Positions 1 through 64,000 of a stretch of 64,000 nt of DNA are shown one piece after another. The position numbers were made by a program, and so were the translations under genes. The notes under the pieces were generated by a model. It did not search any database. It saw only the letters and a program-made list of their open reading frames with translations, and was not told the origin of the DNA. How positions within the stretch are numbered: position 1 is the first letter of the stretch; each line of letters opens with the position of its first letter. Origin of the DNA: Alphaproteobacteria bacterium (GTDB lineage: Bacteria > Pseudomonadota > Alphaproteobacteria > CAAHEQ01 > UBA3637). The stretch covers positions 847 to 64,846 of the forward strand of contig JAZRVC010000027.1 in assembly GCA_045598925.1 (NCBI GenBank), read 5' to 3'.

Positions 1-1105
1 TACTCACCCCCGATGAAGCACTTTCATTCACAGCATAACCAAGCGCTTTTAAACCATCCGAATCCGAGGTATCCGCATCCATTTTAGACATTAATGTATG
101 ACCTTGTGCCAAACACCAGTTATGTGCACTCCACCAGTTCATCCCTTTATTAAGGTATTTTTTACCCACAAAGGCCGATGGTAAAGCGCGACCTGTTAAA
201 TCTTGAGCCGATAAAGTCTTATCCGCCTTAAACTCCCCTTCTATAATTGATTTACATTGACCTTGGGCAGGACCATATGAACACTCAAACTGATAACCAA
301 CATTAGAATATGCACTAAAATAACAAAATTCTCCGCTCTCGCATTCTGCATTCGTGGCACAACCCTTGGTACTGGCTTTAGTGGGTTCATAACATTGTCC
401 TGTGGAAAGACCATCTCCTGTACACGTAGAACCCGCAGCACAACAGACCCCTTTGCATGGGAGTTGTCCATTAGAAGAACATACATATATGCCATTGACA
501 CAAGTTGTTCCTTCGGGTTGAGTTCCCGTACAGGGTTTTCCCACAGGGCCAGGAGTCATCCCCGCCGTTAAATCTGTATTATAGGTAAAAGTGGTACATT
601 CTTCATTGATATACACATTCCCGTTGGTACTAATCGTTCCGTGAATTTGTTCGCACACATCCGAATCAATACCCGATACCGTTAAAGCAAAAGTATTGGT
701 GCCTGCCGTATAAGAAACCGTTGTATCAAAAGTTGCGCCTGCCACTTTATTACCTGTAAATTCCCCTAAATTCGGGGTGGCTTTATTGTTGCGTTGGATT
801 TGGGCCGAAACCGTCATCGCCCGCATGGATGCCCCGTTTAAAATTTCATTGGCGCGGTGTTTATTCATCGCCATTTTATAGCCCGCGATACCACCCACGG
901 ACAGCACCCCGATAATTGCCAAAACGCCCAGCATTCCAACCATAGAGCGACCCGTCTCCCCTGTCATTCTGAAGGCGTTAGCCGAAGGATCCATGGATCC
1001 TTCGCGTCCGCTCAGGATGACTGAGGGTGAGGTATGCCCGCTCAGGATGACGGGGGAAAGGTTTGATTGCCCTTGTTCTTGATTTAAATTTAATTTTTTA
1101 ATCAT
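1..1105 (-). CDS. Secreted cysteine-rich lectin-like protein with a type-IV-prepilin-like leader; the 3' end of the gene lies beyond the window edge
   Basis: I translated the minus strand by hand from the ATG at 1105..1103 (RBS GGAGA 7 nt upstream). It is open for all 368 codons to position 1. The N-terminus reads ...TGETG|RSMVGMLGVLAIIGVLSVGGIAGY, which resembles a prepilin leader plus hydrophobic helix and is very similar to the 63707 gene. This is followed by a Cys-rich region and a C-terminal ...MNWWSAHNWCLAQGHTLMS segment like the start of a C-type lectin domain. The track ORF 241..501(-) is a different frame. Confidence 0.7.
   Translation of the reverse strand, partial: MIKKLNLNQEQGQSNLSPVILSGHTSPSVILSGREGSMDPSANAFRMTGETGRSMVGMLGVLAIIGVLSVGGIAGYKMAMNKHRANEILNGASMRAMTVSAQIQRNNKATPNLGEFTGNKVAGATFDTTVSYTAGTNTFALTVSGIDSDVCEQIHGTISTNGNVYINEECTTFTYNTDLTAGMTPGPVGKPCTGTQPEGTTCVNGIYVCSSNGQLPCKGVCCAAGSTCTGDGLSTGQCYEPTKASTKGCATNAECESGEFCYFSAYSNVGYQFECSYGPAQGQCKSIIEGEFKADKTLSAQDLTGRALPSAFVGKKYLNKGMNWWSAHNWCLAQGHTLMSKMDADTSDSDGLKALGYAVNESASSGVS
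961..1056. mobile_element. RPE-like palindromic element (about 96 bp) inserted in frame in the leader of the 1..1105 gene
   Basis: There is a perfect 22-bp palindrome cgaaggatccatggatccttcg (983..1004). It is flanked by imperfect inverted arms (gtcattctgaaggcgttagccgaagg / ccttcgcgtccgctcaggatgac) and a direct repeat of cgctcaggatgac (1009..1021 and 1040..1052). The element encodes ...PVILSGHTSPSVILSGREGSMDPSANAFRM... without breaking the reading frame. Confidence 0.5.
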
Positions 1106-1439
1106 TTTTTTCTCCTAACATTCGTTATAAAGTTAATAAAAGACCCACCGAAAAGTGGGCGGATGTTAGAAAACCGTAGAATATAAACGGCTCAGCTTAT
1201 TCAGCAGTCGCCTTATTCAGCTGACATCCGCCCCAACGGACGAATGTCAACGTTATTTTAGGAGTCATTGAGAACTCCATATTCTGTGGGTTTTCTACGC
1301 CCATGCTTTCACCATTGAAAGCACCCCCAGTATAAAGAGAATTTCCCAAAAATGTCAAGTGAAAAATCTTTTTTCTTGCTTTTTGTTTTGAAAAGTGTAA
1401 AATAGCCCCTGTTCTATTTTTAAAAAGGAGAAAATAAAA

Positions 1440-1673
1440 ATGGCATCAGTAGTAAATGATTCTTGTGTAAAATGTAAAGCCTGTGTAGAAGTGTGCCCCG
1501 TTGGCGCTTTCCATGAAGGCGAAAAACAAATGGTTATTGACCCAAATGTTTGTATTGATTGCGGTATGTGCGTTGGCGAATGTCCCCAAGGGGCGATTAA
1601 AGGCGCCGATGAAGCCGATGAAAAATGGGCCAAATTTAATGCAGAAAATGCGGCCACTTGGCCTGCTGCTTAA
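1440..1673 (+). CDS. 4Fe-4S ferredoxin (FdxA-like)
   Basis: The 77-aa product has two Cys clusters, CVKCKACVEVCPV and CIDCGMCVGECP. A strong RBS (AAAAGGAG) is present and a hairpin terminator follows. Confidence 0.85.
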   Translation: MASVVNDSCVKCKACVEVCPVGAFHEGEKQMVIDPNVCIDCGMCVGECPQGAIKGADEADEKWAKFNAENAATWPAA

Positions 1674-1693
1674 GTTTTCATAACTTATTCATC

Positions 1694-1733
1694 AAAAGCC
1701 TATCGCTTGGATAGGCTTTCTTTTTCAAATAAA
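1694..1733 (+). terminator. Rho-independent terminator after the ferredoxin gene
   Basis: Hairpin aagcctatc-gcttg-gataggctt followed by a T-rich run (tctttttc). Confidence 0.6.
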
Positions 1734-1742
1734 GGTGCGACA

Positions 1743-2678
1743 ATGATTTTTAAGGCAAACAAACAGAATATCCAAAAGGCCGCCCGCTTGATTCAATCGG
1801 GTGAAGTCGTGGCTTTCCCCACCGAAACCGTCTATGGTTTGGGGGCCAGTGCCTATAATTCCAAGGCTATTGCCAAAATCTTTGCCATTAAAAATCGTCC
1901 CACTTTCAACCCGTTGATTTCCCATATTGCCGACATTGACTTTTTAAAAGAATATGCCGAAACCGATGAACGCGTGTTGGCATTGGCCAAAAAATTTTGG
2001 CCGGGGCCTATGACCTTTATTTTAAACAGAAAAGACAAAAATCCTGCTTTGGATTTGGCCTGTGCAGGTTTGGAAAAAATCAGTGTCCGTATGCCGAATC
2101 ATCCGGTTGCTTTAGACCTGATTAAAGCGGCGGGGCTGCCCATTGTCGCGCCTTCCGCCAACAAATCCCAGACCATTAGCCCCACGACAGCCCAACACGT
2201 TCAAAACAGTTTGGGCGATATCGTCCCGATGATTTTGGATGCGGGGCCTTGTGCCATTGGGGTAGAATCCACCATTTTGGATATGACACACCCCCAAATT
2301 GTCGTCTTGCGCGCGGGGGGATTGGCCGCCGAAAAAATAGAAGACTTCTTGGGCGAAAAGGTCTTGTTTTCTGACGGAAACCCAAATAAGCCCTCTTCCC
2401 CAGGGCAACTGCTGAAACACTATGCACCCAAATACACCACCCAAATCAATGTGGAACAACCCGAATCAGATGAATTTTTTATCGGCTTTGGGGCTTTGGA
2501 TGGGGATTTAAATTTAAGCCCCACAGGAAATTTAGAGGAAGCCGCCGCCAATCTCTTTTTAATGATGCATCAGGCCGAAGAACAATCCCAAAAAACAAAA
2601 ATCGCCATCGCCCCTATCCCGAATATCGGTTTGGGTCGGGCGATAAATGATAGAATTAAACGCGCTTCGTATAAGTAA
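1743..2678 (+). CDS. tsaC: L-threonylcarbamoyladenylate synthase (Sua5/TsaC, long form)
   Basis: The product has a YrdC-type core (VVAFPTETVYGLGA) plus a C-terminal Sua5 domain. The start is set at the ATG at 1743 (RBS AGGTG) rather than the track start 1707, which lies inside the upstream terminator. Confidence 0.85.
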   Translation: MIFKANKQNIQKAARLIQSGEVVAFPTETVYGLGASAYNSKAIAKIFAIKNRPTFNPLISHIADIDFLKEYAETDERVLALAKKFWPGPMTFILNRKDKNPALDLACAGLEKISVRMPNHPVALDLIKAAGLPIVAPSANKSQTISPTTAQHVQNSLGDIVPMILDAGPCAIGVESTILDMTHPQIVVLRAGGLAAEKIEDFLGEKVLFSDGNPNKPSSPGQLLKHYAPKYTTQINVEQPESDEFFIGFGALDGDLNLSPTGNLEEAAANLFLMMHQAEEQSQKTKIAIAPIPNIGLGRAINDRIKRASYK

Positions 2679-2690
2679 AAGACCTTTTTA

Positions 2691-2720
2691 CTTGACTTTT
2701 GTCAATTTTTGTTATATTAT
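2691..2720 (+). promoter_or_regulatory. Sigma70-like promoter with palindromic operator (copy 1)
   Basis: CTTGACTTTTGTCAATTTTT: -35 TTGACT at 2692..2697, 17-nt spacer, -10 TATTAT at 2715..2720. The -35 is part of the perfect inverted repeat TTGAC-tttt-GTCAA (2692..2705). Confidence 0.55.
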
Positions 2721-2750
2721 AGACAAAGCAATTTAAAAAGGAGGTCTTAT

Positions 2751-3134
2751 ATGGATAAATCCAGTTTTATTTGGGGCGCCGTCGTTGGGGGGCTTGCTTT
2801 ATGGTATTTTATTTCAAAAGATAAAACCAACGAAAAAACAAACGTGGAAATTCTTCCCGTTAAAACAGTTCATGTTCATTCAGAACCTGAATACGTTTCA
2901 CGCAAGACTTATACAGTGCCACAAAACATCACTTATGCCCCCAGACCGGTGGTGCAACAACCTGTGATTTTTAATACCTATACACCTGCCCCTGTTATTG
3001 TGCCCCCTTGTGTGCCAGCGCCTTACTATTATGGGCCCAGACATTTTTACAGACATCATTACTATCATCACTGTCGCCCGCATTTCAGACGTTGCCCCCC
3101 CTATCATTTCCGTCATTACAGACATTGTTGGTAA
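2751..3134 (+). CDS. Small membrane-anchored protein with a Pro/Tyr/His/Arg-rich C-terminus
   Basis: RBS GGAGG at 2740..2744 with ATG at 2751. There is an N-terminal TM segment (FIWGAVVGGLALWYFI). The C-terminus is low-complexity (...PYYYGPRHFYRHHYYHHCRPHFRRCPPYHFRHYRHCW). Confidence 0.6.
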   Translation: MDKSSFIWGAVVGGLALWYFISKDKTNEKTNVEILPVKTVHVHSEPEYVSRKTYTVPQNITYAPRPVVQQPVIFNTYTPAPVIVPPCVPAPYYYGPRHFYRHHYYHHCRPHFRRCPPYHFRHYRHCW

Positions 3135-3151
3135 AAAAATTTAAAATACAA

Positions 3152-3181
3152 CTTGACTTTTGTCAATTTTTATGATATACT
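3152..3181 (+). promoter_or_regulatory. Sigma70-like promoter with palindromic operator (copy 2)
   Basis: The same 20-mer CTTGACTTTTGTCAATTTTT occurs here: -35 TTGACT at 3153..3158, 17-nt spacer, -10 TATACT at 3176..3181. Confidence 0.55.
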
Positions 3182-3214
3182 TGACGACATCATCTAAAAA
3201 AGGAGGATGAATAA

Positions 3215-4027
3215 ATGAAAAAAACAAACAAACTTTCTGAAACAAGCAAAAAAGCAATTCGTTATATTGCCTTTGCGACAGGTTTAATGGTTGCGGCTTT
3301 ACCCGGTAAATCCAAGGCCGATTTATTGAACTTTAACGCAGATGTAAACGTTTTAGGTTTAGCAGGCGTCAGTACCGGTGTCAATGTCGGACACGCTATC
3401 AATGCCTATGCCGGTGCCAATGCTTTGGGTATCGGTGGTTCAACAGGCGTCAGCGTTGGTAATGGCAGTTTAGTGGATGTCAATGCCGACGCGAATGTTG
3501 GTCCTTTGGCGGGTGCAAATGCCGGACTCAGTGTTGGCAACGGCGTCAATGCCTATGTAGGCGGTAATGTTATAGGTGTTGCCGGTTCAACAGGCATCAG
3601 CGTTGCTTCCTCAGGTTCAACAGCCGCTTATGCTTACCCAACCACTACAGGTTATTACACAACGATGCCCACACGTCCTGTCAGTTATGCCAGTATGGCC
3701 GTGACACAACCCCGTGTTCAATATGTGCAACCGGCTGTGCGTTATGTGCGTGTGGCGGGGGCGCAACCCGTTCGTTATGTCAGCGCCTCTTCTTACAGAC
3801 CAGCCCCTGTGGCCTATCAAACAGCCCAGGCTCCTGTGACGTCTCAAGGTGGACAACGCGTTGAAGTGCAAACTTATGACAGTTATGCTCATGAAAGCGA
3901 AGATTCTCAACTGACACAAACCGTTCAAAAACGTTATGTGGAAGATCCGGAAAACGGCTATCGTGAACAAGAAGTTCATGCACGTAAAGTGATTATTAAA
4001 CGTCGTGTGTATTACACATATGAATAA
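3215..4027 (+). CDS. Secreted repeat protein with Gly/Ala/Asn-rich and R(Y)V-rich repeats
   Basis: RBS AGGAGG is present. A signal peptide is followed by GVSTGVNVG/GSTGVSVGNG-type repeats and then PVRYV/RVQYVQP repeats. Confidence 0.65.
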   Translation: MKKTNKLSETSKKAIRYIAFATGLMVAALPGKSKADLLNFNADVNVLGLAGVSTGVNVGHAINAYAGANALGIGGSTGVSVGNGSLVDVNADANVGPLAGANAGLSVGNGVNAYVGGNVIGVAGSTGISVASSGSTAAYAYPTTTGYYTTMPTRPVSYASMAVTQPRVQYVQPAVRYVRVAGAQPVRYVSASSYRPAPVAYQTAQAPVTSQGGQRVEVQTYDSYAHESEDSQLTQTVQKRYVEDPENGYREQEVHARKVIIKRRVYYTYE

Positions 4028-4039
4028 GTTTTAAAAACA

Positions 4040-4072
4040 AAAGAAAAGGCCCCTGATTTTAAGGGGTCTTTT
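4040..4072. terminator. Bidirectional rho-independent terminator between convergent genes
   Basis: Hairpin ggcccct-gatttta-aggggtc flanked by T-runs, between the 3215..4027(+) gene and mutL(-). Confidence 0.5.
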
Positions 4073-4073
4073 T

Positions 4074-5831
4074 TTATTTGCGACCGAAAAGTTTTTCTAT
4101 ATCGTCTAGTTTTAAAGTAATATAAGTCGGGCGACCATGAATACATTGACCCGAGGTACCACATTCTTCCATCTGACGCAACAGGGCATTCATTTCATCA
4201 ACCGATAACTCTCGCCCTGCCCTGACCGAACCATGACACGCCATACGGGCACAGATATCTTTCATTTTATCCTTTAACAAAACGGTGTCGTCAAATTCTT
4301 TTAAAGTATCCACCAAATCATGAATAATTTTGGTTAAATCGGTTTTATCCAGCACGGCGGGGATTTCCCGAACCGCAACCGAATCCGTTCCAAAAGGGTC
4401 TATCTGCCACCCCATTTGTTTTAATTCTTCCGCTTTAGAGGTCAATAAAAACACTTCATCCGATTTTAAATCCACAATTTCAGGCACCAGCAACAATTGA
4501 GTTTGTGGATGCTCCCCAAAATTCTTCATCATTTTTTCATAGGTCAAACGTTCATGGGCCGCGTGCTGATCCACAATTAAAACAGCATCCTTGGTTTGGC
4601 TGATAATATAGGTTTTATATAGTTGTGCTTTGGCCAATCCCATCGGGGGAAAATCGGCGGGTTGGACAGGAACGGTTTTCTGTGCAACAGGGGTTGTTTT
4701 TACACTATAACTATCGGACAATTGAAAAGATCTTTGTTCTTGGATAGGTGTATAAGACGGACGAGAAAAATGGGGTGTTTTTTCACTCAAGGAGACAGGG
4801 GTACTCTCTAAAGCACCGATTTTAATCGTGGTGGCTGTTTGATGACCGTGTTCGGCCAACACAGACCGAATCGCCGATACCATTATACCACGAATCCGCC
4901 CAGAATCTGCAAAACGCACTTCTGTTTTCGCGGGCGACACATTCACATCCACTTGATGATTCGGCACACTTAAAAACAATGCCAAGACGGGATAGCCATC
5001 ACTGCCGTGTCCCATCAGACCTTGATAAGCCCCACGAATAGCCCCCAATAAGACCTTATCTTTCACACTGCGCCCGTTCACAAACAGGTATTGATCGGTG
5101 GATGTCGCCCGTGTATAAGTGGGCAAACCCACAAACCCCGATAATTTTATCCCTTCATATTGCGTTTGAATGGGCTAAGCGTTTTCCTGAAATTGATGAC
5201 CGATTACCATAGAAACCCTGTCTATCAAACGATTCGTTATAGGATAGGATAAAAGTTTTTTATGCTCATTTGAAAGCGAAAAGGAAATATCGGGATGACT
5301 CATCGCCAATTTATCCACAATTTCCCTGAGGGCCATTTGCTCACTTTGATCAGATTTTAAAAACTTTAAACGCGCAGGGGTGTTATAAAATAACTCTTTG
5401 ACTTCTACGGTCGTTCCGAAAGGTGCGGAAGCGGGCTGAACGGGACGTTTTTGACCTCCGTCCACACAAATACACCAACCTGAATCTGAATCCTTTTGAC
5501 GTGTGGTAATCGTCATTTTTGAAACAGATGCAATAGACGGCAAGGCTTCCCCGCGAAAACCCAAAAAATTGATATCCAATAAATCATCAGAAGGCAACTT
5601 ACTGGTCGCATGACGTTCCACCGCCAAATTGAGTTCTTCAGGATTCATCCCTTTGCCATTATCCGAAACAGAAAAATAGGCTTTACCGCCTTGTTCCACT
5701 TTAATATCAATACGGGTAGCGCCCGCATCAATGGCGTTTTCAATCAATTCTTTGATGGCACTGGCGGGTCTTTCAACAACCTCGCCCGCCGCAATCTGAT
5801 CAATTAAAATTTGGGGTAAAACACGCAACAT
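4074..5831 (-). pseudogene. mutL: DNA mismatch repair protein MutL interrupted by an in-frame TAG stop
   Basis: The N-terminal ATPase ORF (5175..5831; ...ELIENAIDAGAT...) and the C-terminal ORF (4074..5132) are in the same reading frame. Reading through the TAG at 5175..5177 gives ...VIGHQFQENA*PIQTQYEGIKLSGFVGLPTYTRATSTDQYLFVNGRSV..., which aligns colinearly with the MutL transducer region. Confidence 0.75.
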
Positions 5832-5933
5832 TTGGACACCTTTCTGTTGCTTTAGATTCTACAAAATTTTTATTTAAGAAGCAAGAAAAAATCCCCACTA
5901 AAAAATGGGGATTTAATTTTAACGCTTTAAAAA

Positions 5934-6374
5934 TTAGCCACGTCCTTTACTTAATATTTTATCTATTTGATACAAATCATATCCTTGGCGGACTAATTGA
6001 CGCACTAACCGCACCCTTTCCATACAGGGAAGTTTCAACGCAGTTCTTTTTCTACAACTTTCTGGAGCTTTATGAAATTCTTCCAAAATTACCATTTTTT
6101 CTTTTTTTGTCTTAGCATTTTTTACTGCTTTTACAACCTCATGTCTAGCAAAAGCATCTCTCATTTTCTCCACATCAAATACAATGTTGGACGACCGTTT
6201 ACTATACTCCCTTTTTCTTTTTTCATAGCCACTTTTATCTTTGACACTCCAAGGGAATCCTTGAGAAGTGTTATTTAAGTGAAAATCTACATCTGGCTCA
6301 GAATATCCGAGTTTATTTTCCCCCGAATCAAAAACGGCACCAAAACCGACCAAATGCCCATTAACTGATCTCAT
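5934..6374 (-). CDS. Hypothetical basic protein (146 aa) inserted between uvrB and mutL
   Basis: Complete ORF with an RBS (AAGGA), followed by a hairpin terminator (aaatcccca-ctaaaaaa-tggggattt at about 5885..5915). It is markedly more AT-rich than its neighbours. I could not assign a family. Confidence 0.5.
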   Translation of the reverse strand: MRSVNGHLVGFGAVFDSGENKLGYSEPDVDFHLNNTSQGFPWSVKDKSGYEKRKREYSKRSSNIVFDVEKMRDAFARHEVVKAVKNAKTKKEKMVILEEFHKAPESCRKRTALKLPCMERVRLVRQLVRQGYDLYQIDKILSKGRG

Positions 6375-6469
6375 ATTTATATCCTTTGTTTGTTACAATA
6401 TATTCCATCCACAGGTATATGATACCATAGATTTGTATTTTGTCAACTTATTTTATAAAAAGACAACTT

Positions 6470-8473
6470 TTAATCCCATTCAGCAAGTTCTAAGTCTTGG
6501 AGTTTTTTAATTCTATCGCGAATTTCGGCGGCTTTTTCAAATTCCAAATTTTCGGCCGCTTGAATCATTTTCTTTTTCAATTCTTCAATAGATTCGGGAA
6601 CTTGATCTATTTGTTTAACCGTTGTCCCAGTTAAATCATTAAAGTCTTTAATCAGGTCTGGAATCGCCTTTTGAATGCCTTTTGGGGTAATATGGTTTTC
6701 CAAATTAAAGGCAATTTGCTTTTCACGGCGGCGCGCTGTTTCTGTCAGGGCATAGTTTAATGAGTTTGTCATTTTATCCGCATACAAAATCACACGACCT
6801 TCGGCATTTCTGGCCGCCCGTCCTATTGTTTGAATCAAAGAGGTGGCTGAACGCAAAAAGCCTTCTTTATCGGCGTCCAGTATCGCCACCAAGGATACTT
6901 CAGGAATATCCAATCCTTCCCTGAGCAAGTTGATACCCACCAACACATCAAAGGTTCCCAAGCGTAAATCCCGAATAATTTGAATCCGTTCCAGTGTGTC
7001 AATATCCGAGTGCATATACTTCGCCCTCACCCCGTTTTCATTTAAGTAATCCGTTAAATCTTCCGCCATTTTTTTGGTAAGGGTTGTGACCAAAGTGCGC
7101 TGACCTTTTGCGGCTTGCAGTTGGCATTCGGCGATGAGATCTTCCACTTGGGTTGCCACAGGACGCACCACACATTCGGGGTCTAACAAACCAGTCGGAC
7201 GAATAATTTGCTCACTAAACACCCCCTTTGTTTGTTCCAATTCCCAAGGTCCGGGGGTAGCCGACACAAAAATAGTATCGGGGCGCATTTCGTCCCATTC
7301 TTCAAACTTTAAAGGCCGATTATCCAAGCAACTGGGCAAACGGAATCCATATTCGGCCAAAGTAGATTTTCTGGATCTATCCCCTTTATACATGGCCCCG
7401 ATTTGTGGCACAGTCACGTGGCTTTCATCAATAAAGACCAGCGCATCTTTGGGCAGGTATTCAAACAAAGTCGGGGGGGCTTCCCCTGCTTTTCGTCCTG
7501 TCAAATGACGCGAATAGTTTTCAATCCCTTTGCAAGAACCCGTGGCTTCCATCATTTCCAAATCATAGCGCGTGCGTTGTTCAATGCGTTCGGCTTCCAA
7601 AGGTTGATTGTGTTCCCGATAATAGGCCAATCTGTCTTTCAATTCCGCACGAATTGTTTTAATCGCTTGCGACAATGCGGGACGCGGGGTTACATAGTGG
7701 CTGGCCGGGAAAACGGTGATTTCGGGCAAAGCCATTTTCTTTTTTCCCGTTAAAGGGTCAAATTCTGAAATATCCTCTATCTCATCCCCAAAAAAGGACA
7801 CACGCCATGCCAAATCTTCATAGTGGCTGGGAAATATATCCAACACATCCCCGTTTAAACGAAAACATCCCCGCTGAAAATCAATATCATTTCTTTTGTA
7901 TTGCAATTCGGTCAGGCGATGGGTTAAATCAGCAATATCCACTGAATCGCCTTTTTTAAGGGAAAAGGCCATAGATGAATAACTTTCCGCATCCCCAATA
8001 CCATAAATACAAGACACAGAAGATACCACAATGACATCTCGGCGTTCCAATAAATGACGGGTTGCACTATGGCGCAGGCGGTCAATTTGTTCATTGATAG
8101 CCGAATCTTTTTCAATATAAGTATCTGTCTTGGGAATATAGGCTTCGGGTTGATAGTAATCATAATAAGATACAAAGTATTCCACCGCATTTTCGGGAAA
8201 AAAAGATTTCATTTCGGCATACAGTTGCGCCGCCAAGGTCTTATTGTGGGCTAAAATAAGTGTCGGACGCTTGACCTGTTGAATCACTTGCGCCATTGTA
8301 AAGGTCTTGCCCGAGCCTGTAATACCCAACAGGACTTGATTATGTTGATGGTCTTTCAGGCCTTGAACTAAAGACGCTATCGCTTGCGGTTGGTCCCCAG
8401 CGGGCGCAAAAGAGGACGCCAGTTTAAACTCTGCGTCCCCCTGTAAATTCGGCCGAGTATAAAGCGGAATCAT
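6470..8473 (-). CDS. uvrB: Excinuclease ABC subunit B (UvrB)
   Basis: The product has a Walker A motif ([10 protein letters not shown]), helicase motifs and a C-terminal UVR domain. It is 667 aa. Confidence 0.95.
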
Positions 8474-9585
8474 TTTTTCTTTTTTCCTTTACTCTTTTGT
8501 TTTTTCTTTACCGGAGCCTTTTTCTTTTGGGGTGCTTTTTTAATTTTTTCAACCCCCGTTTGGGCCATTGTTGCTTTGCTTTGGGTATAAACATCTTTTA
8601 TACCTTGTTTTAAATCAGCAAAAATTTCCCTATATCCCGGAATCGGTTTGGAAATATGTGAAAGTTGCAGATAAATATAATACAAAACTAAAGCCGTTGA
8701 ACACACCAAAAATGATCCCGCCCCATTTTTAAAGACCACCACAAAAACGGACAACAGTGCAATCAATAAAACATCCCAAAACAACACTTTGATTGTTTTG
8801 GCGCCCCGTTCTTTATTATTTAAAGATTGAATAAATAAAGGCATTTGCGCTTTTCCATGAAAGGCCGCCCACATCATAATAAGAATTTCAAATAAATAAT
8901 AAGAATATGCACAAATCGCCGTAGAGATATATCCTTTTAAGAAGAAATATCCCCAGAAACCGGCGCACATATACCCCACAAAAGCCGAAGTGGAAACACC
9001 TAAATTCACACAAGAATACTTTAACCGTCTTTTAAAAATAGCAAACACTATCAAACCGACAAAACCGGCCAAAACCATCAACACTTTTGGCAGAACCACA
9101 ATCTGTCCCACAATCAAAAAACTCAACATCCAAAGCACGGTCATCAATAAAGAGATAAATGGAAATTGATCAAAAGACCGAAACACACGCCAAGCGAACA
9201 ACCAAAAGAATGAGGTCAATACAACCATCATCATAGAGTTGCCATTACTCAACACATACGCCCCCGCCAGACACAAAAAATATTCAAACAGATTTTGTGC
9301 GATTTTAGACAGCGGATGACTGACTAAATAAAAAACCGCCAACAACAAACTTAAAAGGGCTAAAAAGAAATAATAGGGAACCAAATCGGGTATCAAAAAT
9401 GCCACCCCCGTCATCCCCAATAAAAGCCAAAAATACATAAAAGCCGAAGAATAAATATCCAAATGATACGTATTGATTCCTTTTTTTTGATTTAAATAGC
9501 ATTTTTCAAAAAAAGGAAATGTTAAAAGAGCACCCAAAAAAACAAACAAATAGAGTAATAATAACATCTGTATCTCCCCCCCCAC
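8470..9585 (-). CDS. Polytopic inner-membrane protein with a poly-lysine C-terminal tail
   Basis: About 10 predicted TM helices. The C-terminus is ...[23 protein letters not shown]. Its stop codon overlaps the uvrB start (ATGA). It lies next to a GT1/GT2 pair and may be a Wzy/ligase-like protein, but this is unproven. Confidence 0.6.
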
Positions 9586-9597
9586 TTTTTTTATTGA

Positions 9598-9819
9598 TTA
9601 AGCCTTATGTCTGAAAGCAATACGCCCTTTGGATAAATCATAAGGGGTCATTTCAATATCCACTTTATCCCCCACCATAACACGAATCCGAAACTTGCGC
9701 ATTTTACCCGAAGTATGTGCCAAAATTTCATGACCATTTTCCAATTGCACCCGAAAGGTTGCGTTTGGTAATGCTTCTGTTACTGTTCCAACGAATTGTA
9801 AGACTTCTTCTTTTGCCAT
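9598..9819 (-). CDS. infA: Translation initiation factor IF-1
   Basis: [47 protein letters not shown]... Start is at MAK with RBS GGGAG. The track start 9831 adds 4 residues that are not supported. Confidence 0.9.
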
Positions 9820-9917
9820 AAAAACTCCCAAAAAATCAGGTTAAACACTCGTCATACCGAGTATATTTAAACGATAACATTTTTTTATTGTAAAGTCAAG
9901 ATTTTTTTGTTCAGCAC

Positions 9918-11024
9918 TTATATGAACAACTTTTCTATTTGGGCTAAAATTTTATCCTCACTGTAATTTTTGATAAAATCCAATGAGTTTTTACCCATCT
10001 TTTCTCTAAGGTCTTTGTCTTCCATTAAGGTCTTTAAGGCTTCGGCAAAACCATGAATATCTTTCACTAAAAAGCCATTTTCACCCTGTTTTATCATTTC
10101 GTTGACGCTTATCGCATCTTTAAAACCAACGCAAGGCAGCCCAGAGGCCATTGCCTCTGACAAAGCCAAAGAAAAGCCCTCAAAAGCACTCGGAAAAGCA
10201 CAAATAGAGGCTTCGGCTAATTTGTTGGGCATATCCTGACTAACCCCCATCAATTTAACTTGCTTTTCTAAATGATATTTTTGAATTAAATGGACACACA
10301 AATTATAGTATTCTTCATCCGATTTTCCCCCATAAAAATGAACTTGCCAATCGGGAAATTGTGGGGCAATTTTCGCAAAGGCTTCAATCAGCAAATGCGG
10401 ACGTTTTTGTTCCAATTCAATACGGCCAGAGTAGATAATTATTTTCTTTTTATCTCGGGTAATTTTATTTTGTTGAACAGGATTACCGATGGCAACCGTT
10501 TTCCCTGTGTAATATGTTTTCAACATCTGTTTAAACGAAGGCATAAGGACTTGAACAACATCTGCCTGTTTTAAGGTCTTTACAAATAATTTTGTTTTCT
10601 TTTTTGTAAAAAACACAGATGGAGGATTATGAAGTTGGACTATTTTTTGACACGGATAAGGAGAGTGATATATAATATCCGCCAAATCCTGAATCCCCAT
10701 AGCAATCATCACATCCGGACGAATTTCATCACAAAATTTCCTGATAATTTTGGCCACATAAAGTTCACGATTAAAATAAGGAATCAGATTACAGGTGATT
10801 TGACCTATGATTCTGCGCAACCGTGAAAATTTTAACCGTAAGTGTTTAAAGGTAATCCCCGCATCCAAAGGATAGAACAGATTTCCCGAATGTTTATCCC
10901 GTGTTAAAACATAGACCCTATACCCTTTTTTATTTAAGGCATTCGCCAACCACGACAACATTTTTTCAATACCACCGGCGGTGTTGAGTAAGTTGGATTT
11001 TTTATAAATTAAAATTGTTTTCAC
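9918..11024 (-). CDS. Glycosyltransferase family 1 (GT4-like)
   Basis: The C-terminal half carries the GT1 signature (...EGFSLALSEAMASGLPCVGF...). The gene is very AT-rich. Confidence 0.8.
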   Translation of the reverse strand: MKTILIYKKSNLLNTAGGIEKMLSWLANALNKKGYRVYVLTRDKHSGNLFYPLDAGITFKHLRLKFSRLRRIIGQITCNLIPYFNRELYVAKIIRKFCDEIRPDVMIAMGIQDLADIIYHSPYPCQKIVQLHNPPSVFFTKKKTKLFVKTLKQADVVQVLMPSFKQMLKTYYTGKTVAIGNPVQQNKITRDKKKIIIYSGRIELEQKRPHLLIEAFAKIAPQFPDWQVHFYGGKSDEEYYNLCVHLIQKYHLEKQVKLMGVSQDMPNKLAEASICAFPSAFEGFSLALSEAMASGLPCVGFKDAISVNEMIKQGENGFLVKDIHGFAEALKTLMEDKDLREKMGKNSLDFIKNYSEDKILAQIEKLFI

Positions 11025-11950
11025 TTTAATCTTATTTCCCGAACAATGGTTTTTAAGGGCAAATCAAACAAGTAAAAGACTTCATCTTTTAATAACTTTT
11101 TCACTTGCGCTTTGGTATAAGATTTTAATTCTGAATCAGATGATTTATAAACCTTATTTATCAGCATTTTCACGGCAATCGCAATTCTTTTTTGGGCCGT
11201 CCTTAACTCTGGTTTATCTTGATAAAAATCATAAACAAAGTGAATCCCTTTCAAATAACTATCCACTTTTTCCTTTGAAAAATCGCTACGCGTAATAGAG
11301 GTTCCTGTTTCCCTGTATATATAACAAGGAATATCCGTCACGGCAAAAGAATCAATTTGATCAATCAGGGTTGTTAAAAAAGGCCAATCTTCAAAATAGA
11401 TTCCTTCAATAAAGCGATGATTTTTTAAAATACTGGCCTTATACATTTTATTCCAAGCACTGGAATGGATTTTATTGTCTTTCACAAAAGCAGACAAAAT
11501 GTTTTGATAAATGACCTTATATCTGAGTGAGGGATGCGATAACCCTTTATCCGTTTTATTGCGAGACATCACCAAAGGCACATGAGTTTGTTTTGCGATA
11601 GAATGAAGAACCTGTAAAGCATAAGGGGGAAGTTGATCATCCGAATCCAAAAAGACAATGTACTTTCCCGTCGCATTATTCAATCCCGTATTTCGGGCCC
11701 CCGAAAGTCCCAAATTATCTTGCGAAATAAACTTTATCCGTTTATCTTTTGAGGCGTACTCTTCTAAAATCTGACTGGAATTATCGGGAGAACCGTCATC
11801 AACGCAAATCATTTCCCAATTAGAAAAAGTTTGATTGAGCACAGAATCTAAACATTCCCTTAAATACTGTTCAACTTTATATACAGGAACAATAATAGAA
11901 ATTTCAGGCATAAAACTCTCCTTAAATTTATCTGAGGGGTATTTTAGCAC
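11021..11950 (-). CDS. Glycosyltransferase family 2
   Basis: ISIIVPVYKVEQYLRECLDSVLNQT...VDDGSPDNS...FLDSDD (DXD motif). It overlaps the GT1 gene by 4 nt and is a paralogue of the 50003..50959 gene. Confidence 0.85.
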   Translation of the reverse strand: MLKYPSDKFKESFMPEISIIVPVYKVEQYLRECLDSVLNQTFSNWEMICVDDGSPDNSSQILEEYASKDKRIKFISQDNLGLSGARNTGLNNATGKYIVFLDSDDQLPPYALQVLHSIAKQTHVPLVMSRNKTDKGLSHPSLRYKVIYQNILSAFVKDNKIHSSAWNKMYKASILKNHRFIEGIYFEDWPFLTTLIDQIDSFAVTDIPCYIYRETGTSITRSDFSKEKVDSYLKGIHFVYDFYQDKPELRTAQKRIAIAVKMLINKVYKSSDSELKSYTKAQVKKLLKDEVFYLFDLPLKTIVREIRLK

Positions 11951-12019
11951 ATCTTAAATTAAAAAACAATAGGGGCCTTAAAGAAAAATTTCCCCCTCAT
12001 CTATAAGGGGGAAATTTAA

Positions 12020-12097
12020 TGGGGCGGAAGATGAGACTCGAACTCACGACATCTGGTACCACAAACCAGCGCTCTAACCAACTGAGCTACATCCGCC
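12020..12097 (-). tRNA. tRNA-His (anticodon GTG) with encoded G-1 and encoded CCA
   Basis: I folded it manually. G-1 plus acceptor GCGGATG/CTTCCGC has one T-T mismatch. D-arm is AGCTCAGTTGGTTAGAGC. Anticodon stem CTGGT/ACCAG has loop TTGTGGT. T-arm is GTGAG-TTCGAGT-CTCAT. Discriminator C is followed by CCA. Confidence 0.85.
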
Positions 12098-12154
12098 ATA
12101 TTCACAATGTGTGTTTAGTATAAACAAAACACCACAAAATGTCAAGAAGATTTT

Positions 12155-13081
12155 TTATATATCCACACGCAAACCAACGGACAATGTATGTGTATGGTAG
12201 TCTTTCAACTTTAATTCTTCTGTGGCAGGCGCGTCCCCAGAAGTCCCATACCAATCCAACACAGCCATTTTGCCATAGTGGGTATAACGATAACCGACAT
12301 CTAAATCCACGCGTTTATTTAAAGCATAACTGAGCCCGGCGCCCAACTGCCAAATAAAGTTCGTTTTATTGCTGGAGTGTGAATCCACATCAACCAGACA
12401 AGTCCCAGGAACAGGATCATCTACGGTCAATTTACTCTTCAACCGACCCATACCGATACCGCCCCCAACATAAGGCTTTAATACAGAAGAAAGCGGCACA
12501 TCATAGTAGGCGTTCAATAAAACCGACATCGCCTGAACTTTATGCTTCATCTTATCTTGATCAACACTTCCCACCATATGGGCGTGCGGATAAGTCGTTT
12601 CGGCATCCGAATGCATGGCACCTTCCACTTCAAAGCGCAGATTATCCACGCGCACACCGAAAGCAATTGCCCCGCCCAAGACAGTATCATCTAAATCCCC
12701 TTTATATTTTGCAGATAAAGGACCAATTGTTTGATTGTGTTCAAAATCAGCCATGGCTTTACTGAGCATAAAACGTCCCGCGAAATAAGGCGCCACATTA
12801 GCCCGATAGGTCTTTCTGACGGGTGAAGAACCTGTATTATAGGCAGACGGATACGCTGTCGCCGCAGGGGCCACATAAGTCGGCGCCACATAAACGGGAG
12901 AACGTGTATCCACATAACCATAGGCATACGGTGAAGCACGCCGCGCTGTGCATGAATTTGTCGCACAATTGCAAATTGTTCCCGAAGAACATTGTCCAGC
13001 GCACCGGCAAGTCGGCACTGTACCCGCTTGCACCTGAACAGCCAATAAAGAAATTGACAATCCCCATAAAATTTTTTTCAT
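12155..13081 (-). CDS. Outer-membrane beta-barrel protein (Omp25/Omp31-like) with a Cys-rich N-terminal segment
   Basis: A signal peptide (MKKILWGLSISLLAVQVQA) is followed by 7 Cys in 25 aa, then a P/Y/V-rich linker and a C-terminal barrel with alternating hydrophobic strands (...LDVGYRYTHY...). Confidence 0.65.
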   Translation of the reverse strand: MKKILWGLSISLLAVQVQAGTVPTCRCAGQCSSGTICNCATNSCTARRASPYAYGYVDTRSPVYVAPTYVAPAATAYPSAYNTGSSPVRKTYRANVAPYFAGRFMLSKAMADFEHNQTIGPLSAKYKGDLDDTVLGGAIAFGVRVDNLRFEVEGAMHSDAETTYPHAHMVGSVDQDKMKHKVQAMSVLLNAYYDVPLSSVLKPYVGGGIGMGRLKSKLTVDDPVPGTCLVDVDSHSSNKTNFIWQLGAGLSYALNKRVDLDVGYRYTHYGKMAVLDWYGTSGDAPATEELKLKDYHTHTLSVGLRVDI

Positions 13082-13234
13082 TTTCAGCCCCCTTTTTTAA
13101 AGACGTTAAAACGAACCGATAGTTTCAGTTTATCTAAAAAAAAGAGAAAAGCAAGTCTTTTTTTTATTTTTTTTTGTTTTATCTAGACTTTCATTTAAAT
13201 TTATGATAAGGTAGAAGAAAAAGGAGTACGAAAT

Positions 13235-14047
13235 ATGGAACCAAATGAGATGAATCCTATGGATATGACTGCAACAAATAATGCGGATCAAGAATATCAA
13301 TTAGACGTTCAACCTGTTGCCCCAAATCCACCATCCGAAAAGAAAAGCGGGTGGAAAGGTATTTTTTGGGCCGTTTTTTTGGCTTTGGCCATCCGTTCCT
13401 GTATTATTGAACCCTATAATATTCCTTCCAGTTCGTTGGTCCCTACTCTGTTGGTGGGTGATTATTTGTTTATTACCAAGTTTGATTATGGCTATTCTCG
13501 GCATTCCTTTCCGTTTTCTATCCCTTTGATTCCCAAAGACCGAATTTTATATAATCCCCCGCAACGGGGCGACATTGTGGTCTTTAAAAAGCCACCCGAA
13601 GATAAAACAGACTATATTAAACGCGTCATCGGGGTACCCGGCGATACCATCCAAATTTCAAATGGTCGCCTTTATATCAATCATATTTTAGTGCCACGTA
13701 CTTTCCAAGGTCGTGAAGCGTGGGAAACAGAAGCCGGTGAGCAAATCTATACCCGCTATACCGAAACCCTGCCCAACGGGGTTGTACATGATATTTATGA
13801 ATTGGGGGATACCTTCCGTTATGACAATACGGATCCGATTACGGTCCCCGACAATTACTTTTTCATGATGGGAGATAATCGTGATAATTCTTCTGACAGC
13901 CGTGTCTTTGGATTGGTACCGGCCGAAAATTTAGAAGGTAAAGCACGTTTTATTTTCTATTCTACCACAGGAAACGGGTGGTTCTTTCAATTTTGGCGTT
14001 GGAACGAATTTATCCGAAAAGAACGTTTATTTAAAGAAATTATTTGA
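13235..14047 (+). CDS. lepB: Signal peptidase I
   Basis: The product has the S26 boxes (...IPSSSLVPTLLVGDYLF..., GDNRDNSSDSRVFGLVP). A strong RBS (AAAAAGGAG) is present. Confidence 0.9.
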   Translation: MEPNEMNPMDMTATNNADQEYQLDVQPVAPNPPSEKKSGWKGIFWAVFLALAIRSCIIEPYNIPSSSLVPTLLVGDYLFITKFDYGYSRHSFPFSIPLIPKDRILYNPPQRGDIVVFKKPPEDKTDYIKRVIGVPGDTIQISNGRLYINHILVPRTFQGREAWETEAGEQIYTRYTETLPNGVVHDIYELGDTFRYDNTDPITVPDNYFFMMGDNRDNSSDSRVFGLVPAENLEGKARFIFYSTTGNGWFFQFWRWNEFIRKERLFKEII

Positions 14048-14058
14048 AAGGAAAACAA

Positions 14059-14973
14059 ATGACAAAAACATCTAAAAAAACACCAGAAAAAACAACCGTT
14101 GAAGCGGTTGCAACCGATACTGCGGCAGAAATCAAAACCGAAACGATTGTTGAGGGCACGACCGAAGAAGTCAAATCTGAAGGTAATGCCACAGAAGCCC
14201 CCAAAAAAGAAGAAAAGAAAAAAGGTAAAAAAGACAAAAAGAACAAAGACCGCTTTAAAAAAGAACAACCCAAAAAAGAAAAAAAGGAGAAAGAAAAGAA
14301 AGAACCCCCCGAAAACAAAATAAGAATGATGTTTAATTCCCCTGTGCTCTATGAAGAAGCCACCAGTTTGGCGGGAGACGGGAAAAAAGCCGGCTATCAA
14401 CGGTTGGAATTTTTGGGCGATCGCGTGGTTGGGTTGGTTGTAGCCGAAATGCTGCATAAAAACTTCCCCAAAGAAAATGAAGGCGAACTGGCCAAACGAT
14501 TCGTGGCCCTGGTCTGTGCCACCACTTTGGCAAAAATTACGACCACTTGGAATTTACCCGAATTTAAAGGTAAAGAACATAAACAAATGCGCCATAATAA
14601 GTCTGTCTTATCCGATATTTGTGAATCTGTTATCGGGGCGCTTTATTTAGACCAAGGATTAAAGGCTGTCCAAGAATTTATGCTTCCTATTTGGACACCG
14701 ATTATGCTGTCCTATCAACACGCGCCACAGGATAGTAAATCGGCCCTACAGGAGTATTCTCAAAAAACGTATGGTGCTTTACCGAAATATACGCTTTTAT
14801 CACAAAAGGGACAATCTCATATGCCTGAATTTACGGTAAAAGTAGAGGTCGGTCCTTATACCCAAGAAGCCAAAGGTCAGGCCATTAAAAAGGCAGAGCA
14901 GGAAGCCGCTTATTTGGTATTGCAACAAATACACGCCGCCCTTGCCGCCCAAGAAGAACAAGAGGAAAAATAA
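14059..14973 (+). CDS. rnc: Ribonuclease III with an ~89-aa Lys/Glu-rich N-terminal extension
   Basis: ATG at 14059 with RBS AAAGGA, 12 nt after the lepB stop. The extension (MTKTSKKTPEKTT...KKEKKEKEKKEPPENKIR) precedes the canonical RNase III start (MMFNSPVLYEE...ERLEFLGD...) and a dsRBD. Confidence 0.9.
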   Translation: MTKTSKKTPEKTTVEAVATDTAAEIKTETIVEGTTEEVKSEGNATEAPKKEEKKKGKKDKKNKDRFKKEQPKKEKKEKEKKEPPENKIRMMFNSPVLYEEATSLAGDGKKAGYQRLEFLGDRVVGLVVAEMLHKNFPKENEGELAKRFVALVCATTLAKITTTWNLPEFKGKEHKQMRHNKSVLSDICESVIGALYLDQGLKAVQEFMLPIWTPIMLSYQHAPQDSKSALQEYSQKTYGALPKYTLLSQKGQSHMPEFTVKVEVGPYTQEAKGQAIKKAEQEAAYLVLQQIHAALAAQEEQEEK

Positions 14974-15855
14974 ATGTCCCAGCACTTTGGATTTATTGCG
15001 ATTTTAGGTCAAACAAACGTTGGAAAATCAACTCTTATCAATCGTCTTATCGGCCAAAAAGTCAGCATTATTTCCCCAAAGGTGCAAACGACGCGGACAC
15101 GGGTGCGGGGTGTTTTAACCGAAGGTGAAACTCAGTTGGTTTTGGTGGATACACCGGGCATTTTTAAACCGAAGCGCCGGCTGGATCGGGCAATGTTGGA
15201 TGTTGCTTGGACGGAATCTGAAGAGGCCGATAAAATTACCTTGGTCATTGACGGGACAAAGGGCCTGACAGAAACGGATTTAAATATTATCACTAAACTG
15301 GGAACAAAAATCACACTGATTATCAACAAAGTGGATTTGGTTAAAAAAGACCAAATGCTTCCTTTATTGGAAAAAATCAATGATTTAAAAGAAGTCAATC
15401 AAGTCTTTTGTGTGTCGGCGCAAACGGGCGAAGGAATTAAAGAATTAAAAGAATACCTGATAAAACTAGCCCCCGAAGCCGATTGGATGTTCCCCGAAGA
15501 CGAATTGACAGATGTACCCGACCGACTTTTTTGTGCCGAAATTACCCGCGAAAAGTTGTTTTTGTATTTGCGTCAAGAACTGCCCTATCAATTGACAGTA
15601 GAACCCGTGTCTTTTAAGGAAACAAACAACTCAATTCGGATTGAACAAAACATTATTGTGGCAAAAGACGCCCATAAATCCATTGTGTTGGGGGCGAAAG
15701 GGTCTATGATTAAAAAAATCGGGGAATCCGCCCGCAAAGAAATAACCAAACAGTTGGGTAAAAAAGTCAATCTGTTCCTGTTTGTCAAAGTCCGTGAAAA
15801 TTGGGGCGAAGACATTAATCAATATAAGACTTGGGGACTCAACTTTAATGCCTGA
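14974..15855 (+). CDS. era: GTPase Era
   Basis: The product has G1 (GQTNVGKSTL), G3 (DTPG), NKVD and a C-terminal KH domain. The start abuts the rnc stop. Confidence 0.95.
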   Translation: MSQHFGFIAILGQTNVGKSTLINRLIGQKVSIISPKVQTTRTRVRGVLTEGETQLVLVDTPGIFKPKRRLDRAMLDVAWTESEEADKITLVIDGTKGLTETDLNIITKLGTKITLIINKVDLVKKDQMLPLLEKINDLKEVNQVFCVSAQTGEGIKELKEYLIKLAPEADWMFPEDELTDVPDRLFCAEITREKLFLYLRQELPYQLTVEPVSFKETNNSIRIEQNIIVAKDAHKSIVLGAKGSMIKKIGESARKEITKQLGKKVNLFLFVKVRENWGEDINQYKTWGLNFNA

Positions 15856-16534
15856 GTTTAAATCAGAAAAAGCCATTGTTTTAGGGGTTAAAAATTTTGG
15901 GGAACGATCCTATGTCGTTTCCCTTTTAACAAAAGAAAACGGACGCTTTTTAGGGGTATTCAAAAGGAAAAATCCCCCACAAATTGCCGATATTGTGTCG
16001 GCCCGTTGGCAAGCACGCCTGAATGAACAACTGGGAACTTTTTATTTAGAGCATCTAAAAACAACCGCCGCTGAATTTTTGGATGATTGGGAAAGATTAT
16101 GCGCTTTAAAGAGTATTTGTGAGACCCTAAACAATTGCCTGCCAGAACGTCAGAATTTTAAAATTATATATGACAATTTATTATTGTTTTTCAAAAATTT
16201 AAATAACGAATTTTATGTAAAAGATTATATTATTTTTGAACTAATTTTACTCAAAGAATTGGGGTTTGGATTGGATTTAACGTCCTGTGCGGGCGGGGGC
16301 GATAAAAATCATCTAATTTACGTTTCCCCAAAAACAGGACACGCGGTCAGTCAAGAAGTCGGCGCCCCCTATCGCGATAAACTTCTACCCCTGCCCGCTT
16401 TCCTGATTAAAAATACAATTCCGTCTTTGGAAGACCTGAAAAACGGTTTAAATTTAACGGGCTATTTTTTAACAAAACACTCCCCAAAAAACTTTTTACC
16501 ACGCGAACGCACCTTTTTAATAAAAAAGAAATAA
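15848..16534 (+). CDS. recO: DNA repair protein RecO
   Basis: I set the start at MPEFKSEKAIVLGVKNFGERSYVVSLLTKENG..., which overlaps the era stop by 8 nt. The track start 15782 lies inside era. Confidence 0.8.
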   Translation: MPEFKSEKAIVLGVKNFGERSYVVSLLTKENGRFLGVFKRKNPPQIADIVSARWQARLNEQLGTFYLEHLKTTAAEFLDDWERLCALKSICETLNNCLPERQNFKIIYDNLLLFFKNLNNEFYVKDYIIFELILLKELGFGLDLTSCAGGGDKNHLIYVSPKTGHAVSQEVGAPYRDKLLPLPAFLIKNTIPSLEDLKNGLNLTGYFLTKHSPKNFLPRERTFLIKKK

Positions 16535-16539
16535 TTTCC

Positions 16540-16569
16540 TTGACGAACAAGGCAAAAATAAACTATACT
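16540..16569 (+). promoter_or_regulatory. Sigma70-like promoter for the 16590 / xseB-ispA-nth transcription unit
   Basis: -35 TTGACG (16540..16545), 18-nt spacer, -10 TATACT (16564..16569). RBS GGAGG lies 5 nt before the ATG at 16590. Confidence 0.5.
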
Positions 16570-16589
16570 ATCTTTGATTGGAGGATCAC

Positions 16590-16985
16590 ATGACCACAGA
16601 AATAGATTTAACAGACCATATACATCAATTAAAACTTCTTTTAAAGACCGCAAAAGACCCTAAACTTTTATGGGAAGAAATGCAAATTTTGGGTAAAAAA
16701 GCCTTTAATTTACAGGAAAAAATAGAAAAAGAGTTAAAAGAGTTAGAACAATCCGCCAAAGAAATTACCGCGGTTCAAATGATTTACGAAACACGGGAAA
16801 GTATGTGGGATATTATGAATCAAATTGCGACCAAAGAATTAGAATTAAAGAATAAACCCCACCCCGCCACCATGCCGGAACATCATTGTTGTTGCCACCA
16901 TCACGGCGAAGGATGTTGCTGTCATGAAGAAAAAAGCCAGAAAAAATGTTGTTGTAAAGGAAAAAAGAAATGTCAAAAGAAATAA
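16590..16985 (+). CDS. Coiled-coil protein with a Cys/His/Lys-rich metal-binding-like tail
   Basis: MTTEIDLTDHIHQLKLL... The C-terminus is ...HHCCCHHHGEGCCCHEEKSQKKCCCKGKKKCQKK. The 3' end overlaps the xseB start by 16 nt. Confidence 0.55.
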   Translation: MTTEIDLTDHIHQLKLLLKTAKDPKLLWEEMQILGKKAFNLQEKIEKELKELEQSAKEITAVQMIYETRESMWDIMNQIATKELELKNKPHPATMPEHHCCCHHHGEGCCCHEEKSQKKCCCKGKKKCQKK

Positions 16986-17215
16986 CAAACCTTTCCTTTG
17001 AGGAGGCTCTTGCCAAACTGGAAACTTTGGTGGGGCAATTAGAATCCGGTCAGATTAAATTAGAAGAAGCCATTAAAGCCTATGAAGAAGGATGTGCTTT
17101 AAAAAAGGTCTGTGAAGATAAACTGAAAGACGCCCAAATGAAAGTGGAAAAATTGGTCTTGGATAAGCAGGGAAATCCCGAAAAAACGGAGCCATTAGAT
17201 GCCGATAAAGAATGA
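16970..17215 (+). CDS. xseB: Exodeoxyribonuclease VII small subunit
   Basis: The 81-aa product reads LSFEEALAKLETLVGQLESGQIKLEEAIKAYEEG... Confidence 0.85.
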   Translation: MSKEITNLSFEEALAKLETLVGQLESGQIKLEEAIKAYEEGCALKKVCEDKLKDAQMKVEKLVLDKQGNPEKTEPLDADKE

Positions 17216-18083
17216 TTTGGCAAAAGCCAGAGAATTATTGGATAAAAATTTTGAAAAATATCTGACGCTTCCCAAAGGAAAAGAAAAACGCCTGACACAA
17301 GCGATGCGGTATTCGGCTATCGGCGGGGGAAAGGCCTTTCGGGCTTTTTTGGTTTTAACCGTTGGAAAAATGTTAGGCCTGAAAAAAAACAATACTTTAC
17401 AAATTGCCACTGCCTTGGAAATGGTTCATACCTATTCACTGATTCACGACGACCTGCCCTGTATGGATAACGACACTTTGCGCCGGGGAAAGCCCACCAA
17501 TCATATTGCTTTTGATGAGGCTACCGCAGTCTTAGCGGGGGATAGTTTGCTGACTTTGGCTTTTGAAGTTTTGGCGGATAAAAAAACACACCCGAATCCG
17601 TGTGTCAGATCTAATTTGATTCAAATACTTGCCCAAAAAGCAGGGAAAAACGGTATGGCGGGCGGGCAAATGATTGATCTTATCGGGGAAAAAGAAAAAC
17701 TTTCCTTAAAAGAAATTGAATACCTGCAATCTTTAAAAACAGGATGTTTGCTCAATTATGCGGTGATGGCACCCGCTGTGGCCGCCAAAGCCAGTAAAAA
17801 ACAAAAAGAAGCCTTAGAAAAATATGCCTATGCCATAGGGCTCATGTTTCAAATTACAGATGATATTTTAGATGTGGAAGGCACCCCGGAAAAGATGGGA
17901 AAAACTTTGGGCAAGGACAAAGCCGAAACAAAATCCACCTTCGTTTCTTTATTGGGATTAGAAAAGGCCCGCCAAAAAGCCACAAAATTAGAAAAAGAAG
18001 CCCTAAAGGCTTTGACAATTTTTGATAAAAAAGCAGACCCTTTACGTGAGGCCGCCCATTTTATTATGATAAGGAAAAACTAA
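17199..18083 (+). CDS. ispA: Farnesyl diphosphate synthase (polyprenyl synthetase)
   Basis: The product has FARM (LIHDDLPCMDND) and SARM (FQITDDILD) motifs. The classic xseB-ispA adjacency is preserved. Confidence 0.9.
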   Translation: MPIKNDLAKARELLDKNFEKYLTLPKGKEKRLTQAMRYSAIGGGKAFRAFLVLTVGKMLGLKKNNTLQIATALEMVHTYSLIHDDLPCMDNDTLRRGKPTNHIAFDEATAVLAGDSLLTLAFEVLADKKTHPNPCVRSNLIQILAQKAGKNGMAGGQMIDLIGEKEKLSLKEIEYLQSLKTGCLLNYAVMAPAVAAKASKKQKEALEKYAYAIGLMFQITDDILDVEGTPEKMGKTLGKDKAETKSTFVSLLGLEKARQKATKLEKEALKALTIFDKKADPLREAAHFIMIRKN

Positions 18084-18722
18084 ATGGCTTTAATGACATC
18101 AGAACAGCGTTTAAAATTTATTGAACATTTACACCAAGTGTATCCGAATCCAAAGTGTGAACTCAATTGGACAACCCCTTGGGAATTGATTATGGCGATT
18201 ATCTTGTCCGCACAATCCACCGATAAAAACGTCAATAAAAATACCCCCGAGTTGTTCAAGGCTGTTCCTACCCCGCAAAAAGCGATTGAATTGGGCATAG
18301 AGGGTATTACCCCCTTGGTAAAATCTATCAACTATTACAACAATAAAACAAAATCTATTGTCAATTTGGCACACGAATTGGTTGAAAAATATCAAGGCGA
18401 ACTGCCCAAAGATTTTAATACTTTAATTCAACTGCCCGGTATTGGAAGAAAAACCGCCAGCGTCTTTTTAAACGTGGCCTATCATGCCCCCTATATCGGC
18501 GTAGATACACATGTGTTTCGTTTGGTGCATCGGTTAAAAATTTGCACAGGAAAAACCCCTCAAGAAGTGCAAGAAAAATTGGAAAAACTGGTGCCCGCTC
18601 CATACAAACCTGACTTTGCTTTGGCGATGGTCTTATTGGGACGATATATCTGCACCGCCCGAAAACCAAAATGTATGGAATGTCCGATGTATAACGTATG
18701 CAACTCAGATGAAAAGGTATAA
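18084..18722 (+). CDS. nth: Endonuclease III
   Basis: The product has an HhH-GPD fold (LIQLPGIGRKTASV) and a C-terminal 4Fe-4S cluster (CTARKPKCMECPMYNVC). Confidence 0.9.
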   Translation: MALMTSEQRLKFIEHLHQVYPNPKCELNWTTPWELIMAIILSAQSTDKNVNKNTPELFKAVPTPQKAIELGIEGITPLVKSINYYNNKTKSIVNLAHELVEKYQGELPKDFNTLIQLPGIGRKTASVFLNVAYHAPYIGVDTHVFRLVHRLKICTGKTPQEVQEKLEKLVPAPYKPDFALAMVLLGRYICTARKPKCMECPMYNVCNSDEKV

Positions 18723-18724
18723 AA

Positions 18725-19975
18725 ATGAATTTAGGGAGACTCTTTTTTGGCTTTGTTTTAATTGCCACACCAACCGTGGCCCAAATCAATATGGAACAAG
18801 TGTTTCAAAAGGATAATCCCAATATTGTCTTACAAAACGAAGCGCACCGTTTTGACGGTTCTCCTTTGGTGTATTTAGAGGGAACTTCAGATAAAATTCA
18901 ACCCAAAACTTGGGAAGATAAATTAAAAATAAAATTATTCGGTTCTATGGAAATTCCCAAAACAACAGGGCCCGAGTTGGATACAACCCCCACTGTTTCC
19001 ATTACACCAAATCAAAATACCGTTCAAATAAAACCCGCTTTCGGCCCAACAAAACAGGTGGCTTTTATCCCCCACACACCCGATTGGCATTTTGTCATTA
19101 CCGCCACCGATACCAACGCTTTTAATATCCACGAAGAACTCACTTTTATTTTAAAAGAGGATACAGAGGAAATTGAAAGAGATTGGCCGATTGAATCAAA
19201 GAATTTTCAACTGACTCAATTACGATTAGATGGGCAAGTTCCCCCCTATCAATTACGAACAGATGAAACAGTTTCTATTGTTTTTTCTGATTTAAAAACA
19301 GGGGTACATAAAATACAACTGGACTATTTAATCATTCCCCCGAATCAAGAATTGATTTTACCCTTTATCGGCAGTAAGTGGCCCTTTATTGCGGATACTT
19401 TTTCGGGCGTGATTTTTCAAAACCAAAACAGTTTAGATCTACAAAACTTTTTAATCGGCACAAACAATCAATCTTTTCCTGAAAATTTTGATGTTTCTAA
19501 AGACAAAAAGGGAAATATTTTCTTTAAAATGAATAAAATTTTACCCCCAAAAACCCAGATTCAATTACAGTTAAAATCCGACCAACCTATTGTTGAAACG
19601 GTCCTGAAAAAATCATTTACGGGGGCTTTTGTGGCAATACTGATGGTTTTGTTATTTGTCTATGTGTTGGCTTCAGCCTTGGAAATCAAATATATGAGTT
19701 TGGAAAAGAAACTGAAAAAATTTGCCCATATCCCCTGCAATTCTTTCGTCGCCTTTTTAAGCAGAAACAAAGAAATCCTGATCGGTTGTCTTTTGTTGAT
19801 TCTGTTGAGTTTTCTGTTTTCTATGCTCTATCAAATACAGGTGCCGTTCTATTTTATTCCCTGTTTTATTGTATTTGCCATCTTGATTATTTTTGGGGCA
19901 GATAGGGTCTTAATTTACCCCAACCAACAAGAAATTATTAAAATCCGCCAACTTCAACAAGAAAGGAACCTATGA
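18725..19975 (+). CDS. Hypothetical envelope protein with a signal peptide and C-terminal TM helices
   Basis: 416 aa. A signal peptide (MNLGRLFFGFVLIATPTVAQ) and about 3 C-terminal TM segments are present. It is translationally coupled to the next ORF. Confidence 0.5.
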   Translation: MNLGRLFFGFVLIATPTVAQINMEQVFQKDNPNIVLQNEAHRFDGSPLVYLEGTSDKIQPKTWEDKLKIKLFGSMEIPKTTGPELDTTPTVSITPNQNTVQIKPAFGPTKQVAFIPHTPDWHFVITATDTNAFNIHEELTFILKEDTEEIERDWPIESKNFQLTQLRLDGQVPPYQLRTDETVSIVFSDLKTGVHKIQLDYLIIPPNQELILPFIGSKWPFIADTFSGVIFQNQNSLDLQNFLIGTNNQSFPENFDVSKDKKGNIFFKMNKILPPKTQIQLQLKSDQPIVETVLKKSFTGAFVAILMVLLFVYVLASALEIKYMSLEKKLKKFAHIPCNSFVAFLSRNKEILIGCLLLILLSFLFSMLYQIQVPFYFIPCFIVFAILIIFGADRVLIYPNQQEIIKIRQLQQERNL

Positions 19976-20760
19976 AAAAGATATTTACCTTTTGTTTGGC
20001 TGTGTGTTTGGGGCTATCGGTTTCGGCCCAAGAACTATCCAAAGGTCAACTTTACCGACAAAAACTGGTGCAACAACAGGATGATTTACTGAATCTTCTT
20101 TTACAAACGCCGTTTGAATTGCGTCAATATATTTTCCCTTTGTTAAATGAAAAGGCTTCCGTTCCCAAAAAAATAAAGACACATCCTGAGGTGATTATTT
20201 GGAAGGGAAAAAAACCCACCAGAGTTGCCAAAAAATTCCAAAATGATGCCGAATTATTGGAATACCTACCCGCCCAATATTATTATTACTTGGCCCCAGA
20301 TATGTGGCCAGATGAAATTGTCGGAAATCAAAATTTTGAAGCCAACCCAAATCGGCTGTTTTTAAATTTTGCAAAATCCTCAGTGGATTCGGATGGTTTT
20401 AATGCGGAAGAATTGATTACTTTTAAAAATGCCATCCGTCTATTAAATCAAAGTTTAACCGAAAACCAAAGAAATGTGTTGGAACAAAAAAATCAACCGA
20501 TTTATTTGGAAACACTTATTGTTTTTCCCAGCGCTGAATTAGAAAAGAAATTACAGCCTATCGGTTATACTTCCATGAAAGAATTGGCAAAAAAAATAGA
20601 TAAAGTCGCCTTGATTTATCGTCAAATTAAAAAAGGACATTTTCCAAAAGATCAAGGAAAAGAAGCCGCCTTTGTGAAGGAATATTTTTCTTTAATTCCG
20701 ATATTATTTAAAAATACTTCCTTTGAAGTTCTTTTAAACGAAAAACTCTATGCGGATTGA
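19972..20760 (+). CDS. Hypothetical periplasmic protein
   Basis: 262 aa with a signal peptide (MKKIFTFCLAVCLGLSVSAQ). No recognisable domain. Confidence 0.5.
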   Translation: MKKIFTFCLAVCLGLSVSAQELSKGQLYRQKLVQQQDDLLNLLLQTPFELRQYIFPLLNEKASVPKKIKTHPEVIIWKGKKPTRVAKKFQNDAELLEYLPAQYYYYLAPDMWPDEIVGNQNFEANPNRLFLNFAKSSVDSDGFNAEELITFKNAIRLLNQSLTENQRNVLEQKNQPIYLETLIVFPSAELEKKLQPIGYTSMKELAKKIDKVALIYRQIKKGHFPKDQGKEAAFVKEYFSLIPILFKNTSFEVLLNEKLYAD

Positions 20761-20805
20761 CAAAGTGTCTGTTTTTCGCTATACTTTTAAAAAAGGAGAA
20801 GAATC

Positions 20806-21192
20806 ATGGTTTGGACAGAAGATAAAATTAAAAAATTAAAGAAAATGTGGCAGGCTGAAAAGCCCACCGCCGAAATTGCCAAAATTTTGGGGATGTCAAA
20901 AAATTCAATTATCGGAAAGGTGCATCGCTTAAATTTAAAGACACGCCCTTCACCCATTAAAACGGACACCCGCAAAAAAGTGGCCGCGCCCGTTAAAAAA
21001 GCGGTGGCGGGAAAGGTTCATCTCATTGACCTGAAACTCAATACGTGCCGTTGGCCGATTGGCGACCCTAAGGACGAAGATTTTTGTTTTTGCGGTCAGC
21101 AAACAGTGGCGGGCAAACCTTATTGTATGAAGCATTGTCAGGAAGCCTATTTAAATATGGTTCCTGCGGCGGCAAAATCAGAGAAAAAATAA
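20806..21192 (+). CDS. gcrA: Cell-cycle regulator GcrA
   Basis: MVWTEDKIKKLKKMWQ...IIGKVHRLNL... and C-terminal ...CRWPIGDP...FCFCG...KPYCMKHCQEAY match the GcrA family, which is specific to alphaproteobacteria. Confidence 0.8.
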   Translation: MVWTEDKIKKLKKMWQAEKPTAEIAKILGMSKNSIIGKVHRLNLKTRPSPIKTDTRKKVAAPVKKAVAGKVHLIDLKLNTCRWPIGDPKDEDFCFCGQQTVAGKPYCMKHCQEAYLNMVPAAAKSEKK

Positions 21193-21194
21193 AC

Positions 21195-23735
21195 ATGACT
21201 CAAAGCCCTTCTTGCCTCTGTTTAATTGACGGGTCGGGATATATCTTTCGGGCGTTTTATGCCCTTCCCCCTATGCACAGAAAAGACGGGACACCCACAA
21301 ATGCGGTCTATGGCTTTACGGCCATGATGTTGAATCTTTTACAGGAAAATACCTGTCAAAATCTGGTGGTGGTCTTTGATGCCAAACGCCAAAATTTCAG
21401 AAACGAAATTTATCCCGCCTATAAGACAAACAGAAAAGAAGTGCCGGCAGAACTGATTCCTCAATTTTCTTTAATCCGCCAGGCCTGTGATGCCCTGAAT
21501 GTGCCTTGGGTTGAAAAAGAAGGCTATGAAGCGGATGATCTGATTGCCAGTTATGCCCAAATTGCCAAAAATCAAGGGATGCGGGCGCGTGTCATTTCGG
21601 CCGATAAAGATTTAATGCAACTCATCAATGACAACACCACGATGTATGACCCGATGAAGAAAAAGGAAATCACCCCGCAAGAAGTGATTCAAAAGTTTGG
21701 GGTGCCCCCGACTCAAGTGGTGGAAGTGCAAGCCTTAATGGGGGATAGCACAGACAACATCCCCGGCGCCACGGGTATAGGCCCCAAAACAGCCACCCAA
21801 TTAATTCAACAATTTCAAACAATTGAAAACCTGTATAACAACCTGCCTCAATTAAAAAAAGGGAAACAACTGGACAACCTGATTCAAAGTAAAGAAAATG
21901 TCTTTATTTCCAAAAAATTGGCCAGCCTTTGCCCTGATGTGCCTTTGGATAATGATTTAGAAAAATTCAAAAGACGTCCTTTGGAATCTGATAAAATTAT
22001 TGCTTTTTTACAAGAAAACGAATTTCCAAGTTTAATGAAACGCTTACCTAATCAAGATAAAAATAGGGCTGAAGTGTCTGTGCAACCACTCAAAACCGCC
22101 GAAGAAATCAAGGAAGTTGTTCAACGTTTAGATTCTTTTGCTTTTGTTTTAAACATAAATAAAACGGGAAACATTACAACCCTTCAAATTTCGGATGATC
22201 AAAAGGTCTATTTAATCGGTGAAGAAAAAGAAGAAATTCAAAATGACTTGTTTGCCCCTGCCACAGAAAGTATTTCCAATGAAATCTGGCAAGTATTAAA
22301 AATGCTCTTTGAATCTGACAAAATGAAAATCGGTGTGGATATTAAACAGCAAAAACACCTGTTAGCCCAAAAAGGTATTCAACTTATCCCTCCCTATGAC
22401 GATTGTTTATTGATGAATTATCTGATCAGCGGGAATAAAGAATTAGAAGATATCCCCCAGATTTCTTTGTTTCAAAAATACCAAGAATTAAAAGAGGTTT
22501 TGCGTCAAGAAAACTTAAGTTCTTTATACGAAAAAATGGATTTACCCTTGATTGATTTGTTGTTTCAGATGGAAGAAAACGGCATTTTCATCAATCGTGA
22601 AAAAATAAAAAAATTAAAAGATGAATTTGAGTTAAAAATCAATAATTTAACAAAAGAAATTCATCTGGAAGCAGAAGAAGAATTTAACATCAATTCCACT
22701 CAACAATTGGGCAAAATTTTATTTGAAAAAAGGAATTTATCGGGTGGAAAGAAAGGTCCTTCCGGTCATTGGGTGACAGATGTAAAAGTTTTGGAAAAAT
22801 TAGCCGAAGAAAATGGGGATAAATTGTCCGAATTGATTTTACAATATCGGGGAATCGCCAAACTGCAATCAACCTATATTGACGACCTGTTGGAACGCAG
22901 CCAAATCAGCCCCCGCATTCACACAACCTTTTCTATGGTTGCGACAAACACGGGACGGTTGGCGTCTTCTAACCCCAACTTGCAAAACATCCCTGTTCGG
23001 TCTGAAGAAGGAAAAGCCATCCGCGAAGCCTTTGTGGCCGAACCAGGCAAGGTCTTAGTTTCGGCGGACTATTCGCAAATTGAATTACGGCTGATTGCCC
23101 ATGTGGCAAAGGTCAAAAAATTACAAGAGTCTTTTATTAAAAATGAAGATATTCACGCCCGCACCGCCAGTCAGATTTTAGGGATTCCTTTGGAACAAGT
23201 GTCCCCCGACCAGCGCAGAAGTGCTAAAGCGGTCAATTTCGGTATTATTTATGGTATTTCAGGCTTTGGGCTGGCCCGCAATTTACATATTGACCGCACG
23301 ACCGCCAATAACTATATTCGGGCCTATTTTGAACAATACCCCGAAATCAAAGAATATATGGACAGAACAGAAAAGTTTGTGGATGAACATGGCTATGTGC
23401 TGACACCTTTCGGGCGGAAGATTTTTATAGAAGGCTTAAGCAATTCGGCGACACGGGCTTTTGCCCATCGGGCGGCCATCAATGCCCCGATTCAAGGGGG
23501 AGCCGCCGATATTATGAAATTGGCGATGAATAAAGTGAATCAAGCCCTTAAAGAATCAGGCTTACACGCCCTACCCCTTTTACAGGTGCATGACGAATTG
23601 ATTTTTGAAGTGTCCGAAAATGAAGCCGAAAGTTTGGCGAAGTTAGTCAAAGAGCAAATGGAAAATGTGGTGCAACTTTCTGTTCCCTTGATTGCCGAAA
23701 CAGGTATCGCCACAAACTGGAAAGACGCACATTAA
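21195..23735 (+). CDS. polA: DNA polymerase I
   Basis: The product has a 5' nuclease domain (MTQSPSCLCLIDGSGYIFRAFYALPP...) and polymerase motifs A (DYSQIELR), B (RRSAKAVNFGIIYG) and C (QVHDEL). Start is at the ATG at 21195, after the gcrA stop. The track start 21084 is rejected. Confidence 0.95.
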   Translation: MTQSPSCLCLIDGSGYIFRAFYALPPMHRKDGTPTNAVYGFTAMMLNLLQENTCQNLVVVFDAKRQNFRNEIYPAYKTNRKEVPAELIPQFSLIRQACDALNVPWVEKEGYEADDLIASYAQIAKNQGMRARVISADKDLMQLINDNTTMYDPMKKKEITPQEVIQKFGVPPTQVVEVQALMGDSTDNIPGATGIGPKTATQLIQQFQTIENLYNNLPQLKKGKQLDNLIQSKENVFISKKLASLCPDVPLDNDLEKFKRRPLESDKIIAFLQENEFPSLMKRLPNQDKNRAEVSVQPLKTAEEIKEVVQRLDSFAFVLNINKTGNITTLQISDDQKVYLIGEEKEEIQNDLFAPATESISNEIWQVLKMLFESDKMKIGVDIKQQKHLLAQKGIQLIPPYDDCLLMNYLISGNKELEDIPQISLFQKYQELKEVLRQENLSSLYEKMDLPLIDLLFQMEENGIFINREKIKKLKDEFELKINNLTKEIHLEAEEEFNINSTQQLGKILFEKRNLSGGKKGPSGHWVTDVKVLEKLAEENGDKLSELILQYRGIAKLQSTYIDDLLERSQISPRIHTTFSMVATNTGRLASSNPNLQNIPVRSEEGKAIREAFVAEPGKVLVSADYSQIELRLIAHVAKVKKLQESFIKNEDIHARTASQILGIPLEQVSPDQRRSAKAVNFGIIYGISGFGLARNLHIDRTTANNYIRAYFEQYPEIKEYMDRTEKFVDEHGYVLTPFGRKIFIEGLSNSATRAFAHRAAINAPIQGGAADIMKLAMNKVNQALKESGLHALPLLQVHDELIFEVSENEAESLAKLVKEQMENVVQLSVPLIAETGIATNWKDAH

Positions 23736-23815
23736 AAACGAGTCAGACTTTCGGGTGCTTTCATCGATTGCTACAACAATCAATGGAAGCCACAAGTTTG
23801 TAAAAAGCAAGGGGA

Positions 23816-26038
23816 CTACTCCCTACACACAGCATGGCCATTATAGTTGTTGCGACCTGCGTTACCCTCATAACCATCGTAGGCCACAAGGCGCGCGTAG
23901 CAGGAAGTATCTCTAAGCGGTGTACTCGTCCAAATATAGTTAGCAACTGCTGCACCAAACATTTTTCGTAAAGTGTTGGCCCGCGTTTTATCTGTGGGAA
24001 TTACACCTGTATATGTTTGAACCGCACTATTTACTTCATCCAATGTAACAAGAGATAAATTCTGAGCTTGACACCAATTATTGGCACTATACCAACTCAT
24101 CATTGTGTTACTATAGGTCCAACCCGTAAATGCAGTGGGATTCTCTTCAACTGTAGAAACAACTCCCCCCATATAATCTGATACTTGCTTACATGTCCCT
24201 ATCGTAGAAACATCACAACCATTAATAACAAGGCGTACACCCGTTGTTAGAAGACAGAACTCTCCCGGATTCGGACAATCCACATTTGTGGCACAACCTT
24301 CTGGTTTATAACATTCCCCCAATGTAGTGCCATCTGCAGAACAAGTATATCCTTTGGCACAACAAACCGCCGTATCACCAATACCACATTTTACCTGACC
24401 ATTAGCACATTCACTGCACTTATAATAAGTTGTCGTGGGTGTCGTACAGGTTGTTTCTTTTCCTTCTGCACATTCTGGTATTGATTCAGTTATTGTCCAA
24501 CTATCATCACAGGTATTAGCAACACATTCGTCCCCTTCTAAATGATACCCTGTATTACATTCACTGCACTTATAATAAGTTGTCGTGGGTGTCGTACAGG
24601 TTGTTTCTTTTCCTTCTGCACATTCTGGTATTGATTCAGTTATTGTCCAACTATCATCACAGGTATTAGCGATACATTTTCCCTCATCATTTTCATAATA
24701 TCCAGAGACACAGTCCCCACACTTTTGAGATATAGAAGGTTTTTGTTTTGGTACCCTATGCGCTTCTTCACAAGAATTAAAACATACACGACTATATTTC
24801 GTATTTGTCGTAGTATCACAATAGGCTTTTTCTTTTTCTGTATATGTACAGGCCGGAACCGGCATAGATGGGAAAACAGCACAAATCCCATCTGCACAAA
24901 TCTTTTGACAATCGTTACCACAATCTGAATTTTTTTCACAAGGAACGACACAATCTTGTATTGATTCATCATAATTTTCTATAGCCTGATTACAGAAGCA
25001 AGAAACCTCTCCTTCTTCTGTCATCATCGTTTTAATAAATCCACCTTTTCCAACAGGAGAACCAAGTGCACACATATTAGAAATACATTTACCTTTATCA
25101 TTTTCATAATATCCAGAGAGACAATCCCCACATTTAGAGGATATATGTGCATCTTTTTCCCGATGCAGTGCGTTACAAGAAGTACAAGCATAATTGTGAT
25201 ACTCATTTAACTCTGTATCACAGTAGGCATTTACACGAATAGTATAATCAGATCCCCCCATACCATTACAAGATGGAATGAGACCAAAATTACGTCGTTC
25301 TTCACAAATTCCCTCACTACACTCTTCTTCGCAATCTGGTTTACAATGAAGATTAGTCATACATTGAACACACTGACTTCCATTCCAATAAGGGGTATCA
25401 CCTGAACACAGGATACAACGTCCCTCTATATCATGATATTCTCCCACACAATCTCCGCATTCGCCATTCGTTCCGTCTTGACGATTTAAAGAGGCGCAAC
25501 TGACACAGCCAGTTTGGGTGTCGTTTAAGGCGGTACCGTCTTCACAAACACAACTTAAATTTTCCCAAGTACTGCCGATATTTTTAAAGCCTTCCTGACA
25601 AGCAAAACTTTCATTAGAGCAATCCGCATGATTTGGACACGCATAGCATTTATCTGTGCCACCAGGGGCAAAAGTACCTTCATCACACGCCACACATTCG
25701 GCCTTGCCCGCCACAGAGTGTGTTCCGGGGCCACACAAGGTACATTCATTTTGGCCATCGCTATAATAGCCCGTGGGACAAGGCTCACAGTTGCCGTCTT
25801 TGGCCACATATCCCAAATCACACAAGCACACACCGAACTCTTTATAGACGTTATCGCCCACGCAGGCACCCTCTTTTAATCTTAACTTCGGGCAATTCCC
25901 AACCCCGCATAATTCCACCGCAATAGACTTCACCCCATTGGGATTTGTGGCTTTTGTTTTACCGCCAAAAAGACCACCGCCCGCCAACACAACCGTGGAT
26001 ACCAAAACCGTACTAAACAATAAAACAACATTTTTCAT
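23816..26038 (-). CDS. Large secreted cysteine-rich protein (GCC2/GCC3- and EGF-like repeats) with a C-type-lectin-like C-terminal domain
   Basis: 740 aa. A Sec signal peptide is followed by CxxCPxGxY...CxxC repeats along most of the length. The C-terminus ...MMSWYSANNWCQAQNLSLVTLDEVN...SCYARLVAYDG...GHAVCRE fits a C-type lectin domain (CTLD). There is an RBS (GAGGAT). It is a paralogue of 32933..34387 and of the partial gene at 1..1105. Confidence 0.7.
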   Translation of the reverse strand: MKNVVLLFSTVLVSTVVLAGGGLFGGKTKATNPNGVKSIAVELCGVGNCPKLRLKEGACVGDNVYKEFGVCLCDLGYVAKDGNCEPCPTGYYSDGQNECTLCGPGTHSVAGKAECVACDEGTFAPGGTDKCYACPNHADCSNESFACQEGFKNIGSTWENLSCVCEDGTALNDTQTGCVSCASLNRQDGTNGECGDCVGEYHDIEGRCILCSGDTPYWNGSQCVQCMTNLHCKPDCEEECSEGICEERRNFGLIPSCNGMGGSDYTIRVNAYCDTELNEYHNYACTSCNALHREKDAHISSKCGDCLSGYYENDKGKCISNMCALGSPVGKGGFIKTMMTEEGEVSCFCNQAIENYDESIQDCVVPCEKNSDCGNDCQKICADGICAVFPSMPVPACTYTEKEKAYCDTTTNTKYSRVCFNSCEEAHRVPKQKPSISQKCGDCVSGYYENDEGKCIANTCDDSWTITESIPECAEGKETTCTTPTTTYYKCSECNTGYHLEGDECVANTCDDSWTITESIPECAEGKETTCTTPTTTYYKCSECANGQVKCGIGDTAVCCAKGYTCSADGTTLGECYKPEGCATNVDCPNPGEFCLLTTGVRLVINGCDVSTIGTCKQVSDYMGGVVSTVEENPTAFTGWTYSNTMMSWYSANNWCQAQNLSLVTLDEVNSAVQTYTGVIPTDKTRANTLRKMFGAAVANYIWTSTPLRDTSCYARLVAYDGYEGNAGRNNYNGHAVCRE
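24407..24670. repeat. Near-perfect intragenic tandem duplication (150-bp period, about 1.75 copies)
   Basis: About 110 nt at 24411..24520 recur at 24561..24670. The duplication encodes two copies of CANTCDDSWTITESIPECAEGKETTCTTPTTTYYKCSEC in the 23816..26038 protein. Confidence 0.8.
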
Positions 26039-26118
26039 TTTTTTATCCTCACTTTAACAAATACAACAACACCGATATTCCCATGAATATCGGTTGATAA
26101 AATAATCTGACAATACTA

Positions 26119-26152
<34 letters not shown>

Positions 26153-26302
26153 ACTTTTTTCACACGAATTGCAAGCCTTTTTAACACATTTTTTCATATT
26201 TTTTATCCTTTTTTTACACTTTACCCACCCTTAAAAAAATAGTCAAGAAAAAAGTGGTATTTTTTATTAAAATCTGATACTGGTAAATTAAAAGGAGTTA
26301 AA

Positions 26303-26836
26303 ATGGCACATCAACTGATTACAATTTCCGGAGAATTAGGCAGTGGAAAATCAACCGTAGCAACTATGTTGGCCGAAAAATTGGGCTATGCGTATTATTC
26401 CACAGGGATGGCGCAACGTCATATTGCCGATTTAAAAGGTCTTTCCACCTTACAATTGAACGAACTTTCACAAACCGACCCTTCCATTGATAAAGAAATT
26501 GATGGCATTTACAAAAAAAAGCCTTGGGGAAAAAAGCCTTGTGTGGTGGATAGTCGGCTGGCTTTTCATTTTCTGCCCGATTCATTTAAAATCAAATTAA
26601 AAGTCAATTTAAAGGTCGCAGCCAAACGGGTCTTTGATGAAAAAAGACCTCATGAAAAATATCAGACCTTAAAACAAGCGCAAGAGTTTTTACAAAAGCG
26701 CGCCGAACTGGAAAAAGAAAGATTTATTACGACTTATCAAATAGATATTTCAGACGATTCTTTATTTGATTTAGTGATAGATACCAGCGCGCTGTCCCCC
26801 GAAGAGGTCTGTCAAAAAATCATTCAAGCACTTTAA
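26303..26836 (+). CDS. Cytidylate-kinase-family (short archaeal-type, family 2) P-loop kinase
   Basis: MAHQLITISGELGSGKSTVATMLAEKLGYAYYSTG... 177 aa. RBS AAAGGAG. Confidence 0.6.
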   Translation: MAHQLITISGELGSGKSTVATMLAEKLGYAYYSTGMAQRHIADLKGLSTLQLNELSQTDPSIDKEIDGIYKKKPWGKKPCVVDSRLAFHFLPDSFKIKLKVNLKVAAKRVFDEKRPHEKYQTLKQAQEFLQKRAELEKERFITTYQIDISDDSLFDLVIDTSALSPEEVCQKIIQAL

Positions 26837-26837
26837 C

Positions 26838-27578
26838 TTATTCCCGCGTATTTTGTTTTTTCTTGGCTATTTGGGCCTTGGCCAAATCGTGCATCATGTG
26901 GTGCAGACTGACAACCCGAACAGATTCCGCTTCCCGTTGCCGATCAAAATCATATAACAGCGCACGAAAATTTTTAAGCATACTCTGATTTTGGGGAATC
27001 TTGGACAATTGTTTTAAAAAGGATTTCAAACGATTCGGACTTTGCATAATCGCCAACAACATCCCCTTTTCCGAAGCGTCAATCACTTGAAACAGATTCG
27101 CCAACAAAGACGAGGTCTTTCCTTCAATCGGAGTCCCCGCCTCACCAATCCATTTCAACAGTTTTAAAAACTCTTGTCGTTCTTGGGATTTTTCATATTT
27201 CACCGATTTAAGCATTTGTTGGCGCACAACCGAACTTAACCATACGGGCGTGATGGAACGCGGGGCATCAAAGGAAAATTTAATCCCCGTGCGCGACAAC
27301 AAATCTACCACTTTTTTTTGATCCGAGGGCAACATCTTTAAAAAAGCCTGTTTTAACTCGGAAGAACGAGGTTGGGTATCCAATAAAGACAGCGCATAGG
27401 GAATCAATTCAGGTTGTTTTCCAACACACAAAGGGCATTTTTGGACCTTTTGCGCAACAGACACCCCCAAAAATTTTTCATACTTGACACAATAATAGGG
27501 CATCATATTCGGCAAAAACGACCGAAGTGCCAAAAAAGGGCAATTGATAGAACACTGATTTTTTTCTTCTTTTTGCAT
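26838..27578 (-). CDS. Hypothetical protein with an N-terminal Cys4 motif
   Basis: 246 aa. The N-terminus has CSINCP...CVKY...CPLC. No family assigned. Confidence 0.45.
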   Translation of the reverse strand: MQKEEKNQCSINCPFLALRSFLPNMMPYYCVKYEKFLGVSVAQKVQKCPLCVGKQPELIPYALSLLDTQPRSSELKQAFLKMLPSDQKKVVDLLSRTGIKFSFDAPRSITPVWLSSVVRQQMLKSVKYEKSQERQEFLKLLKWIGEAGTPIEGKTSSLLANLFQVIDASEKGMLLAIMQSPNRLKSFLKQLSKIPQNQSMLKNFRALLYDFDRQREAESVRVVSLHHMMHDLAKAQIAKKKQNTRE

Positions 27579-27712
27579 ATTTATACTGTGCCACAGGAAA
27601 AAATAAATTGCAAGATTTAATTTTTTTTCAAAAAAATGAAAATTTTTGTTGCTTTTTCAAAAAAATACGCTTATAACACAGATTGTAGGGGTATCTTAAA
27701 CAAGGAGAAAAA

Positions 27713-28375
27713 ATGAAAAAATCAGTTGCACTTTTATTGGGTTGTGTCTTTTTAAGCGCCTGTGTCGCGCATGAGACAAACCTGCAAACCCGTCAAGAAG
27801 AACGTGACGCCGCTCTTTATCAAAAAAGAGCCCAAGAAGGTTGTAATTTTGTCAAAGATCAAGCCGCTTATCGTGAATGTTTGTTGAATACTTATTATTC
27901 CAAACATCCGACAACTTATGAAACAGCGGAATTGATCAACGGTAAATCTATCGCTATTGTCAAAGCCGGTTCAAGTTTTGAAGACAGCGTGGTAACACAA
28001 GTGGCACCGCTTCCTTCTTCTCAACCGGAAATCTATTCTTATAAACAAACAGAAACAACAACAATGGATACAGGGTATGTCCAACAACGTCCTGCACAAA
28101 GTTTTGTGATGGCTCAAGAAGAAGTCTATACAAAACAAGAAGTGGAACAACCAACCGTCTCCTATGAACGTGTTATCCCTGTTTCCGCGCCCGTGGTGGA
28201 AGTCAAAAATAAGACCATCACCCCCGTGGCCGTTGTCCCCGCTCCTGTCGTTCAACAACCGACTCAGGAACCGACATGGTGGGAAGCCTATCAATCCGGA
28301 AAACCAGCCTCGCAAGAACCAACTTGCCCCTGTGCTGATCCGAATGATCCATGCCCACAATGTTATGAAAAATAA
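27713..28375 (+). CDS. Lipoprotein with a Val/Pro-rich repeat region and a C-terminal Cys cluster
   Basis: Lipobox LSAC, RBS AAGGAG. The sequence includes ...PVSAPVVEVKNKTITPVAVVPAPVVQQP... and ends ...CPCADPNDPCPQCYEK. Confidence 0.55.
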   Translation: MKKSVALLLGCVFLSACVAHETNLQTRQEERDAALYQKRAQEGCNFVKDQAAYRECLLNTYYSKHPTTYETAELINGKSIAIVKAGSSFEDSVVTQVAPLPSSQPEIYSYKQTETTTMDTGYVQQRPAQSFVMAQEEVYTKQEVEQPTVSYERVIPVSAPVVEVKNKTITPVAVVPAPVVQQPTQEPTWWEAYQSGKPASQEPTCPCADPNDPCPQCYEK

Positions 28376-28450
28376 GGAGACAAATATGGATAAAAAAATT
28401 TAACCTAGAAAAAAACTAATAATAAACAAAAAAGAGAAAGGAAAAATAAA

Positions 28451-28942
28451 ATGAAAAAAACATTATTAGCAACAACTTGTGCTTTACTGTTGGCCGGATG
28501 TTCATCTGTTCAAACAGGCTCTGACCTTTATGGTAATGGCAACGGCGGATGGGACGAAACAGTCAATATCGCCGATTTAAACGCCACAGAATATACGGCA
28601 CAATTTAACAACGACACACAAGAAGTTGTGTATTTTGAACTCAACAGCGCCACTTTGGACGATATCGCCAGAGATGATTTAAAGGCTCAAATTGATTGGT
28701 TAAACGCCAATCCAAAGGCTTTGGCTGTCATTGAAGGCCGTTGCGATGAACGCGGAACACGGGAGTACAACTTGGCTTTGGGCGACAGACGTGCCAACAT
28801 TGTGCGCAGTTATTTGATTGCCAACGGTATTCAAGAAGACAGAATCCGCACAATTTCTTATGGTAAAGATAAACCGGTTGATGACGGACACGATGAAGAG
28901 GCTTGGGCCAAAAATCGTTCTGCAACAACTGTTGCTTACTAA
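28451..28942 (+). CDS. pal: Peptidoglycan-associated lipoprotein Pal
   Basis: Lipobox LAGC. The OmpA-like C-terminal domain is present (...IEGRCDERGTREYNLALGDRRANIVRSYL...). Confidence 0.85.
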   Translation: MKKTLLATTCALLLAGCSSVQTGSDLYGNGNGGWDETVNIADLNATEYTAQFNNDTQEVVYFELNSATLDDIARDDLKAQIDWLNANPKALAVIEGRCDERGTREYNLALGDRRANIVRSYLIANGIQEDRIRTISYGKDKPVDDGHDEEAWAKNRSATTVAY

Positions 28943-28954
28943 GAAAAACGCTTG

Positions 28955-28995
28955 ACTTTAATCCCCTTTTGGATATGATATCTAAAAGGGGATTT
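28955..28995 (+). terminator. Hairpin (terminator or attenuator) between pal and cpoB
   Basis: aatcccctttt-ggatatgatatct-aaaaggggatt followed by a T-run. Confidence 0.45.
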
Positions 28996-29011
28996 TTTAA
29001 AAGGAGAGAAG

Positions 29012-29779
29012 ATGCATTTAAAAGGATTGTTATTGGGAATCGCTTTGATTTCTGGTTCTGCTTTGGCGGATACGCAAACGGAAATTTTATCAGATAAATT
29101 GGATAGATTAGAGGCTGAAATGGCCCTGATTCAAAAAAAGGTCTATCAAGCACCGGTGGTTGCCGAAGCACCTGTAAGCAAAGTCCCAAATAATATTGAT
29201 GAATTTTATGCCACTTTAGATGCACAAAATCAAACACTGCAAGAATTGACACAAAAAAATGAACAAATGTCCCACGAACTGAGTGAATTAAAGGGACAAC
29301 TCAGCCGTATGAACGAAGATATCAACTTCAGATTCAACGAATTAAAACAAGCGCCCGCAAGCGATTCCGTCCAAAAAGTCCCCCCAGATGTTTTATCAGA
29401 AGAAGAAAATTATAATCGGGCCTATTCTTTATTGAAAAACGGGGAATACGAAAAAGCGGAACAACACTTTTTAGCCTTTATGGAAAAATATCCCGATGGA
29501 AAGTTGGTTTCCAATGCCAATTATTGGTTAGCGGAAAGTTATTATGCGCGTCAAAAACTGCCCGAAGCGGCGGGATTGTTTGCAGACGGATTTACGAAAT
29601 ATAAAGGCAGTGCGAAAGCATTGGATTCTATGTTTAAATTAGGTCTGACAATGAAGCAATTGGATAAAACAAAAGAAGCCTGCACCGCTTTCAAAAAGTT
29701 ATTAAAAGAAGATAAAAAACTCACCAAACAACTAAAAGAACGCACAGAAAAAGAAGTAAAGGAGATGAAATGTCCATAA
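29012..29779 (+). CDS. cpoB: Tol-Pal system protein CpoB/YbgF
   Basis: A signal peptide is followed by a coiled-coil and C-terminal TPR repeats (...YWLAESYYARQKLPEAAGLF...). The product is encoded immediately after pal. Confidence 0.8.
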   Translation: MHLKGLLLGIALISGSALADTQTEILSDKLDRLEAEMALIQKKVYQAPVVAEAPVSKVPNNIDEFYATLDAQNQTLQELTQKNEQMSHELSELKGQLSRMNEDINFRFNELKQAPASDSVQKVPPDVLSEEENYNRAYSLLKNGEYEKAEQHFLAFMEKYPDGKLVSNANYWLAESYYARQKLPEAAGLFADGFTKYKGSAKALDSMFKLGLTMKQLDKTKEACTAFKKLLKEDKKLTKQLKERTEKEVKEMKCP

Positions 29780-31056
29780 CATTAGAAAATAAAATTGATA
29801 CTTGGATGGAAGACTATCTTCCTGTCGGAACAAAAAAGATTGCTGTGGCTGTTTCGGGGGGCGCGGATAGTTTATGTTTGACGCTTCTGCTTAATCAATG
29901 GGCCAAAAAACACCATGTCGCCCTATATGCCTATACGGTCAATCACGGTTTAAGAAAAGAAGCCGCCAAAGAAGCCTTAGCGGTTCATAAACTTTTAACC
30001 CAAAAGGGAATTAAACACAAAACATTGTTATGGGTGGGCGCAAAACCCAAAACCGCGGTGGAAGAAAAAGCCCGTATTGCCCGATACGACCTTTTAACAG
30101 AGGCCTGTCAAAAAGAAAAAATCAATTTCTTATTCTTGGCCCATCATTTAGAAGATCAAGTGGAAACTTTTTGGGCCCGTTTAGCGCATAAAAGCGGTTT
30201 AGACGGTCTGTGCGGTATGAACGAAATCGGCTATATTAAAAATCTGTTATTGATGCGCCCTCTTTTAAGCGAAAAAAAATCAGATTTGATTGCTTATTTA
30301 AAAAAGCATCATTGTCGGTGGTTTGAAGATGAGATGAATCAAGACATCCAATATGAACGCGTCCGTTGGCGTAAAAACCAAACTTTTTTGGATAAAATTG
30401 GACTCACCACTGATTTGATTTCACAACTGACCATGCGTTTAACCCGCGAAAAAGAAGCCATTGATTTTTATGTGGATGCTTTTATTAAAAACAGCGTCCT
30501 GTTAAATCCGGCGGGGTATATTTTTATCAGTCGGATTGCTTGGGAAATGATTCCGATGGCGGTGCGCATTAAAGCCTTAATCAGATTATTACCCAAGGTA
30601 TGTCCCAGCGATAAACCGATCTCGCTGGAATCTGTGGAAGATATCATTCTGAAAAATAAGAAAAGTGCCACGTTGGCCGGATGTCAAATTTTGATACACA
30701 AAAAGGGTATTTTTATTTCAAAAGAATTAAGAGCCCCTGAAAAGAAAAAGGTCTTTAAAGCGGGTGAATCAGGTTTTTGGGATCGTTTTTGGATTGCGAC
30801 CCCCGTAAAGATGACCTGCGATTACGGGGCCCCTTCTCCACGGTTAAAGGATATTCCTTATTTGGTTCAAAAAACTTTTCCGCCAATGGGCTATAAAAAG
30901 ATTCATTTTTCCATTGAAACAGGGGCTTTTTGCGGTATTTATTTTCCGAAAATGCCCGTTTGCACACAAAAAGAACTTGAAAAAAAAGTGCGTTTGTCCT
31001 ATAAAAAAGGAGAAAAGACACTTTATATTCACTTTAATCCAAGGAAAATTAAATGA
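29770..31056 (+). CDS. tilS: tRNA(Ile)-lysidine synthetase
   Basis: PP-loop motif ([14 protein letters not shown]) and a ybgF-tilS-ftsH arrangement typical of alphaproteobacteria. Confidence 0.85.
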
Positions 31057-32924
31057 GAAAAAAAATACTTTTCGGCAAAAGTTTATTGATTTGGCTCGCC
31101 CTGTTTGTCGGGGTGGCTGTTGTTTCTAATTATACCTATACAGAAGCAAAAAAAGCCCCCGCACAAGAACTCAATTATTCTGATTTTGTGGGACAAGTGG
31201 AACAAGGAAATGTTGTTTCTGTCACCATTCAAGGACAAAATATCACCGGTAAATTAAAGGATGATAAAGAATTTAAAACCTATATTCCTGAAGAAGCGGG
31301 CATTGTTTCTTTATTAAACAAAAACAAAGTCCAACTGACCGCCGAACCTGTACCAGAAAAATCGGCGTCTTGGGGTGAAATGCTACTGTCTTGGTTGCCC
31401 ATGATTTTCTTTTTGGGCTTTTGGCTATTGATGATGCGTCAAATGGCCGCCAGCAATGGGAAGGCCCTCAGTTTTGGTAAATCCAAGGCTCGCCTTTTAA
31501 CAGGGAAAGATTCTGTGACTTTTAAGGATGTGGCGGGCATTGAAGAAGCCAAACAAGAACTGCAAGAAATTGTAGAATTTTTAAAGTCCCCCGCCAAATT
31601 CCAACGGTTGGGGGGTAAGATTCCCAAAGGTGTGTTACTGGTCGGCCCTCCGGGAACAGGGAAAACACTGCTTGCCAAAGCCATTGCGGGCGAAGCAGGT
31701 GTGCCTTTTTATTCTATCTCGGGTTCTGACTTTGTGGAAATGTTTGTCGGTGTGGGGGCCAGCCGTGTGCGTGATATGTTTGAACAGGCCAAAAAGACCA
31801 GCCCTTGCATTGTGTTTATGGATGAAATTGATGCGGTTGGTCGTCATCGCGGGGCGGGACTCGGCGGTGGCAATGACGAACGCGAACAGACCCTTAACCA
31901 ACTGTTGGTGGAAATGGACGGATTTGAAACAAACTGCGGGATTATTTTAATTGCCGCCACCAACAGACCTGATGTCTTAGACCCTGCTCTGTTGCGTCCC
32001 GGTCGTTTTGATCGGCAAGTTGTTGTCAATAATCCCGACATAAAAGGACGTGAAGAAATCTTAAAAGTTCATGTGCGTAAAGTCCCCTTGGCCCCCAATG
32101 TCAAGTTGGATATTTTGGCGCGGGGCACTCCCGGATTTTCGGGGGCTGATTTAGCCAATCTGGTCAATGAGGCGGCTTTGATGGCTGCCCGCCGCAATAA
32201 GACGATGGTCACGATGGCGGACTTTGAAGATGCCAAAGATAAGGTGATGATGGGAACCGAACGGCGCAGTCTGATTATGGATGACAAAGAAAAGCGTATG
32301 ACCGCCTATCATGAAGCGGGACACGCGATTGTGTCTTTGCACTTACCCGAATCAGATCCGCTGCATAAGGTCACAATTATCCCGCGCGGACGGGCTTTGG
32401 GGGTGACCATGCAACTGCCCGAAAAAGATAAGTATTCACAAAGTATGACTTATTTGAAATCTCGCTTGAGTATCTTATTTGCGGGACGCGTTGCCGAAGA
32501 AATGATTTTAGGAAAAGACAAAGTTTCCACGGGTGCCAGCAACGATATTCAAGTGGCCACCACGATTGCGCGTAAGATGGTTTCTGAATGGGGGATGAGT
32601 CCTTTGGGGCCTATTGCCTTTGAAGAACCCGAAAGTGATGTCTTTTTGGGCTATTCTATCGCCAAGCGTAAGAATATGGCGGATCAAACAGCCCTGCAAG
32701 TGGATAAGGCTATTTCTGATTTGATTGAAACAGCCTATAAAAAGACACAAACAATCTTAAAAAGCTACAAAAAAGAATTGGATATTTTGGCTAAAGGGTT
32801 GATTGAATATGAAACTCTGTCAGGCGAAGAAATCCAACAACTTTTAAAAGGAAAGAAAATCCGTGCGGAACGGGTAGAAAAAAAGCAAATTAAAACCCGC
32901 GCTACCCTGCCAAACGTGAAATAA
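31053..32924 (+). CDS. ftsH: ATP-dependent zinc metalloprotease FtsH
   Basis: The product has two TM segments, Walker A (GPPGTGKT), the SRH region and the HEAGH zinc motif. Confidence 0.95.
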
Positions 32925-32932
32925 GAAAGTGT

Positions 32933-34387
32933 TTATTCACACATGACATAGGTGCCGTTCATAGCACGAGTACCATAATCTACCCATTCACTATTATATT
33001 GCATTCCAAGGTTCCATGCATAAGTTGTTGTGTGATTACTGGTGGTCGTAATAGTTCCATCTTCACCATAACGTGTCCAAAATGCACCCGTTGTACCAAC
33101 CGCCTTATATAACTTATTATACCCTCTTCCACTAAAAACAGCATTTAAGGGAAGACCTGCCAAAGGACTAATAATTAAACCAGAAGTACCTTTTCCCACA
33201 CACATGGAATTTGCGGCGAACCAATTCATCATAGTTTTATAATAAGGATGTCCTCCTTCCAATGTTGTTCCCCAACCAGAGGTCGGAACTGATTGACATG
33301 TTCCTTCACCACCACACATCCCGGGTTCCTCACAAAAACAAGCAACACATGTCGGTCTGCAATAATAGCCCAACCCACATTGATTTGTTATATAATCATC
33401 ACAAGAACTCGGTTGCGGCTGACAGCCTGAGGCTGTATAAACATCCCCCGATGTGTTGCATTTACAAATGACTGTATCAGGTGCCACTCCAACACTTCCC
33501 GCATAACCGCCGGCCCCATCAATACTTGTTCCTTCTGGACATAGAATGACACAAGTATCCTCTTCCCTTTTAAATCCGCTATCACACACAATTTCCCCTG
33601 TTGTACAGGTGGCGTGTTCAGGACAGATGGCGCAAGCACCAGAAGTATTACAGTAAGCATTTTCCCCTTCACAGGTAATGGGTGTTGTCGTAATACACCC
33701 TGTATCGGGGTCTATCGCGTTTTCGGTAATGGCACAACTTTCTGAAGGTTCGACACACGCTTGACAGACACCTTCGGATTCGTAATAATTATCTATACAC
33801 CCATCGCAATTGCCGTTTGTACCGTCCAAACGCTTGAGAGAGGCACAACTGACACAACCGTCTTGTGTTTCATTTAAGGTGGTACCGTCTTCACAAACAC
33901 AACTTAAATTTTCCCAAGTACTGCCGATATTTTTAAACCCTTCCTGACAAGCAAAACTTTCATTAGAGCAATCCGCATGATTTGGACACGCATAGCATTT
34001 ATCTGTGCCACCCGGGGCAAAAGTACCTGCATCACACGCCACACATTCGGCCTTGCCCGCCACAGAGTGAGTGCCTGGGCCACACAAGGTACATTCGTTT
34101 TGGCCATCACTATAATAGCCCGTGGGACAAGGCTCACAGTTGCCGTCTTTGGCCACATATCCCAAATCACACAAGCACACACCGAACTTTTTATAGACGT
34201 TATCGCCCACACAGGCACCCTCTTTTAATCTTAACTTCGGGCAATTCCCAACCCCGCATAATTCAACCGCAATAGACTTCACCCCGTTGGGATTTGTGGC
34301 TTTTATTTTACCCCCAAACAGAGCGCCGCCCGCCAACACAGCGGTAGAAACTAAAACAGTAGTGGCTAATAAAATAATACGTTGCAT
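32933..34387 (-). CDS. Secreted cysteine-rich protein with a C-type-lectin-like C-terminus (paralogue of 23816..26038)
   Basis: The N-terminal ~170 aa are nearly identical to the 23816 gene product, and the nucleotide sequence is also near-identical (compare 33904..34330 with 25555..25980). The C-terminus reads ...MMNWFAANSMCVGKGTSGLIIS...YVMCE. The gene starts 18 nt downstream of mlaC with RBS AAGGA. Confidence 0.7.
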   Translation of the reverse strand: MQRIILLATTVLVSTAVLAGGALFGGKIKATNPNGVKSIAVELCGVGNCPKLRLKEGACVGDNVYKKFGVCLCDLGYVAKDGNCEPCPTGYYSDGQNECTLCGPGTHSVAGKAECVACDAGTFAPGGTDKCYACPNHADCSNESFACQEGFKNIGSTWENLSCVCEDGTTLNETQDGCVSCASLKRLDGTNGNCDGCIDNYYESEGVCQACVEPSESCAITENAIDPDTGCITTTPITCEGENAYCNTSGACAICPEHATCTTGEIVCDSGFKREEDTCVILCPEGTSIDGAGGYAGSVGVAPDTVICKCNTSGDVYTASGCQPQPSSCDDYITNQCGLGYYCRPTCVACFCEEPGMCGGEGTCQSVPTSGWGTTLEGGHPYYKTMMNWFAANSMCVGKGTSGLIISPLAGLPLNAVFSGRGYNKLYKAVGTTGAFWTRYGEDGTITTTSNHTTTYAWNLGMQYNSEWVDYGTRAMNGTYVMCE

Positions 34388-34405
34388 TAGGAATCCTTTG
34401 TTTAG

Positions 34406-35005
34406 TTATTTTTTACTGCTATATTTAAAGTTTTTCACTTTCTTATTCAACTCATCCGTTAAATCAGATAAGCGACCTTGATGTTGTTGTAAGAAACTGG
34501 TGTATTCGCTGCGATAACTGACCGCCATACTCACCCCTTCTACTGTAATATCTATAATTAAAAAGGTGTTATCCTTGGAACGAATCCGCCACAGTAAAGC
34601 CACAGGTGTTTTATCCTGAATTTCACTGTCCACATAGAACTGATTCTTTTGTTGCGCAGGACGGGATGAAATAAACTTCACCGTTTGACCATCATAAAGA
34701 CCGAATCGGTCTGTCCAGGTCTTAGTTAAAAGTTCCGTAAAGGCAGATAAGAACTCTTTCTTTTCCTGATCCGTTGCCTTTTTCCAATAGGTGCCCAAGA
34801 CAAACTGACCGATACTTTTTAAATCTAAATTTGATGTAAAACGCTGACGCATAAAAGATTCCCGCGCCTGCAATGTGGGACTGCCCTTGATACCGTTTTC
34901 AATAATGTCTGTCGTTAAAGACTGCAAAAAATCAATTTGAGCATCAGACGCCAATGTGGGAATGGCCCAAAACATCATCATTAAAGTTAAAAATAGTTTT
35001 TTCAT
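34406..35005 (-). CDS. mlaC: Phospholipid-binding protein MlaC (Ttg2D family)
   Basis: 199 aa with a signal peptide. The product has Tol_Tol_Ttg2-like content (...QFVLGTYWKKATDQEKKEFLSAFTELLTKTW...). Confidence 0.75.
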   Translation of the reverse strand: MKKLFLTLMMMFWAIPTLASDAQIDFLQSLTTDIIENGIKGSPTLQARESFMRQRFTSNLDLKSIGQFVLGTYWKKATDQEKKEFLSAFTELLTKTWTDRFGLYDGQTVKFISSRPAQQKNQFYVDSEIQDKTPVALLWRIRSKDNTFLIIDITVEGVSMAVSYRSEYTSFLQQHQGRLSDLTDELNKKVKNFKYSSKK

Positions 35006-35019
35006 TTTTTATTTTCCTT

Positions 35020-35784
35020 TCATTCTTCTATTTCAAAATCAAAATCTTCGGTGGTGATAGCGGGGTCGTCAAATTTACCGACATTGATTTTCTTTCGGCG
35101 GTTTTGTTGATACATCGTGCGCAAAGTCGCATAGTAATCTGTGGACGAATTTTGAACATTATCCAACAATTCCAATCCTTTTTCACGCTTACTTAAACCA
35201 TTGACGACCACAGCCCCCGCAATGACACCGTATTCACCCCTTAAACGCCATTGGGCAATATCCGTCAAGGCATCCACCCCTAAACCGATAGCATCTCGGG
35301 GATTTGAAGGCCCCAATACGGGCAACATTAAATAAGGGCCTCCCTCTGTCCAACCCCACTTCGCCATTGTCTGACCAAAATCATTATCCGGGGCAGGAAT
35401 ATCCATATCTGTGGCCACATCAAACAGACCAAAAAAACCAAACGTTAAATTGATTGAAGTACGCACCAGCACCCATCCTGCGCTTTTAAATTCCCCTTGT
35501 AAAAGAGAATTCATCAGATAGGCCGGTTGCTTTAAAGTGGAAAAAACATTACTAATCATCTCACGGAAAAAGGAAGGAACCCCCAAACGATAGCCCTTGG
35601 CCACGGGCTTAAATACCGTCCTATCCATCACTTCATTAAAGGAAAACACAGCCCGATTCATAGGCTCAAACGGGTCGTTATTAAAATCAGGTTCATCCGA
35701 AGAAACACACCGACATCCCGTCAATAAAGCCAAGGATAAAAAAGCAACGAATAAAAAATTTACTTTCTTTTTTATTTTTCGCAT
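35020..35784 (-). CDS. mlaA: Outer-membrane lipoprotein MlaA/VacJ
   Basis: Lipobox LTGC. The product reads ...DPFEPMNRAVFSFNEVMDRTVFKPVAKGY.... Confidence 0.8.
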   Translation of the reverse strand: MRKIKKKVNFLFVAFLSLALLTGCRCVSSDEPDFNNDPFEPMNRAVFSFNEVMDRTVFKPVAKGYRLGVPSFFREMISNVFSTLKQPAYLMNSLLQGEFKSAGWVLVRTSINLTFGFFGLFDVATDMDIPAPDNDFGQTMAKWGWTEGGPYLMLPVLGPSNPRDAIGLGVDALTDIAQWRLRGEYGVIAGAVVVNGLSKREKGLELLDNVQNSSTDYYATLRTMYQQNRRKKINVGKFDDPAITTEDFDFEIEE

Positions 35785-35873
35785 TTTTTTCTTGATTTTC
35801 CTTTAAAATTATTTAAGACTATTACCATATAGGGTTAGACTAACAAATTACAAATTAAAGGTCAAGGGAAAAG

Positions 35874-36935
35874 ATGGTAAATTTTTTCAAAAAAATTTTA
35901 ATATCAGGGATGTTTTTCTATCCCCAATTGACTTTGGCCCAAGATGTAGATATTCCCGAATTTATGGACGAAGATGAACCCGAAATATATGAGGAAGAAG
36001 CGGCACCGCAACAAAGCGTTCCGACACAAACAACCTCGGCCACTACTTTCACCGTCGGGCAAGCCACAATCACACAAAAACCCCAAGAAAAAAATCCGAA
36101 TTTAGGCCGCAACGAAACACCGTTGGAACGGTTGGTCTATTCGCATTCTCCACTGCCAGAACTGAGTATTGATTTAACAAAAAAAGAACCCGAATCCGTC
36201 CCGCAAGTCAAACAATGGGATCCTATTTCTTTGACACCGACTTTGGAACAAGAAATGCCCGCTTTGACAGACATGGTGGACGAAACCGTATTGATTAAAG
36301 GGACGACAAATTCTTTGGATGCACGGGATTATGAGTTGGAAGGTTTTGCCTTGGGTATGACACCTTTGGATGTCGGAAAAATTGCCCTGAAAAATGGGTA
36401 TAAAATTACAAAATCGCAAAAAGAATTCCCCTTGTTTCTTACCACACGTTATGAACAAGAATGTCGTTTAGAGGGGCTGTATTTACCGGCAGATATTCGT
36501 GCCTGTATTCGTCAAAAAGGAAAAGAAAACGATACGATTTTCTTAAAAACAATGACCATTACGAAACCCGGGAATAAAGAATCCTATGTGTTTGAATTTA
36601 CTTCGCCTGCCACAGAAAATCGGGCGTGGCGCATTACCTATTCTAACAAAGGGGATAACTCTTTAAATTTCACGCAAATCAATACCTCAAAAAAACTCAG
36701 TCGCCGTGATCAATTTTTCCAAGCCGTTTTTAATAAATTCGGATACCCCAGCGACAGCACCAACTTTATCTGGGGGGCAAAAGATGACGCTTTTATGCAA
36801 GTTTCTATGTATGGCAGTAATTATGATGCGAAAATTACTTTGACAGACACCCTGCTGTCTGATGAAGATTATTTTGCCGCCAAAGAATGGATAGACGAGC
36901 AACCCTCTTTAGAAAAATTTGATTTTGGAGAATAA
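35874..36935 (+). CDS. Hypothetical secreted protein
   Basis: 353 aa with a signal peptide (MFFYPQLTLAQ). No family assigned. Confidence 0.5.
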   Translation: MVNFFKKILISGMFFYPQLTLAQDVDIPEFMDEDEPEIYEEEAAPQQSVPTQTTSATTFTVGQATITQKPQEKNPNLGRNETPLERLVYSHSPLPELSIDLTKKEPESVPQVKQWDPISLTPTLEQEMPALTDMVDETVLIKGTTNSLDARDYELEGFALGMTPLDVGKIALKNGYKITKSQKEFPLFLTTRYEQECRLEGLYLPADIRACIRQKGKENDTIFLKTMTITKPGNKESYVFEFTSPATENRAWRITYSNKGDNSLNFTQINTSKKLSRRDQFFQAVFNKFGYPSDSTNFIWGAKDDAFMQVSMYGSNYDAKITLTDTLLSDEDYFAAKEWIDEQPSLEKFDFGE

Positions 36936-38834
36936 ATGGAACAGGATTTAAATTCTTTTTTAATCAACTATACGTCTTTAGCCAAAGAAGGCAAACTAAC
37001 CAACCTGATCGGGCGGGAAAAAGAATTAGAGCGTCTGATTCATATCCTGCTCAGAAACACAAAAAACAATCCTGTGATTGTCGGGCCCAGCGGTATTGGA
37101 AAAACGGCCTTGATGGAAGGGTTGATTGCCTTTATGTGCAGCGAAAGCGCCCCCGAATATATGCAAACCCGTGAAGTGGTGGGATTGGATGTGGCCAAAA
37201 TTATGTTGGCCAGTAAAAGTGATGCCGAATATGAAGAACTGACCAAAAATGTGTTGCAATTAGTGGTAGATTCCAATCATCAAAAACTGCTCTATTTAAA
37301 AGATATCAGTTTTTTGGTACCGATGGAAACAAACCCCGAAAATCGTGAGCCGGCTAAATTTTTAAAACTCTGTCTGTTGGCAGGACAAGTCAATTGTCTT
37401 ATTGAAACAGATACCTTAAATTTCGTGGGACATTTGGAAAAAGACACAGCCGTTATGGGATGTTTACAATCTTTATTATTGGAAGAACCCACATTAGAAG
37501 AAAGCATTCAAATTTGCACCGCCCGAAAGGGGGCCTTGGAAGAACACTATGCCATTCAAATTCCGGATGAAACCGTGAAGGTTGCTTGTCAATTGACGGG
37601 ACGCTATATCAAACAGCGGGCGTTTCCAGAAAAAGCCTTAGACTTATTGGATGATTCGGCGAGCCTTCTGATGATGGACATTGCCCGTGGGGATGTCGCC
37701 GGTGAATCCAACACCCTAACCCAAGATTTTTGTTTCAGAACGATTGCCGATTGGACAGGGATTCCCGTGGAAAAAGTAGATGCGGAAGACAGGGAACGTT
37801 TGGCCAAAGCAGAAGACCTTTTACGCCAACGGGTCGTGGGGCAAGATAATGCCGTGAAAGTGGTAGCGGATGCTTTACGTCGTTCTCGGTCGGGATTACA
37901 AGACCCGAATCGTCCGATTGGATCCTTTTTGTTTGTTGGTACAACCGGTGTCGGTAAGACGGAATTGGCCAAATCTTTGGCGGACTTTATGTTTAATGAT
38001 GAAACCGCCCTACTTCGTATTGATATGTCCGAATATATGGAAAGGTCTTCGGTGACACGTTTGATTGGCCCCCCTCCTGGTTCACCGGGATTTGAACACG
38101 GCGGTCTGTTGACCGAAGCGGTTCGTTTAAAGCCTTTCCAAGTGGTGTTATTTGACGAAATTGAAAAAGCGCATTTGGATATTCTAAACTTGATGTTGCA
38201 ACTGTTGGATGAAGGACGACTCACCGACAGTAAAGGCGTGACAGTGGATTTCAGAAATACGATTATTATTTTGACCTCTAACGTGGGGGCGACATTGCCC
38301 AGTTATCAGCGGGTGGCAAAACTGACCGAATACTTCAGACCCGAATTTTTAAACCGTTTGGACGATATTGTATCCTTCCACCAACTCAAACCCGAACACT
38401 TGCGTCAAATTGTGGAAATTCATTTGAATAAGTTATTAAAACGCGCCAAGGCTTTAAACTATCTGGTCACCGTGGATGAAAAAGCAAAAGATTGGTTTGT
38501 GGATGAAGTCTTTACCTCTAAATTCGGGGTGCGTGCCTTAAAGCGTTTAATCCAAGAACAGGTGGAAACACCGCTCTCTTTATTGATTATGCAGGATAGA
38601 ATCCACCCGGGTCAACCTGTGTTTTTAAATGTGGATGAATCGGGCAGAAAATTACGCATCTATGCCAAACCGGCCACAGCAAATGCGCCCGCTATGGAAA
38701 TTAAAACACCCGAAAAGACCGCCGAACCGGATGAGGAAGACCCTATTGAAGAGGCAGAATCTCCCTCCGACCCCGAAGAAATTATAGAAGATAATTCAAA
38801 TGAGCAAAACGAACCTGACCACCCAACTGCTTGA
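36936..38834 (+). CDS. Divergent ClpA/ClpB-family AAA+ ATPase with degenerate NBD1, no N-domain and no long M-domain
   Basis: NBD1 keeps Walker A (GPSGIGKTA), but its Walker B is degenerate (LYLKDI instead of ILFIDE). NBD2 is intact (VVGQDNAV..., GTTGVGKTELAK, VVLFDEIEKAH, SNVGA). The C-terminal tail is acidic. Confidence 0.7.
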   Translation: MEQDLNSFLINYTSLAKEGKLTNLIGREKELERLIHILLRNTKNNPVIVGPSGIGKTALMEGLIAFMCSESAPEYMQTREVVGLDVAKIMLASKSDAEYEELTKNVLQLVVDSNHQKLLYLKDISFLVPMETNPENREPAKFLKLCLLAGQVNCLIETDTLNFVGHLEKDTAVMGCLQSLLLEEPTLEESIQICTARKGALEEHYAIQIPDETVKVACQLTGRYIKQRAFPEKALDLLDDSASLLMMDIARGDVAGESNTLTQDFCFRTIADWTGIPVEKVDAEDRERLAKAEDLLRQRVVGQDNAVKVVADALRRSRSGLQDPNRPIGSFLFVGTTGVGKTELAKSLADFMFNDETALLRIDMSEYMERSSVTRLIGPPPGSPGFEHGGLLTEAVRLKPFQVVLFDEIEKAHLDILNLMLQLLDEGRLTDSKGVTVDFRNTIIILTSNVGATLPSYQRVAKLTEYFRPEFLNRLDDIVSFHQLKPEHLRQIVEIHLNKLLKRAKALNYLVTVDEKAKDWFVDEVFTSKFGVRALKRLIQEQVETPLSLLIMQDRIHPGQPVFLNVDESGRKLRIYAKPATANAPAMEIKTPEKTAEPDEEDPIEEAESPSDPEEIIEDNSNEQNEPDHPTA

Positions 38835-39795
38835 TTGGTATAAAATCAATGGAAGGGAACTGCCTTGGCGTCAAAAAGGCGGTGCCCATGAAAATGCCTA
38901 TGCCGTGTGGATCAGTGAAATTATGTTGCAACAAACGACAGTGGCCACTGTCATTGATTACTTTTTAAAGTGGATGAAAAAATTCCCCACGATTGAATCT
39001 TTGGCCAAAGCCGATGAACAGGAAGTATTATTGGCTTGGCAAGGAATGGGATATTACACGCGCGCCCGTAAAATTCACGAATGCGCCAAAGTTTTAATGA
39101 AAGAATATAATGGTCAAATTCCTGATGAGCGAGAAAAATTGTTGCACTTACCCGGAATCGGGCCTTATTCGGCCAGCAGTATTTGTTGTTTTGCCTTTAA
39201 TCAGCCCGAAACGGTTGTGGATGGAAACGTGATTCGGGTAATTGCCAGATTAAAAGGAATGACCGAACAAGTGGATGCGAAAACCATTTATCCGATTGCC
39301 CAAAAACTGACCAGTCCTACACACGGGGCCGATTATGCCAGCGCAATTATGGATTTAGGGGCCACCGTTTGTACCCCGACGAATCCGAAGTGTATTCTCT
39401 GCCCTTGGCGGGAAAGTTGTATTGCCCGCAAAAAAGGAATTCAAGAACAAATCCCCGTCATTAAAAAACTCGCAAAAAAAGAAGTAGTGGGGCAAGTCTT
39501 TCTGATACAAAATCAAAAAGGCGAATATTTGATTCGCAAAAGAGTAGAAAAAGGACTTTTACACGGTCTGTGGGAATTTCCCTGGGTAAAAGAAGCGGGG
39601 ACAAAAACGGGTCCGACTGTTTCCCACACCTTTACACATTTTAAATTGATTTTAGAAGTCGTTAAATCAAACAAAAACAATAATTTATTTAAACAAGTTA
39701 AAGAAAATTTTCCCAATGTTATTTGGGTCAAAAAAGAAGATTTTTACACCTACCCCTTTTCCACTTTAATGCAAAAAGTCATTAAGAAAATATAA
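38800..39795 (+). CDS. mutY: A/G-specific adenine DNA glycosylase MutY
   Basis: ...LLDWYKINGRELPWRQ..., HhH-GPD motif (LLHLPGIGPYSASSI), 4Fe-4S Cys cluster (CTPTNPKCILCPWRESC) and a C-terminal NUDIX-like domain. The exact start is uncertain. Confidence 0.85.
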   Translation: MSKTNLTTQLLDWYKINGRELPWRQKGGAHENAYAVWISEIMLQQTTVATVIDYFLKWMKKFPTIESLAKADEQEVLLAWQGMGYYTRARKIHECAKVLMKEYNGQIPDEREKLLHLPGIGPYSASSICCFAFNQPETVVDGNVIRVIARLKGMTEQVDAKTIYPIAQKLTSPTHGADYASAIMDLGATVCTPTNPKCILCPWRESCIARKKGIQEQIPVIKKLAKKEVVGQVFLIQNQKGEYLIRKRVEKGLLHGLWEFPWVKEAGTKTGPTVSHTFTHFKLILEVVKSNKNNNLFKQVKENFPNVIWVKKEDFYTYPFSTLMQKVIKKI

Positions 39796-39807
39796 TAAAT
39801 AAGAAAT

Positions 39808-39845
39808 AAAAAAATCTCCCCGTTTTAAGGGGAGATTTATATTGA
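39808..39845. terminator. Bidirectional rho-independent terminator
   Basis: Hairpin atctcccc-gtttta-aggggagat (39814..39837) flanked by A/T runs. It lies between mutY(+) and the 39846(-) gene. Confidence 0.6.
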
Positions 39846-41603
39846 TTATGAAATTGTACAAGCATGTGTTGTAGAATCCCAATTTTTGCCACCCAACTTT
39901 TTACATTCTTCCGACGAATTTGTCGTTGGGAATTCAGTTCTGGTTGCGGTTGAAGGCAGGAACAAAGTATTTCCTGAATCATCTTTAAAGTTATCTTTAT
40001 CAAACACACAGTAGGTTTGAACGACCGCTTTTGCCGAAGAATCAGGAGTACATGATCCACCGTTATTCTTACCCAAAGTGACAGACCATAAACCAGTGCT
40101 ATTATGTGCGACGGTATCCATTGAGTGAGCCGAACCTGCAATCTGCACACAAAGTCCCGTATCATTTTTAACGGAAACATTTGGATATGAGAAAGTTGTT
40201 CCTGAAACTTTTAATTGAGGAATCGTTATCTCATTATTAGTGTTAGCATCATCTAGATCAATCTCTTTTGACTCTGTTTTTACTCGATCATCTGATAAAT
40301 CATTATCATTTAATGTCAAAGCAGGAATATCAACAGTTAATTCTCGTTTATCCCAAGTGGTTGGTAAAACCACCAAGGCTTTTTTATAACCTGTCGGGCA
40401 ATCTGGTTTTTCAACCGCCCCCCCCCCTGATGCAATTTCCTTCTGCGTTTTTAAAATATAGTTCGGTAAAATTTCAGACAGGCTGGCCCCACCCCGAGAT
40501 GTCAATTTAACATCATTCAGAATTGAGGTATAGGCCGGATCCAAAAGATAACGTCTTTCTTGACCATTATCTTGAGCATCTGGACCGCTGTCTGCAAAGA
40601 AAATAGCCCCTTCTTTAGTTAAACGAATAGCGGCAGGTGAATTGGCCGGGTCATCTTGATCATAGCCCACATTCAAATCATTGCGCGTATAAACCGAACC
40701 ATTTTCATCGGCTTCCACCCAGAAAGTCGGCAAACAAGTGGGAGGCACATGCACCTCATCAGGATTCACAATAGAAACACCATTTGAATCAACCTCTGCG
40801 GTATTGTGATTAATGTATGACTCAGAATAACATCCCGTGGCATTCCCCACAGAAAAGTGGCCATAAGCATTTAATTTACGAACCTGTAAATCCAAATCTT
40901 TCGACAATGTCACTTTGGCTTGTTGTTTTTCATATTCGGGGGTAAAGACATCAAATCCCGTTGTGGCCGCATAAACCGCCCCGTGATAGTCGGCATCTTC
41001 CATACCGTCTATTTTATCCAAATGCCATGTTCCCAAAGAACCCGCTATTTCATCGTTGGTCGGTTCCCCATAAACGCCACCGTCTGCCCCAATCAATAGG
41101 GCAACGCGTGCCGCCCGCTTAAAGTTCCAACCTGTGGCGGGAATAGTTGCTGTTGTCGGGAAAACGACTCCGTAAATTTTAACCGCGGCCGTATCGTCAT
41201 TTTGACGATAAATCCATAAAGAAGGATTGTAATATTCGCCCAATCCCCCATCTGAAAACCACCCGTCCGGTAAATATTCGGAAATATTATCAGATAAACC
41301 ACCGATAGCACATTGATTCACATTATTGCAAGGATCACTTGGCGTACCAGTAGAACAAACAGGGGGAATTTGCTCCGCACACGTTGTTTGAATTTCGGCA
41401 GAATGGGCCTGAATATAGGCCGCGAAAGCCTCCTTAACTGTCCGAATTTCTGATGCCATTTGAATATTGTGTAATTCTTGGTTTCTTTGATAGATTTGAC
41501 GAAACAGCATTGCCCCCATCACGCCCATCAATGCCAACACAGCAATGACTTCCAACATAATAGAACCTTGTTGTGTCTTTCTTTTTTCAACTGTTAAAAC
41601 CAT
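39846..41603 (-). CDS. Very large type-IV-prepilin-like (pseudopilin-like) protein
   Basis: 585 aa. The N-terminus MVLTVEKRKTQQG|SIMLEVIAVLALMGVMGAM has a basic N-region, Gly at -1, Glu at +5 and a hydrophobic helix, i.e. a class III signal. The large C-terminal domain contains paired Cys and has no assigned family. Confidence 0.6.
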   Translation of the reverse strand: MVLTVEKRKTQQGSIMLEVIAVLALMGVMGAMLFRQIYQRNQELHNIQMASEIRTVKEAFAAYIQAHSAEIQTTCAEQIPPVCSTGTPSDPCNNVNQCAIGGLSDNISEYLPDGWFSDGGLGEYYNPSLWIYRQNDDTAAVKIYGVVFPTTATIPATGWNFKRAARVALLIGADGGVYGEPTNDEIAGSLGTWHLDKIDGMEDADYHGAVYAATTGFDVFTPEYEKQQAKVTLSKDLDLQVRKLNAYGHFSVGNATGCYSESYINHNTAEVDSNGVSIVNPDEVHVPPTCLPTFWVEADENGSVYTRNDLNVGYDQDDPANSPAAIRLTKEGAIFFADSGPDAQDNGQERRYLLDPAYTSILNDVKLTSRGGASLSEILPNYILKTQKEIASGGGAVEKPDCPTGYKKALVVLPTTWDKRELTVDIPALTLNDNDLSDDRVKTESKEIDLDDANTNNEITIPQLKVSGTTFSYPNVSVKNDTGLCVQIAGSAHSMDTVAHNSTGLWSVTLGKNNGGSCTPDSSAKAVVQTYCVFDKDNFKDDSGNTLFLPSTATRTEFPTTNSSEECKKLGGKNWDSTTHACTIS

Positions 41604-41627
41604 CTGTCTGCTTCCTTTCTTTATTTT

Positions 41628-43205
41628 TTAAGATACATCTTCAGAATTTACCCCTTTATAGTATATGGGAAAACGCCCTCTATCTTCTTTATACATATCG
41701 TGAATTTCATCCTGTGTCAAGGCTCGGTCAAAAAAGCGCACACCATAGATCTGAGTGCGTTGTTCTGGCGTCGCGGTTCCCAAGTGTTTTATTTCCATTT
41801 TATTTGTCCCCAAAGTAAATGAATTAAGATTAGCCAGTTCATCAGGATATTCGTTCAAATCTATACTCATTTCAGGTTCTTTTAAATCATCCGTAAAAAG
41901 ATAGATGTGATTGCCTTGACGTTGCAAAGTCAGTGAATGGATTAAACGTCTTTTGATATCAAAATCCAAAACAGGAATTTTCCCCGAAGCCCCATTACCC
42001 AATACATTTAATTCCAATACGGTAGGCTTGGTCAAATCGGCCTCATCTGCATTGGATGTATCTATGGGACGCGCTGTCAAGGTTAAAAACCCGCCTGTTC
42101 CACTTTCAAAACGGATTAAATCCACAGCAGGATTTATATCATGAACAGCACCGACACTGGAAGCCGTTTGCGGGTCAAATCCCACCAATAAGGTCAAGGT
42201 AAAATCATGGGTTAAAACACCCGAATTGATATCAAAATCGACGGCTGTATTTGGTCCTTCTAATGTAATGGCGGGACGTTTAACACTATCCGGTCCAAAA
42301 TAGGCCCCATTTAAATCACTAAAGACTTTGGTAGATGTATCATACTTCCCCGCTACAGTCGTGGAGACCAAATCCAACCACTTACCGGTTGTACCTTCTA
42401 AACGGGATTTAGACGAACTATTCGGGGCGTGTTTGGCTTGGTTATCCAAGCCATCCCAAAAATGCACCAAATTGGCAGGATAATAGGCAAAGGGGCCTTG
42501 TTTAACCTTGGACATACAAAGAAACATATCTGATGTCGGTCCCGAAGGAAACAACACTGCAACCAACCCCGCGGGAATCGGCTTAGCACAGACACCATTT
42601 TTAATGGCCCTGACACCATTATCTAAACAAAAGTTCCCCGTGCTGGTCGGGTCATCAAAAATTGTTCCACAGGTTTGAGAACCTGATGTGCGGGTAGCAA
42701 AGGAACGGCGCCAACGTTCATTACGACGGGCGCGAGAAGTACTTTCTTGTGGCCACCAAGCGGGACGTTCATATTCGTTTTTTGCCGCATCATAATACAG
42801 CCCACCATAGGTCACCACATAGATATTGTCCGAATCTTTACAGGCCTGAGCGGCTGTACCGGCCGTATTTAAACAAGCGATACGCGACACAAAGCAAGGG
42901 GCATCATCTGCCGCCAAAGGATCCAAAGCAGCATTATTATAACACATTTCCGAACCCAAATGGATATCCATATATTCCAAAAATTCGGGTTGAAGATTAA
43001 AAACAGTCCTGTCATCTGCGGGGTCGGGTTTTTGTATCCCGTACCAACGACGCAAATAATCTTTTGCGGCTTGATGTTGGCTTAAAAAAGATTGGATAAA
43101 GGGTTCACCCTGAAAGACCTCTATATTCAAGCGGTCTTCACGTGGGGAAAGCGTGTAAAACAAAATCCCCGCCAAGAATGTCAAAACAGCCATTAAATAG
43201 AGCAT
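41628..43205 (-). CDS. Membrane-anchored protein with a C-terminal LamG/concanavalin-A-like lectin-fold domain
   Basis: 525 aa. A single N-terminal TM (MLYLMAVLTFLAGILFYTL) is present, with a strong RBS (AGGGGGA) and an in-frame TAA immediately upstream. The C-terminus ...HIYLFTDD...SFTLGT...YGVRFFDRALTQDEIHDMY matches the Laminin_G_3 pattern. It sits directly upstream of the prepilin-like gene. Confidence 0.55.
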   Translation of the reverse strand: MLYLMAVLTFLAGILFYTLSPREDRLNIEVFQGEPFIQSFLSQHQAAKDYLRRWYGIQKPDPADDRTVFNLQPEFLEYMDIHLGSEMCYNNAALDPLAADDAPCFVSRIACLNTAGTAAQACKDSDNIYVVTYGGLYYDAAKNEYERPAWWPQESTSRARRNERWRRSFATRTSGSQTCGTIFDDPTSTGNFCLDNGVRAIKNGVCAKPIPAGLVAVLFPSGPTSDMFLCMSKVKQGPFAYYPANLVHFWDGLDNQAKHAPNSSSKSRLEGTTGKWLDLVSTTVAGKYDTSTKVFSDLNGAYFGPDSVKRPAITLEGPNTAVDFDINSGVLTHDFTLTLLVGFDPQTASSVGAVHDINPAVDLIRFESGTGGFLTLTARPIDTSNADEADLTKPTVLELNVLGNGASGKIPVLDFDIKRRLIHSLTLQRQGNHIYLFTDDLKEPEMSIDLNEYPDELANLNSFTLGTNKMEIKHLGTATPEQRTQIYGVRFFDRALTQDEIHDMYKEDRGRFPIYYKGVNSEDVS

Positions 43206-43263
43206 TTAATCCCCCTTTAAACTCACTTTAATCTCTTTTTTTTAAAATGGCAAGACTTTTTTA

Positions 43264-43737
43264 TCACGAACGCAAAGTTTTCCCTACTTTATCCAAAATC
43301 GCATTGACTATTTTAATTTGGGGCCCTTCATAAAAAGAACGAGCGATATCCGTATATTCATTGATAATAATGGGCGTATCCAGCGCGGGACTGACAAAAA
43401 ATTCCGCAATTCCTGTCATTAAAATCGCCCGCAAAGTCGTATCTACTTTATCCCGTTGAATCTTATCAGAAAAGGCATCTTCCACCATCTGATTCAAGGT
43501 CTTTTCATTTTCACGCACATATTGAACCAAATGGGTAAAAAGCGTTTCGTCCATTGGGGCCAAAGGAACATACTTTTCGTGTCCCGCTTCTTCTTGAATT
43601 GTCTCAGATCCCAATTCTTGAAGAAGGAATTGGCTCATCACCTTTTCCCAACTTTCCGTGCCACAAGTTTTCGCATACAAGGCTTGGACAGCCGCCAAAC
43701 GCGCATTTGAAAAGGGTTGTTTTGAATTGTTCGTCAT
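43264..43737 (-). CDS. nusB: Transcription antitermination factor NusB
   Basis: 157-aa NusB fold sequence (...RLAAVQALYA...). Confidence 0.85.
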   Translation of the reverse strand: MTNNSKQPFSNARLAAVQALYAKTCGTESWEKVMSQFLLQELGSETIQEEAGHEKYVPLAPMDETLFTHLVQYVRENEKTLNQMVEDAFSDKIQRDKVDTTLRAILMTGIAEFFVSPALDTPIIINEYTDIARSFYEGPQIKIVNAILDKVGKTLRS

Positions 43738-44198
43738 TATTTTTTCCTTTTTCCTGTTAAATTTTTCACAAAATCTTCAAAATCGCTGGTCGTGGTAAAG
43801 TTTTTATAAACCGAAGCATAACGAATATAGGCAACCTTATCCAAAGCCAACAAGGCCTGCATCACATGGCGACCGATTTCTGAGGAAGGAATTTCCGTAT
43901 CGCCCGATTGTTCCAAAGAACTGACAATCCGATTGATCAGTAAATCAACCTTTTCCAAATCTATATCACGCTTACGGATAGCCAAAATAATAGAACGGGC
44001 CAATTTATCCCGATTGAAAGGCATCCTGGTTCCGTTCTTTTTAATCACAATCAAATCACGCAGTTGAACGGTTTCGGTCGTGGTGAATCGCGCATGGCAC
44101 TTAGGGCATTCCCGCCGCCGCCGAATCATAGTATTATCTTCGTTTGGCCGAGAATCTTTGACTTGGGTATCTAAAAATCCGCAAAAAGGACACTTCAT
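43737..44198 (-). CDS. nrdR: Transcriptional repressor NrdR
   Basis: MKCPFCG...ECPKCHARFTT zinc ribbon plus an ATP-cone domain. Its stop overlaps the nusB start. Confidence 0.9.
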   Translation of the reverse strand: MKCPFCGFLDTQVKDSRPNEDNTMIRRRRECPKCHARFTTTETVQLRDLIVIKKNGTRMPFNRDKLARSIILAIRKRDIDLEKVDLLINRIVSSLEQSGDTEIPSSEIGRHVMQALLALDKVAYIRYASVYKNFTTTSDFEDFVKNLTGKRKK

Positions 44199-44650
44199 AC
44201 TTTTTCCCCCATCTTTGATAATTTACAAACACGGTGTTTGTGTCGCCCCCCTTCAAAAGAGGTCTTTAAGAAAATCTCCAAACACTTTTTGGCCCGCCGC
44301 ACCGAGATATATTTTGCCCCGAAAATCAACACATTTGCATCATTATGTCCGCGACACATGGCCGCCATATCTTCATTTAAAACCAACGCCCCACGGATAA
44401 AAGGATAGCGATTGGCCGCGATACTCATCCCGATACCGGAAGTACAAATCAGCACGCCGCGGGCTGTTTTTTCTTTTTGCATCGCTTGAATCAATTCTAA
44501 TGCTTTATCAGGATAATCAACAGGCGTTTTTTCATCTTTCGGCCCAAAATCTTGAACGGTATAGCCCTGCTTTTTCAAAAACACGACCAGCGCATTTTTT
44601 AATTGAGCCCCCCCATGATCCGCTGCCAAAAATATCTTTTTCCCTTGCAT
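44195..44650 (-). CDS. rpiB: Ribose-5-phosphate isomerase B
   Basis: MQGKKIFLAADHGGAQLKNALVVFLKKQGYTVQDFG... Start at 44650 with RBS GGAAGG. The track start 44785 is unsupported. Confidence 0.85.
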   Translation of the reverse strand: MQGKKIFLAADHGGAQLKNALVVFLKKQGYTVQDFGPKDEKTPVDYPDKALELIQAMQKEKTARGVLICTSGIGMSIAANRYPFIRGALVLNEDMAAMCRGHNDANVLIFGAKYISVRRAKKCLEIFLKTSFEGGRHKHRVCKLSKMGEKV

Positions 44651-44691
44651 TTTAAATTCCTTCCTGATATATTTTGTATTGTAGGCAAAAA

Positions 44692-45111
44692 ATGGATAAA
44701 TTACAAGAAAAAACTTTTTTAGGAATTGATTATGGCCAAAAACGAATCGGTTTAGCCATTGGCTCGGCCAGTGATAAAATCGCAAATAAATTTAAAATCA
44801 TTCACAATATCAACGAGTTAAACGATATAGTTCCATCAAAACAAATAGACGCTTTTGTCATTGGTTGGCCTTTACAACCCGATGGGACAGAAGGCGCCAC
44901 CTGCGATATGGTTCGTTCTTTTTGCGGGGCTTTACAAAAAAAATTTAGGCTTCCTATTTACTATGTGGATGAAAGACTCACCAGTCAAAAAGCCGAAAAC
45001 TATTTACGGGATACCCTGTGTATGCGTCCCGAAAACAGAAAAAAAGTGTTGGATGCCGAAAGTGCTCGGCTGATTTTACAACTGTTTTTTAATCAGGGTC
45101 CCCTGCTATGA
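44692..45111 (+). CDS. ruvX: Putative pre-16S rRNA nuclease / Holliday-junction resolvase-like YqgF (RuvX)
   Basis: MDKLQEKTFLGIDYGQKRIGLAIG... RNase H-like fold. Start chosen at MDKL. Confidence 0.8.
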   Translation: MDKLQEKTFLGIDYGQKRIGLAIGSASDKIANKFKIIHNINELNDIVPSKQIDAFVIGWPLQPDGTEGATCDMVRSFCGALQKKFRLPIYYVDERLTSQKAENYLRDTLCMRPENRKKVLDAESARLILQLFFNQGPLL

Positions 45112-46409
45112 AAAAGTTGATTTTGCTTTGGGGACTTTTTTGCCTATATGTTTGTCCTTCTTATGCCTTAAATGTCATTCGTGATACAGAGATAGAAGAA
45201 ATCTTAACCGGTTATGTCCAACAAATTTTTAAAGCCGCAAAGTTGCCCAAAGAAAATGCGGAAGTCATCCTCATCAATGATAACTCTATCAACGCTTTTG
45301 TGGCGGGCGGTCAGACCATTTTTGTGCATACAGGTCTGATTACACACGCCAAAAACATTGATGATATTATGTTCGTTTTATCCCACGAAACAGGGCATAT
45401 TACCGGGGGACATATCACCCGCGGCATCACTGCCTATCAAAAAGCACAAAAAACAGCACTTGTTTCCACGATTTTGGGGGGAATTTTGGCCGTTGTCAGC
45501 GGACGCCCCGATGCCGGTATTGCCGTGATGATGGGCAGTCAAACCAGCGCCATGGGCACCTTTACAGGCTATCGTCAAGTAGAAGAAAGTTCTGCCGACA
45601 GAACCGCGGTAGATATTATGAAAAAGTTAAATTATTCTATGCAAGGATTCACCCATATCATGAATCAGATTCAAGCAGAAGAAAGGCTCAATACCAATGA
45701 AAAATCTTTGAATTACTTACGCACGCATCCCCTCACCTCAGACAGAAAACAAAATATCCAACGCTTTATTCAAGGGGCGGCCTTACCCAAGGAAGATAAA
45801 AAATTCAACCGCATTAAAGCCAAGTTGGTGGCCTTTACCATAGACCCTGTGCAAGCCAAAGGCATCTATAAAAATTCGGGTTTAAACGATCTGTATGCGC
45901 AGGCGATTATTGATTATCGCGAACACCAATTAGAAAAGGCTTTATCCAAGTTAGATACCCTTTTAGAATACGAACCCCACAACCCTTATTTATATGAATT
46001 AAAAGGTCAATTTGAATTTGAAAGCGGGCAATTAGATTCAGCCATTCAAGACTATACCACCGCTGTTCACATCAATCCGGCGCCTTTGATTCAAATTTCT
46101 TTGGCACAAGCATTCGTGGAACGGGGAACGAAACAAGATGCGCAACGAGCTTTAGACCTGCTGAATCAAGCCGTTTTAAAAGAAGGACAGACGGCTCTGC
46201 CTTGGCGATTGATGGCCTCAGCGTATGATAAATTAGGGCAAAACGACATGGCGCAATATGCAATGGCTGAATATTATTTAGCCAACAATCAAACAGAGCA
46301 AGCCCGCAAAGTCGCCCAAAAAGTCATTAAAAATATGGATAAAAAGTTGCCCCAATATCAAAAACTAAAAGATATTGCAGAAAGAGCAAAAAAAGAAAAA
46401 GAGGATTAA
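45108..46409 (+). CDS. M48-family metalloprotease with TPR repeats (BepA-like)
   Basis: Signal peptide, HETGHITGGH (HExxH) and C-terminal TPR-like helices. Confidence 0.8.
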   Translation: MKKLILLWGLFCLYVCPSYALNVIRDTEIEEILTGYVQQIFKAAKLPKENAEVILINDNSINAFVAGGQTIFVHTGLITHAKNIDDIMFVLSHETGHITGGHITRGITAYQKAQKTALVSTILGGILAVVSGRPDAGIAVMMGSQTSAMGTFTGYRQVEESSADRTAVDIMKKLNYSMQGFTHIMNQIQAEERLNTNEKSLNYLRTHPLTSDRKQNIQRFIQGAALPKEDKKFNRIKAKLVAFTIDPVQAKGIYKNSGLNDLYAQAIIDYREHQLEKALSKLDTLLEYEPHNPYLYELKGQFEFESGQLDSAIQDYTTAVHINPAPLIQISLAQAFVERGTKQDAQRALDLLNQAVLKEGQTALPWRLMASAYDKLGQNDMAQYAMAEYYLANNQTEQARKVAQKVIKNMDKKLPQYQKLKDIAERAKKEKED

Positions 46410-46744
46410 TTCTTTTTCGTTAAGTTTTTATGATAACAATGGATATCCCCACGTGCCACAGCAATCACAGCGTCATAGCAATCATTCAGACACACTTTAT
46501 TGCGCCTTTCAAAACCGCATTTTTCACATTTGTGAACAATATATTCTTTGCCGTTTTTACGTTCAATCGCCACAGGCATCATCAACCCGTGACAATCAGA
46601 AGCCCTGTCCCCGGGATTGATATCTAGGTGTTTAGACACCAAACATTCGGGACAATGATTTGTATAACCATTTCCGGTCACTTCTGTACCGCAAAAATCG
46701 CAGGTAAAGTTTTCTATTTTTCGGGTAAATTGTGCATTTGTCAT
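46406..46744 (-). CDS. RNHCP-domain-like zinc-ribbon protein
   Basis: 112 aa. CDFCG...TNHCPECL...HKCEKCGF. Confidence 0.55.
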   Translation of the reverse strand: MTNAQFTRKIENFTCDFCGTEVTGNGYTNHCPECLVSKHLDINPGDRASDCHGLMMPVAIERKNGKEYIVHKCEKCGFERRNKVCLNDCYDAVIAVARGDIHCYHKNLTKKN

Positions 46745-46840
46745 GACCCTATTATATCACACTTCTTGATTTTGGCAAGTATTTATTGACAAAAAGGGTA
46801 TTATCGCTTAAAATAAAGGGCATATTTAAAAGGATAAAAA

Positions 46841-48079
46841 ATGATAAAAAAGCCCGAACTTCTTTTACCCGCCGGCACATTGGAAAGATTAAAGACCGCT
46901 TTTATGTATGGGGCGGACGCTGTCTATGCAGGCGTGCCGACTGTCAGTTTGCGCAATAAGACCTCTATCACAATTGACGAGATGAAAACGGGGATTGAAT
47001 ATGCGCATCATTTGGGCAAAAAAGTCTATCTGACCATCAACCTTTTTACCCACAATGCCGATATTCCAAAATTGCAAGAGTTTGTGGCGACATTGAATAC
47101 ATTAAATCCGGACGGGGTGATTATTGCCGACCCCGGGGTGTTTGATTATGTAAAAGAACATTGTCCCCAAATTCCGCGCCACATTTCAACACAGGCCAAC
47201 GTATGTTCTGCCTTGACCGTCAATTATTGGAAAAAACAAGGGGCCAGTTTGGTGGTATTGGGGCGTGAAACTCCGCTTAAAGAAATTAAAGAAATCCGCA
47301 ACCAATGCCCCGATATTCGCTTGGAAATGTTTGTGCATGGGGCTTTATGTATCAGTTATTCGGGGCGGTGTCTGCTGTCCAACTTTTTAACAGGACGCAG
47401 TGCCAACAAAGGCAATTGCGCCCACACCTGTCGATGGAAATACAAAGTCTATTTGGAAGAAGAAAATCGCCCAAATGAATTGATGGAAATCAGTGAAGAT
47501 AGCCATGGCACCTATATTATGAATTCAAAAGATTTATGTTTGTTGGATAGGCTGGATGATATTCTGCCCATTGGCATTGATTCTTTTAAAATTGAAGGAC
47601 GCAATAAGTCGGAATACTATGTGGCCGTGGCTGCCCGTGCCTATCGCGCCGCCATTGATGCTTGGTTTGAAAACCCAAAAAAATGGAAGGCGGATGAGTT
47701 TAAACAAGAACTACTCACTTTACAATGTCGGGGCTATACCACGGGCTTTTTGGATGGTAATGCGGGGCCCGAAGCCCATAACTATACAGTGTCGGGGTCC
47801 AGCGGTCTTTGGCGCTATGCGGGACAGGTATTGGAACAAACGGGCAATCGTCTGACTTTGCTCGTCAAAGACAAAATCACAATCGGAACCAAGTTGGATA
47901 TCCTGTTGCCAAATCAATGGGCGCCTTATTCTTTTGTGGTAAAAGAAATGTATCATCCCCACACAGACACGTTCGTGGAACAAATTTCCCCAGGGAAAGT
48001 GGATCAAAAAATTGATGTGGTCTTACCCCAAGAAATTCCGGTTCCCCCTCTTTCAGTCATCAGAACAAAAATCGGATAG
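46841..48079 (+). CDS. Peptidase U32 family protein
   Basis: MIKKPELLLPAGTLERLKTAFMYGADAVYAG... and a conserved Cys cluster (CISYSGRC). 412 aa. Confidence 0.85.
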   Translation: MIKKPELLLPAGTLERLKTAFMYGADAVYAGVPTVSLRNKTSITIDEMKTGIEYAHHLGKKVYLTINLFTHNADIPKLQEFVATLNTLNPDGVIIADPGVFDYVKEHCPQIPRHISTQANVCSALTVNYWKKQGASLVVLGRETPLKEIKEIRNQCPDIRLEMFVHGALCISYSGRCLLSNFLTGRSANKGNCAHTCRWKYKVYLEEENRPNELMEISEDSHGTYIMNSKDLCLLDRLDDILPIGIDSFKIEGRNKSEYYVAVAARAYRAAIDAWFENPKKWKADEFKQELLTLQCRGYTTGFLDGNAGPEAHNYTVSGSSGLWRYAGQVLEQTGNRLTLLVKDKITIGTKLDILLPNQWAPYSFVVKEMYHPHTDTFVEQISPGKVDQKIDVVLPQEIPVPPLSVIRTKIG

Positions 48080-48082
48080 AAA

Positions 48083-48868
48083 ATGAAAAAAGTATTCAAC
48101 GGATTTTTATATCTTCTTTTATTGTTTGTTATTTATTTAACGACCCTGTTTTGTATTCAAGACCAACTGATTTTTCATCCCGATACACATTATAAAAATT
48201 CTGAAGTTTTTTCGGAACAATTCATTAAAGTATCCGATAATCAAGAAATTATGCTCTGGTTAAAAACGGGACGTCCAAAAAAACCTCTTTTATTATTCTT
48301 GCATGGAAACACGGGGCAAAATCATATGTTCGTTAAATATATGTTGCCTTTTATTAAAGAAGGCTATCCTGTCGCTTTAATGGAATACCGTGGGTTTGGT
48401 TCAACAAAAGGCCACATACAACAAGACCGATTTTATCAAGATGCTCAAGAAATTTATGATTGGTTGCAACATCAAGGATACGCCCAAATCATCCCCTATG
48501 GTTATTCATTTGGGACAACCGTTGCCACTTGTTTAGCCTCCACACGTGATGTTTATGGCGTCATACTGACGGCCCCGTTTTCATCCCTGAAGGCATTGGT
48601 CAAAGAAAAGCCTGTGCCTTTTGCTTCGTGGATTTTAAAGGCCCCGTATGCGTCAGATGTGTGTGCAAAAAAGGTCAAAGCCCCTGTTTTAATCATCCAC
48701 GGGATAGAGGATCCTTTGATTCCCTTTCATCATGCACAAGATTTATATAAGGCCTTTTCATCCACACAAAAAGAATTGATTTTATTAGAAAACGAAACAC
48801 ACCGTTCCGTCTTTTTTGACAGCAAAAATATACCTTTGATTTTAAAGTGGCTGAATCAATTAAAATAA
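48083..48868 (+). CDS. Alpha/beta-fold hydrolase
   Basis: An N-terminal TM is followed by the nucleophile elbow GYSFG and His/Asp later in the sequence. Confidence 0.7.
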   Translation: MKKVFNGFLYLLLLFVIYLTTLFCIQDQLIFHPDTHYKNSEVFSEQFIKVSDNQEIMLWLKTGRPKKPLLLFLHGNTGQNHMFVKYMLPFIKEGYPVALMEYRGFGSTKGHIQQDRFYQDAQEIYDWLQHQGYAQIIPYGYSFGTTVATCLASTRDVYGVILTAPFSSLKALVKEKPVPFASWILKAPYASDVCAKKVKAPVLIIHGIEDPLIPFHHAQDLYKAFSSTQKELILLENETHRSVFFDSKNIPLILKWLNQLK

Positions 48869-49678
48869 ATCTTCGGGATTCAAGCGCACGCCATACCAAC
48901 TGAGCCCGAAATGCAAGTGAGGTCCTGTGGCCCGACCACTCATCCCGACTTTGCCCAAAGGCTCACCCATTTTTAATACTTGTCCCACTTTGACATCAAT
49001 TTCAGACAAATGGGCATAACTGGTATAAACACCATATCCATGATCCACTAAAACAGTCGCCCCCGAATAAAACATATCGGGATGCGTTAAAACAACCTTT
49101 CCATCGGCGGCTACCACAACGGGTGTCCCTTCCACTGCCGCGTAATCCGTGCCACTATGGCCTTGGGTCAACAAACCGTTCATAATACGGCGGGAACCGA
49201 AATGGCTGGAAATCCGTTTATAGTCCGCCAAAGGCAATTGCCATTTTTGGGGGAAATTCGGATATTCGGAAAGTTTTCTTTTTTCACGCATTTGCGCAAA
49301 TTCGGATTGAATACGCGCTTGTTCTTCTTTTGGAGGCGACACCTTTTTTGGGGGTAAGCCGTTCACATATTCTTCTTGCCATTTTCTGTGCGGAATTGAG
49401 ATAACCTCTTCTTTTTCTATCCCCTTTGTTTTTAGGGTCAATTTTAACTCTTGAGCATCTTGCGGAACACCCACGATAAAATGTCCGTTTCGGGTTAAAA
49501 TTTCACTCATCCCCTGCTCTTTTAAATTCTTTTCGGAACTTTGGATAAAAATGCGTGTGTCGGGAGCAACCTGACCATAGAGGAGTTTGCCGTCCTCTAA
49601 CGGGGTTTGCCACACAATATCAGAAGCCGAAGAACAAGCAGAAACAAATAAAATAGTCGTTAGAAATAATTTTTTCAT
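48860..49678 (-). CDS. M23 family (LytM-domain) peptidase lipoprotein
   Basis: Lipobox VSAC. The product has HSGTDYAA...HLHFG motifs. Confidence 0.8.
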   Translation of the reverse strand: MKKLFLTTILFVSACSSASDIVWQTPLEDGKLLYGQVAPDTRIFIQSSEKNLKEQGMSEILTRNGHFIVGVPQDAQELKLTLKTKGIEKEEVISIPHRKWQEEYVNGLPPKKVSPPKEEQARIQSEFAQMREKRKLSEYPNFPQKWQLPLADYKRISSHFGSRRIMNGLLTQGHSGTDYAAVEGTPVVVAADGKVVLTHPDMFYSGATVLVDHGYGVYTSYAHLSEIDVKVGQVLKMGEPLGKVGMSGRATGPHLHFGLSWYGVRLNPEDLF

Positions 49679-49779
49679 ATGCGTTTTTCCAAAATTTTAA
49701 TACTCCGTTTTACCTGAATCTATCATAACGAAATTTCACAAATTCTGCAAGACTATAATTTGTTTGACTTTTAAAACTA

Positions 49780-49990
49780 AAGTATGTTATTCTGATTGCG
49801 TGGCAGGGTGGTGTCTGCCATGAGGATTTAGACCCTCTAATAGTTGCTGAAATTATAATTCAGCGTAAAATATCCTTCTGGTCTGTTGGACTGGAAGGTG
49901 GTAAAATAGCCATTTGGTCAATATACCGCACTATTTCTATTAATAGGTCTAAACTTCCAGTCGCCTGGTTCACCTCAGGCTTTTCTTTAA
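49780..49990 (+). other. Structured ~210-nt leader / candidate cis-regulatory RNA upstream of the glycosyltransferase cluster
   Basis: Nested stems are present: tggcag-N8-ctgcca (49801..49820); ccttc...gaagg; gactggaag...cttccagtc enclosing about 50 nt. No match to any RNA family I can recognise. Confidence 0.25.
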
Positions 49991-50002
49991 GGGAGAAGTT
50001 GG

Positions 50003-50959
50003 ATGAATAGAAGGGCCGAAGTTTCTATTATCGTTCCTGTTTATAATGTAGAAAAATATTTACCCGAGTGTCTGGAATCTGTTTTATCGCAAACTTTTAC
50101 AAATTTTGAAGTCATTTGTATCAATGACGGCAGTCCGGATAAGTGTGGGAACACTTTAGAAAAATACGCCCGAAAAGATAAAAGAATTAAACTCATTACA
50201 CAAGAAAATCAAGGCCTTTCTATGGCCAGAAACAAGGGCTTAGAGATAGCCACAGGAAAATACATTTTATTTTTGGATTCTGATGATGTTATACATCCGC
50301 AATTATTAGAAATTTGTCATAGTTTAGCAGAACAAACAAACGCCACGATGGTCAGTTTTTCCTTTCATAAATTTATAGATCATCTTCCCCATTTTATTCC
50401 CAAATATCACATCCATCAAATACCTTATAAAATCACCACGACACCCCTTTATTATCAAACGAAACGCCATAAATGGAAAATCCATGTCAATACTTGGGCG
50501 AAACTATATAGAAAAGATTTTATTCAACAATTCCGTTTTATTCCCCACATCACCATGGAAGATTATCCGCATACTTATGAGGTTTTAAATAAAAATCCAC
50601 AGACCGTTATACTCGCCCTGCCCCTCTATTTTTATCGGCGTCATCCCACTTCAATTACAAACGCAAACCTCAGTATTCAAAAAATTCAAGATTATCATGT
50701 GGGATTAGAATATATTCGTCAAATTTATCAACATCAAAAACCGAAAGAGTGGAAATTCATCCGATATCATCTGTTTCCCAACATCTTAAAACAGCAACTG
50801 AATAAAATTAAAAAAGCCCCGATTGAAAAGCAAGCAGACCTATTGTCTGCGTTCGCCATTGAATTAGATGATTTAGATAAAAAGGGTTGTTTGAAATTAA
50901 GGGGGAATAAACTCACACGTTGGTTATTTTATAAACACTTGATTCAGAGGAAGAAATGA
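50003..50959 (+). CDS. Glycosyltransferase family 2
   Basis: VSIIVPVYNVEKYLPECLESVLSQT...NDGSPD...FLDSDD. Paralogue of 11021..11950. RBS GGGAGAAG. Confidence 0.85.
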   Translation: MNRRAEVSIIVPVYNVEKYLPECLESVLSQTFTNFEVICINDGSPDKCGNTLEKYARKDKRIKLITQENQGLSMARNKGLEIATGKYILFLDSDDVIHPQLLEICHSLAEQTNATMVSFSFHKFIDHLPHFIPKYHIHQIPYKITTTPLYYQTKRHKWKIHVNTWAKLYRKDFIQQFRFIPHITMEDYPHTYEVLNKNPQTVILALPLYFYRRHPTSITNANLSIQKIQDYHVGLEYIRQIYQHQKPKEWKFIRYHLFPNILKQQLNKIKKAPIEKQADLLSAFAIELDDLDKKGCLKLRGNKLTRWLFYKHLIQRKK

Positions 50960-52875
50960 CAAATATAAACATTGCTTTTTGTATCAATGATTGTTATTGG
51001 GATAAAGTGGCTGTTGTGATGACCTCTCTTTTAAAAAACCACCCCAAAAAGCAATTTGATTTTTATATTTTTTCCAGTGATTTATCCAAAATACATCTAC
51101 AAAAACTCAATAAGTTGCACTTGAAATATAAAGATTTTAAAATTCACCCCATTTATATGGATAAAGAAATTTTTTCAAAATTGAAATTGACCATTGATTA
51201 CATCTCAATAGAAACATACTATCGCTATCTGATTGCCGATTTATTACCGAGTATTGATAAAATCCTGTATTTAGATGCGGATACGATTATCAACGATTCT
51301 CTAGAAAATCTATACGAAACAGATTTAAAACAAAATTATGTGGCCGGTGTCCCTGATTTATGGATTTTAAAAAGCGATTATCAAAAGAAACTGGGGCTTT
51401 CCCATTACATCAATGCGGGTGTATTGTTGATGAATTTAAAGCAAATGCGCAAAGACCATATCGGCCAAAAGTTATTGGACACGACCTTAAAAATGAAAGA
51501 CCGGATTCAATATCAAGACCAAGATATTATCAATATCGTTTGTCATAAAAAGATTAAAATGCTTGATAGTATCTATAACTTTGCGATAGAAAATATCAAA
51601 TCCGAAAAGAGCAAAAGAAAGCAAGCCTGTATTATTCATTACACGGGTGCAAATAAACCGTGGGGAACACACAAGTGTCGTATGGCAACCTTATGGAAGC
51701 GCTATCATACTTTCAATCAAAAAGTGCTCAATCGCAAAATCAAGGTCGGGCTATTGATTGATGAATTTTTTGGTGGCGCAGGAACGGCCTATGGTGGCTA
51801 TGGATTTTTGGCCAGAAAATATATCGCGAAATATATTCCCGATGAAGATATTCAATTAGACGTCCTCTTGGGCCGCGGCAAAAAGAATCTGCGTGCCACC
51901 AAATTTCACGAAGATAATGTCCTTTTATACAAACTCCCCAAGTGGCATTTTGCCAGTCGTTGTTGGCTGAAAAAACAAAACTATGATGTATATTTAAGTA
52001 TTGAACTGACAACAGATTGGGTCTTACGGCACGAACCAAATCCAAACAAAAAGTTGATTTTATGGATTCAAGATCCCCGCCCGAAATCCGCTTGGGAAAA
52101 TATCATCGGAACAATGAAGTCTATTCAAGACCCTTGTTTTTATAATCAAGCCATTTATGATACGGTGCACTCTCTGAATACTCAAAAACGTGTCAGATTT
52201 ATTTCACAAGGCAACACCTTAAATCCATTAGCAAAAGAATTATATCATCTATCCAACGATACCAATATTCAATACTTGCCTAATCCGATTGAAATCAATT
52301 TTAATTTTCAATTTGATTTATCCAAAAAGAAAAAACAAATCATTTTCTTGGGACGATTAGAAGCACAAAAAAGAGCATGGTTATTTTGCGAAATTGCCAA
52401 ACAAATGCCCGAATATGAATTTTATGTGTTGGGTCAATTTTTTAGGTATCAAGAAGAAAACAAGAAAATGTTGGCTCCCTATATGAATGGAGATATTCCA
52501 AATTTGCATTTTGTGGGTCATGTAGATGGGAACAAGAAAAAACAACTGATTCAAGAATCACGTTTGTTGGTCAGTACTTCAATTTGGGAAGGTATTCCTA
52601 TTTCTTGGCTGGAAGCCCTCTCCTATGGCACACTTTTGGTTTCGGATTTGGAACGCGAAGATTTAGTCCGCCGCTTTGGCCGTTTTGTTGGAACGGTCAG
52701 TGGTGATGGCTTTCAAGGTGTCGGAAAATTTATTCCCGCCATCAAGGAATTGATGGAAAATGATGAGCTTTACACCCAAAAGGCAATCAAAGCCATTGAA
52801 TATGTGCGTCAAACACACAACATCCAACGCTTTATAACAGATTTAAAACAAATTATTTTAGAGGAGTTAAAATGA
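50956..52875 (+). CDS. Two-domain glycosyltransferase (N-terminal GT8 LPS-glycosyltransferase-like domain plus C-terminal GT1/GT4-like domain)
   Basis: The N-terminal domain has GT8 hallmarks (YLDADTIIND DXD; ...HYTGANKPW). The C-terminal ~350 aa have a GT1-like Rossmann fold with the EGIPISWLEALSYG motif. Confidence 0.75.
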   Translation: MTNINIAFCINDCYWDKVAVVMTSLLKNHPKKQFDFYIFSSDLSKIHLQKLNKLHLKYKDFKIHPIYMDKEIFSKLKLTIDYISIETYYRYLIADLLPSIDKILYLDADTIINDSLENLYETDLKQNYVAGVPDLWILKSDYQKKLGLSHYINAGVLLMNLKQMRKDHIGQKLLDTTLKMKDRIQYQDQDIINIVCHKKIKMLDSIYNFAIENIKSEKSKRKQACIIHYTGANKPWGTHKCRMATLWKRYHTFNQKVLNRKIKVGLLIDEFFGGAGTAYGGYGFLARKYIAKYIPDEDIQLDVLLGRGKKNLRATKFHEDNVLLYKLPKWHFASRCWLKKQNYDVYLSIELTTDWVLRHEPNPNKKLILWIQDPRPKSAWENIIGTMKSIQDPCFYNQAIYDTVHSLNTQKRVRFISQGNTLNPLAKELYHLSNDTNIQYLPNPIEINFNFQFDLSKKKKQIIFLGRLEAQKRAWLFCEIAKQMPEYEFYVLGQFFRYQEENKKMLAPYMNGDIPNLHFVGHVDGNKKKQLIQESRLLVSTSIWEGIPISWLEALSYGTLLVSDLEREDLVRRFGRFVGTVSGDGFQGVGKFIPAIKELMENDELYTQKAIKAIEYVRQTHNIQRFITDLKQIILEELK

Positions 52876-53795
52876 AAATTGATTTATTATTTGCCGCTAC
52901 ATCAGATTATCTACCTTATGCTTTGGTGAGTTGCTTAAGTGCGATAGAAAAATCGCCAAACAACAGTTTTGAAATTCATTTTTTGTATGCGGATATTGTG
53001 AATGAGATTTCATTCAATCAACGGCAAGACACCTTTGATTTGGTCAAAAATGTATTAGAATCCCGCAAGGTTAAAATTCATTTTTATGATGTTTCTAAAT
53101 ATATGAATTTATTTAAAGGTCAAAATATCGGGATGTGGGGTGAAGCGGTTTCTTACACCCATTATATGTATTTATTGGCGTCCAAAGTTTTACAATTAGA
53201 TAAGGTCATTTATTTAGATACAGATATCGTTGTCAATACTGATTTAGCGGATGTGTGGAATAAAAAGATGAACAAATATGCTTTGGCCCTGGCCACACCC
53301 AGCGGTTTAGAAAAAGTCGCCGATCAATCCAACAGTGGTTTTATGATCCTCAATTTAAAGAAATGGCGAGAGTTGAATCTTTTCACAGACCTACTGCAGT
53401 TTGGTAAGACTCTCAACAGATGTGCTTTATGTGATCAAAACCTGATTTATCATTATTTTACAAAAAAGCACGCAAATTTGGTTTTCTATTTAGATAAAAA
53501 CTATAATACCTTTGCCCATTTGGTCAAAACACCTTTATCAAAAATCAAAATTTTACACTTCGCGATGGCAACTTTTAAGCCGTGGTCGGACCACCATTAT
53601 TCAATGCGGGGAAATGAACTGTGGTGGTATTATGCACGCATGACGCCTTTTTATGAAAAATTTCAATTACAAATCAACAAAAGACTCTTTATAAACAAAA
53701 AGAATAAATTCAAAAAATTCAAGTGTCAGTTGATGGCGCGTTTTTCTTTTGGCTCATCAAAACAAAAGTATCTTCAAAAATTAAAAAATCTGTAA
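52872..53795 (+). CDS. Glycosyltransferase family 8
   Basis: YLDTDIVVNTD (DXD) and ...ILHFAMATFKPW (GT8 C-terminal motif). Confidence 0.75.
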   Translation: MKIDLLFAATSDYLPYALVSCLSAIEKSPNNSFEIHFLYADIVNEISFNQRQDTFDLVKNVLESRKVKIHFYDVSKYMNLFKGQNIGMWGEAVSYTHYMYLLASKVLQLDKVIYLDTDIVVNTDLADVWNKKMNKYALALATPSGLEKVADQSNSGFMILNLKKWRELNLFTDLLQFGKTLNRCALCDQNLIYHYFTKKHANLVFYLDKNYNTFAHLVKTPLSKIKILHFAMATFKPWSDHHYSMRGNELWWYYARMTPFYEKFQLQINKRLFINKKNKFKKFKCQLMARFSFGSSKQKYLQKLKNL

Positions 53796-53838
53796 AAAAA
53801 GGCACTCCCCCGATTGCTTTGGGAGAGTGCTTTATCTT

Positions 53839-54132
53839 TTATTCTTTCGGATATTTAGATTTAATTTCGGCTATTTTATTTTGCCATAAAGTCGTCCCAT
53901 TGACTTTATCCCAATAAATCATATCCAACTGTTCGGGAATCGTGGGATATTCGGCTTGACGTTTTTCAATATAGGTTTCTTCGGGTTTTTGCGGGGCATA
54001 TCCCACCAAATACCAAGACCCGTCATAGGCCTGTTCCACATCCATTTCAATAAAATCATCAGGGTGTTTTATCCCCAAAGCCACATCACACGATTTTGTT
54101 TCTGAATTATTTATTTTTGCGTATTTTTTCAT
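53839..54132 (-). CDS. Small hypothetical protein downstream of the tail-fibre-like gene (possible fibre chaperone)
   Basis: 97 aa, translationally adjacent to the 54135..55199 gene (3-nt gap). A hairpin terminator lies at about 53800..53835. Confidence 0.45.
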   Translation of the reverse strand: MKKYAKINNSETKSCDVALGIKHPDDFIEMDVEQAYDGSWYLVGYAPQKPEETYIEKRQAEYPTIPEQLDMIYWDKVNGTTLWQNKIAEIKSKYPKE

Positions 54133-54134
54133 AT

Positions 54135-55199
54135 TTATGCTCCTTTAAAAGGGAAAATAACTTGTTCCACAATGTTTCCGTTACGTTTGTGATAAATCAC
54201 ATCACCTTTATGTACGACAGCGTGAACGGAATCTTGTCCACCCAAACTGGTGTCGTTTCTGAAAGAATCAATCCAATGTCCTGTGGCTGAACCTTTTCTT
54301 AAATAACACCAACTGTTATTCGCGCTAAAAGTAATCGTCATAATGCCATCATATTGAACGGTATAAAGTTGTTCACTGGCAGGCAAAGTAATGGATATCG
54401 GATTGTCATAATCCGGTGAAACAACGGAAATAATTTTCTTTTTTCCGTCAGCAGTTAAATTATTCAAACTGGTATTTGCTTTTGTGGAAAGCGCCGAAGC
54501 AACTTCTTGCGCTTTTTGGGTCGCGATACCGGCTTGAGTCGTGGCAACGCCCGCTTGAGTTGTAGAAATACCGGCTTGAGTCGTTGCATTTTGCGCTTGG
54601 GTTGCCGCGGCCTGAACCTGTGCGGCGGCTTCACCGGCTTGGATTGTGGCGGTTGTCGCCGCAGCCTCCGCCGATTCCTTATAGCCCCTAATCGTGCTTT
54701 CCAAAGCATTGACTTCTACAGTGGAATTTTCCAAGTTCGTCCCTTGGGCGTTCCAGACAATCGCTTTGCCCGCACTGGGCATCGGTAAAGTCAGTTTGAT
54801 ATCACTATCCACGGCATAAGGGGGCAACACCATAGACCGATTCAAGTTGTCCGCAATTTGTTGTTGACAGGCAATTTGATAATCCAATTCGTTGTTTAAA
54901 GTATTCGCCCGCAAAACACCCCCTTCTTGAAAGTCAGATGTTCTTTCAACAGGCAGGTCGCGCATTAAAGTAATAATCACACCACTTTCGGGAACGTTGG
55001 AAAGCGTAATACTCCCGCCTTCGCTGGCCCCCGCACCAGACACGGTATAAGTGGTAGCGTCTTGTAATTCAGACCCAAAATAAACTTTTAAATCCGAATT
55101 TTTAAAAATCGCAAATGGAAAACTGTAAGTGGCCAGCACTCCATTGGATACATACCTGATTCTGGGAACGGTACTGGTAATAATAATATGATTTGTCAA
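54135..55199 (-). CDS. Phage T7-type tail-fibre-like protein
   Basis: The N-terminus ...IRYVSNGVLATYSFPFAIFKNSDLKVYF...VIITLMRDLPVERTSDFQEGGVLRANTLNNELDYQIACQQQ... fits the T7 tail-fibre N-terminal domain pattern. The central shaft has heptad repeats TTQAG(I/V)(A/S) encoded by nucleotide tandem repeats at about 54520..54600. Confidence 0.6.
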   Translation of the reverse strand: MTNHIIITSTVPRIRYVSNGVLATYSFPFAIFKNSDLKVYFGSELQDATTYTVSGAGASEGGSITLSNVPESGVIITLMRDLPVERTSDFQEGGVLRANTLNNELDYQIACQQQIADNLNRSMVLPPYAVDSDIKLTLPMPSAGKAIVWNAQGTNLENSTVEVNALESTIRGYKESAEAAATTATIQAGEAAAQVQAAATQAQNATTQAGISTTQAGVATTQAGIATQKAQEVASALSTKANTSLNNLTADGKKKIISVVSPDYDNPISITLPASEQLYTVQYDGIMTITFSANNSWCYLRKGSATGHWIDSFRNDTSLGGQDSVHAVVHKGDVIYHKRNGNIVEQVIFPFKGA

Positions 55200-55392
55200 A
55201 GTATTCTCCTTTTTATTATAATAAAAAAAGCCCTGACATCATGTCAGAGCCGGATATGTTAAAAGGCACGATGTAATAGATACAATCGTGCCTGATAACT
55301 GTTGAGGAGTATAGCATATTTTATCAAAAAAGTCAAGGAAAATTTTCCTAAAATATAACCTCTTTTTTGGAAATTACTTATCTTAAGAATTA

Positions 55393-55420
55393 AAAAAGCC
55401 CTTGGTTGACAAGGGCTTTT
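55393..55420. terminator. Bidirectional hairpin terminator
   Basis: aaaaaagcccttg-gttgac-aagggctttt. It lies between the tail-fibre-like gene and tRNA-Glu. Confidence 0.6.
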
Positions 55421-55423
55421 AAA

Positions 55424-55499
55424 TGGCGACCCCAATGAGATTCGAACTCATGTTACCGCCGTGAAAGGGCGATGTCCTAGGCCTCTAGACGATGGGGTC
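55424..55499 (-). tRNA. tRNA-Glu (anticodon TTC), CCA encoded
   Basis: I folded it manually. Acceptor GACCCCA/TGGGGTC. Anticodon stem TCGCC/GGCGG has loop CTTTCAC. T-arm is ATGAG-TTCGAAT-CTCAT. Discriminator G is followed by CCA. It is 76 nt long. Confidence 0.9.
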
Positions 55500-55565
55500 A
55501 TCGGGCCGAATAAATAGAATTATATCTTAAAAAAAAAAATTTTGCAACAAAATTTTATGCTTTTT

Positions 55566-57605
55566 TTATTTTTTTTCATCAAAGACCAAAACCGACCACG
55601 CGGGAACTTGGACCTTTTGGCCGTCAAAGGCCAACTCTTCGCCCGAAGTATTTAAGGCTAACTCCCAATGGGCTTTTTTGCCTGTTGCGGGTAGATTCCA
55701 TATAATTTGTTGATTAAACGCATTAAAAATAAAGAATAAGTCCCCTTGTTTAGAACGCACACGATAAGACAGACTGCGCGCAAAAGGAAGCCAATCAGCC
55801 GGTTGCATCAATTGTCCATCGGGACGGAACCAATCAAATTCGGCCGAGGAAAAGAAATCACCGGCACACATCACATCATGGTTGCGGCGAAAAGCCATCA
55901 ATTGTTGCACCAATTGAAGCATCCGCTGGCCTTGCGGTGAAATTTTAGACCAATCCGTCCAAGAAAGTGCATTGTCTTGCGCATAAAGGTTATTGTTGCC
56001 TTGATGAGATTGCAACACTTCGTCCCCCGACAAAATCATCGGTGTTCCGAAGGACAACAATAAAGACGCCATCATCCCCCGTGCCCGCAGTTCCCGATTC
56101 TTTAAAATATCAAGATTTTGGGTGTCGCCCTCTTCCCCACCGTTCCAAGAATTGTTATTATCTGTGCCATCACGATTTTCTTCTTGATTCGCCAGATTAT
56201 GTTTATGGTTATAGGACACCAAATCATTTAAAGAAAAGCCATCATGAGCCGTCATAAAATTAACCGATTCCCAAGGTTTGCGCCCGTCTTTTTGATACAC
56301 ATCAGATGAACCTGTCATCCGTTTGGCAAAATCCGAAATTTGTCCTTCATCCCCTTTCCACAAGCGCCGAACGGTATCACGGAACTTATCGTTCCATTCG
56401 GCCCAACCGGGACGGAAAGCCCCCACTTGATAGCCACCGTTGCCCAAATCCCAAGGTTCCGCAATCAATTTTAAACGTTGCAAAATAGGGTCTTGTTGCA
56501 CCACGCCCAAAAAGTCGCTGTTGCGCGTAAAGGTGTTATCATCATCACGAGCCAAAGTAGTGGCTAAATCAAAGCGAAAACCGTCAATTTGCATAGAATC
56601 CGCCCAATAACGCAGCGAATCCATCACCAGTTGCAAGACTCTGGGATGGCCTAAATTAAAACTGGCGCCACAACCCGTGGTGTCTTCATAATAACGCGGA
56701 TTTTCAGAATAGGTTCTGTAATAAACGGTATTATCTATCCCCCGATAACACAAGGTCGGGCCCAGTTGATTGCCTTCCGCTGTATGATTAAAGACCACAT
56801 CCAAGATGACTTCAATCCCCGCTTCGTGCAACAGTTTTACTGCCTTTTTCAGTTCCGAGGTGCTCCCGTTAGACAAATAAGGTGCATAAGGGCACATAAA
56901 CAACACAGGGTCGTATCCCCAATAGTTGGTGAGTCCTTTTTGCGCCAAATGTCCCGGCGTCATAAAGGTCGCCACAGGCAACAATTCCACCGCCGAAATC
57001 TGCAAAGACTTTAAATACTGAATCACTTTTGCCGAAGACAGCCCGCGAAACGTCCCGCGGAAAGCCTTATCCACCTCAGGATTTAAGGCGGTAAAACCCT
57101 TTAAATGGGTTTCATAAATCACCTCATTTGCCCAATCGGTACGGGGTTTTTGGACATTTTCCCAATCAAAATACTTTTCATCAATCACAATGCATTTCGG
57201 CATAGACTTGGCATCATCTAACTTGGAAAAAGACAAGTCTGCTTTCGGGGATTTTAAGTTATACCCCAATTGAGAATTATGGGCGGTAATCGGACCGGTC
57301 AATTTTTTGGCATAAGGGTCTAATAACAACTTATTCGGGTTAAAGCGCAGGCCTTTTTCCGGTTCATAGGGGCCATAGACCCGATAAGCATACCTTTGTC
57401 CCCACTTTAATCCTTGAATATAACCATGCCAAACTTCATCTGTATATCGGGGTAAATCAATGCGCTTTTCATTTTTTCCGTCCGCATCAAACAGACAAAG
57501 TTGCACACGGGTAGCGTTTTTGGAAAACAGGGCAAAATTCACGCCCTTGCCATCAAAATTCGCCCCCAACGGATAAGGCAATCCCGGAAAAATCTTTAAA
57601 GTCAT
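55566..57605 (-). CDS. glgX: Glycogen debranching enzyme GlgX (isoamylase type)
   Basis: GH13 motifs GFRFDLA and EPWD, with an N-terminal CBM48 domain. Confidence 0.9.
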   Translation of the reverse strand: MTLKIFPGLPYPLGANFDGKGVNFALFSKNATRVQLCLFDADGKNEKRIDLPRYTDEVWHGYIQGLKWGQRYAYRVYGPYEPEKGLRFNPNKLLLDPYAKKLTGPITAHNSQLGYNLKSPKADLSFSKLDDAKSMPKCIVIDEKYFDWENVQKPRTDWANEVIYETHLKGFTALNPEVDKAFRGTFRGLSSAKVIQYLKSLQISAVELLPVATFMTPGHLAQKGLTNYWGYDPVLFMCPYAPYLSNGSTSELKKAVKLLHEAGIEVILDVVFNHTAEGNQLGPTLCYRGIDNTVYYRTYSENPRYYEDTTGCGASFNLGHPRVLQLVMDSLRYWADSMQIDGFRFDLATTLARDDDNTFTRNSDFLGVVQQDPILQRLKLIAEPWDLGNGGYQVGAFRPGWAEWNDKFRDTVRRLWKGDEGQISDFAKRMTGSSDVYQKDGRKPWESVNFMTAHDGFSLNDLVSYNHKHNLANQEENRDGTDNNNSWNGGEEGDTQNLDILKNRELRARGMMASLLLSFGTPMILSGDEVLQSHQGNNNLYAQDNALSWTDWSKISPQGQRMLQLVQQLMAFRRNHDVMCAGDFFSSAEFDWFRPDGQLMQPADWLPFARSLSYRVRSKQGDLFFIFNAFNQQIIWNLPATGKKAHWELALNTSGEELAFDGQKVQVPAWSVLVFDEKK

Positions 57606-57655
57606 TTTCTCCCCTTTTTCTTTAATATAATCTGTTTTTTTAAAAAAGGCAAAGA

Positions 57656-59857
57656 TTATTTTTTAAGTTGAAAACAGACCATACTTAAAGGCGGTAATAC
57701 CACTTGAATCTTATAGGGTTTAAAGTCCCAACCGGGTTCTTGTGTGCGGATGAGCGAATTGTTTTTAACACCACTGCCCCCATAGATATCCAGGTCTGTA
57801 TTAAAAACTTCCGTATAAGCACCCGCTTGATTCACCCCGATTTGATAATCATAACGGGGGACAGGTGTTAAATTCAGTGCCACCACCAAAGCGTTTCCCT
57901 GTTTATCTTTTCGCATAAAAGTCAAGCAAGAACGATTGGTATCCGAACCGTTGATCCATTCAAAGCCCCCTTCTTCACAATCCAGTTCATAAAGTTCAGG
58001 GTGCGCCTGATAAAACAGATTCAAATCACGCACCAGCCTTTGGGCGCCTTTGTGTAAAGGATATTGCAACAAATCCCATTGTAAAGAATCAGCATAATTC
58101 CACTCTTTTGTGGAACCCCACTCTTGCCCCATAAACAAAAGTTTTTTGCCCGGGTGCATAAACAGATAGCCATAATACGCCCTTAAGTTCGCAAATCTTT
58201 GCCACTCATCCCCCGGCATACGACCCAAGATGGTGCCTTTACCATGCACCACTTCATCATGCGAAAGCGGCAACATAAAATTTTCCGTAAAGGCATACAA
58301 AAAACTGAAAGTGAGTTCATTTTGGTGAAATTTACGATACACAGGATTTTCCGACATATATTTTAAAGTATCGTGCATCCACCCCATATTCCATTTAAAG
58401 CCGAAGCCCAAGCCCCCGTTATACACAGGGCACGACACCATCGGCCAAGCGGTGGATTCTTCCGCAATGGTCATCACCCCCGAATTTTCGCCATAAACCA
58501 ATTCATTAAACTTTTTCAAAAAAGCAATCGCCTCTAGATTCTCACGTCCCCCGAATTGATTGGGAAGCCACTCACCCGCTTTTCGGGAATAGTCCAAATA
58601 GAGCATACTGGCCACCGCATCCACACGAATCCCGTCAATATGATATTGGCGCACCCAAAACAAGGCGTTTGCCAATAAAAAGTTGGCCACTTCATTGCGT
58701 CCGTAATTATAAATTTTTGTGCCCCAATCTTTATGTTCGCCTTTGCGGGGATCTGCATGTTCATAAAGGGCTGTTCCGTCAAAATTATTAAGGCCAAAAG
58801 CATCCTTTGGGAAATGCCCGGGCACCCAATCCATAATGACCCCTATTCCTGCTTGGTGCAGGCAATCTATCAAATACTTAAAATCCCCAGGGGTTCCATA
58901 GCGGCTGCTGGGCGCATACATCCCCACAACCTGATAGCCCCAACTGCCATCATAGGGAAATTCTGAAATCGGCAAAAACTCCACATACGTAAAGCCTTGT
59001 TCTTTGACATATCGGGGGAGTTCCCGGGCCATTTCCAAATAAGAATACCACCGATTGCCTTCTTCCTTATTGCGCCGCCAAGACCCCATGTGGACTTCAT
59101 AAACGGACACAGGTCTTTGACGCATATCTTGATTTTGCGCCCGTGCCCGCATCCAATCCCCGTCTTGCCACAGATAAGTGGAATTATCATAAATCAAACT
59201 GCCACTTTTGGGGCGCACTTCACTGACAAAAGCAAACGGATCAGACTTTAACGGCAACAGGCGTCCGTCTTTATCCAACAACTCATACTTATAAATATCC
59301 CATTCGTGAAGGCCGGGGATAAAAATTTCCCAAACACCGCTGTTGCCTCGGGGACGCATTAAATGACGGCGTCCGTCCCAATCATTAAAACTACCCACCA
59401 CACTGACGCGCGTGGCGTTGGGCGCCCACAGGGCAAACACGACACCCGCTACCCCTTGATGTGTGATGAAATGTGCCCCCAGTTTTTCATAAATCTGCCA
59501 ATGTTCACCTTTGCCATACAGGTATAAATCCAAGTCCGACAAAACGGGCCAAAAGCGATAGACATCTTCTGTTTCATAGGTTTTATCATTATACAGGGTG
59601 ATTTTTAATTTATAGGGGAAAAAGTCCTTTTTTTTGGGAAAATGCGCCTGAAATACCCCCTGTCCGATGGCCGACATATCCGCCAAAACTTTCCCTTTTT
59701 CATCCACAACCGACACCGCTTTGGCCTGAGGTTGAACCGTGCGAATCACCAGACCTTTTTTATCACTGGCTTCGTGCATACCCAAAACGGAAAAAGGATC
59801 GCCTTTCAGTTGTCCCCGTTCCAAAACACCAATAATTTCACCGGAAAGTTGTTGCAT
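57656..59857 (-). CDS. glgB: 1,4-alpha-glucan branching enzyme GlgB
   Basis: 733 aa. GH13 motifs are present (...GIRVDAVASMLY..., ...EESTAWP...). Confidence 0.95.
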   Translation of the reverse strand: MQQLSGEIIGVLERGQLKGDPFSVLGMHEASDKKGLVIRTVQPQAKAVSVVDEKGKVLADMSAIGQGVFQAHFPKKKDFFPYKLKITLYNDKTYETEDVYRFWPVLSDLDLYLYGKGEHWQIYEKLGAHFITHQGVAGVVFALWAPNATRVSVVGSFNDWDGRRHLMRPRGNSGVWEIFIPGLHEWDIYKYELLDKDGRLLPLKSDPFAFVSEVRPKSGSLIYDNSTYLWQDGDWMRARAQNQDMRQRPVSVYEVHMGSWRRNKEEGNRWYSYLEMARELPRYVKEQGFTYVEFLPISEFPYDGSWGYQVVGMYAPSSRYGTPGDFKYLIDCLHQAGIGVIMDWVPGHFPKDAFGLNNFDGTALYEHADPRKGEHKDWGTKIYNYGRNEVANFLLANALFWVRQYHIDGIRVDAVASMLYLDYSRKAGEWLPNQFGGRENLEAIAFLKKFNELVYGENSGVMTIAEESTAWPMVSCPVYNGGLGFGFKWNMGWMHDTLKYMSENPVYRKFHQNELTFSFLYAFTENFMLPLSHDEVVHGKGTILGRMPGDEWQRFANLRAYYGYLFMHPGKKLLFMGQEWGSTKEWNYADSLQWDLLQYPLHKGAQRLVRDLNLFYQAHPELYELDCEEGGFEWINGSDTNRSCLTFMRKDKQGNALVVALNLTPVPRYDYQIGVNQAGAYTEVFNTDLDIYGGSGVKNNSLIRTQEPGWDFKPYKIQVVLPPLSMVCFQLKK

Positions 59858-59980
59858 TTTTTCCCCTTATTTTAGTGTTTAAATAACATATCTTTTGTAA
59901 AAAATCAAGAAAAATAAAAAAGACTTGCTTTTCGCATTATTTTTGTTTAGACTAACCCTAAAATTAGAAAGGATATCAAA

Positions 59981-61447
59981 ATGATTGCGTTTTTTAATAA
60001 GTTAGGGAATAGCTGGGTAGCAAAAATTATCTGTGCCGCTTTGGGTATCAGTATGCTCGCCTTTTGGGGATTGGGGGGTATTTCCCTGTCCGCCGGATCA
60101 GATAACACCGCCATTCGTGTCGGGGCCCAAAAAATGTCCATTCAACAACTCAATCAAGCCTTTGAAGTCAAAAAGAATCAACTGTCGCAACTGACAGGGA
60201 CTTATATTTCCCCCAAACAAGCCATTGATAACGGTCTGTTGGATCAAGTGATTCAAGAACAAACAAGTGCAATGATTCAATCTCAATTACAGGAAAAAAT
60301 CGGTTTAACAGCCTCAGATGAAGCCGTTCGTAAATATGTGGAAAACAATCCTGTTTTCAAAGATAACTTGGGTCATTTTGATGCCAACCTGTTCTATGCC
60401 TATTTGGGACAAATGAAAATGAATCAAGAACAATTGGCGGATAAGTTAAAAGATGAGTTGGCTCTACAACATTTAACCAACGCTTTAATGAAATCAGCCC
60501 CGCGGGAAAAGCGTTTGATGACGGCCGCGGCGCAAGCGCAAAAAGAAAAAAGACAAGTGTCTTATTATTTCTTAAAGCAAACAGAAATTCCTGTGGCCAG
60601 CCCCAGCGAAACAGACCTGAAAGACTACTATGAAGCCTATCAGGAACAATTTACTTCCCCTGAATACAGAAAGATTCATTTAGTATTTATCAAACCCGAA
60701 AATTTCCAGGGCGACTATGATAAAATGTATCAAGCCGTCCGTGATTTGGAAGATTTATTAGGGGGCGGTGTTGCGCTGGTTGACGCCAGTAAAAAATTGG
60801 CTTTATCTTACCCAACTGAATTGGTGGTGGATTTTAACGGTAATAACAAGCAAGGTGTCTTGGCCGATAAGCGTTTAAAGGAAAATACCCTGTTGCAGGA
60901 AGTCTTTGTTTTAGATGAAAATGAAGCAACCTCAATCATTGAATATGCCAACGGATTTTTGGTGGCGGAAGTCAAAGAAATTATCCCCAGCACTTATATT
61001 CCTTTCAATCAAGTCAAGGATAAGGTTGTGGCTTTATATAAACAAGAACAACAAAAAGAAAAATTACCCGCCCTTCAACAAGAAATAACGGATAATTTGG
61101 TTCAAAAAAAGACTTGGGGAAAACATACACCTAAAACAGAAGTTGTGTCCAGAACGCAAGCCTCTAACAACATCAAAAAATATCTGCCCGACATTTTTGC
61201 CCAAAAAACGGGTTTTGCCTCTGCAACAGCCTTACCCACACCCAACGGGTATTTCATCTTTGTGGTCAATCAAGTGATTGCGGACAAACAAGTACCGTCT
61301 AAAGCAGAACAAGAAGCGGCTATTCACGTTTGGGCGCAAGACCTGATTCAAGCAGTGCAACAAAACTATACAAAAGATTTGAAAGTCAATGTCCATCAGG
61401 ATACTATTAAAAAAGCATTTGCCACTTATCTAAAAGAAGAAGAATAA
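59981..61447 (+). CDS. Membrane-anchored periplasmic chaperone/peptidyl-prolyl isomerase (PpiD/SurA-N family)
   Basis: An N-terminal TM is followed by a SurA_N-like region and a parvulin-like segment. A candidate promoter is TTGCTT-17-TAGACT at about 59926..59954. Confidence 0.7.
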   Translation: MIAFFNKLGNSWVAKIICAALGISMLAFWGLGGISLSAGSDNTAIRVGAQKMSIQQLNQAFEVKKNQLSQLTGTYISPKQAIDNGLLDQVIQEQTSAMIQSQLQEKIGLTASDEAVRKYVENNPVFKDNLGHFDANLFYAYLGQMKMNQEQLADKLKDELALQHLTNALMKSAPREKRLMTAAAQAQKEKRQVSYYFLKQTEIPVASPSETDLKDYYEAYQEQFTSPEYRKIHLVFIKPENFQGDYDKMYQAVRDLEDLLGGGVALVDASKKLALSYPTELVVDFNGNNKQGVLADKRLKENTLLQEVFVLDENEATSIIEYANGFLVAEVKEIIPSTYIPFNQVKDKVVALYKQEQQKEKLPALQQEITDNLVQKKTWGKHTPKTEVVSRTQASNNIKKYLPDIFAQKTGFASATALPTPNGYFIFVVNQVIADKQVPSKAEQEAAIHVWAQDLIQAVQQNYTKDLKVNVHQDTIKKAFATYLKEEE

Positions 61448-61466
61448 AAACAAAAGAGGGGGAAAT

Positions 61467-62516
61467 ATGACAGAAGAAAAAAAAGGATTTTCGGTTTTTA
61501 AGTTATTGGTCATTTTGTGTATCTTGGCGGGCATTGGGGGAACGATTCTTTTATGCATCCAAAAAGACAGCAAAACAGATTGGCTGACCTATTTAAAAAA
61601 TTCAACCTATCCTGTTATTCAAAAAATCACAGGAACTGTGCATCAGAAAAAACATCTGACACCGGCCCAAGAAAGACGCGTAATTGTTTCGGATGCCGCG
61701 GGAGAACAACAAAAAATAGAGATATCTGAAAAACTTTTTGACGCAACAGAAGCGGTTGCGGAAACACAGGAACTTCCCGCCGTCATTATCAATGAAACAG
61801 AAGAAGTCCCCACAACTGAAATGGATGCGACACCTGACACGGCCCCGCAAGACACCGAGGAAGCGTTAGATTCCATTGTACAAATCATAGAGGCCGAACC
61901 TGTGGAAGAAATAGAATCTGTTCCTGAAGAAGTTCAACCAATGATAGAAGAAGGAACAGACCCTGTTATCAATTTAACAGACGCCCCACCCCCAGAAATA
62001 AGAAAACAGGTTCAGTTAAAATCTGAACCCCATCAAAAAGTTGCGACCTCATACACATGGAAAGATTTTCAAGCAGGTCTTCCCTGTCAGGCTTCGGACA
62101 TTTTAGATGAAAATAATAAGGAAATCAGCAACCTGATTTATTCTTATTGTAAGTTGCCGGAAATGGATGCTTGGCAAAAATGGCAAGACTCTTTCCGTGA
62201 AGGAAAACGCACTTATTTAATCCAACAAAGATTAAAAGAAAAAACAAAGTATATCAAGTATTTAAAAGTATTACCTCATCTTTTATTTGATGTCTATAAA
62301 ACAAACGCAACGGGCAGTTCTTTGGCCGAACAATTAGACCAAATTGAAACTTTAATTGCCAAACGTCAAACACATAAAGCGGTGGAAATGTTGAAAAATA
62401 TCACAGATGATCAGGCGCGGTTGGCTTTGAATCCGGCGCTGACCGAAGGAACTCATCTGATTGAGATTCAAAACTTTTTAAATGCTCGTGCATCTGAAGG
62501 AGGAGAAAATGATTAA
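61467..62516 (+). CDS. Hypothetical membrane protein with an acidic region (HemX-like position upstream of the hemY-like gene)
   Basis: 349 aa. It has an N-terminal TM (VFKLLVILCILAGIGGTILLCI) and a central Glu-rich stretch. Confidence 0.45.
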   Translation: MTEEKKGFSVFKLLVILCILAGIGGTILLCIQKDSKTDWLTYLKNSTYPVIQKITGTVHQKKHLTPAQERRVIVSDAAGEQQKIEISEKLFDATEAVAETQELPAVIINETEEVPTTEMDATPDTAPQDTEEALDSIVQIIEAEPVEEIESVPEEVQPMIEEGTDPVINLTDAPPPEIRKQVQLKSEPHQKVATSYTWKDFQAGLPCQASDILDENNKEISNLIYSYCKLPEMDAWQKWQDSFREGKRTYLIQQRLKEKTKYIKYLKVLPHLLFDVYKTNATGSSLAEQLDQIETLIAKRQTHKAVEMLKNITDDQARLALNPALTEGTHLIEIQNFLNARASEGGEND

Positions 62517-63681
62517 ACTCATCTTGGGGATTTTAATTTTTGCAATAGCGGGTCTGACCATCCAACAATCAGATACCTTTATGAGTATAGATTTTGCGGG
62601 CTATCATATCTACGCGTCTGTTTTCACATGGATTGCGACTTTGCTGGCCTTATTTTTGTGTATCAGGATTATCCTGTTGCCGTTTCGCTGTTTTTCCTTT
62701 TTTGCAAAAAAGTATCAACAACATCAAGAAATCAAGCGCCGCAGTTTTATTGAAATCGTTTTACAGGCCCTTATCAACCAAAATATAGAAAACTTTGAAC
62801 GCTTATCTAAAGAGACCAAAAAGTTTTTTACACCAGAAGAGCCGATTTATTGGGAAATTCAAACCCTGTTATTCCCCACCAAAGAAAATTATCAAAACTT
62901 GACCCGTTTTCCGCAAACAGTGATGGGGGGAATCCGTGGGTTGTTCAGATATGCTGATTCCGATGGCGATTATGAAAAAATGCATCAATTGATAGACAGC
63001 CTGCCCCAAAAGCAGTTATCAACGCCTTGGGCTTTACAGGCTCTATTCCAAATGTCAGCACAGGAAAGCGATTGGGAAAAGGCAATGGAGAATTTGAAAA
63101 AACTAAAATCCCTCTTACCCAAAGCGGAATATAAAGCCAGACGCGCCTGTCTGCTTCTTTTAACGGGAAAAGTCAAAGAAGCCTACAGTTTAGACGCGAC
63201 TCAGCCCGCGATTGCAATTGCTTGGGCGAAACTCAATCCTAAAAAGGCTGTGAAAATTTTACGACCTGTATGGAATGATTTTCAAAACTGGGAAATTTAT
63301 TTGACCTTAAAGCAAATCTGCGCCTCTTTGCCCGCCAAACAACAATGTAAGCAAGTCAAAGAGTTGGTCAAAGACACAAAGCATCAACCATTGGCTTTAT
63401 TGGCGATGGCGGATATTTACCTGACAATTCAAGAACCCGTCAAAGCCAAAGGCGAACTGGACGAGTATTTAAAAGCGCATACCCTCACCCATCAAGTGGC
63501 GCACATGATGGCGCAAGTAGAACGCGATGCTTGGCACCACGAAGATCAGGCTAAGGAATGGGAAGAAAAAGGTAATAAAATTCAAGCTGAAAATGTGTGG
63601 ACTTGCACCAGTTGCGGGTATAAGTCGGCCACATGGCAAGGCTGTTGCCCCACCTGTCATACATTTAACAGTTTAAGATAA
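62509..63681 (+). CDS. HemY-like TPR membrane protein with a C-terminal Cys4 zinc-ribbon
   Basis: MIKLILGILIFAIAGL... (HemY_N-like with 2 TM segments), TPR-like helices and a C-terminal CTSCGYKSATWQGCCPTCH. Start chosen at MIK (62509) rather than the track start 62482. Confidence 0.7.
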   Translation: MIKLILGILIFAIAGLTIQQSDTFMSIDFAGYHIYASVFTWIATLLALFLCIRIILLPFRCFSFFAKKYQQHQEIKRRSFIEIVLQALINQNIENFERLSKETKKFFTPEEPIYWEIQTLLFPTKENYQNLTRFPQTVMGGIRGLFRYADSDGDYEKMHQLIDSLPQKQLSTPWALQALFQMSAQESDWEKAMENLKKLKSLLPKAEYKARRACLLLLTGKVKEAYSLDATQPAIAIAWAKLNPKKAVKILRPVWNDFQNWEIYLTLKQICASLPAKQQCKQVKELVKDTKHQPLALLAMADIYLTIQEPVKAKGELDEYLKAHTLTHQVAHMMAQVERDAWHHEDQAKEWEEKGNKIQAENVWTCTSCGYKSATWQGCCPTCHTFNSLR

Positions 63682-63706
63682 AAGACATTGTACCAAAGGA
63701 GACAGT

Positions 63707-64000
63707 ATGAAACAAAAAAAACGTGAATCCGGCCGCAGTTTATTGGAAATGTTGGCTGTTATTGCTTTAATTGGCATCCTGACAATCGGGGGAATTAAAG
63801 GGTATAGAGCGTTAGCAACACGTTTTGAAGTTCGGGCGGTTGCCGAAGCAATGACACGTTATGTGGTCAAACGTCGGCATGAAGCCATGACCAAAAAAGG
63901 CCGAGAAGAACATGAGCAAACGGTGACAAGCCCAGAAATTCCCCATGGCGTTTCCTTTAAAATTTCAAACGATGTGGTTAATCATTTAATTGTGATTAAA
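63707..64000 (+). CDS. Type-IV-prepilin-like (pseudopilin-like) protein, 5' portion (runs off the window edge)
   Basis: MKQKKRESG|RSLLEMLAVIALIGILTIGGIKGY... is a class III leader with Gly at -1 and Glu at +5. RBS AAGGAGA. It is very similar to the N-terminus of the 1..1105 gene. Confidence 0.65.
   Translation, partial: MKQKKRESGRSLLEMLAVIALIGILTIGGIKGYRALATRFEVRAVAEAMTRYVVKRRHEAMTKKGREEHEQTVTSPEIPHGVSFKISNDVVNHLIVIK

Follow-up and report, generated by a model that had tools for sequence, protein, structure and literature searches.

A palindromic repeat lies inside the 5′ coding region of a type-IV-pilin-like gene in the window, i.e., the whole 64-kb stretch (64,000 nt) of alphaproteobacterial DNA that was analysed. 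A sequence-only reading had recognized it as a single 96-bp element (961-1056), and the features then described do lie at these positions, but the element is composite and comprises a 61-nt dimer of two hairpin units together with a truncated copy of a unit head. The dimer is a tail-to-tail pair of hairpin units of about 30 nt, each with a GTC tag, a stem starting from AT and a CCA tail. We consider it probable that this CGTC-tagged REP-type dimer and its truncated head occupy the 5′ end of the pilin-like ORF, are translated with it, and are lost when the leader is cleaved off. Judging only from the NCBI names of the homologues ("MAG: Alphaproteobacteria bacterium", gut or rumen samples), the DNA seems to come from an uncultured alphaproteobacterium of the gut and not from a member of the Rickettsiales or Holosporales. 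The features concerned are as follows, a slash marking the cleavage position in peptides and the junction of the units in DNA.

1..1105, minus strand: 5′ part of the type-IV-pilin-like gene, with a predicted 52-residue leader, then G/RSMVGML and a hydrophobic helix.
1103..1116, minus strand: Shine-Dalgarno sequence AGGAGA (1116-1111) and ATG (1105-1103), read from the sequence.
1038..1052, minus strand: truncated third unit, head only (cGTCATCCTGAGCGG), seen as a direct repeat.
994..1022, minus strand: REP unit A, with tag aGTC, stem ATCCT, GAGCGGACGCGA, stem AGGAT and tail CCA, found by the hairpin-unit scan (997-1021, minus strand).
983..1004, no strand: 22-nt palindrome at the spacerless junction of units A and B, made up of their 3′ stems and CCA tails (GGATCCA/TGGATCC).
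962..993, plus strand: REP unit B, inverted, with tag tGTC, stem ATTCT, GAAGGCGTTAGCCGA, stem AGGAT and tail CCA.
965..967, minus strand: in-frame ATG in the head of unit B (..CAGAATGAC), an alternative start that would give MTGETG/RSMV.
935..952, minus strand: prepilin-peptidase-type cleavage motif, codons G(-1) R S M V G(+5), from the translation.
63707..64000, plus strand: second pilin-like gene, with the short uninserted leader MKQKKRESG/RSLLEML, from the translation (Pfam N_methyl 19.0 bits, for a cut-off of 21.2).

The palindrome CGAAGGATCCATGGATCCTTCG (983-1004) is perfect over its 22 nt, and none of 100 shuffles matched it even when three mismatches were allowed; at its centre, the CCA tails of units A and B meet as CCA/TGG (991-996). 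The 13-nt sequence CGCTCAGGATGAC is found at 1009-1021 and 1039-1051, without a third site in the 64-kb window, and this direct repeat extends to 19 nt at 89% identity (1008-1026 and 1038-1056). The truncated third head sits in a 30-nt duplicated block coding for HTSPSVILSG, where TRF calls no tandem array. A long hairpin spans 962-1022, in which unit B pairs with unit A. Folded as single-stranded DNA, the region 961-1023 reaches -15.2 kcal/mol on the minus strand and -16.5 kcal/mol on the plus strand (z-scores of -4.2 and -4.8, respectively), and in the mRNA context the longer stretch 940-1120 folds at -57.4 kcal/mol (z -3.1); an isolated unit folds at -2.7 kcal/mol (z -0.17), no better than shuffles. 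The stem of a window unit consists of five perfect base pairs, a tandem G.A/A.G mismatch and then 2-3 bp, closed by a loop of 3-4 nt. Units were located with a single-unit hairpin scan; a stricter search for GTCAT...ATGAC pairing with strongly complementary arms missed the window's own dimer. The palindrome, the 13-bp direct repeat and the long imperfect inverted arms of the sequence-only reading are thus all confirmed.

The gene carrying this composite is open over complement(2..1105) and reads MIKKLNLNQEQGQSNLSP-VILSGHTSPS-VILSGREGSMDPSANAFRMT-GETG/RSMVGML. Across the element, only one of the three frames is free of stops, and it is the gene's own; the claims that the reading frame is maintained and that the insert lies in frame between the initiator Met and the prepilin-type cleavage motif are therefore borne out by the translation. 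With AGGAG located 6 nt upstream, ATG 1105 is, from these sequence signals, the probable start codon, both ancestral and current, and the element is found between this SD-equipped ATG and the G/RSMV motif (952-947). The paralogue at 63707, which had been said to lack the insert and indeed does, displays the same AAGGAG-ATG arrangement.

The full protein (P0001, 406 aa) has a 100% identical counterpart in the database. Of the features of a class III signal peptide, both the Gly at -1 and the hydrophobic helix are present, and an AlphaFold model gives a pLDDT below 50 for residues 1-53, followed by a helix (56-105, 50 residues) and a beta domain. Foldseek returned weak matches only, namely PilA1, PilV and PilW for the N-terminal domain (pilin probability up to 0.63) and C-type-lectin-like folds for the C-terminal domain. 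Neither Pfam nor NCBIfam yielded an above-threshold match for this protein; the Pfam N_methyl model does not match P0001 and gives 13.9 bits for P0008, for a cut-off of 21.2. Position +5 is Glu in 114 of 115 homologues and Gly in the window's protein only. Given this replacement of an otherwise invariant residue, the window gene may not be functional, in which case the proposal that the insert is tolerated because it is cleaved off would be moot.

Comparison with homologues separates the insert from the rest of the gene. Among 115 close homologues, leaders exceed 20 residues in 61 and are short in the other 54 (e.g., MYKEKESG/RSMVEML), so that insert-free homologues, which the sequence-only reading had proposed to align, do exist; their leaders are of 7-10 residues. 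Peptides recognizable as REP-encoded, and of many types, are found in 42 of the 61 long leaders, several unrelated REP subtypes occupying the same leader site in this pilin-like family. The window's own REP type is present in 13 homologues, with 0-2 extra head blocks, and the upstream frame is open in all 13, with an SD-equipped, Lys/Asn-rich start. P0005 and P0086 both carry the element, and the data suggest that they lie on one contig.

Related copies are not confined to leaders. Within the 64-kb window, a search for further copies of the element gave nothing, but related copies are found at other loci, including the relative L110. This locus carries the same compact dimer in the homologous leader and again in an intergenic position, 1.4 kb downstream of the gene, making two copies within 3.3 kb; the intergenic dimer is nearly identical to that of the window and adjoins two other REP types. 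The element is thus a dispersed palindromic repeat and not ancestral coding sequence, as had been proposed. Window and L110 differ at five sites over the leader and REP, four of them synonymous in frame 0, and their identity, about 96% through this region, breaks down precisely where the outer head of unit B lies, before resuming at about 85%. The 30-nt head block is present in 0, 1 or 2 copies among homologues, L110 having one more than the window. More broadly, the unit motif GTCATCCTGAGCGG-N3-5-GAAGGATCC occurs in at least 119 genome loci from more than 10 phyla, mostly as inverted pairs around a variable spacer and sometimes as 36-nt tandem arrays, and the hairpin stems covary between REP subtypes.

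An empty/filled pair within the family, L205 versus L204 (and not the window's own gene), illustrates the insertion itself. L204 is longer by 60 nt, of which 50 are an insert with a single NTS-type unit and 10 a duplicate of CGAATCGGGA, the sequence of the N-E-S-G codons at the cleavage site. The insertion is recent and in frame, and the aligned flanks are nearly identical. Around the window's dimer, no target-site duplication can be seen. In addition, all 11 genes with a unit at most 50 nt from the cleavage codon have frame 0 free of stops over the units, while the other two frames of the same genes are open in 6 of 22 cases. These 11 genes, which represent about five independent groups, were found through the mature N-terminus, and the count is therefore independent of gene calls; L231 and L232 add one further group with an open frame across the units, so that these statistics still cover few independent lineages. 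As all cases sampled keep this frame free of stops over the repeats, translation of the insert is probable; its product would be a disordered stretch that lengthens the leader and is removed by the peptidase.

The following course of events would account for these data. Small non-coding dispersed repeat units insert at the cleavage-site position of pilin-like genes of this family, with target duplication, as seen directly in L204; in the window, the dimer lies between the original SD and ATG, with the Lys/Asn-rich start of the leader, and the G/RSMV prepilin cleavage motif. Translation would still start at ATG 1105, the 32 repeat-encoded residues forming a disordered extension of the class III signal peptide, and removal of this extension by prepilin peptidase would leave the mature protein unchanged and the insertion nearly neutral. 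Duplication or gene conversion may then carry the leader-plus-REP module to further members of this large set of paralogues, and slippage may add or remove copies of the 30-nt head block. The earlier suggestion that cleavage of the leader makes the insert tolerable agrees with the data, with the qualification that translation of the insert is likely rather than certain, ATG 967 offering an alternative start.

Indeed, the repeat brings an in-frame ATG in its own head (AGAATGAC, 967-965). If this were the real start, the REP dimer would effectively lie in the 5′ UTR of a gene with the leader MTGETG/RSMV, ATG 1105 would be a relic or an inconsequential upstream extension, and the hairpin would serve post-transcriptional control, through mRNA stability or translation. 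We regard this as unlikely, although the length of MTGETG (6 residues) matches the 7-10-residue leaders of uninserted homologues and many of the REP types found here end in ..ATGAC, which puts a Met in frame, 5-8 codons ahead of the Gly. A precedent exists as well: REPs at ORF N-termini are often extragenic, since translation starts downstream, and in several species REPs at ORF 5′ ends are mostly not codogenic (Di Nocera, De Gregorio and Rocco, 2013, BMC Genomics 14:522; PMC3733652). However, ATG 967 has no SD within 16 nt upstream, whereas pilin genes of the same genome have a strong AGGAG, and in the mRNA hairpin as predicted it lies in the paired stem, which would sequester it. The open upstream frame, found in 13 of 13 element-bearing homologues and at 11 of 11 unbiased loci, also argues against this start, as does the synonymous nature, in that frame, of four of the five substitutions relative to L110. 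Finally, ATGAC is out of frame in some lineages (e.g., ..RNDVCSIG/RSM).

The repeat could also be kept in the leader for a function of its own, either as an Ssn/NTS-like signal for recombination or ssDNA cleavage, promoting the shuffling of 5′ modules between paralogues, or as a translational brake. The prepilin leader would then be a selected site at which CGTC/SRM repeats preferentially land and are exchanged; these repeats, together with an Ssn-type nuclease encoded elsewhere in the genome, would drive 5′ recombination or tune expression. Several observations point in this direction, all of them correlative. Of 43 units, 13 fall in the 200-nt stretches that precede pilin cleavage codons; these stretches make up 5% of the sequence sampled (about 6-fold enrichment), but allowing for the preference of REPs for intergenic DNA probably lowers the enrichment to about 2-3-fold. 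Several unrelated REP subtypes share one site; yet the target GAATC(N)GG resembles the REP foot, and a plain target preference could explain this recurrence. The collapse of identity between window and L110 falls at the outer head of unit B, the region cut by Ssn enzymes (Chenal et al., 2025, Nat Commun 16:2388; PMC11893778), but no Ssn gene is present in the 64-kb window, and half of the family works with no insert at all. In Neisseria, dRS3/NTS repeats were first described at pilin loci, adjoining variable genes, a situation that can be likened to a selected site; here, in contrast, the repeat is inside the ORF, with the signal peptide as a disposable container. Such a role is doubtful, both for the repeat and for the leader as a selected site. 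As to the 96 nt being ordinary ancestral coding sequence that is palindromic by chance, its single copy in the 64-kb window and its open frame would agree with this, but the same dimer in intergenic position in L110, the unit motif at 119 or more loci across phyla, the 54 of 115 homologues without insert, the fold z-scores of -4.2 and -4.8 and the empty/filled pair within the family make it hardly credible.

Other searches returned no match. No Rfam family covers the element, whether in the window at a relaxed E-value or at 15 loci with long versions at the gathering score. A literature search by sequence strings gave irrelevant primer matches only, and a protein search with the repeat-encoded peptide alone gave no candidates. 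ORF clustering within 2 kb of 119 diverse loci revealed no recurrent neighbour gene, tblastn and a profile search found no ssn gene in the 64-kb window, BLAST against plasmids gave no match, and a search of viral contigs with a single Ssn protein detected no relatives.

Taken alone, the window's repeat adds a further case to the in-frame REP insertions already described, in Rickettsia as well as in other bacteria. Its unit GTCATCCTGAGCGGAGCGAAGGATCC, nonetheless, spans many more phyla than the published CGTC families and escapes the published SRM pattern, so that Ssn/REP surveys probably miss a large subfamily. The paralogous pilin-like family, with different REPs at one site and a clean empty/filled pair, additionally provides a natural test bed for insertion and could show how much extra sequence a class III signal peptide tolerates. 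It also carries a warning for annotation: "long-leader" pilins in such genomes are REP-decorated, and their start codons uncertain.

Among known systems, the closest are the CGTC-tagged REPs, which are mainly alphaproteobacterial and include Neisseria dRS3 and Rickettsia conorii RPE-6 (CGTC-1) as well as RPE-4 (CGTC-4) (PMC3733652). Their intragenic copies include in-frame ones coding for 20-30 residues, many at ORF N-termini, and N-terminally decorated proteins are reported as expressed (PMC3733652). The window's repeat shares the tag with this class, as tGTC in unit B (962-965) and cGTC in the truncated unit (1052-1049, minus strand), for accepted variants TGTC and CCTC; the aGTC of unit A, in contrast, is absent from the published list. 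Further likenesses are the A-T and T-A pairs that open the stem right after the tag (ATCCT...AGGAT and ATTCT...AGGAT), the short unpaired CCA tail (AGGAT-CCA in both units), and the frequency of inverted dimers, some with spacers of only 0-2 bp (Wolbachia CGTC-4). However, CGTC-1 to -4 have stems of 8-9 bp and loops of 4-5 nt, which the window units lack, and they therefore belong to none of the four; the tail-to-tail arrangement is rare among CGTC repeats (PMC3733652), and the window's unit sequence occurs in many more phyla than the five reported for CGTC REPs. On its sequence features, we thus assign the element to the CGTC-tagged REP/Ssn-related-motif superfamily, as a variant outside the four described families.

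In other bacteria, members of this superfamily serve as single-stranded DNA targets that small GIY-YIG "Ssn" nucleases bind and cleave. The motifs published with these enzymes are the NTS (CGTCATTCCCGCGMAVGCGGGAATCYRG) and the Ssn-related motifs (SRM); conserved bases 5′ of the palindrome are needed for cleavage and a cytosine 3′ of it for binding (PMC11893778). The CGTCAT-hairpin-C architecture is common to NTS/SRM and the present repeats: GTC precedes and C directly follows the palindrome in both window units, and the unit inserted in L204 is an exact match to the NTS consensus. In contrast to NTS, which are rarely intragenic (2% in N. meningitidis; PMC11893778), the window repeat is intra-ORF, in a pilin-like family that accumulates such repeats there. 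Units of this kind bracket small GIY-YIG genes in L173, L227, L228, L120, L207 and L217; we do not present this as a new observation, as it is already published (PMC11893778). The SRM pattern HGTCWYN(0-2)YYVSBRHN(0-5)WNVSBRGN(0-2)RNCYNB matches the L204 insert, but neither the window nor either of its units. The L173 units also fail to match it although they bracket an Ssn-like gene, and the pattern is thus narrower than the family.

Ogata et al. reportedly described, in 2000, Rickettsia palindromic elements inserted in frame in ORFs (RPE-1 type). RPE-1 elements are longer than 100 bp and, unlike the window element, are restricted to Rickettsia. As in these insertions, a palindromic repeat lies here in a coding frame that is kept, and adds a peptide segment. 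Only RPE-4 and RPE-6 belong to the CGTC superfamily, RPE-1 being treated as separate (PMC3733652); the label "RPE-like" given by the sequence-only reading thus stands at the superfamily level, but the element does not appear to be a Rickettsia palindromic element as such.

REPINs and REPtrons, i.e., GTAG-tagged REP doublets and their RAYT tyrosine transposases, are similar in that two inverted REP hairpins make one long hairpin, and in being non-autonomous and multi-copy, with a cognate enzyme gene bracketed by repeats. They differ in the tag, GTAG there and GTC/CGTC here, and in the associated enzyme, here a GIY-YIG nuclease. To our knowledge, no RAYT is involved with the window's repeat class, and a RAYT/REPIN reading was dropped given the (C)GTC tag and the tie made in the literature between this class and GIY-YIG Ssn nucleases. 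As for the features of MITEs, inverted arms are present, and a flanking duplication (10 nt) is seen at the single-unit insert of L204 and not at the window's dimer. In-frame REP insertion is therefore a known kind of event, to which the present case adds a modest twist: a pilin-like family that collects repeats at that very spot.

The palindromic element in the leader of the pilin-like gene (complement(1..1105), product P0001) consists of two REP units (small dispersed hairpin repeats) joined tail to tail, together with a truncated third head:

994-1022, minus strand, unit A: tag GTC, stem ATCCT...AGGAT, tail CCA
962-993, plus strand, unit B: architecture of unit A in inverted orientation
1038-1052, truncated head copy, third piece of the element

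On the coding strand, the element reads cGTCATCCTGAGCGG-gcatacctcaccctca-GTCATCCTGAGCGGACGCGAAGGATCCA|TGGATCCTTCGGCTAACGCCTTCAGAATGAC. The 22-nt palindrome described in the sequence-only reading (CGAAGGATCCATGGATCCTTCG, 983-1004) is perfect, and none of 100 shuffles matches it, even with three mismatches; it is formed by the 3' stems and CCA tails of units A and B, which abut without a spacer. The direct repeat (CGCTCAGGATGAC, 1009-1021 and 1039-1051) was also borne out, has no third site in the window and extends to 19 nt, and the proposed inverted arms correspond to a single long hairpin at 961-1023 (DNA folds of -15.2 and -16.5 kcal/mol, z-scores of -4.2 and -4.8; z-score of -3.1 in the mRNA context). 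As claimed, the reading frame is maintained: the ORF from ATG 1105 (minus strand) crosses the element uninterrupted (MIKKLNLNQEQGQSNLSP VILSGHTSPS VILSGREGSMDPSANAFRMT GETG|RSMVGML), in the only one of the three frames that is stop-free there. The element is single-copy in the 64-kb window, where no further element of the same kind was found, and the pilin-like gene at 63707 indeed has a short leader without the insert (MKQKKRESG|RSLLEML).

P0001 is a complete 406-residue protein without a Pfam or NCBIfam hit above threshold. Its type-IV-pilin-like nature is supported by the G|RSMVEML motif, the hydrophobic N-terminus, the NCBI name of its homologues ("type II secretion system protein"), an AlphaFold model (residues 1-53 disordered, helix 56-105, then a beta domain) and weak Foldseek matches to PilA1/PilV/PilW and, over the C-terminal domain, C-type-lectin-like folds; on these grounds, the protein resembles a pilin whose C-terminal domain is lectin-like. 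That domain (residues ~290-406; window 1-400, minus strand) follows a Cys-rich region and carries the motif MNWWSAxNWC; its structural matches, among them C-type lectin-like folds and the C-terminal domain of Bdellovibrio Bd2740, are weak. These features suggest an adhesin-like minor pilin, with C-terminal modules that vary across paralogues. Position +5 is Gly (GGA; codon 57, window 935-937, minus strand), a position occupied by Glu in 114 of 115 homologues. Glu5 is normally important in pilin assembly; the window copy may be impaired or defective, or the Gly may reflect a sequencing or assembly error. The names given to homologues suggest that the host is an uncultured alphaproteobacterium of the gut.

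Directly upstream of the Shine-Dalgarno (SD) sequence of this gene lies a conserved structured RNA (window 1128-1233, minus strand), with a full-length, sub-threshold match to Rfam sRNA-Xcc1 (39.7 bits vs a GA of 53, E 2e-5) and another sub-threshold match to C4 antisense RNA. Homologues detected by nhmmer, with E-values of 1e-8 to 1e-13, immediately precede pilin-like genes in several gut/rumen loci; L126 and L196 have a homologue but no identified pilin-like gene directly after it:

L136 700-817; L133 4842-4957; L125 78-183; L170 238-348; L156 1272-1397: homologues of the upstream RNA
L126 905-1052; L196 864-995, minus strand: further homologues of the upstream RNA

RNAalifold predicts a closing stem, two inner hairpins and a terminator with a U-run, with compensatory changes at 11 of 25 pairs. 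Only ~10-20 nt separate the end of the terminator from the SD; this RNA may therefore regulate the pilin genes, or read-through of it may be how they are expressed.

Translation probably starts at ATG 1105 and proceeds through the repeat. This codon is preceded, at 6 nt, by AGGAG, as in the uninserted paralogue. The rival reading places the real start at ATG 967, within unit B, which would give the leader MTGETG|RSMV and leave the REP extragenic. Such a leader is of textbook type, an in-frame Met lies 5-8 codons before the Gly in many REP subtypes, and N-terminally placed REPs frequently lie outside the gene, a caution given in the literature (PMC3733652). ATG 967, however, has no SD and is paired in the predicted mRNA hairpin. 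Translation from ATG 1105 is further favored by a frame test on loci found via the mature N-terminus, and hence independent of gene calling: frame 0 runs through the units without a stop in all 11 genes (about five independent lineages) with a unit at most 50 nt from the cleavage codon, versus 6 of 22 cases for the two other frames. The frame also stays open in L231 and L232 despite a 1-nt spacer indel, and four of the five differences between the window and L110, a 3.3-kb contig, in leader plus REP are synonymous. If translated, the 32 extra residues would be part of the disordered leader of the AlphaFold model, and prepilin peptidase would be expected to remove them.

Leaders of this kind recur in the family. 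Among 115 close homologues with the motif and an initiator Met, 54 have short leaders (e.g., MYKEKESG|RSMVEML) and 61 have leaders of more than 20 residues. Recognizable REP-encoded peptides of many subtypes are present in 42 of these 61, always just upstream of x-E-x-G|RSMVEML, such as VILSGREGSMDSSANAFRMT, CHSELVSES...RTKSGMT, CHSERSEESR, SFPRKRESR or VILNLIQDP...GFRIRSGMT. The subtype of the window occurs in 13 homologues; the extra block of 10 residues is present there in zero, one or two copies, and the upstream leader start takes five different forms. Moreover, 13 of 43 units fall within the 200 nt that precede pilin cleavage codons, i.e., in 5% of the sampled sequence, a ~6-fold enrichment that is in part the general intergenic preference of REPs.

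One empty/filled pair captures a recent insertion, the aligned flanks being almost identical:

L205 3075-3084 (gene of P0109), empty site: ...GGGAAAA CGAATCGGGA CGATCAATGG...
L204 352-421 (gene of P0090), filled site: ...GGGAAAA CGAATCGGGA [TATTCCCCTATCC CGTCATTCCCGCGCAGGCGGGAATCCAG AAAGGATTC] CGAATCGGGA CGTTCGATGG...

The insert is 50 nt long, comprises one canonical NTS unit (an Ssn-related hairpin motif; Ssn being small GIY-YIG ssDNA nucleases) and is flanked by a 10-nt direct target duplication, CGAATCGGGA, encoding N-E-S-G; the total gain of 60 nt is in frame, without a stop, and precisely at the cleavage-site codons. The repeated hits at this position may stem from a similarity between the target GAATC(N)GG and the repeat's own foot. 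No target duplication is visible around the dimer of the window. Target-site duplications are not mentioned in PMC3733652, from which the term is absent, or PMC11893778, and the L204 duplication is possibly informative on how such repeats move.

L110, which encodes the close homologue P0002, carries a compact window-type dimer in the leader of this gene and a second, near-identical one in the intergenic region downstream, beside two other unit types; the element is therefore not a single-copy stretch of ancestral coding sequence, the outcome named beforehand as refuting. The intergenic dimer (L110 1660-1790) has on its flanks 20-nt direct repeats (CCACCCAAGGGGTGCCTTTT), each a small terminator-like hairpin, separated from the element ends by 13 nt and 7 nt. 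From the alignment start to the end of unit B, window and L110 are ~96% identical, apart from one 30-nt head block; identity collapses over the 19 nt directly outside the unit B head and then recovers to ~85%, with mostly third-position differences. This mosaic suggests a recent exchange of a leader-plus-REP module, with a breakpoint beside the repeat head. Ssn enzymes cut ssDNA at this position in other species, and a link between the two would be speculative.

Searching ~400 kb of related loci for hairpins preceded by GTCAT gave 58 units, versus 19 in shuffled sequence. They form a family, with an invariant GTC-AT...AT-C frame and covarying stems (e.g., GTCATTCTCGGGCTTGACCCGAGAATC, GTCATACCATGGCTTGACCATGGTATC and GTCATTCCCGCGGAGGCGGGAATC). 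The window-type pattern, GTCATCCTGAGCGG-N3-5-GAAGGATCC, matched 4 viral contigs and more than 119 loci in a species-representative genome collection; the genome loci listed include, by record title, Acidobacteriota, Verrucomicrobiota, Clostridia, Bacteroidota, Chloroflexota, Patescibacteria, Alpha-, Beta- and Gammaproteobacteria, Fibrobacter, Gemmatimonadota, Actinomycetota, Planctomycetota, Myxococcota and others. Their commonest layout is a unit, a variable 10-60-nt spacer and an inverted unit, and a few of the matched loci carry 36-nt tandem arrays. Separately, some REP dimers of different loci and samples share a conserved ~65-nt spacer (..CTAGTCAATAAATTAGCCTTATTATTGCATAAGTGCTGG..), forming a composite element of ~125 nt that is present also inside long pilin leaders:

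L182 4839-4961; L203 797-1020; L207 1398-1520: dimers with the ~65-nt spacer

At six independent loci, CGTC-type hairpin units lie near small (~96 aa) GIY-YIG genes (PF01541):

L173 4117-4560; L227 653-1017; L217 860-1800 (variant tag GTCAC): units on both sides
L228 560-700: units upstream only (the contig end cuts the downstream side)
L120 1030-1395; L207 1001-1840: units downstream only

In L173, perfect 26-nt inverted units flank the gene, 63 nt ahead of its ATG and 40 nt past its stop, as in the published NTS-ssnA-NTS architecture (PMC11893778). Unit number downstream of the L207-type gene differs between samples (L207-L216). These loci corroborate the REP-unit/Ssn link already published in PMC11893778 and are not new in this respect.

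CGTC-tagged REPs are defined by an unpaired CGTC tag (or TGTC/CCTC), an 8-9-bp stem beginning with AT, a 4-5-nt loop and a ~CCA tail; they are frequently dimeric, are found mostly in Alphaproteobacteria and have no dedicated transposase reported (Di Nocera et al., PMC3733652). Neisseria dRS3 and R. conorii RPE-6 belong to CGTC-1 and RPE-4 to CGTC-4, and intragenic in-frame copies encode 20-30 residues, N-terminal ones possibly being extragenic in reality (PMC3733652). These same hairpins, under the name NTS (CGTCATTCCCGCGMAVGCGGGAATCYRG) and generalized as "SRM", were shown to flank the genes of Ssn nucleases, which recognize them in single-stranded form and cleave the ssDNA a few nucleotides to their 5' side (Chenal et al., PMC11893778). 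The window units share the tag, the AT-stem, the following C and the CCA tail with CGTC-tagged REPs; unlike the published families, their stem comprises 5 bp, a tandem G.A and then 2-3 bp, and they fail the published SRM regular expression. Because the L173 units bracketing an Ssn-like gene also escape this expression, the SRM pattern is narrower than the family. The element is thus a CGTC-tagged REP/Ssn-related-motif dimer of a subtype outside the published families. The sequence-only reading is essentially correct in seeing a palindromic repeat carried in frame by a leader that can be cleaved off; the name it gives is imprecise, RPE-4 and RPE-6 being kin at the superfamily level only. Elements of this kind, their GIY-YIG nuclease association and intragenic in-frame copies are already described; new are the unit subtype, which is very widely distributed, the repeated insertion into prepilin leaders within a large paralogous family, and a single clean empty/filled pair in which 10 nt of the target are duplicated.

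Follow-up and report, generated by a model that had tools for sequence, protein, structure and literature searches.

Strong σ70 promoters that carry an extended −10 element (TGn or TRTGn) are familiar from Gram-positive bacteria and from the early promoters of phages. We take the T7 A1 promoter (TTGACTTAAAGTCTAACC) to contain a GAC..GTC repeat after its −35 and, within its spacer, the string GTCTAAC, which recurs in one of the promoters described below (P1 of lineage L002). A different layout is found at the PmrA-regulated promoters of Dot/Icm effector genes in Legionella and Coxiella, where a fixed element at the −35 position, consisting of a tandem direct repeat (TTAATATT-N2-TTAATATT), replaces the −35 hexamer. 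Classical activation by FNR and CRP occurs from a site centered at −41.5 or −61.5, and the CRP/FNR sites known to us tolerate any four bases between their half-sites. Inverted repeats of the type TTGAC-N4-GTCAA (TTGACnnnnGTCAA) have been published as the motif of the FNR-like protein HcpR in delta-proteobacteria and cyanobacteria (PMC1274295), and at the Anr-dependent katAp2 promoter of Pseudomonas aeruginosa, an Anr box of the same type overlaps the −35 and is centered at −29 (PMC4974557).

Within the 64-kb stretch of DNA analyzed here (the window), which comes from an uncultured alphaproteobacterium of the gut, two consecutive genes are preceded by promoters, P1 and P2, that contain the same 5-4-5 inverted repeat as the HcpR and Anr boxes. 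The geometry is also that of katAp2, with the box lying over the −35 (centered at −29 in katAp2 and at approximately −28.5 here). However, P1 and P2 are already consensus promoters, their N4 and 3′ flank are invariant and their half-sites are dispensable in some orthologs; moreover, orphan envelope genes and ankyrin-repeat genes are not classical FNR or HcpR targets, and no regulator was found in the window. With strong extended −10 promoters, the locus shares TTGACT, a 17-bp spacer, TRTGnTATAAT and a strong Shine-Dalgarno sequence, but the spacer sequence of generic strong promoters, unlike that of P1 and P2, is not conserved across species. The PmrA-regulated promoters resemble the module in having a near-invariant element, in fixed register 5′ of the −10, upstream of many fast-evolving and often ankyrin-repeat-encoding host-interaction genes. 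Unlike the PmrA element, the inverted repeat here includes a consensus −35, and the likeness is one of promoter layout.

Two promoters and the genes they precede

The initial annotation described an identical 20-mer (CTTGACTTTTGTCAATTTTT) at positions 2691–2710 and 3152–3171, and this is correct, except that an A precedes both copies and the identity is really 21 nt (ACTTGACTTTTGTCAATTTTT). The 20-mer has no third match in the window, even with up to three mismatches allowed, and two matches were obtained by chance in none of 100 dinucleotide shuffles. Ungapped similarity between the P1 and P2 regions extends over 50 nt at 78%, spanning the −10 and 5′ UTR. The features of the locus, in order, are:

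2690–2710, + strand: 21-mer, first copy, covering the P1 −35 and spacer nucleotides 1–13
2692–2697, + strand: P1 −35, TTGACT (consensus scan; invariant in all five orthologous P1 promoters)
2692–2705, + strand: P1 palindrome, TTGAC-TTTT-GTCAA, center 2698.5, approximately −28.5 from the inferred start site
2715–2720, + strand: P1 −10, TATTAT (consensus scan; TATAAT in all relatives; 17-nt spacer)
2738–2744, + strand: Shine-Dalgarno sequence of gene 1, AAGGAGG
2751–3134, + strand: gene 1, 127 aa, with an N-terminal hydrophobic/membrane helix and a hypervariable tail rich in P, Y, H, R and C
3151–3171, + strand: 21-mer, second copy, covering the P2 −35 and spacer nucleotides 1–13
3153–3158, + strand: P2 −35, TTGACT (consensus scan and cross-lineage alignment)
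3153–3166, + strand: P2 palindrome, TTGAC-TTTT-GTCAA, center 3159.5, approximately −28.5 from the inferred start site
3171–3181, + strand: P2 extended −10, TATG-A-TATACT (TRTGn plus the hexamer at 3176–3181; consensus scan)
3187–3214, + strand: P2 5′ UTR, in which ATCATCT and AAAAAAGGAGGATG are invariant in six lineages; AAGGAGG at 3200–3206
3215–4027, + strand: gene 2, 270 aa, secreted-type, with a signal-peptide-like N terminus
4048–4076, no strand assigned: GC-rich hairpin (GGCCCCT..AGGGGTC) followed by a T-run, a canonical terminator (folding energy −15.9 kcal/mol)

In a consensus scan, P1 (TTGACT-17-TATTAT, 2692–2720) and P2 (TTGACT-17-TATACT, with a TG upstream giving TGnTATACT, 3153–3181) each match 10/12 consensus positions, which bears out the −35, 17-nt spacer and −10 originally proposed. 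The ribosome-binding site and ATG said to follow about 30 nt on are likewise present, as the start codons at 2751 and 3215 lie 30 and 33 nt past the −10, with 6–8 nt separating AAGGAGG from the ATG in both genes. Both hexamer pairs (TTGACT/TATTAT and TTGACT/TATACT) are of σ70 type, and the spacer is 17 bp in 11/11 orthologous promoters. Since the consensus match is accompanied by a phylogenetic footprint that begins exactly at the −35 in every relative, the view that both copies are true promoters is upheld. They are very probably two separate σ70-type housekeeping promoters of near-maximal design, with transcription predicted to start near 2727 for P1 and near 3187–3189 for P2. A MerR-type promoter, which needs a 19–20-bp spacer and an operator centered between the −35 and −10, can be discounted, as the spacer here has the optimal length of 17 bp and the palindrome takes in the −35 and adjoins it. 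A divergent promoter built on the reverse-strand TTGACA was rejected, as a −10 (TAAATT) is found only at the second copy in the window and is not conserved. Response-regulator sites made of direct repeats, with a period of 7, 10 or 11 nt, fit the sequence poorly.

The two genes had been described as encoding small, envelope-targeted, low-complexity proteins, one P/Y/H-rich and the other G/A/N-rich with RYV repeats, and this description is accurate. The gene 2 protein has a variable middle rich in G, A, N and V, VRYV repeats and a conserved C terminus of ∼70 aa ending in RRVYYTYE. Searches of Pfam and NCBIfam and exhaustive HMM searches revealed no family for either protein. A word-indexed homology search with gene 1 returned only gene 1 itself, and its positional orthologs are 32–46% identical; of 1.84 billion representative proteins, only 5 belong to the gene 2 family, and an AlphaFold2 model of gene 2 was unusable (pLDDT 35). 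Identity between relatives is 42–62% for gene 2 versus 94% for the neighboring UvrB, and divergence so much faster than that of neighbors is a pattern typical of surface molecules under pressure from the host or phages. Genes 1 and 2 encode orphan envelope proteins that, judging by their expression signals, are probably abundant. The module of two genes ends at the hairpin at 4048–4076, which faces mutL, a convergent gene. A Zur/Fur-type metal repressor, suggested by the abundance of His in the tail of gene 1, was considered and dropped: no such operator was found, and neither gene 2 nor the ankyrin genes, which carry the motif as well, have a His-rich feature.

Conservation of P1 and P2 among relatives

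The order fer4-tsaC-gene 1-gene 2-mutL, with both promoters, is retained in five or six related lineages. We collected 11 orthologous promoters (P1 plus P2) via their proteins and thus independently of the motif. At four-fold degenerate sites of the adjacent tsaC, the window lineage (W), L001, L002 and L166 are 29–52% identical, which is near saturation. Nonetheless, 23–30 of the 30 positions from −36 to −7 are identical between lineages, versus 3–14/30 in the 30 nt immediately 5′ of P2. Conservation is sharp from the −35 on, through the −10, and the sequence just upstream is scrambled. P2 is kept even in L165, although the gene 2 protein there has diverged to E = 5e−16. From this near-identity in the face of near-saturated four-fold sites, we infer that P1 and P2 are ancient and are held almost invariant by strong purifying selection.

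These comparisons bear on whether the two copies are alike because of a recent duplication, gene conversion or a mobile promoter cassette. The 21-nt identity and the 78% similarity over 50 nt could be so explained, as could the C at −36 of P1 that the W/L166 lineage shares with P2 (other lineages have an A) and a decayed copy of the motif that lies beside a different promoter in L160. However, both promoters are co-positioned in all related lineages despite saturated synonymous sites, conservation stops exactly at the functional promoter boundary, and the copies lack terminal repeats and target duplications. Genes 1 and 2 are also not paralogs copied along with their promoter, which their BLASTP comparison rules out (E = 0.82). 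Recent copying is thus largely refuted as the main cause and, as an explanation, is extremely improbable. The suggestion that the repeat is simply a duplicated promoter cassette is not supported either: P1 and P2 were already paired before lineages now nearly saturated at synonymous sites diverged, so that their identity is maintained by selection.

Across the 11 promoters, TTGAC is invariant, as are spacer positions 1–6 (TTTGTC), 8 (A) and 11–13 (TTT). The N4 is TTTT throughout apart from one ATTT and the T-run of the right flank is conserved, both of which are atypical for a CRP/FNR-family site. The two halves of the palindrome are intact in 9/11 promoters, with the right half reading GTCTA in P1 of L002 and L007. 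An ankyrin-gene ortholog in L159, found without use of the motif, has TTGCA as its left half and still keeps TTTGTCAAATTTT. Some copies carry flank changes that preserve symmetry, namely A..T in L001 P1 and C..G in the P2 of L001 and L165, so that in these last two the palindrome is extended to 6-4-6 (CTTGAC..GTCAAG).

Possible roles of the palindrome

P1 and P2 are the only exact matches in the window to TTGAC-N4-GTCAA, and they conform exactly to the 5-4-5 inverted repeat TTGAY-N4-RTCAA; five matches with one mismatch all lie within ORFs. In the other good promoters of the window (among them those of tRNA-His, tRNA-Glu and an outer-membrane protein gene), the spacers are unrelated and contain no GTCAA. 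We know of no base-specific reading by RNA polymerase of positions −29 to −22 in σ70 promoters. Since the first eight bases of the spacer (TTTGTCAA), which form the palindrome together with the −35, appear to be constrained beyond the needs of RNA polymerase, they may be recognized by a protein acting in trans. The most likely candidate would be a dimeric helix-turn-helix regulator with CRP/FNR-type geometry. Such a protein, bound to the −35 and upstream spacer with its center near −28.5, would compete or cooperate with σ region 4, and its simplest role on promoters already at consensus would be that of a repressor or modulator. One signal would then couple the expression of both surface proteins and, in related gut Alphaproteobacteria, would also act on ankyrin-repeat operons that carry the same 19-nt module. 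We propose the operator over the −35 and spacer tentatively, its probability being somewhat short of even, and place the statement as a whole, two σ70 promoters with a putative CRP/FNR-type operator, at much the same level.

A dimeric regulator over the −35 was part of the initial annotation, and the idea has fared unevenly. Selection on TTTGTCAA and the match to an FNR-family box are in its favor. Halves that can be broken or dispensed with, a near-invariant N4 followed by an asymmetric right flank (TTTT[T]) and a center near −28.5 all argue against a plain dimer site. A box centered there, relative to the inferred start site, is not at the classical activation position and fits repression or a katAp2-like layout. 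Class II FNR geometry (−41.5) can be set aside, as P1, P2 and the ankyrin promoters have no conserved −10 at 21–22 nt past the box, whereas all of them have TAnnnn 17 nt from TTGACT. Also counting against the proposal, neither a CRP/FNR protein nor another plausible regulator was found among the 57 window ORFs of at least 80 aa by a Pfam scan and reading of N termini, NrdR being the only transcription factor among them, and tblastn detected no CRP/FNR-family gene in the fetched loci of relatives.

It is quite possible, if not probable, that there is no dedicated regulator and that P1 and P2 are core promoters that act constitutively, are maximally optimized and serve envelope proteins of very high abundance. 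RNA polymerase or DNA shape would then constrain the spacer, for example by phased T-tracts at approximately −43, −29 and −19 and a T-run leading into the TRTG of the extended −10, and GTCAA would mirror the −35 incidentally. All recognized elements that confer strength (the −35, the spacer of 17 bp, TRTGn, TATAAT and AAGGAGG) are at consensus. Spacers of 17 nt that are rich in T occur generally in this genome, and the tRNA-His promoter (CTTGACATTTTGTGG) shares TTTTGT immediately after its −35. The lack of a regulator gene in the window and a palindrome that is breakable in either half fit this explanation, as do the all-or-none occurrence of the motif, its constant register to the −10 and the presence of TAnnnT at exactly 17 nt in 20 of 97 18-mer occurrences in unrelated bacteria, among the matches listed. 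Against it, GTC is invariant in 11/11 promoters and in distant lineages although it lies where RNA polymerase is not known to read, GTCAA is missing from the other strong promoters of the window, and the flank changes are symmetric. In addition, the module is tied to weak −10s in rabbit-gut genomes, which suggests dependence on a factor bound to the module.

The palindrome could instead act in RNA. If transcripts reading through from tsaC or gene 1 contain UUGAC-UUUU-GUCAA plus U5, this could form a small terminator of the intrinsic type, or an insulator, overlapping the promoter that follows. The stem and U-run lie 13–17 nt past the upstream stop codons, the folding energy of −4.4 kcal/mol is equaled by only 1 in 200 shuffles and reaches −8.2 kcal/mol in the extended form of L001 P2, and the A..T to C..G flank changes resemble stem covariation. 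However, the stem is only 5 bp with two GC pairs, far weaker than the real terminator at 4048–4076, and is destroyed in P1 of L002 and L007 (GTCTAAC). The module also occurs in divergent intergenic regions of rabbit metagenome-assembled genomes (MAGs), where there is no upstream co-directional transcript. On the weak folding and these divergent occurrences, we reject termination as a general explanation and consider it very improbable at this locus.

We consider the promoters certain and the putative operator plausible but unproven, and neither is a new kind of mechanism. Regardless of whether a regulator exists, two very strong native promoters with their ribosome-binding sites are defined, which is useful for annotation, and two orphan envelope proteins are flagged. 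If the operator reading is true, it would provide a sequence handle on co-regulated surface and effector genes in gut Alphaproteobacteria that are known only from metagenomes and would be an additional example of an FNR-type box, here one that operates at −28.5 in a promoter already at consensus.

The module in other genomes

The motif was limited to P1 and P2 in the genus-level group (∼90 kb in all), which counts against the putative operator. A scan of a genome collection with the palindromic 18-mer gave at least 119 loci, mostly in unrelated AT-rich DNA; at least 15 of those listed belong to animal-gut MAGs labeled "Alphaproteobacteria." The further copies that a regulon would entail are thus absent from the rest of the window and present in other gut MAGs, where the module, in constant register and with a TAnnnn −10 at 17 nt, heads ankyrin-repeat genes of five different families or operons as well as two families of orphans (small or secreted proteins), most of these loci having been retrieved by the motif itself and thus subject to ascertainment bias. 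In rabbit-gut MAGs, the −10 hexamers are weak (TAAAAG, TAAAAA) and lack the T at −7. Scores against a position weight matrix of the 19-nt module are bimodal (at least 26 or at most 13), and such an all-or-none pattern resembles a promoter class more than it does a regulon with graded sites.

These findings raise the possibility of a special promoter class, read by an activator or an alternative σ-type factor, that defines a host-interaction regulon (surface proteins in this lineage, ankyrin-repeat proteins in others), in place of a repressor operator on a housekeeping promoter. A near-invariant 19-nt module that stands in fixed register before five ankyrin-repeat families with poor −10s would be expected of such a class, and katAp2, where activation depends on Anr bound to a box centered at −29, is a precedent. 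However, the −35 and −10 of the window lineage are already at σ70 consensus, so that a helper would be unneeded, no candidate factor was found in the loci examined, and the ascertainment of the MAG loci by motif weakens the case. We therefore regard this explanation as improbable. A broader proposal is that the 19-nt module (TTGACTTTTGTCAATTTTT) marks in cis a host-interaction regulon that spans a whole clade of uncultured Alphaproteobacteria from animal guts. An FNR-like protein that senses oxygen, nitric oxide or redox state, or else a σ-contacting factor, would bind at the unusual −28.5 position and coordinate the rapidly evolving surface proteins of this lineage with arrays of ankyrin-repeat effector operons in those of the rabbit gut. 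This is conceivable, although we think it unlikely.

In viral contigs, the palindromic 18-mer had 12 loci versus 9, 9 and 13 for composition-matched permutations (one of these controls, AGTCA, is palindromic with TGACT and therefore weaker). As this is no generic excess, the 18-mer has no general significance. When metagenomes were scanned with the 20-mer, almost none of the 31 loci obtained were relevant (they were Pelagibacter coding sequence and a repeat associated with moss), a BLAST search of the promoter against phages returned nothing significant, and a literature search for the motif as a string found only the FNR-family cases of HcpR and Anr and otherwise unrelated primer sequences. 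In L160, a two-component operon adjoins the ankyrin gene at the locus with the decayed copy. Finally, copies of the same 14-mer in unrelated Proteobacteria are found upstream of a gene with cNMP_binding and HTH_Crp_2 domains (L014) and upstream of a NirK-like gene (L036; identity read from the N terminus).

Two conserved promoters between tsaC and mutL

The 20-mer CTTGACTTTTGTCAATTTTT occurs twice in the window, and each copy spans the −35 element and the start of the spacer of a promoter, P1 or P2, that precedes one of two adjacent envelope-protein genes. The initial annotation had described two identical 20-mers, each with a good −35 and −10, a ribosome-binding site (RBS) and an ATG, and window searches together with a consensus scan bore this out.

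Features of the gene pair and its promoters
2691–2710 and 3152–3171: the two copies of the 20-mer (sequence search of the window)
2692–2720: P1, TTGACT-17-TATTAT, 10/12 (consensus scan)
3153–3181: P2, TTGACT-17-TATACT, with TG 5′ of the −10, 10/12 (consensus scan)
2738–2744: AAGGAGG of gene 1, with ATG at 2751
3200–3206: AAGGAGG of gene 2, with ATG at 3215
2751–3134: gene 1, 127 aa; N-terminal hydrophobic helix, His/Tyr/Arg/Cys/Pro-rich tail
3215–4027: gene 2, 270 aa; signal-peptide-like N terminus, Gly/Ala/Asn-rich middle, VRYV repeats, conserved C terminus
4048–4076: canonical GC-rich terminator (−15.9 kcal/mol) that ends the gene pair and opposes convergent mutL

Two copies arose in none of 100 dinucleotide-preserving shuffles, and the window holds no third, even at up to three mismatches. 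Identity between the copies covers 21 nt, as an A lies 5′ of both, and ungapped similarity extends over 50 nt (78%), reaching the −10 and 5′ UTR.

Contigs with gene 2 homologues (L001; L002–L006 and L061, from Hadza human-gut samples, L061 coming via the genome scan; L007–L008; L165, GCA_045643025.1; and L166) share the order fer4, tsaC/sua5, small gene, gene 2 homologue, mutL (reverse), with uvrB (reverse) beyond mutL wherever the contig reaches that far. Amino acid identity is 94% for UvrB, 86–93% for TsaC and 80–86% for MutL, and 42–62% for gene 2 and 32–46% for gene 1 orthologues; judged by these values, the gene 1 and gene 2 proteins evolve much more quickly than neighbors such as UvrB. 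Four-fold degenerate sites of tsaC are 29–52% identical among the window, L001, L002 and L166, a level near saturation; L002 and L007 are a close pair (78%).

Between lineages, 23–30 of the 30 positions from −36 to −7 of P1 and P2 are identical, as are 3–14 of the 30 nt directly 5′ of P2. Conservation in the alignment sets in abruptly at (C/A)TTGAC and, at P2, runs on through the 5′ UTR (ATCATCTAAAAAAGGAGGATG) to the first codons. P2 is kept in L165 although the gene 2 protein is scarcely recognizable there (E = 5e-16), and L166, like the window, has the identical 20-mer in both positions. Since this footprint stands on a near-saturated synonymous background, both elements are very probably functional promoters, which we regard as established in silico. 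The same conservation shows that the pair is old and under purifying selection, not recently duplicated. The suggestion of a duplicated promoter cassette is therefore not supported, as P1 and P2 occupy the same positions across lineages with near-saturated tsaC sites.

The palindrome and its candidate reader

Eleven promoters retrieved via their proteins, and hence motif-unbiased, give the consensus TTGACt TTTGTCaA.tTTT.t.A TATaaT, in which TTGAC and spacer positions 1–6, 8, 11–13 and 17 are invariant. Spacers are unrelated in other well-matched window promoters, including those of tRNA-His (CTTGACATTTTGTGGTGTTTTGTTTATACT), tRNA-Glu, an outer-membrane protein gene (12155–13081) and several more; T-rich spacers are general in this genome, GTCAA is not. 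The P1/P2 spacer is thus under specific selection. TTGAC-N4-GTCAA is exact in the window at P1 and P2 only, and the five one-mismatch matches all lie within coding ORFs. Symmetry extends to 6-4-6 at L001 P1 (ATTGAC..GTCAAT) and at L001 P2 and L165 P2 (CTTGAC..GTCAAG), and the right half-site is broken in L002/L007 P1 (GTCTAAC).

The main rival to a regulator is that P1 and P2 are optimized constitutive promoters with a spacer shaped only by RNA polymerase or DNA shape. Both match the consensus at each known element, their T-tracts are phased at ~10.5 bp (as read by eye), TTTTGT also follows the −35 of the tRNA-His promoter, and the motif, always in a fixed register, is either wholly present or absent. 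However, base-specific invariance of GTC, and its lack in other strong promoters, would be left unexplained, and we consider this reading possible but somewhat less likely than a regulator.

The alternative is a dimeric regulator. The palindrome is identical to the FNR-like HcpR motif TTGACnnnnGTCAA, derived by comparative genomics (PMC1274295). In P. aeruginosa, TTGac-N4-gtCAA serves katAp2 as its Anr box; transcription there is anr-dependent and the box overlaps the −35, centered at −29 (PMC4974557). The center in P1 and P2 is at about −28.5 from the predicted start. Among the unrelated matches of the genome scan, the 14-mer TTGACTTTTGTCAA also lies 183 nt 5′ of a CRP/FNR-family gene (cNMP_binding + HTH_Crp_2) in a Pseudomonadota MAG (L014) and 97 nt 5′ of a NirK-like ORF in an Oceanospirillaceae MAG (L036), classical contexts for FNR/Dnr-type boxes. 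Together, the motif match and these contexts make a CRP/FNR-type dimer the best-supported candidate reader. Unlike a simple FNR-type site, P1 and P2 are not centered at −41.5, their N4 and 3′ flank are invariant, and their half-sites are dispensable in some orthologues. No CRP/FNR-type regulator is encoded in the fetched loci of relatives or in the 64-kb window, which has NrdR as its sole transcription factor, and a literature search returned no paper mentioning the motif in this context. Binding of a dimeric regulator over the −35, as initially proposed, is thus plausible but unproven, and we favor it only tentatively. Promoters with a putative overlapping operator are an already known kind.

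Other roles for the palindrome were rejected. As a hairpin or terminator it is weak (hairpin + U5, −4.4 kcal/mol), is lost in L002/L007 P1 and belongs to a module also found in divergent intergenic regions; a reverse-strand promoter via TTGACA is not conserved; and a MerR-type promoter is excluded by the 17-bp spacer. A second inverted repeat (ATGAT..ATCAT, 3172–3193) crosses the P2 −10 and predicted start site; in L001/L002/L165/L166 it takes the form ATGATA-N9-TATCAT or ATGATAT-N7-ATATCAT, its register moving by lineage. An extra TTGAC (3181–3185) overlapping the P2 −10 end is common to the window and L166.

Recurrence in other genomes

A genome scan with the 18-mer TTGACTTTTGTCAATTTT returned at least 119 loci; among the matches listed, most were from unrelated taxa and the source genome was absent. 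TAnnnT lay at exactly 17 nt in 20 of 97 unrelated occurrences listed, versus ~3 at other offsets, so the 18-mer is often a promoter elsewhere too. In viral contigs, the real word gave 12 loci and composition-matched spacer permutations 9, 9 and 13, so the palindrome has no generic excess there. A metagenome scan with the 20-mer found nothing relevant beyond one more L002-type copy. In one MAG, "Deltaproteobacteria bacterium RSWP7," the 18-mer lies inside a dispersed repeat (AAAAATYCAATATTGACTTTTGTCAATTTTTTTGAATACCCAAAAACCGATCGACAGAAA) followed by an AAAAATT-type satellite, on at least six contigs (L010, L025, L049, L072, L105, L118), unrelated to P1/P2.

The expectation of further copies held in part: none more occur in the window, and those found are in gut Alphaproteobacteria MAGs, mostly retrieved via the motif itself. 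At least 15 of the loci listed are animal-gut MAGs with this label (rabbit, ruminant, mouse, human), distant from the window organism (shared proteins ~40% identical). Rabbit MAGs, with two or three sites each among the matches listed, carry TTTTTnGCTTGACTTTTGTCAATTTTTAYGGTAAAAn 59–74 nt 5′ of the ATG of ankyrin-repeat genes of five different families, at the head of operons within ankyrin-repeat gene arrays. In ruminant and mouse MAGs the module precedes small orphan proteins, one lipoprotein-like. PWM scores fell into two groups, ≥26 and ≤13, and nothing was intermediate. Two motif-unbiased loci differ: L159, which encodes an orthologue (49% identity) of one of the ankyrin proteins, carries CTTGCATTTTGTCAAATTTTATGTTAAAAG (left half altered, spacer retained), and L160 has a decayed copy, TTATTTTTGTCAATTTTTAT, 5′ of a different TTGACA-17-TATAAT promoter. 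If confirmed, a clade-wide regulon joining surface proteins and ankyrin-repeat effectors would raise interest.

Three rabbit-gut MAGs (L016, L095, L127) have up to seven ankyrin-repeat genes in 8 kb, in short operons, most of those seen being headed by the 19-nt module (also present in P1 and P2), with pilin-like proteins (N terminus ...SMVEMLGVLAIIGV...) near the arrays; window ORF 39846–41603 has a similar N terminus. In L160, an Hpt/OmpR-type response regulator/histidine kinase operon (2278–4846) lies directly 5′ of a 501-aa ankyrin-repeat gene, and the sequence 5′ of that gene (4900–5003) holds the decayed module and the separate promoter.

Gene products, RNA folds and neighboring features

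Neither protein matches Pfam or NCBIfam, and they are not paralogues (E = 0.82). Among 5.8 billion proteins searched by word index, gene 1 matched only itself and gene 2 had three relatives (62%, 43% and 42% identity); among 1.84 billion representatives, an exhaustive profile search gave a gene 2 family of five. Modeling gene 2 with AlphaFold2 gave no usable structure (pLDDT 35). The gene 1 tail is rebuilt per lineage (HHYYHHCRPH..., GGFHHGGFHH..., PPPPPRNRC..., HGGFGGHGGMMHGG...), ending in every lineage compared (the window, L001, L002, L007, L165, L166) near Cys-Trp or Cys-Arg-Tyr/Trp; its His/Cys-rich composition suggests possible metal binding. A co-regulated surface-protein module, as first proposed, is plausible.

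In the gene 2 5′ UTR, the invariant segment CATCATCT is complementary to the Shine-Dalgarno region GGAGGATG. The small hairpin (3189–3209; −6.1 kcal/mol, z = −1.5) is not significant alone; neither arm varies across six lineages, and it could sequester the RBS, perhaps in a temperature- or factor-sensitive manner. Right after the tsaC stop, AAGACCTTTTT (2679–2689) is complementary to the gene 1 RBS AAAAAGGAGGTCTT (2735–2748). This fold (−18.3 kcal/mol, z = −3.25; equalled by 0 of 200 shuffles) would mask the RBS only in tsaC read-through transcripts, leaving those from P1 unaffected. L002, L007 and L166, but not L001, have a weaker T-tract/A-tract complementarity.

An in-frame TAG at 5175–5177 interrupts window mutL (4074–5831, minus strand) at a codon that is Leu in every relative (QENA*PIQ versus SENALPVQ), and the ORFs on either side share one frame. 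The TAG is a nonsense mutation, which would suggest a mutator genotype, or else an error of sequencing or assembly. Two large secreted Cys-rich paralogues (23816–26038 and 32933–34387, both minus strand) have near-identical N termini, a 300-nt repeat at 87% identity (25431–25730/33780–34079) and weak matches to TNFR/ELAPOR-like and ephrin-receptor-like Cys-rich domains. Within the longer gene, two copies of a 122-nt repeat (98% identity) start 150 nt apart (24407–24678).

Follow-up and report, generated by a model that had tools for sequence, protein, structure and literature searches.

A candidate mutator allele of mutL: one in-frame amber codon in an otherwise intact gene of an uncultured alphaproteobacterium

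Introduction

Mismatch-repair-deficient hypermutators with truncating lesions in mutL are well documented in the literature (e.g. PMC2937033). For example, the hypermutator isolate 22a of Pseudomonas aeruginosa, from cystic fibrosis, has a C>T change at position 1474 of mutL that creates a TGA codon, and this case has been confirmed by complementation (PMC2937033). Suspected hypermutators with mutations in mutL have also been seen directly in the gut metagenomes of cholera patients (PMC8407408). More generally, nonsense and frameshift alleles of mutL and mutS in natural isolates have been documented for decades, and the event considered here is of this known kind.

The locus lies in a stretch of assembled DNA of 64,000 nucleotides, referred to as the window, from an alphaproteobacterium. 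As in the P. aeruginosa mutators (PMC2937033), mutL is cut short by one point mutation and is intact elsewhere, and loss of mismatch repair with a raised mutation rate would be expected. Unlike isolate 22a, the host is an uncultured bacterium of gut type, known from sequence alone and from one assembly, and the stop falls earlier, at codon 219 of 585, in the N-terminal domain.

The gene otherwise has the layout of the endonuclease-type MutL proteins of Bacillus subtilis and Neisseria (C-terminal domains 3gab/3kdk and 3ncv; the N-terminal LN40 fragment of Escherichia coli is represented by 1b63/1bkn), with a GHKL ATPase, a transducer, a linker and MutL_C. The motifs DQHA(X)2E(X)4E, CxHGRP and FxR and the clamp-binding motif QxxLxP all occur in it and agree exactly with the clade consensus. 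In contrast to these proteins, the frame is interrupted here and only the first 218 residues would be made as encoded.

Split mutL genes also occur in other public assemblies of Alphaproteobacteria. Three short N-terminal MutL products on long contigs were checked, and all three proved to be internal interruptions, by a frameshift in loci L019 and L020 and by an in-frame TGA in L021. The last of these is an alphaproteobacterial metagenome-assembled genome (GCA_009929265.1, SAAU01000001.1) with its TGA at 3934..3936, after ...RFQKEASV; in L020 the C-terminal part of mutL is fused to a TctC-family ORF. The three resemble the present locus in that an N-terminal ATPase ORF and a C-terminal ORF stand mid-contig in place of a single mutL frame, but the position and type of lesion differ, and they are independent events that do not share the stop. 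The frameshifts in L019 and L020 may be long-read assembly errors.

The mutL reading frame and its amber codon

The main features of the gene are as follows.

4074..5831, minus strand: complete mutL frame, 585 codons and terminal TAA, with one interruption at codon 219
5177..5175, minus strand: in-frame amber TAG, codon 219 of mutL, read directly from the sequence
5178..5831, minus strand: N-terminal product as encoded, 218 amino acids, GHKL ATP-binding subdomain only (Pfam HATPase_c_3 and HATPase_c)
4074..5174, minus strand: untranslated remainder of mutL, 366 codons (Pfam DNA_mis_repair 16-118/119 and MutL_C 2-142/142)

Translation from 5831 to 4074 gives 585 codons with a single internal stop and no indel; the 218-residue ORF (5175..5831) shares its frame with the segment 4074..5174. 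The minus-strand context of the stop is CAG GAA AAC GCT TAG CCC ATT CAA ACG. It is a lesion of the substitution type, outside any homopolymer or repeat. When the gene is translated through, with X at the stop, the product aligns over 100% of its length with the 120 full-length MutL proteins listed as homologues. The best matches are at 84% and 81% identity (E = 0), and there is no gap at the stop column in any of the 120. This ungapped, full-length alignment means that the two ORFs are not a chance juxtaposition.

Domain matches follow the same order along the gene. HATPase_c_3 is matched in the N-terminal part (E = 3e-15), and DNA_mis_repair (PF01119, E = 4e-29) lies 3' of the TAG, where it is encoded but not translated, as does MutL_C (PF08676, 2-142/142, E = 5e-43). 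The TAG falls about 15 profile positions into DNA_mis_repair, the transducer, and the downstream fragment matches this profile from position 16 of 119 onwards. The untranslated remainder thus contains most of the transducer, with the PAK lysine K302, as well as the linker and the MutL_C dimerisation/endonuclease domain. In place of the uninterrupted frame of about 580-620 amino acids expected of the MutL/MLH family, the gene has a TAG at codon 219. By descent the locus is a mutL gene, and in the assembly it takes the form of a null allele or pseudogene. A preliminary description had called the gene MutL, parted into two same-frame ORFs by a single in-frame TAG at 5175-5177 with no frameshift, and each of these points is borne out by the domain matches, the alignment and the translation.

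Conservation of the rest of the gene

The remainder of mutL is intact. ATPase motifs I-IV (ExxxN, DNGxG [family DxGxG], GFRGEAL and GT), the endonuclease motif DQHAAHERLTYE (of the DQHA(X)2E(X)4E type), the clamp-binding motif QLLLVP and the ACH, CIHGRP and FGR motifs all equal the consensus of the 120 homologues. The transducer lysine motif SPAKTEVRF aligns with HPAKHEVRF of E. coli, with K302 matching K307. The C-terminal dimerisation/endonuclease motifs (DQHA(X)2E(X)4E, CxHGRP and FxR) are invariant in 120 of 120 homologues, and the C-terminal domain matches the solved MutL endonuclease domains 3ncv and 3gab.

Among 161 columns that are invariant in the homologues the window deviates once, by N11D, which is unremarkable since at least one deviation is seen in 18 of the 120 homologues. 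At this codon (5799..5801) the window has Asp and all 120 homologues have Asn (ILIDQIAAGEV vs LINQIAAGEV), and with the stop this makes two strictly conserved sites at which mutL has changed.

Rates of change give a similar picture. Pairwise dN/dS between the window and its nearest relatives is 0.09-0.12, alike in the N- and C-terminal parts, compared with 0.05-0.10 for pairs of intact genes; as dS exceeds 1, these ratios show only that most of the history of mutL passed under purifying selection. In three-taxon site counts with L011 as outgroup, the numbers of lineage-unique residues in MutL are 29 for the window and 29 for its sister L010, and in Sua5 they are 6 and 5. A longer MutL branch had been suggested by local-alignment identities and is gone in the three-taxon count. 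By these comparisons mutL is not decaying, and the lesion is either very young relative to the split from the closest known relative or not real.

The site counts also differ along the gene. Over the N-terminal 218 codons the three lineages (window, L010 and L011) are equidistant, with 15, 16 and 13 unique residues, whereas C-terminal mutL (14, 13 and 34) and Sua5 (6, 5 and 28) clearly group the window with L010. This uneven tree may reflect mosaicism or recombination within mutL.

The stop codon column in related genes

In the 120 homologues the column of the stop is occupied by Leu (67), Val (34) or Ile (19), never by a gap or a stop, and all 120 listed relatives keep a full-length mutL. Comparison with close relatives at the DNA level found a sense codon at this site in 14 of 14 loci (L001-L014). 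The nearest have GCT TTG CCT (L001 and L011-L014) or GCT TTA CCT (L010), where the window has GCT TAG CCC. With TTG or TTA in the nearest relatives, one T>A transversion of TTG suffices to give TAG. The named matches belong to uncultured Alphaproteobacteria. Gut samples (human gut of the Hadza, caecum of roe deer and buffalo) are the source of many of the related loci.

Context of the locus

Several genes of DNA repair lie within the window, and elements that may control mutL expression flank the gene.

6470..8473: uvrB, intact
21084..23735: polA, intact
38800..39795: mutY, intact
5856..5884, minus strand: mutL promoter-like element, TTGCTT-17 nt-TAGAAT (read from the sequence and aligned with the uvrB-mutL spacer of L011)
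4050..4066, minus strand: terminator-like hairpin just past the mutL TAA

The genes recO, nth and ruvX in the window are also intact, and the neighbours of mutL are ordinary, intact housekeeping genes. The putative promoter falls below the threshold of a consensus scan and is conserved with L011 (TTGATT ... TAGAAT). Since this element is retained, mutL is probably still transcribed.

The gene order uvrB, mutL, two fast-evolving small ORFs and sua5 is common to the relatives, the exception being an ORF of 146 amino acids between uvrB and mutL (5934..6374, minus strand; unit 5889..6446). It has a promoter-like site close to consensus, TTGACA-16-TATCAT with TG (6446..6419), and a terminator-like hairpin with an 11-bp stem (5914..5889). 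In L001, L011, L012 and L014 the ORF is missing, and about 62 bp separate uvrB from mutL; searches of Pfam and PHROGs gave no match to it, and tblastn found no counterpart in any related locus examined. It looks like a lineage-specific inserted transcription unit. The two small ORFs that adjoin mutL (2709..3134 and 3215..4027, plus strand) have no Pfam match; His, Tyr and Pro are abundant in one, and Gly, Ala and Val in the other, whose N-terminal half is repetitive. They are syntenic in the relatives and evolve very fast, at 39-68% identity vs 94% for the flanking Sua5 and UvrB.

Predicted consequences for the protein

A lysine of the transducer subdomain is needed for ATP hydrolysis, as established by structural work on LN40, and the C-terminal domain of MutL gives dimerisation and, in bacteria that lack MutH, a nicking endonuclease. 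Against solved N-terminal structures of E. coli MutL, the stop aligns at about Leu225, immediately past the ATP-binding subdomain, and the lysine that aligns with E. coli Lys307 (window K302) lies 83 residues further on. Since the ATPase lysine, the linker and the endonuclease domain all come after the stop, the 218-residue product should be null.

One possible site of re-initiation lies shortly downstream.

5130..5132, minus strand: in-frame GTG, possible re-initiation codon, 14 codons after the TAG, with a Shine-Dalgarno (SD)-like duplex of -5.6 kcal/mol

Gene callers place the start of a 352-residue product (P0241) at this GTG, and the strength of its SD-like GGGG (-5.6 kcal/mol) is the median of 46 real starts. 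A duplex of -4 kcal/mol is reached at about 17% of random positions, and one of -6 kcal/mol at about 5%. The preliminary description saw no obvious restart ribosome-binding site (RBS), which needs qualifying: a match of median strength is there, and it is probably incidental, since the GTG and its SD lie inside the coding sequence of the conserved motif SGFVGLP, which is present in intact relatives. An evolved restart signal at GTG 5132 was ruled out, the 'RBS' being explained by the conserved coding sequence. Re-initiation here is unlikely to restore MutL function; near-cognate low-level read-through, or re-initiation at this GTG, could leave some residual MutL activity.

A recent null allele as the probable explanation

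The explanation that we favour, and consider probable, is a recent TTG>TAG nonsense mutation by which mutL has become a null (mutator) allele. One T>A transversion would have turned the conserved hydrophobic codon 219, ancestrally TTG for Leu, into TAG. Ribosomes would stop at this codon and release a 218-residue GHKL fragment, which would be without the transducer subdomain and its ATPase-completing lysine, the linker, and the C-terminal dimerisation/endonuclease domain. A cell without functional MutL would be deficient in mismatch repair and would show a mutator phenotype. The event would be very recent, later than essentially all of the divergence from the nearest known relative, and the allele would belong to a strain or population, as in natural mutators, rather than reflect long-term loss of the gene. 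Mutator status goes with a loss-of-function lesion in mutS, mutL, mutH or uvrD; here there is a nonsense codon before the transducer, linker and C-terminal domain of mutL, from which we infer loss of function, a null phenotype and a raised mutation rate. In this respect, no footprint of hypermutation was found in the 64-kb window, in the form either of another broken gene or of lineage acceleration in Sua5 or MutL, and a mutator state would therefore be extremely young, or not real.

Alternative explanations

The rival that deserves most attention is an artefact of assembly or consensus, by which the organism would read TTG, a sense codon, at this site, with the A at 5176 being an error of base calling or polishing, or a minority variant fixed in the metagenome-assembled consensus. 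We regard this as rather unlikely, at a level that nevertheless carries weight. Apart from the stop, mutL is flawless and statistically indistinguishable from functional orthologues, as an error in a functional gene would look, and the missing footprint of hypermutation fits the same view, as do the technical-looking split mutL genes of other public assemblies, namely the frameshifts in L019 (contig suffix 'np1212') and L020. Furthermore, a single NCBI contig is all that is known of the species. In a collection of 15 billion proteins, both mutL fragments (the 218-residue P0121 and the 352-residue P0241) are singletons from that contig, which has 65,104 bp and evidently gave rise to the window. 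No second copy of the species was found by exact-product look-ups with the 218-residue fragment, UvrB and the adjacent 270-residue ORF, by scanning metagenome contigs for the DNA pattern with the stop codon left free (0 matches), or by protein-guided scans of genome and metagenome contigs, which gave nothing above 80% identity (best match 80%). With one assembly of the species in the searched collections, an error in the consensus keeps some probability. Against it, the lesion is a clean substitution outside homopolymers and repeats, and no frameshift or internal stop occurs in any of about 56 other ORFs in the 64 kb, from which the error rate of the assembly looks low; mutL nonsense alleles are, moreover, a well-documented natural event. 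Sequencing error, which the preliminary description listed as an alternative, thus stays in play, with the single assembly and the perfect remainder of the gene on one side and the clean substitution and the unbroken ORFs on the other. Among the options given there, a loss-of-function or mutator allele is the best supported.

The other alternatives take the TAG as real. Programmed decoding of the TAG, by a suppressor tRNA, insertion of the pyrrolysine type, code reassignment or stimulated read-through, would give full-length MutL, and we consider it extremely improbable. TAG-C is a comparatively weak context for termination in E. coli, and since the TAG here is followed by C, a basal level of read-through is conceivable. 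The stop is, however, absent from this column in the 120 homologues and the 14 mutL loci, and TAG serves as a normal stop in this DNA. Among 58 non-overlapping ORFs the stops are TAA in 39, TGA in 15 and TAG in 4, one of the last being that within mutL. A U32 peptidase gene (46841..48079), complete in its domains, ends in TAG, which genuinely terminates it: the match to the C-terminal domain profile is complete (3-83/83), and 4 nt further on, at 48083, comes the start of an unrelated alpha/beta-hydrolase gene. These two different genes are the only other same-frame pair separated by TAG in a stop-to-stop scan of ORFs of 90 codons or more, which found no second gene split by an in-frame TAG in the 64-kb window; no other conserved gene there has an in-frame TAG, and genes with Pfam matches have essentially complete domain coverage. 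A search of the 64-kb window for suppressor tRNAs found only tRNA-His(GTG) and tRNA-Glu(TTC), and no family related to Pyl is among the Pfam matches across the window. Nor is there significant RNA structure after the stop: a 121-nt segment beginning 3 nt before the TAG folds at -34.4 kcal/mol, compared with a mean of -29.6 for shuffled sequences (z = -1.39; 22 of 200 shuffles as good). Recoding or read-through, as raised in the preliminary description, is not borne out by these results. A split but functional MutL, in which ribosomes stop at the TAG and restart at GTG 5132 and the 218-residue ATPase re-associates with a 352-residue protein (transducer, linker and endonuclease), would draw on the position and median-strength SD-like match of that GTG and on the retained promoter-like element. 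It seems very improbable: the apparent start signal is coding sequence for SGFVGLP found in intact relatives, and its strength is to be set against the share of random positions that come near it. In addition, 13 conserved transducer residues (codons 220-232) would be lost, the cut, within the LN40 fold, separates the ATP-binding subdomain from the lysine that completes the active site, and no listed relative is split at the same site. Slightly less remote, although still quite improbable, is a real amber tolerated through a low level of full-length or two-piece MutL, from read-through at TAG-C or re-initiation at GTG 5132. An old pseudogene within a general erosion of repair genes, in the reduced genome of a host-restricted lineage, would be consistent with the low G + C content (40.9%) and with gut-associated, uncultured alphaproteobacterial relatives. 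Such erosion has scarcely any probability given a single lesion, no excess of change at conserved sites, dN/dS of about 0.1, the even relative-rate count of 29 vs 29, and full-length uvrB, recO, nth, polA, mutY and ruvX; the 120 listed relatives all keep full-length mutL, and the earlier suggestion of host-restricted loss does not stand.

Other features of the window

A perfect (TG)14.5 tract at 26121..26149 and, at 26178..26219, about 4 copies of the degenerate 11-nt repeat TTTTTTACACA lie in a 265-bp spacer between divergent genes. The spacer is flanked by an ORF for a Cys-rich, TNFR/ELAPOR-like protein of 740 amino acids (23816..26038, minus strand) and a cytidylate-kinase-like gene (26303..26836, plus strand), and is a candidate for a phase-variable promoter region. 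The stability of the TG tract would depend on mismatch-repair status, and a link of mutL loss to slippage of the (TG)14 repeat is plausible in principle.

The 740-residue ORF and one of 484 residues (32933..34387, minus strand) have the same short ELAPOR1/TNFR-like module at residues 78-110. Both carry similar embedded shadow ORFs of 104 amino acids, and one of the two large ORFs ends in the rare TAG. The common module and shadow ORFs suggest that the two are paralogues that share an N-terminal region. Elsewhere (35874..38834, plus strand), a 353-residue ORF that matches nothing in Pfam or PHROGs is linked through a TAAATG junction, without change of frame, to the ORF of a 632-residue double-AAA+ protein of the Clp/Hsp100 type, which is without the usual N-domain and long M-domain. 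The two may form an unusual two-gene module.

Significance

For annotation, the locus should be labelled mutL with an internal stop (pseudogene or null allele), not as two genes, and with no recoding. If the amber proved to be leaky, it would represent a mutator state in a gut commensal that a single base change can revert, a tunable switch of mutation rate rather than a dead gene. If the base call is right and mutL carries a recent null allele, the assembly would have caught a natural mutator strain or population, deficient in mismatch repair, very soon after the knock-out. Mutator strains of this kind bear on the speed at which gut bacteria adapt and on the stability of simple repeats.

Follow-up and report, generated by a model that had tools for sequence, protein, structure and literature searches.

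[quoted passage not shown] The family to which they belong is purely bacterial, large, unannotated, lineage-specific, and fast-diversifying, and its members are most likely adhesins. On balance, we favor the reading that A, B, and C are members of a lineage-specific bacterial multigene family of exported binding proteins that are displayed on the cell surface or on a pilus. An adhesin role, which had been raised in an earlier, sequence-only reading of this DNA, is retained here as plausible.

Architecture and paralogy of genes A, B, and C

The sequence-only reading had pointed to three related open reading frames, and all three were found, the third of them partial. Every feature whose coordinates are given below lies on the minus strand. 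Gene A (23816..26038) encodes 740 aa with 76 cysteines (10.3%) and is identical to the library protein P0001. In its domain map, a signal peptide is followed by a Gly-rich/GVKSIAV motif, a Cys-rich stalk, a disulfide "knot", and the C-terminal compact CTLD. The predicted Sec signal peptide (25982..26038, aa 1-19, MKNVVLLFSTVLVSTVVLA, with GG directly after the cleavage site) is suggested by a basic n-region, a hydrophobic core, and a VLA cleavage motif, read by eye. A 5' cassette that is common to A and B, delimited with blastn (25456..26012, gene nt 27-583), spans the core of the signal peptide, the conserved GGxxFGGKxK...GVKSIAV motif, and the first Cys-rich region. Farther along the stalk lie two internal Cys-rich repeats of ~100 aa with a spacer between them (24659..25369; aa 224-323 and 365-460), which are 44% identical (E 3e-26, self-blastp), and a 150-nt tandem duplication found with Tandem Repeats Finder (24407..24678; 1.8 copies, 98% identical), which encodes a repeated TCDDSWTITESIPECAEGKETTCTTPTTTYYKCSEC unit. 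The knot (CATNVDCPNPGEFC...C...C; 24188..24295, aa 582-617), recognized in alignments, stands ahead of the CTLD (23819..24166, aa 625-740), and a motif census showed that it is kept in most family members.

Gene B (32933..34387; 484 aa, 46 cysteines) is a paralog of A. It has the same N-terminal cassette (33805..34361, gene nt 27-583), another stalk, and a divergent CTLD subtype (32936..33295, aa ~365-484, ...YYKTMMNWFAANSMCVGKG...YVMCE), which retains the invariant W, A, C ... W ... C columns in a 38-sequence alignment that includes B. The homolog of this C-terminal domain, P0006, was matched at E 1.4e-9 in the family profile search. Gene C (1..1105) is a partial open reading frame whose 3' end lies beyond the window; it encodes a pilin-like head, a Cys-rich linker, a knot, and the start of a CTLD, and its full-length form, P0002, has 406 aa and terminates in ...RPVCSG.

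The similarity among A, B, and C is far above chance. The N-terminal ~340 aa of A and B align with a blastp E of 1e-142, and residues 425-665 of A align with C at E 5e-23. What C has in common with A is limited to a short Cys-rich linker, the C-terminal domain, and the "C-A-T-N-x-[DE]-C-x(2,3)-G-E-F-C" knot.

The C-terminal module is a compact, non-canonical CTLD

At the level of profile and fold, the evidence supports the earlier proposal that the C-terminal module is a CTLD. A profile of 38 bacterial domains, built without canonical CTLDs, retrieved no PDB entries other than CTLD proteins (24 of 24 matches with E<1, best 1.8e-5), and L-selectin aligned with it end to end. Comparison with canonical CTLDs by hhalign gave a probability of 95.5% and an E of 1.5e-8; sequence homology is detectable over ~35 columns (beta1-alpha1) only, with the rest of the domain being assigned from the predicted structure. 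A profile of the three window sequences, searched against 1.84 billion proteins, gave 58 matches, which comprised family members together with the Lectin_C proteins P0007, P0021, P0034, and P0044. The family homologs were recovered by exhaustive HMMER search, and word-indexed searches with the C-terminal domain of A alone or with a four-sequence alignment returned no matches.

The structural comparisons agree. An AF2 model of the domain, built from the family alignment, reached a pLDDT of 83.4 and a pTM of 0.77 (a single-sequence AlphaFold run gave a pLDDT of 33.6 and was discarded). When this model was compared with the PDB and a viral library using Foldseek, every annotated match was a CTLD or lectin-fold protein, and structure comparison indicates that the modeled domain has the beta1-alpha1-alpha2-beta2-beta3-beta4-beta5 alpha/beta topology. 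Across the alignment of 38 family domains, W25, A28, C32, and C114 never vary, and W79 is kept in at least 90%. These columns supply the alpha1 cysteine (W-x2-A-x3-C), the cysteine of the last strand, and the "WIGL" tryptophan of beta2, and a C1-C4 disulfide is predicted. Thus, the shared module described in the sequence-only reading, W-x2-A-x3-C with a C-terminal cysteine, is real in A, B, and C, but the proposed ending ...C[RE]E does not extend to C, which ends in PVCSG.

The domain nevertheless departs from the canonical form. None of 60 family domains contains EPN/QPD or WND, and the distance from the beta2 tryptophan to the last cysteine is 35 aa at the median, compared with ~66 aa in a canonical CTLD (P0034, measured by eye). 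The long-loop region between beta2 and beta3 is absent, and the model predicts a short hairpin in its place. Neither A nor B matches Lectin_C (PF00059) at E<=1, and just 3 of the 38 family domains match it weakly (best E 1.1e-3, below the gathering threshold). No Pfam or NCBIfam family recognizes the C-terminal domain at its cut-off; NCBIfam has no match for A, B, or C, and Pfam Lcl_C/DUF1566 (PF07603) none either. The C-terminal domain is a compact, non-canonical CTLD that lacks the long-loop region and the calcium and sugar motifs.

The C-type-lectin fold is usually taken to be an animal invention that occurs sporadically in bacteria (intimin, invasin, Lcl, the targets of diversity-generating retroelements, and Bdellovibrio fibers). 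Metazoan CTLDs (Lectin_C; selectins, mannose receptor/PLA2R, and NK receptors) resemble the family in fold, in the succession W-x2-A-x3-C (alpha1) ... W (beta2) ... C (beta5), and in profile. They differ in that the family has neither a long-loop region nor an EPN/QPD-WND site, stays below the Pfam threshold, often bears extra disulfides in the alpha1-alpha2 connection, and places its CTLD after, and not before, the Cys-rich repeats. With intimin D3 (EPEC) and invasin D5 (Yersinia), the likeness is at the level of the fold only: these inverse autotransporters are anchored by a beta-barrel and have a stalk of Ig-like (Big) type, both unrelated to the anchor and stalk of the family, and the proteins studied here gave no match to beta-barrel, Big-domain, or Pfam Intimin_C families. 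A further bacterial counterpart is Bd2740 from the MAT adhesive fiber of Bdellovibrio bacteriovorus (tip structure PDB 8oks), for which a calcium-free C-type-lectin fold at the fiber tip is established (PMC10769870). Bd2740 has 14% sequence identity to the family and sits on a trimeric coiled fiber, in contrast to the Cys-rich stalk or pilin head found here, and the family adds the conserved C1-C4 cysteine pair, extra cysteines, and a preceding knot.

Cys-rich repeats and the question of a eukaryotic origin

The sequence-only reading had assigned GCC2/GCC3- or EGF-like repeats to all three proteins. This holds, marginally, for A and B, in which the likeness to Ephrin-receptor-like (GCC2_GCC3) repeats is limited to residues ~77-135 (25634..25810 in A), where Pfam and PDB profile matches suggest about three CxxCPxGxY...CxxC units of Ephrin_rec_like or TNFR-like type, as in EphA4, ELAPOR1, and the Chlamydomonas mastigoneme protein Mst1. 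The scores lie at or under the curated cut-offs: PF07699 Ephrin_rec_like gave 17.0 bits for A and 19.5 for B (cut-off 23.1), and PF23091 TNFR_ELAPOR1_6th gave 31.8 and 33.4 bits (cut-off 33.2). Against the PDB, the stalk repeats matched Mst1 (E 7.6e-4) and EphA4 (E 4.7e-3). Most of the stalk of A (aa 136-620) matches no known repeat family. Protein C has no CxxCPxGxY repeats, and no EGF-family profile matches A or B at E<=1.

Repeats of the Ephrin-receptor type are mostly eukaryotic. The likeness of A and B to them at residues 77-135, together with the reach of the C-terminal profile to metazoan Lectin_C proteins, would suit the suggestion that the genes encode host-mimicking effectors or adhesins acquired from eukaryotes, with a selectin-like metazoan CTLD joined to EGF or GCC2_GCC3 repeats. 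However, identity to metazoan CTLDs is only ~10-20%, with homology detectable in beta1-alpha1 alone; the long-loop region and EPN/WND are missing from all 60 domains; the top structural neighbors include the bacterial adhesin tips of Bd2740, intimin, and invasin; and the family is a large bacterial one that includes fusions to pilin heads. In addition, the domain order is the reverse of that in selectins (stalk first, CTLD last), no EGF domain was detected, and the G+C content of gene A equals the window average. We consequently regard a eukaryotic origin with host mimicry as very improbable, and neither the selectin analogy nor the intracellular lifestyle also considered for the organism is supported. 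The tempting account of host mimicry by gene transfer is thereby corrected.

A type IV pilin-like head on protein C

The N-terminus of C resembles that of type IV pilins, an observation absent from the earlier reading. The true start of the gene is likely the ATG at 967 (M47), which would give the leader MTGETG ahead of RSMV; short leaders are also seen in relatives. The prepilin-like motif and the hydrophobic alpha1-N helix (878..961; GETG followed by RSMVGMLGVLAIIGVLSVGGIAGY) display the features of a class III signal peptide: the leader is short, Gly occupies -1, and the alpha1-N helix is hydrophobic. Mature position +5 is Gly in the window's C (GRSMVG) and Glu in most relatives (GRSMVE). 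Some tip-located minor pseudopilins likewise lack Glu5. A profile of the pilin head matched type IV pilins in the PDB (8tob, 6e-4; PAK, 0.01; PpdD, 0.011) with alpha1 in register, and the Pfam N_methyl and NCBIfam prepilin domain models gave no match for C, so that the putative assignment is made at the level of motif and profile. No pilus or secretion machinery was found in the window.

It is established that pilins of modular build can present adhesive modules (PMC8179133). C and 18 of the 54 family members follow this design principle in joining a pilin head to a grafted C-terminal binding module. Modular pilins of this kind include PilB-vWA and PilC-lectin of Streptococcus sanguinis. Here, the grafted module differs, being a Cys-rich linker with a compact CTLD, and the window's C lacks Glu+5. 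We found no record in the literature of a pilin head combined with a Cys-rich linker and a compact CTLD, neither module of which matches an existing signature, and nothing specific on the pilin-CTLD family or on this gut lineage.

At the 5' edge of gene C lies a palindromic element (963..1051; GTCATCCTGAGCG...CTTCAGAATGAC plus an extra half-site) with a computed RNA fold of -56 kcal/mol (z -3.8). It is conserved, and pilin-CTLD gene cassettes in other genomes are bounded by the same element.

Conserved anchors and variable tips across the family

The family comprises at least 54 clusters at 50% identity, which come from gut-type metagenomes; one related metagenome-assembled genome is labeled as an uncultured Alphaproteobacteria bacterium from the Hadza gut. 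As further taxonomic evidence, the window encodes GcrA. The 54 divide into 18 of pilin type, 11 of the Sec+GVxSIGV type, 14 that consist of a lone secreted domain of ~125 aa, and 11 of other or partial architecture, with up to three CTLDs per protein. One and the same tip subtype is found on either kind of anchor, as the C-terminal domain of B is 47% identical (E 4e-28) to that of the pilin-type P0006. A scan with nine closer sequences as the query identified 13 pilin-CTLD genes in one metagenome, whose heads are 75-93% identical and the last third of whose CTLDs is 28% identical, although the strains may partly differ; at least two pairs of these genes share a contig. Across the family, anchors are conserved and tips are variable.

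These architectures bear on whether the proteins are anchored at all. The 14 stand-alone members, which have a signal peptide only, and the lack of a recognizable membrane or cell-wall anchor in A and B would fit lectins or binding proteins that are secreted in soluble form, for example to agglutinate or target other microbes, to scavenge glycans, or to serve as targeting modules for toxins. Yet one third of the members have a pilin head, which implies presentation on a filament or in the membrane, and retention or docking is suggested by the conserved motif that follows the signal peptide of A/B-type proteins. Moreover, the members scanned for a toxin or enzyme domain (A, B, C/P0002, P0005, P0012, and P0018) contain none. 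We therefore consider soluble lectins unlikely, although they are the strongest of the competing explanations.

The concentration of variability in the tip calls for a second comparison. In diversity-generating retroelements (DGRs), the variable region of the target protein typically lies in a C-terminal CTLD fold, and in A, B, and C the CTLD fold is indeed at the extreme C-terminus and the last third of the domain is the most variable part of the family alignment. Nevertheless, a search of the 64-kb window for a further copy of the last 300-400 nt of A, B, or C that could act as a template repeat found none, no reverse transcriptase is present among the subset of its open reading frames that was annotated, and the variation lies between fixed paralogs. 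The idea that the three genes are DGR targets, which we judge exceedingly improbable, was rejected, the window being without a template repeat.

A shared 5' cassette and a dinucleotide repeat upstream of gene A

Across gene nt 27-583, the 5' cassettes of A and B differ at 43 of 556 nt, an identity of 92.5% (blastn, 558 columns) that rises to ~97% over nt 91-510. The likeness stops abruptly past nt ~583, and there is none upstream of the start codon. The differing codons comprise 26 synonymous and 11 non-synonymous ones. The high identity noted in the sequence-only reading is thus confirmed, "almost identical" being slightly generous because the value is 92.5%. P0005 carries this cassette as well and on inspection is a mosaic of A-like and B-like residues. 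Altogether, the blastp, blastn, and codon comparisons bear out A and B as paralogs with a recombining N-terminal cassette, and these two nucleotide sequences and one protein suggest that the cassette may have undergone gene conversion.

A (CA)14.5 dinucleotide repeat (26121..26149) lies 83-111 nt upstream of the ATG of gene A and adjoins a promoter-like site (26113..26086). No other dinucleotide repeat reaches 7 units in 302 kb of sequence, comprising the window and related loci. With one assembled repeat length to judge by, we consider it a candidate switch for phase variation of A by strand slippage. A G10 tract (40418-40427) was also seen inside a pilin-like gene neighboring these loci.

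Gene B and the adjacent mla genes

Directly upstream of B are mlaA (35020..35784) and mlaC (34406..35005), identified by Pfam matches to MlaA (4.6e-63) and MlaC (1.7e-36). The earlier figure of 18 nt from the mlaC stop (34406) to the start of B (34387) is correct; this gap holds an AAGGA ribosome-binding site and no terminator-like site, and B is probably co-transcribed with mlaA-mlaC. This probable co-transcription, in surroundings that by inspection hold envelope and housekeeping genes (pal, ybgF, and ftsH), would be compatible with structural envelope proteins whose lectin fold binds the cell's own LPS or peptidoglycan, for example in outer-membrane tethering linked to the mla genes. In relatives, however, the neighbors are unrelated housekeeping genes (mutL, sua5, PFOR, and tag/nusG), and, as linkage to the mla genes is not kept, we discarded a functional connection between B and mlaA-mlaC. 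Hypervariable tips, multiple paralogs, and pilin fusions are also not expected of a housekeeping structural protein. As such, we rate an envelope role as improbable.

DISCUSSION

We propose that the products of A, B, and C are modular adhesins with three functional parts. An N-terminal module would provide export and anchoring, through a Sec signal peptide and a Gly-rich "GGxxxK...GVxSIGV" motif in A and B or through a type-IV-pilin-like head in C. It would be followed by a disulfide-rich stalk of variable length, which in A and B appears to open with Ephrin-receptor-like CxxCPxGxY repeats and which in A was lengthened by internal duplications. Beyond the stalk, a small disulfide knot would lead to the compact domain of C-type-lectin fold, acting as the ligand-binding tip. 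Since there is no long-loop region and there are no calcium or sugar motifs, binding by the tip would be Ca2+-independent and would rely on the variable beta3-beta4 face, in the manner of intimin, invasin, and the Bdellovibrio Bd2740 fiber tip. Possible ligands are proteins or glycans carried by a host, a partner cell, or a particle.

Diversification of the adhesins could proceed in two ways. Conserved 5' anchor cassettes may be shuffled with divergent tips by gene conversion or recombination between scattered paralogs, and tandem duplication may act in the stalk. In addition, the (CA)14 repeat in the promoter region of gene A may turn that gene on and off.

A more ambitious reading, which we offer tentatively and consider less likely than not, is that uncultured gut Alphaproteobacteria maintain a combinatorial, switchable adhesin repertoire, in which a few 5' anchor cassettes are recombined with dozens of compact-CTLD tips and copies are switched by the (CA)14 and G10 tracts. 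The cassettes would be either the pilin head, bounded by the palindromic element in pilin-type genes, or the Sec/GVxSIGV head, and recombination would occur by gene conversion between scattered paralogs. If true, this would be an antigenic- or ligand-variation system like pilE/pilS or contingency loci, placed on a lectin-fold tip in an uncultured lineage.

The findings describe a whole family that domain databases do not recognize, with many copies per genome in uncultured gut-type bacteria, and a compact CTLD used as an exchangeable tip on pilin heads or Cys-rich stalks. If its members are adhesins, they are obvious candidates for the attachment of these uncultivated organisms to host, mucus, or partner cells, and their tips, at ~95-115 aa, would be small domains tractable for ligand screening.

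A predicted C-type-lectin-like fold in three paralogous proteins

The three Cys-rich ORFs described by the sequence-only reading are all present on the reverse strand of the window: A (23816..26038; 740 aa, 76 Cys), B (32933..34387; 484 aa, 46 Cys), and C (1..1105), which continues past the window edge. An exhaustive protein search recovered A itself (P0001) and full-length C (P0002; 406 aa, C-terminus ...RPVCSG), and A and C align over their last ~240 residues (E 5e-23).

As a single sequence, A's C-terminal domain has no match in Pfam or NCBIfam, and phmmer against the PDB returned the mannose receptor and CLEC10A at E 0.15-0.2. We built a profile from the three copies in the window and ran it against 1.84 billion representative proteins. 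Of its 58 matches, ~50 are bacterial proteins carrying the same module, four (P0007, P0021, P0034, and P0044) are Pfam-confirmed multi-domain Lectin_C proteins, and two repetitive proteins (P0010 and P0013) are probably spurious. In alignment A3 (38 sequences, bacterial domains only), columns W25, A28, C32, and C114 do not vary and W79 hardly varies. [quoted passage not shown] Comparison with a canonical-CTLD alignment (hhalign) gave 95.5% probability (E 1.5e-8) over only 35 columns of beta1-alpha1. An AlphaFold2 model with A3 as input reached pLDDT 83.4 and pTM 0.77, and Foldseek searches with it, covering the PDB and viral models, were concordant with the CTLD fold. Since both profile and structural matches are present, the earlier CTLD call stands: as judged from profiles and the predicted model, the C-terminal domain adopts a C-type-lectin-like fold.

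The domain nevertheless falls outside the canonical C-type lectins. All 60 family domains lack EPN/QPD and WND motifs, and a median of 35 residues separates the beta2 Trp from the final Cys, compared with about 66 in a canonical CTLD (P0034, by eye). The predicted model has only a short hairpin at the place of the long-loop region. The domain reaches none of the Lectin_C, Intimin_C, Xlink, and Lcl_C thresholds; relative to existing databases, it counts as a new family inside a known fold.

Cys-rich stalks and pilin-like heads

In A, a signal peptide predicted by eye (aa 1-19) is followed by a Gly-rich segment terminating in GVKSIAV (aa 20-43), a Cys-rich region common to B (aa 44-215), two ~100-aa repeats (aa 224-323 and 365-460; 44% identical), two 50-aa units (aa 466-565) encoded by a 150-nt tandem duplication (98% identical), a disulfide knot (CATNVDCPNPGEFC...; aa 582-617), and the C-terminal domain (aa 625-740). 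GCC2/GCC3- or EGF-like repeats had been proposed here. The only part of A resembling a known repeat is aa ~77-135, which scores around the cut-off of Pfam TNFR_ELAPOR1_6th (31.8 bits in A, 33.4 in B; cut-off 33.2) and below that of Ephrin_rec_like, formerly GCC2_GCC3 (17 and 19.5 bits; cut-off 23.1). Its PDB matches are Ephrin-receptor-like repeats, in mastigoneme Mst1 (E 7.6e-4) and EphA4 (4.7e-3). The EGF half of the proposal is not supported, with zero Pfam matches to EGF families in A and B.

Of 54 family members surveyed, 18 begin with a type-IV-pilin-like head (ESG|RSMVEMLGVLAIIGVLS...), 11 are of the A/B type (a Sec signal, then the conserved motif 'A[FL]GGG..K....GVxSIGVH'), 14 are secreted stand-alone domains (~125 aa), and 11 are partial or take other forms; a protein contains up to three CTLDs. 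A PDB search with a pilin-head profile returned type IV pilins, their alpha1 helices aligned in register (8tob 6e-4, PAK pilin 0.01, PpdD 0.011, PilA 0.012); curated N-methyl models of Pfam and NCBIfam are silent on protein C, which has Gly, not Glu, at position +5. Databases contain no match to the motif A[FL]GGG..K....G[VT]x[SA][IV]G[VI]H, which directly follows the Sec signal peptide of A (25910..25981) and B (34259..34330) and may mark the proteins for retention, docking, or export. The motif also occurs in P0016, P0017, P0018, P0032, P0036, P0039, P0053, and P0058.

These features bear on the suggested transfer from eukaryotes, with the proteins acting in host mimicry. Compact architecture, low identity to metazoan CTLDs, bacterial structural neighbours, pilin fusions, a domain order reversed relative to selectins, absence of EGF, and average G+C all argue against this origin, which we regard as very improbable.

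Conserved anchors and variable tips

A and B are 92.5% identical over gene nt 27-583 (~97% over nt 91-510), with no detectable DNA similarity outside this cassette, including upstream of the start codon. Synonymous changes account for 26 of the 37 differing codons, so the cassette is conserved and selected rather than a very recent copy. P0005, from another NCBI contig, carries the same cassette, and its residues form, by inspection, a mosaic of A-like and B-like states, suggesting gene conversion between paralogues. In addition, B's tip (C-terminal domain) subtype is 47% identical to the tip of the pilin-type P0006, indicating that tips moved between anchor types (N-terminal modules).

A metagenome scan found 20 further loci, 17 of them from one metagenome, including at least 13 pilin-CTLD genes (~320 aa) whose heads are 75-93% identical but whose identity drops to 28% in the last third of the CTLD; at least two pairs of these genes each share a contig. 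This conserved-anchor, hypervariable-tip pattern mirrors that of A, B, and P0005. That A, B, and C are targets of a diversity-generating retroelement is extremely unlikely, given that no template repeat was found in the 64-kb window and no reverse transcriptase among its annotated ORFs.

A Hadza gut MAG labelled 'uncultured Alphaproteobacteria bacterium' is the source of some relatives, and others are from ENA, Logan, and JGI metagenomes; the window encodes GcrA, an alphaproteobacterial marker. The mlaC and mlaA genes are confirmed upstream of B, and the 18-nt mlaC-B spacer, with a ribosome-binding site and no terminator, agrees with the proposed co-transcription. However, relatives' neighbours are unrelated housekeeping genes (PFOR, sua5, mutL, tag/nusG), and the mla linkage therefore looks incidental. 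Protein C (1..1105, -) adjoins sua5 (tsaC; 1707..2678, +), as does a 1520-aa Sec-type member with three CTLDs (locus L004); the position beside sua5 may be conserved while the architecture is swapped.

A cassette boundary and candidate switches

A long conserved palindrome (GTCAYYCTGAGCG..GCGAAGRRTCCAT...ATGGATYCTTCR..YTCAGAATGAC; 963..1051, -) is found immediately upstream of pilin-CTLD genes across different genomes (loci L009, L012, L013, L014, L015, L020, L022, and L027). Its RNA fold has -56 kcal/mol (z -3.8), and Rfam gives no match. In one metagenome, the alignability of paralogue upstream regions ceases at the palindrome, placing it at the edge of the duplicated cassette. The window's copy overlaps the likely true start of protein C (ATG at 967) with its 3' arm. 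The database call (P0002) begins 46 codons upstream of this probable start (1105..968, -) and translates the element as '...PVILSGHTSPSVILSGREGSMDPSANAFR'; similar read-through N-termini in P0003, P0022, P0029, P0046, and P0056 suggest that start sites are systematically mis-called across the family.

A perfect (CA)14.5 repeat (26121..26149, -), 83-111 nt upstream of A's ATG, is a candidate slipped-strand phase-variation switch; no other dinucleotide repeat in 302 kb (window plus related loci) reaches 7 units. The (CA)14.5 repeat adjoins a promoter-like site (26113..26086) and a 10-bp hairpin (26094..26071). A possible second contingency locus is a G10 homopolymer (C10 on the + strand; 40418..40427) encoding ...SGGGA... 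around aa 393 of a 585-aa ORF (39846..41603, -), whose N-terminus is prepilin-like (QQG|SIMLEVIAVLALMGVMG, Glu at +5) and whose Pfam search was empty. The adjoining ORF (41628..43205; 525 aa) is likewise unannotated. A third prepilin-like ORF (MKQKKRESG|RSLLEMLAVIALIGILTIGGIKGY...; ~63707..64000, +) starts just downstream of a LapB-like gene and continues past the window edge.

A putative adhesin repertoire

The analysis establishes the fold, architecture, paralogy, and variability pattern of the family. We consider it reasonably probable that A, B, and C are exported binding proteins of an adhesin repertoire, whose compact Ca-independent lectin-fold tip would be carried by a disulfide-rich stalk in A and B and by a pilin head in C. 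That they serve as soluble lectins appears unlikely, and a structural role in the envelope less likely still. For the adhesin repertoire, the modular-pilin concept (PMC8179133) is a direct precedent for the pilin half of the design, as are Bd2740, intimin, and invasin for the lectin-fold tip; CTLD-fold adhesin tips and modular pilins are each already known. Judging from literature searches and from domain databases, in which the domain goes unrecognised, the family itself appears undescribed, as do its fusion to pilin heads and Ephrin-receptor-like/Cys-rich stalks and the way in which uncultured gut-type Alphaproteobacteria carry it in many copies with variable tips.

Under this proposal, the proteins would undergo Sec export, periplasmic disulfide formation, and surface or pilus display, the variable beta3-beta4 face of the tip would bind ligand, and the genes would be subject to gene conversion and to phase variation via the (CA)14 tract. 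Much more tentatively, the family may constitute a system of adhesin variation that is recombining and phase-variable and whose cassettes have defined boundaries.
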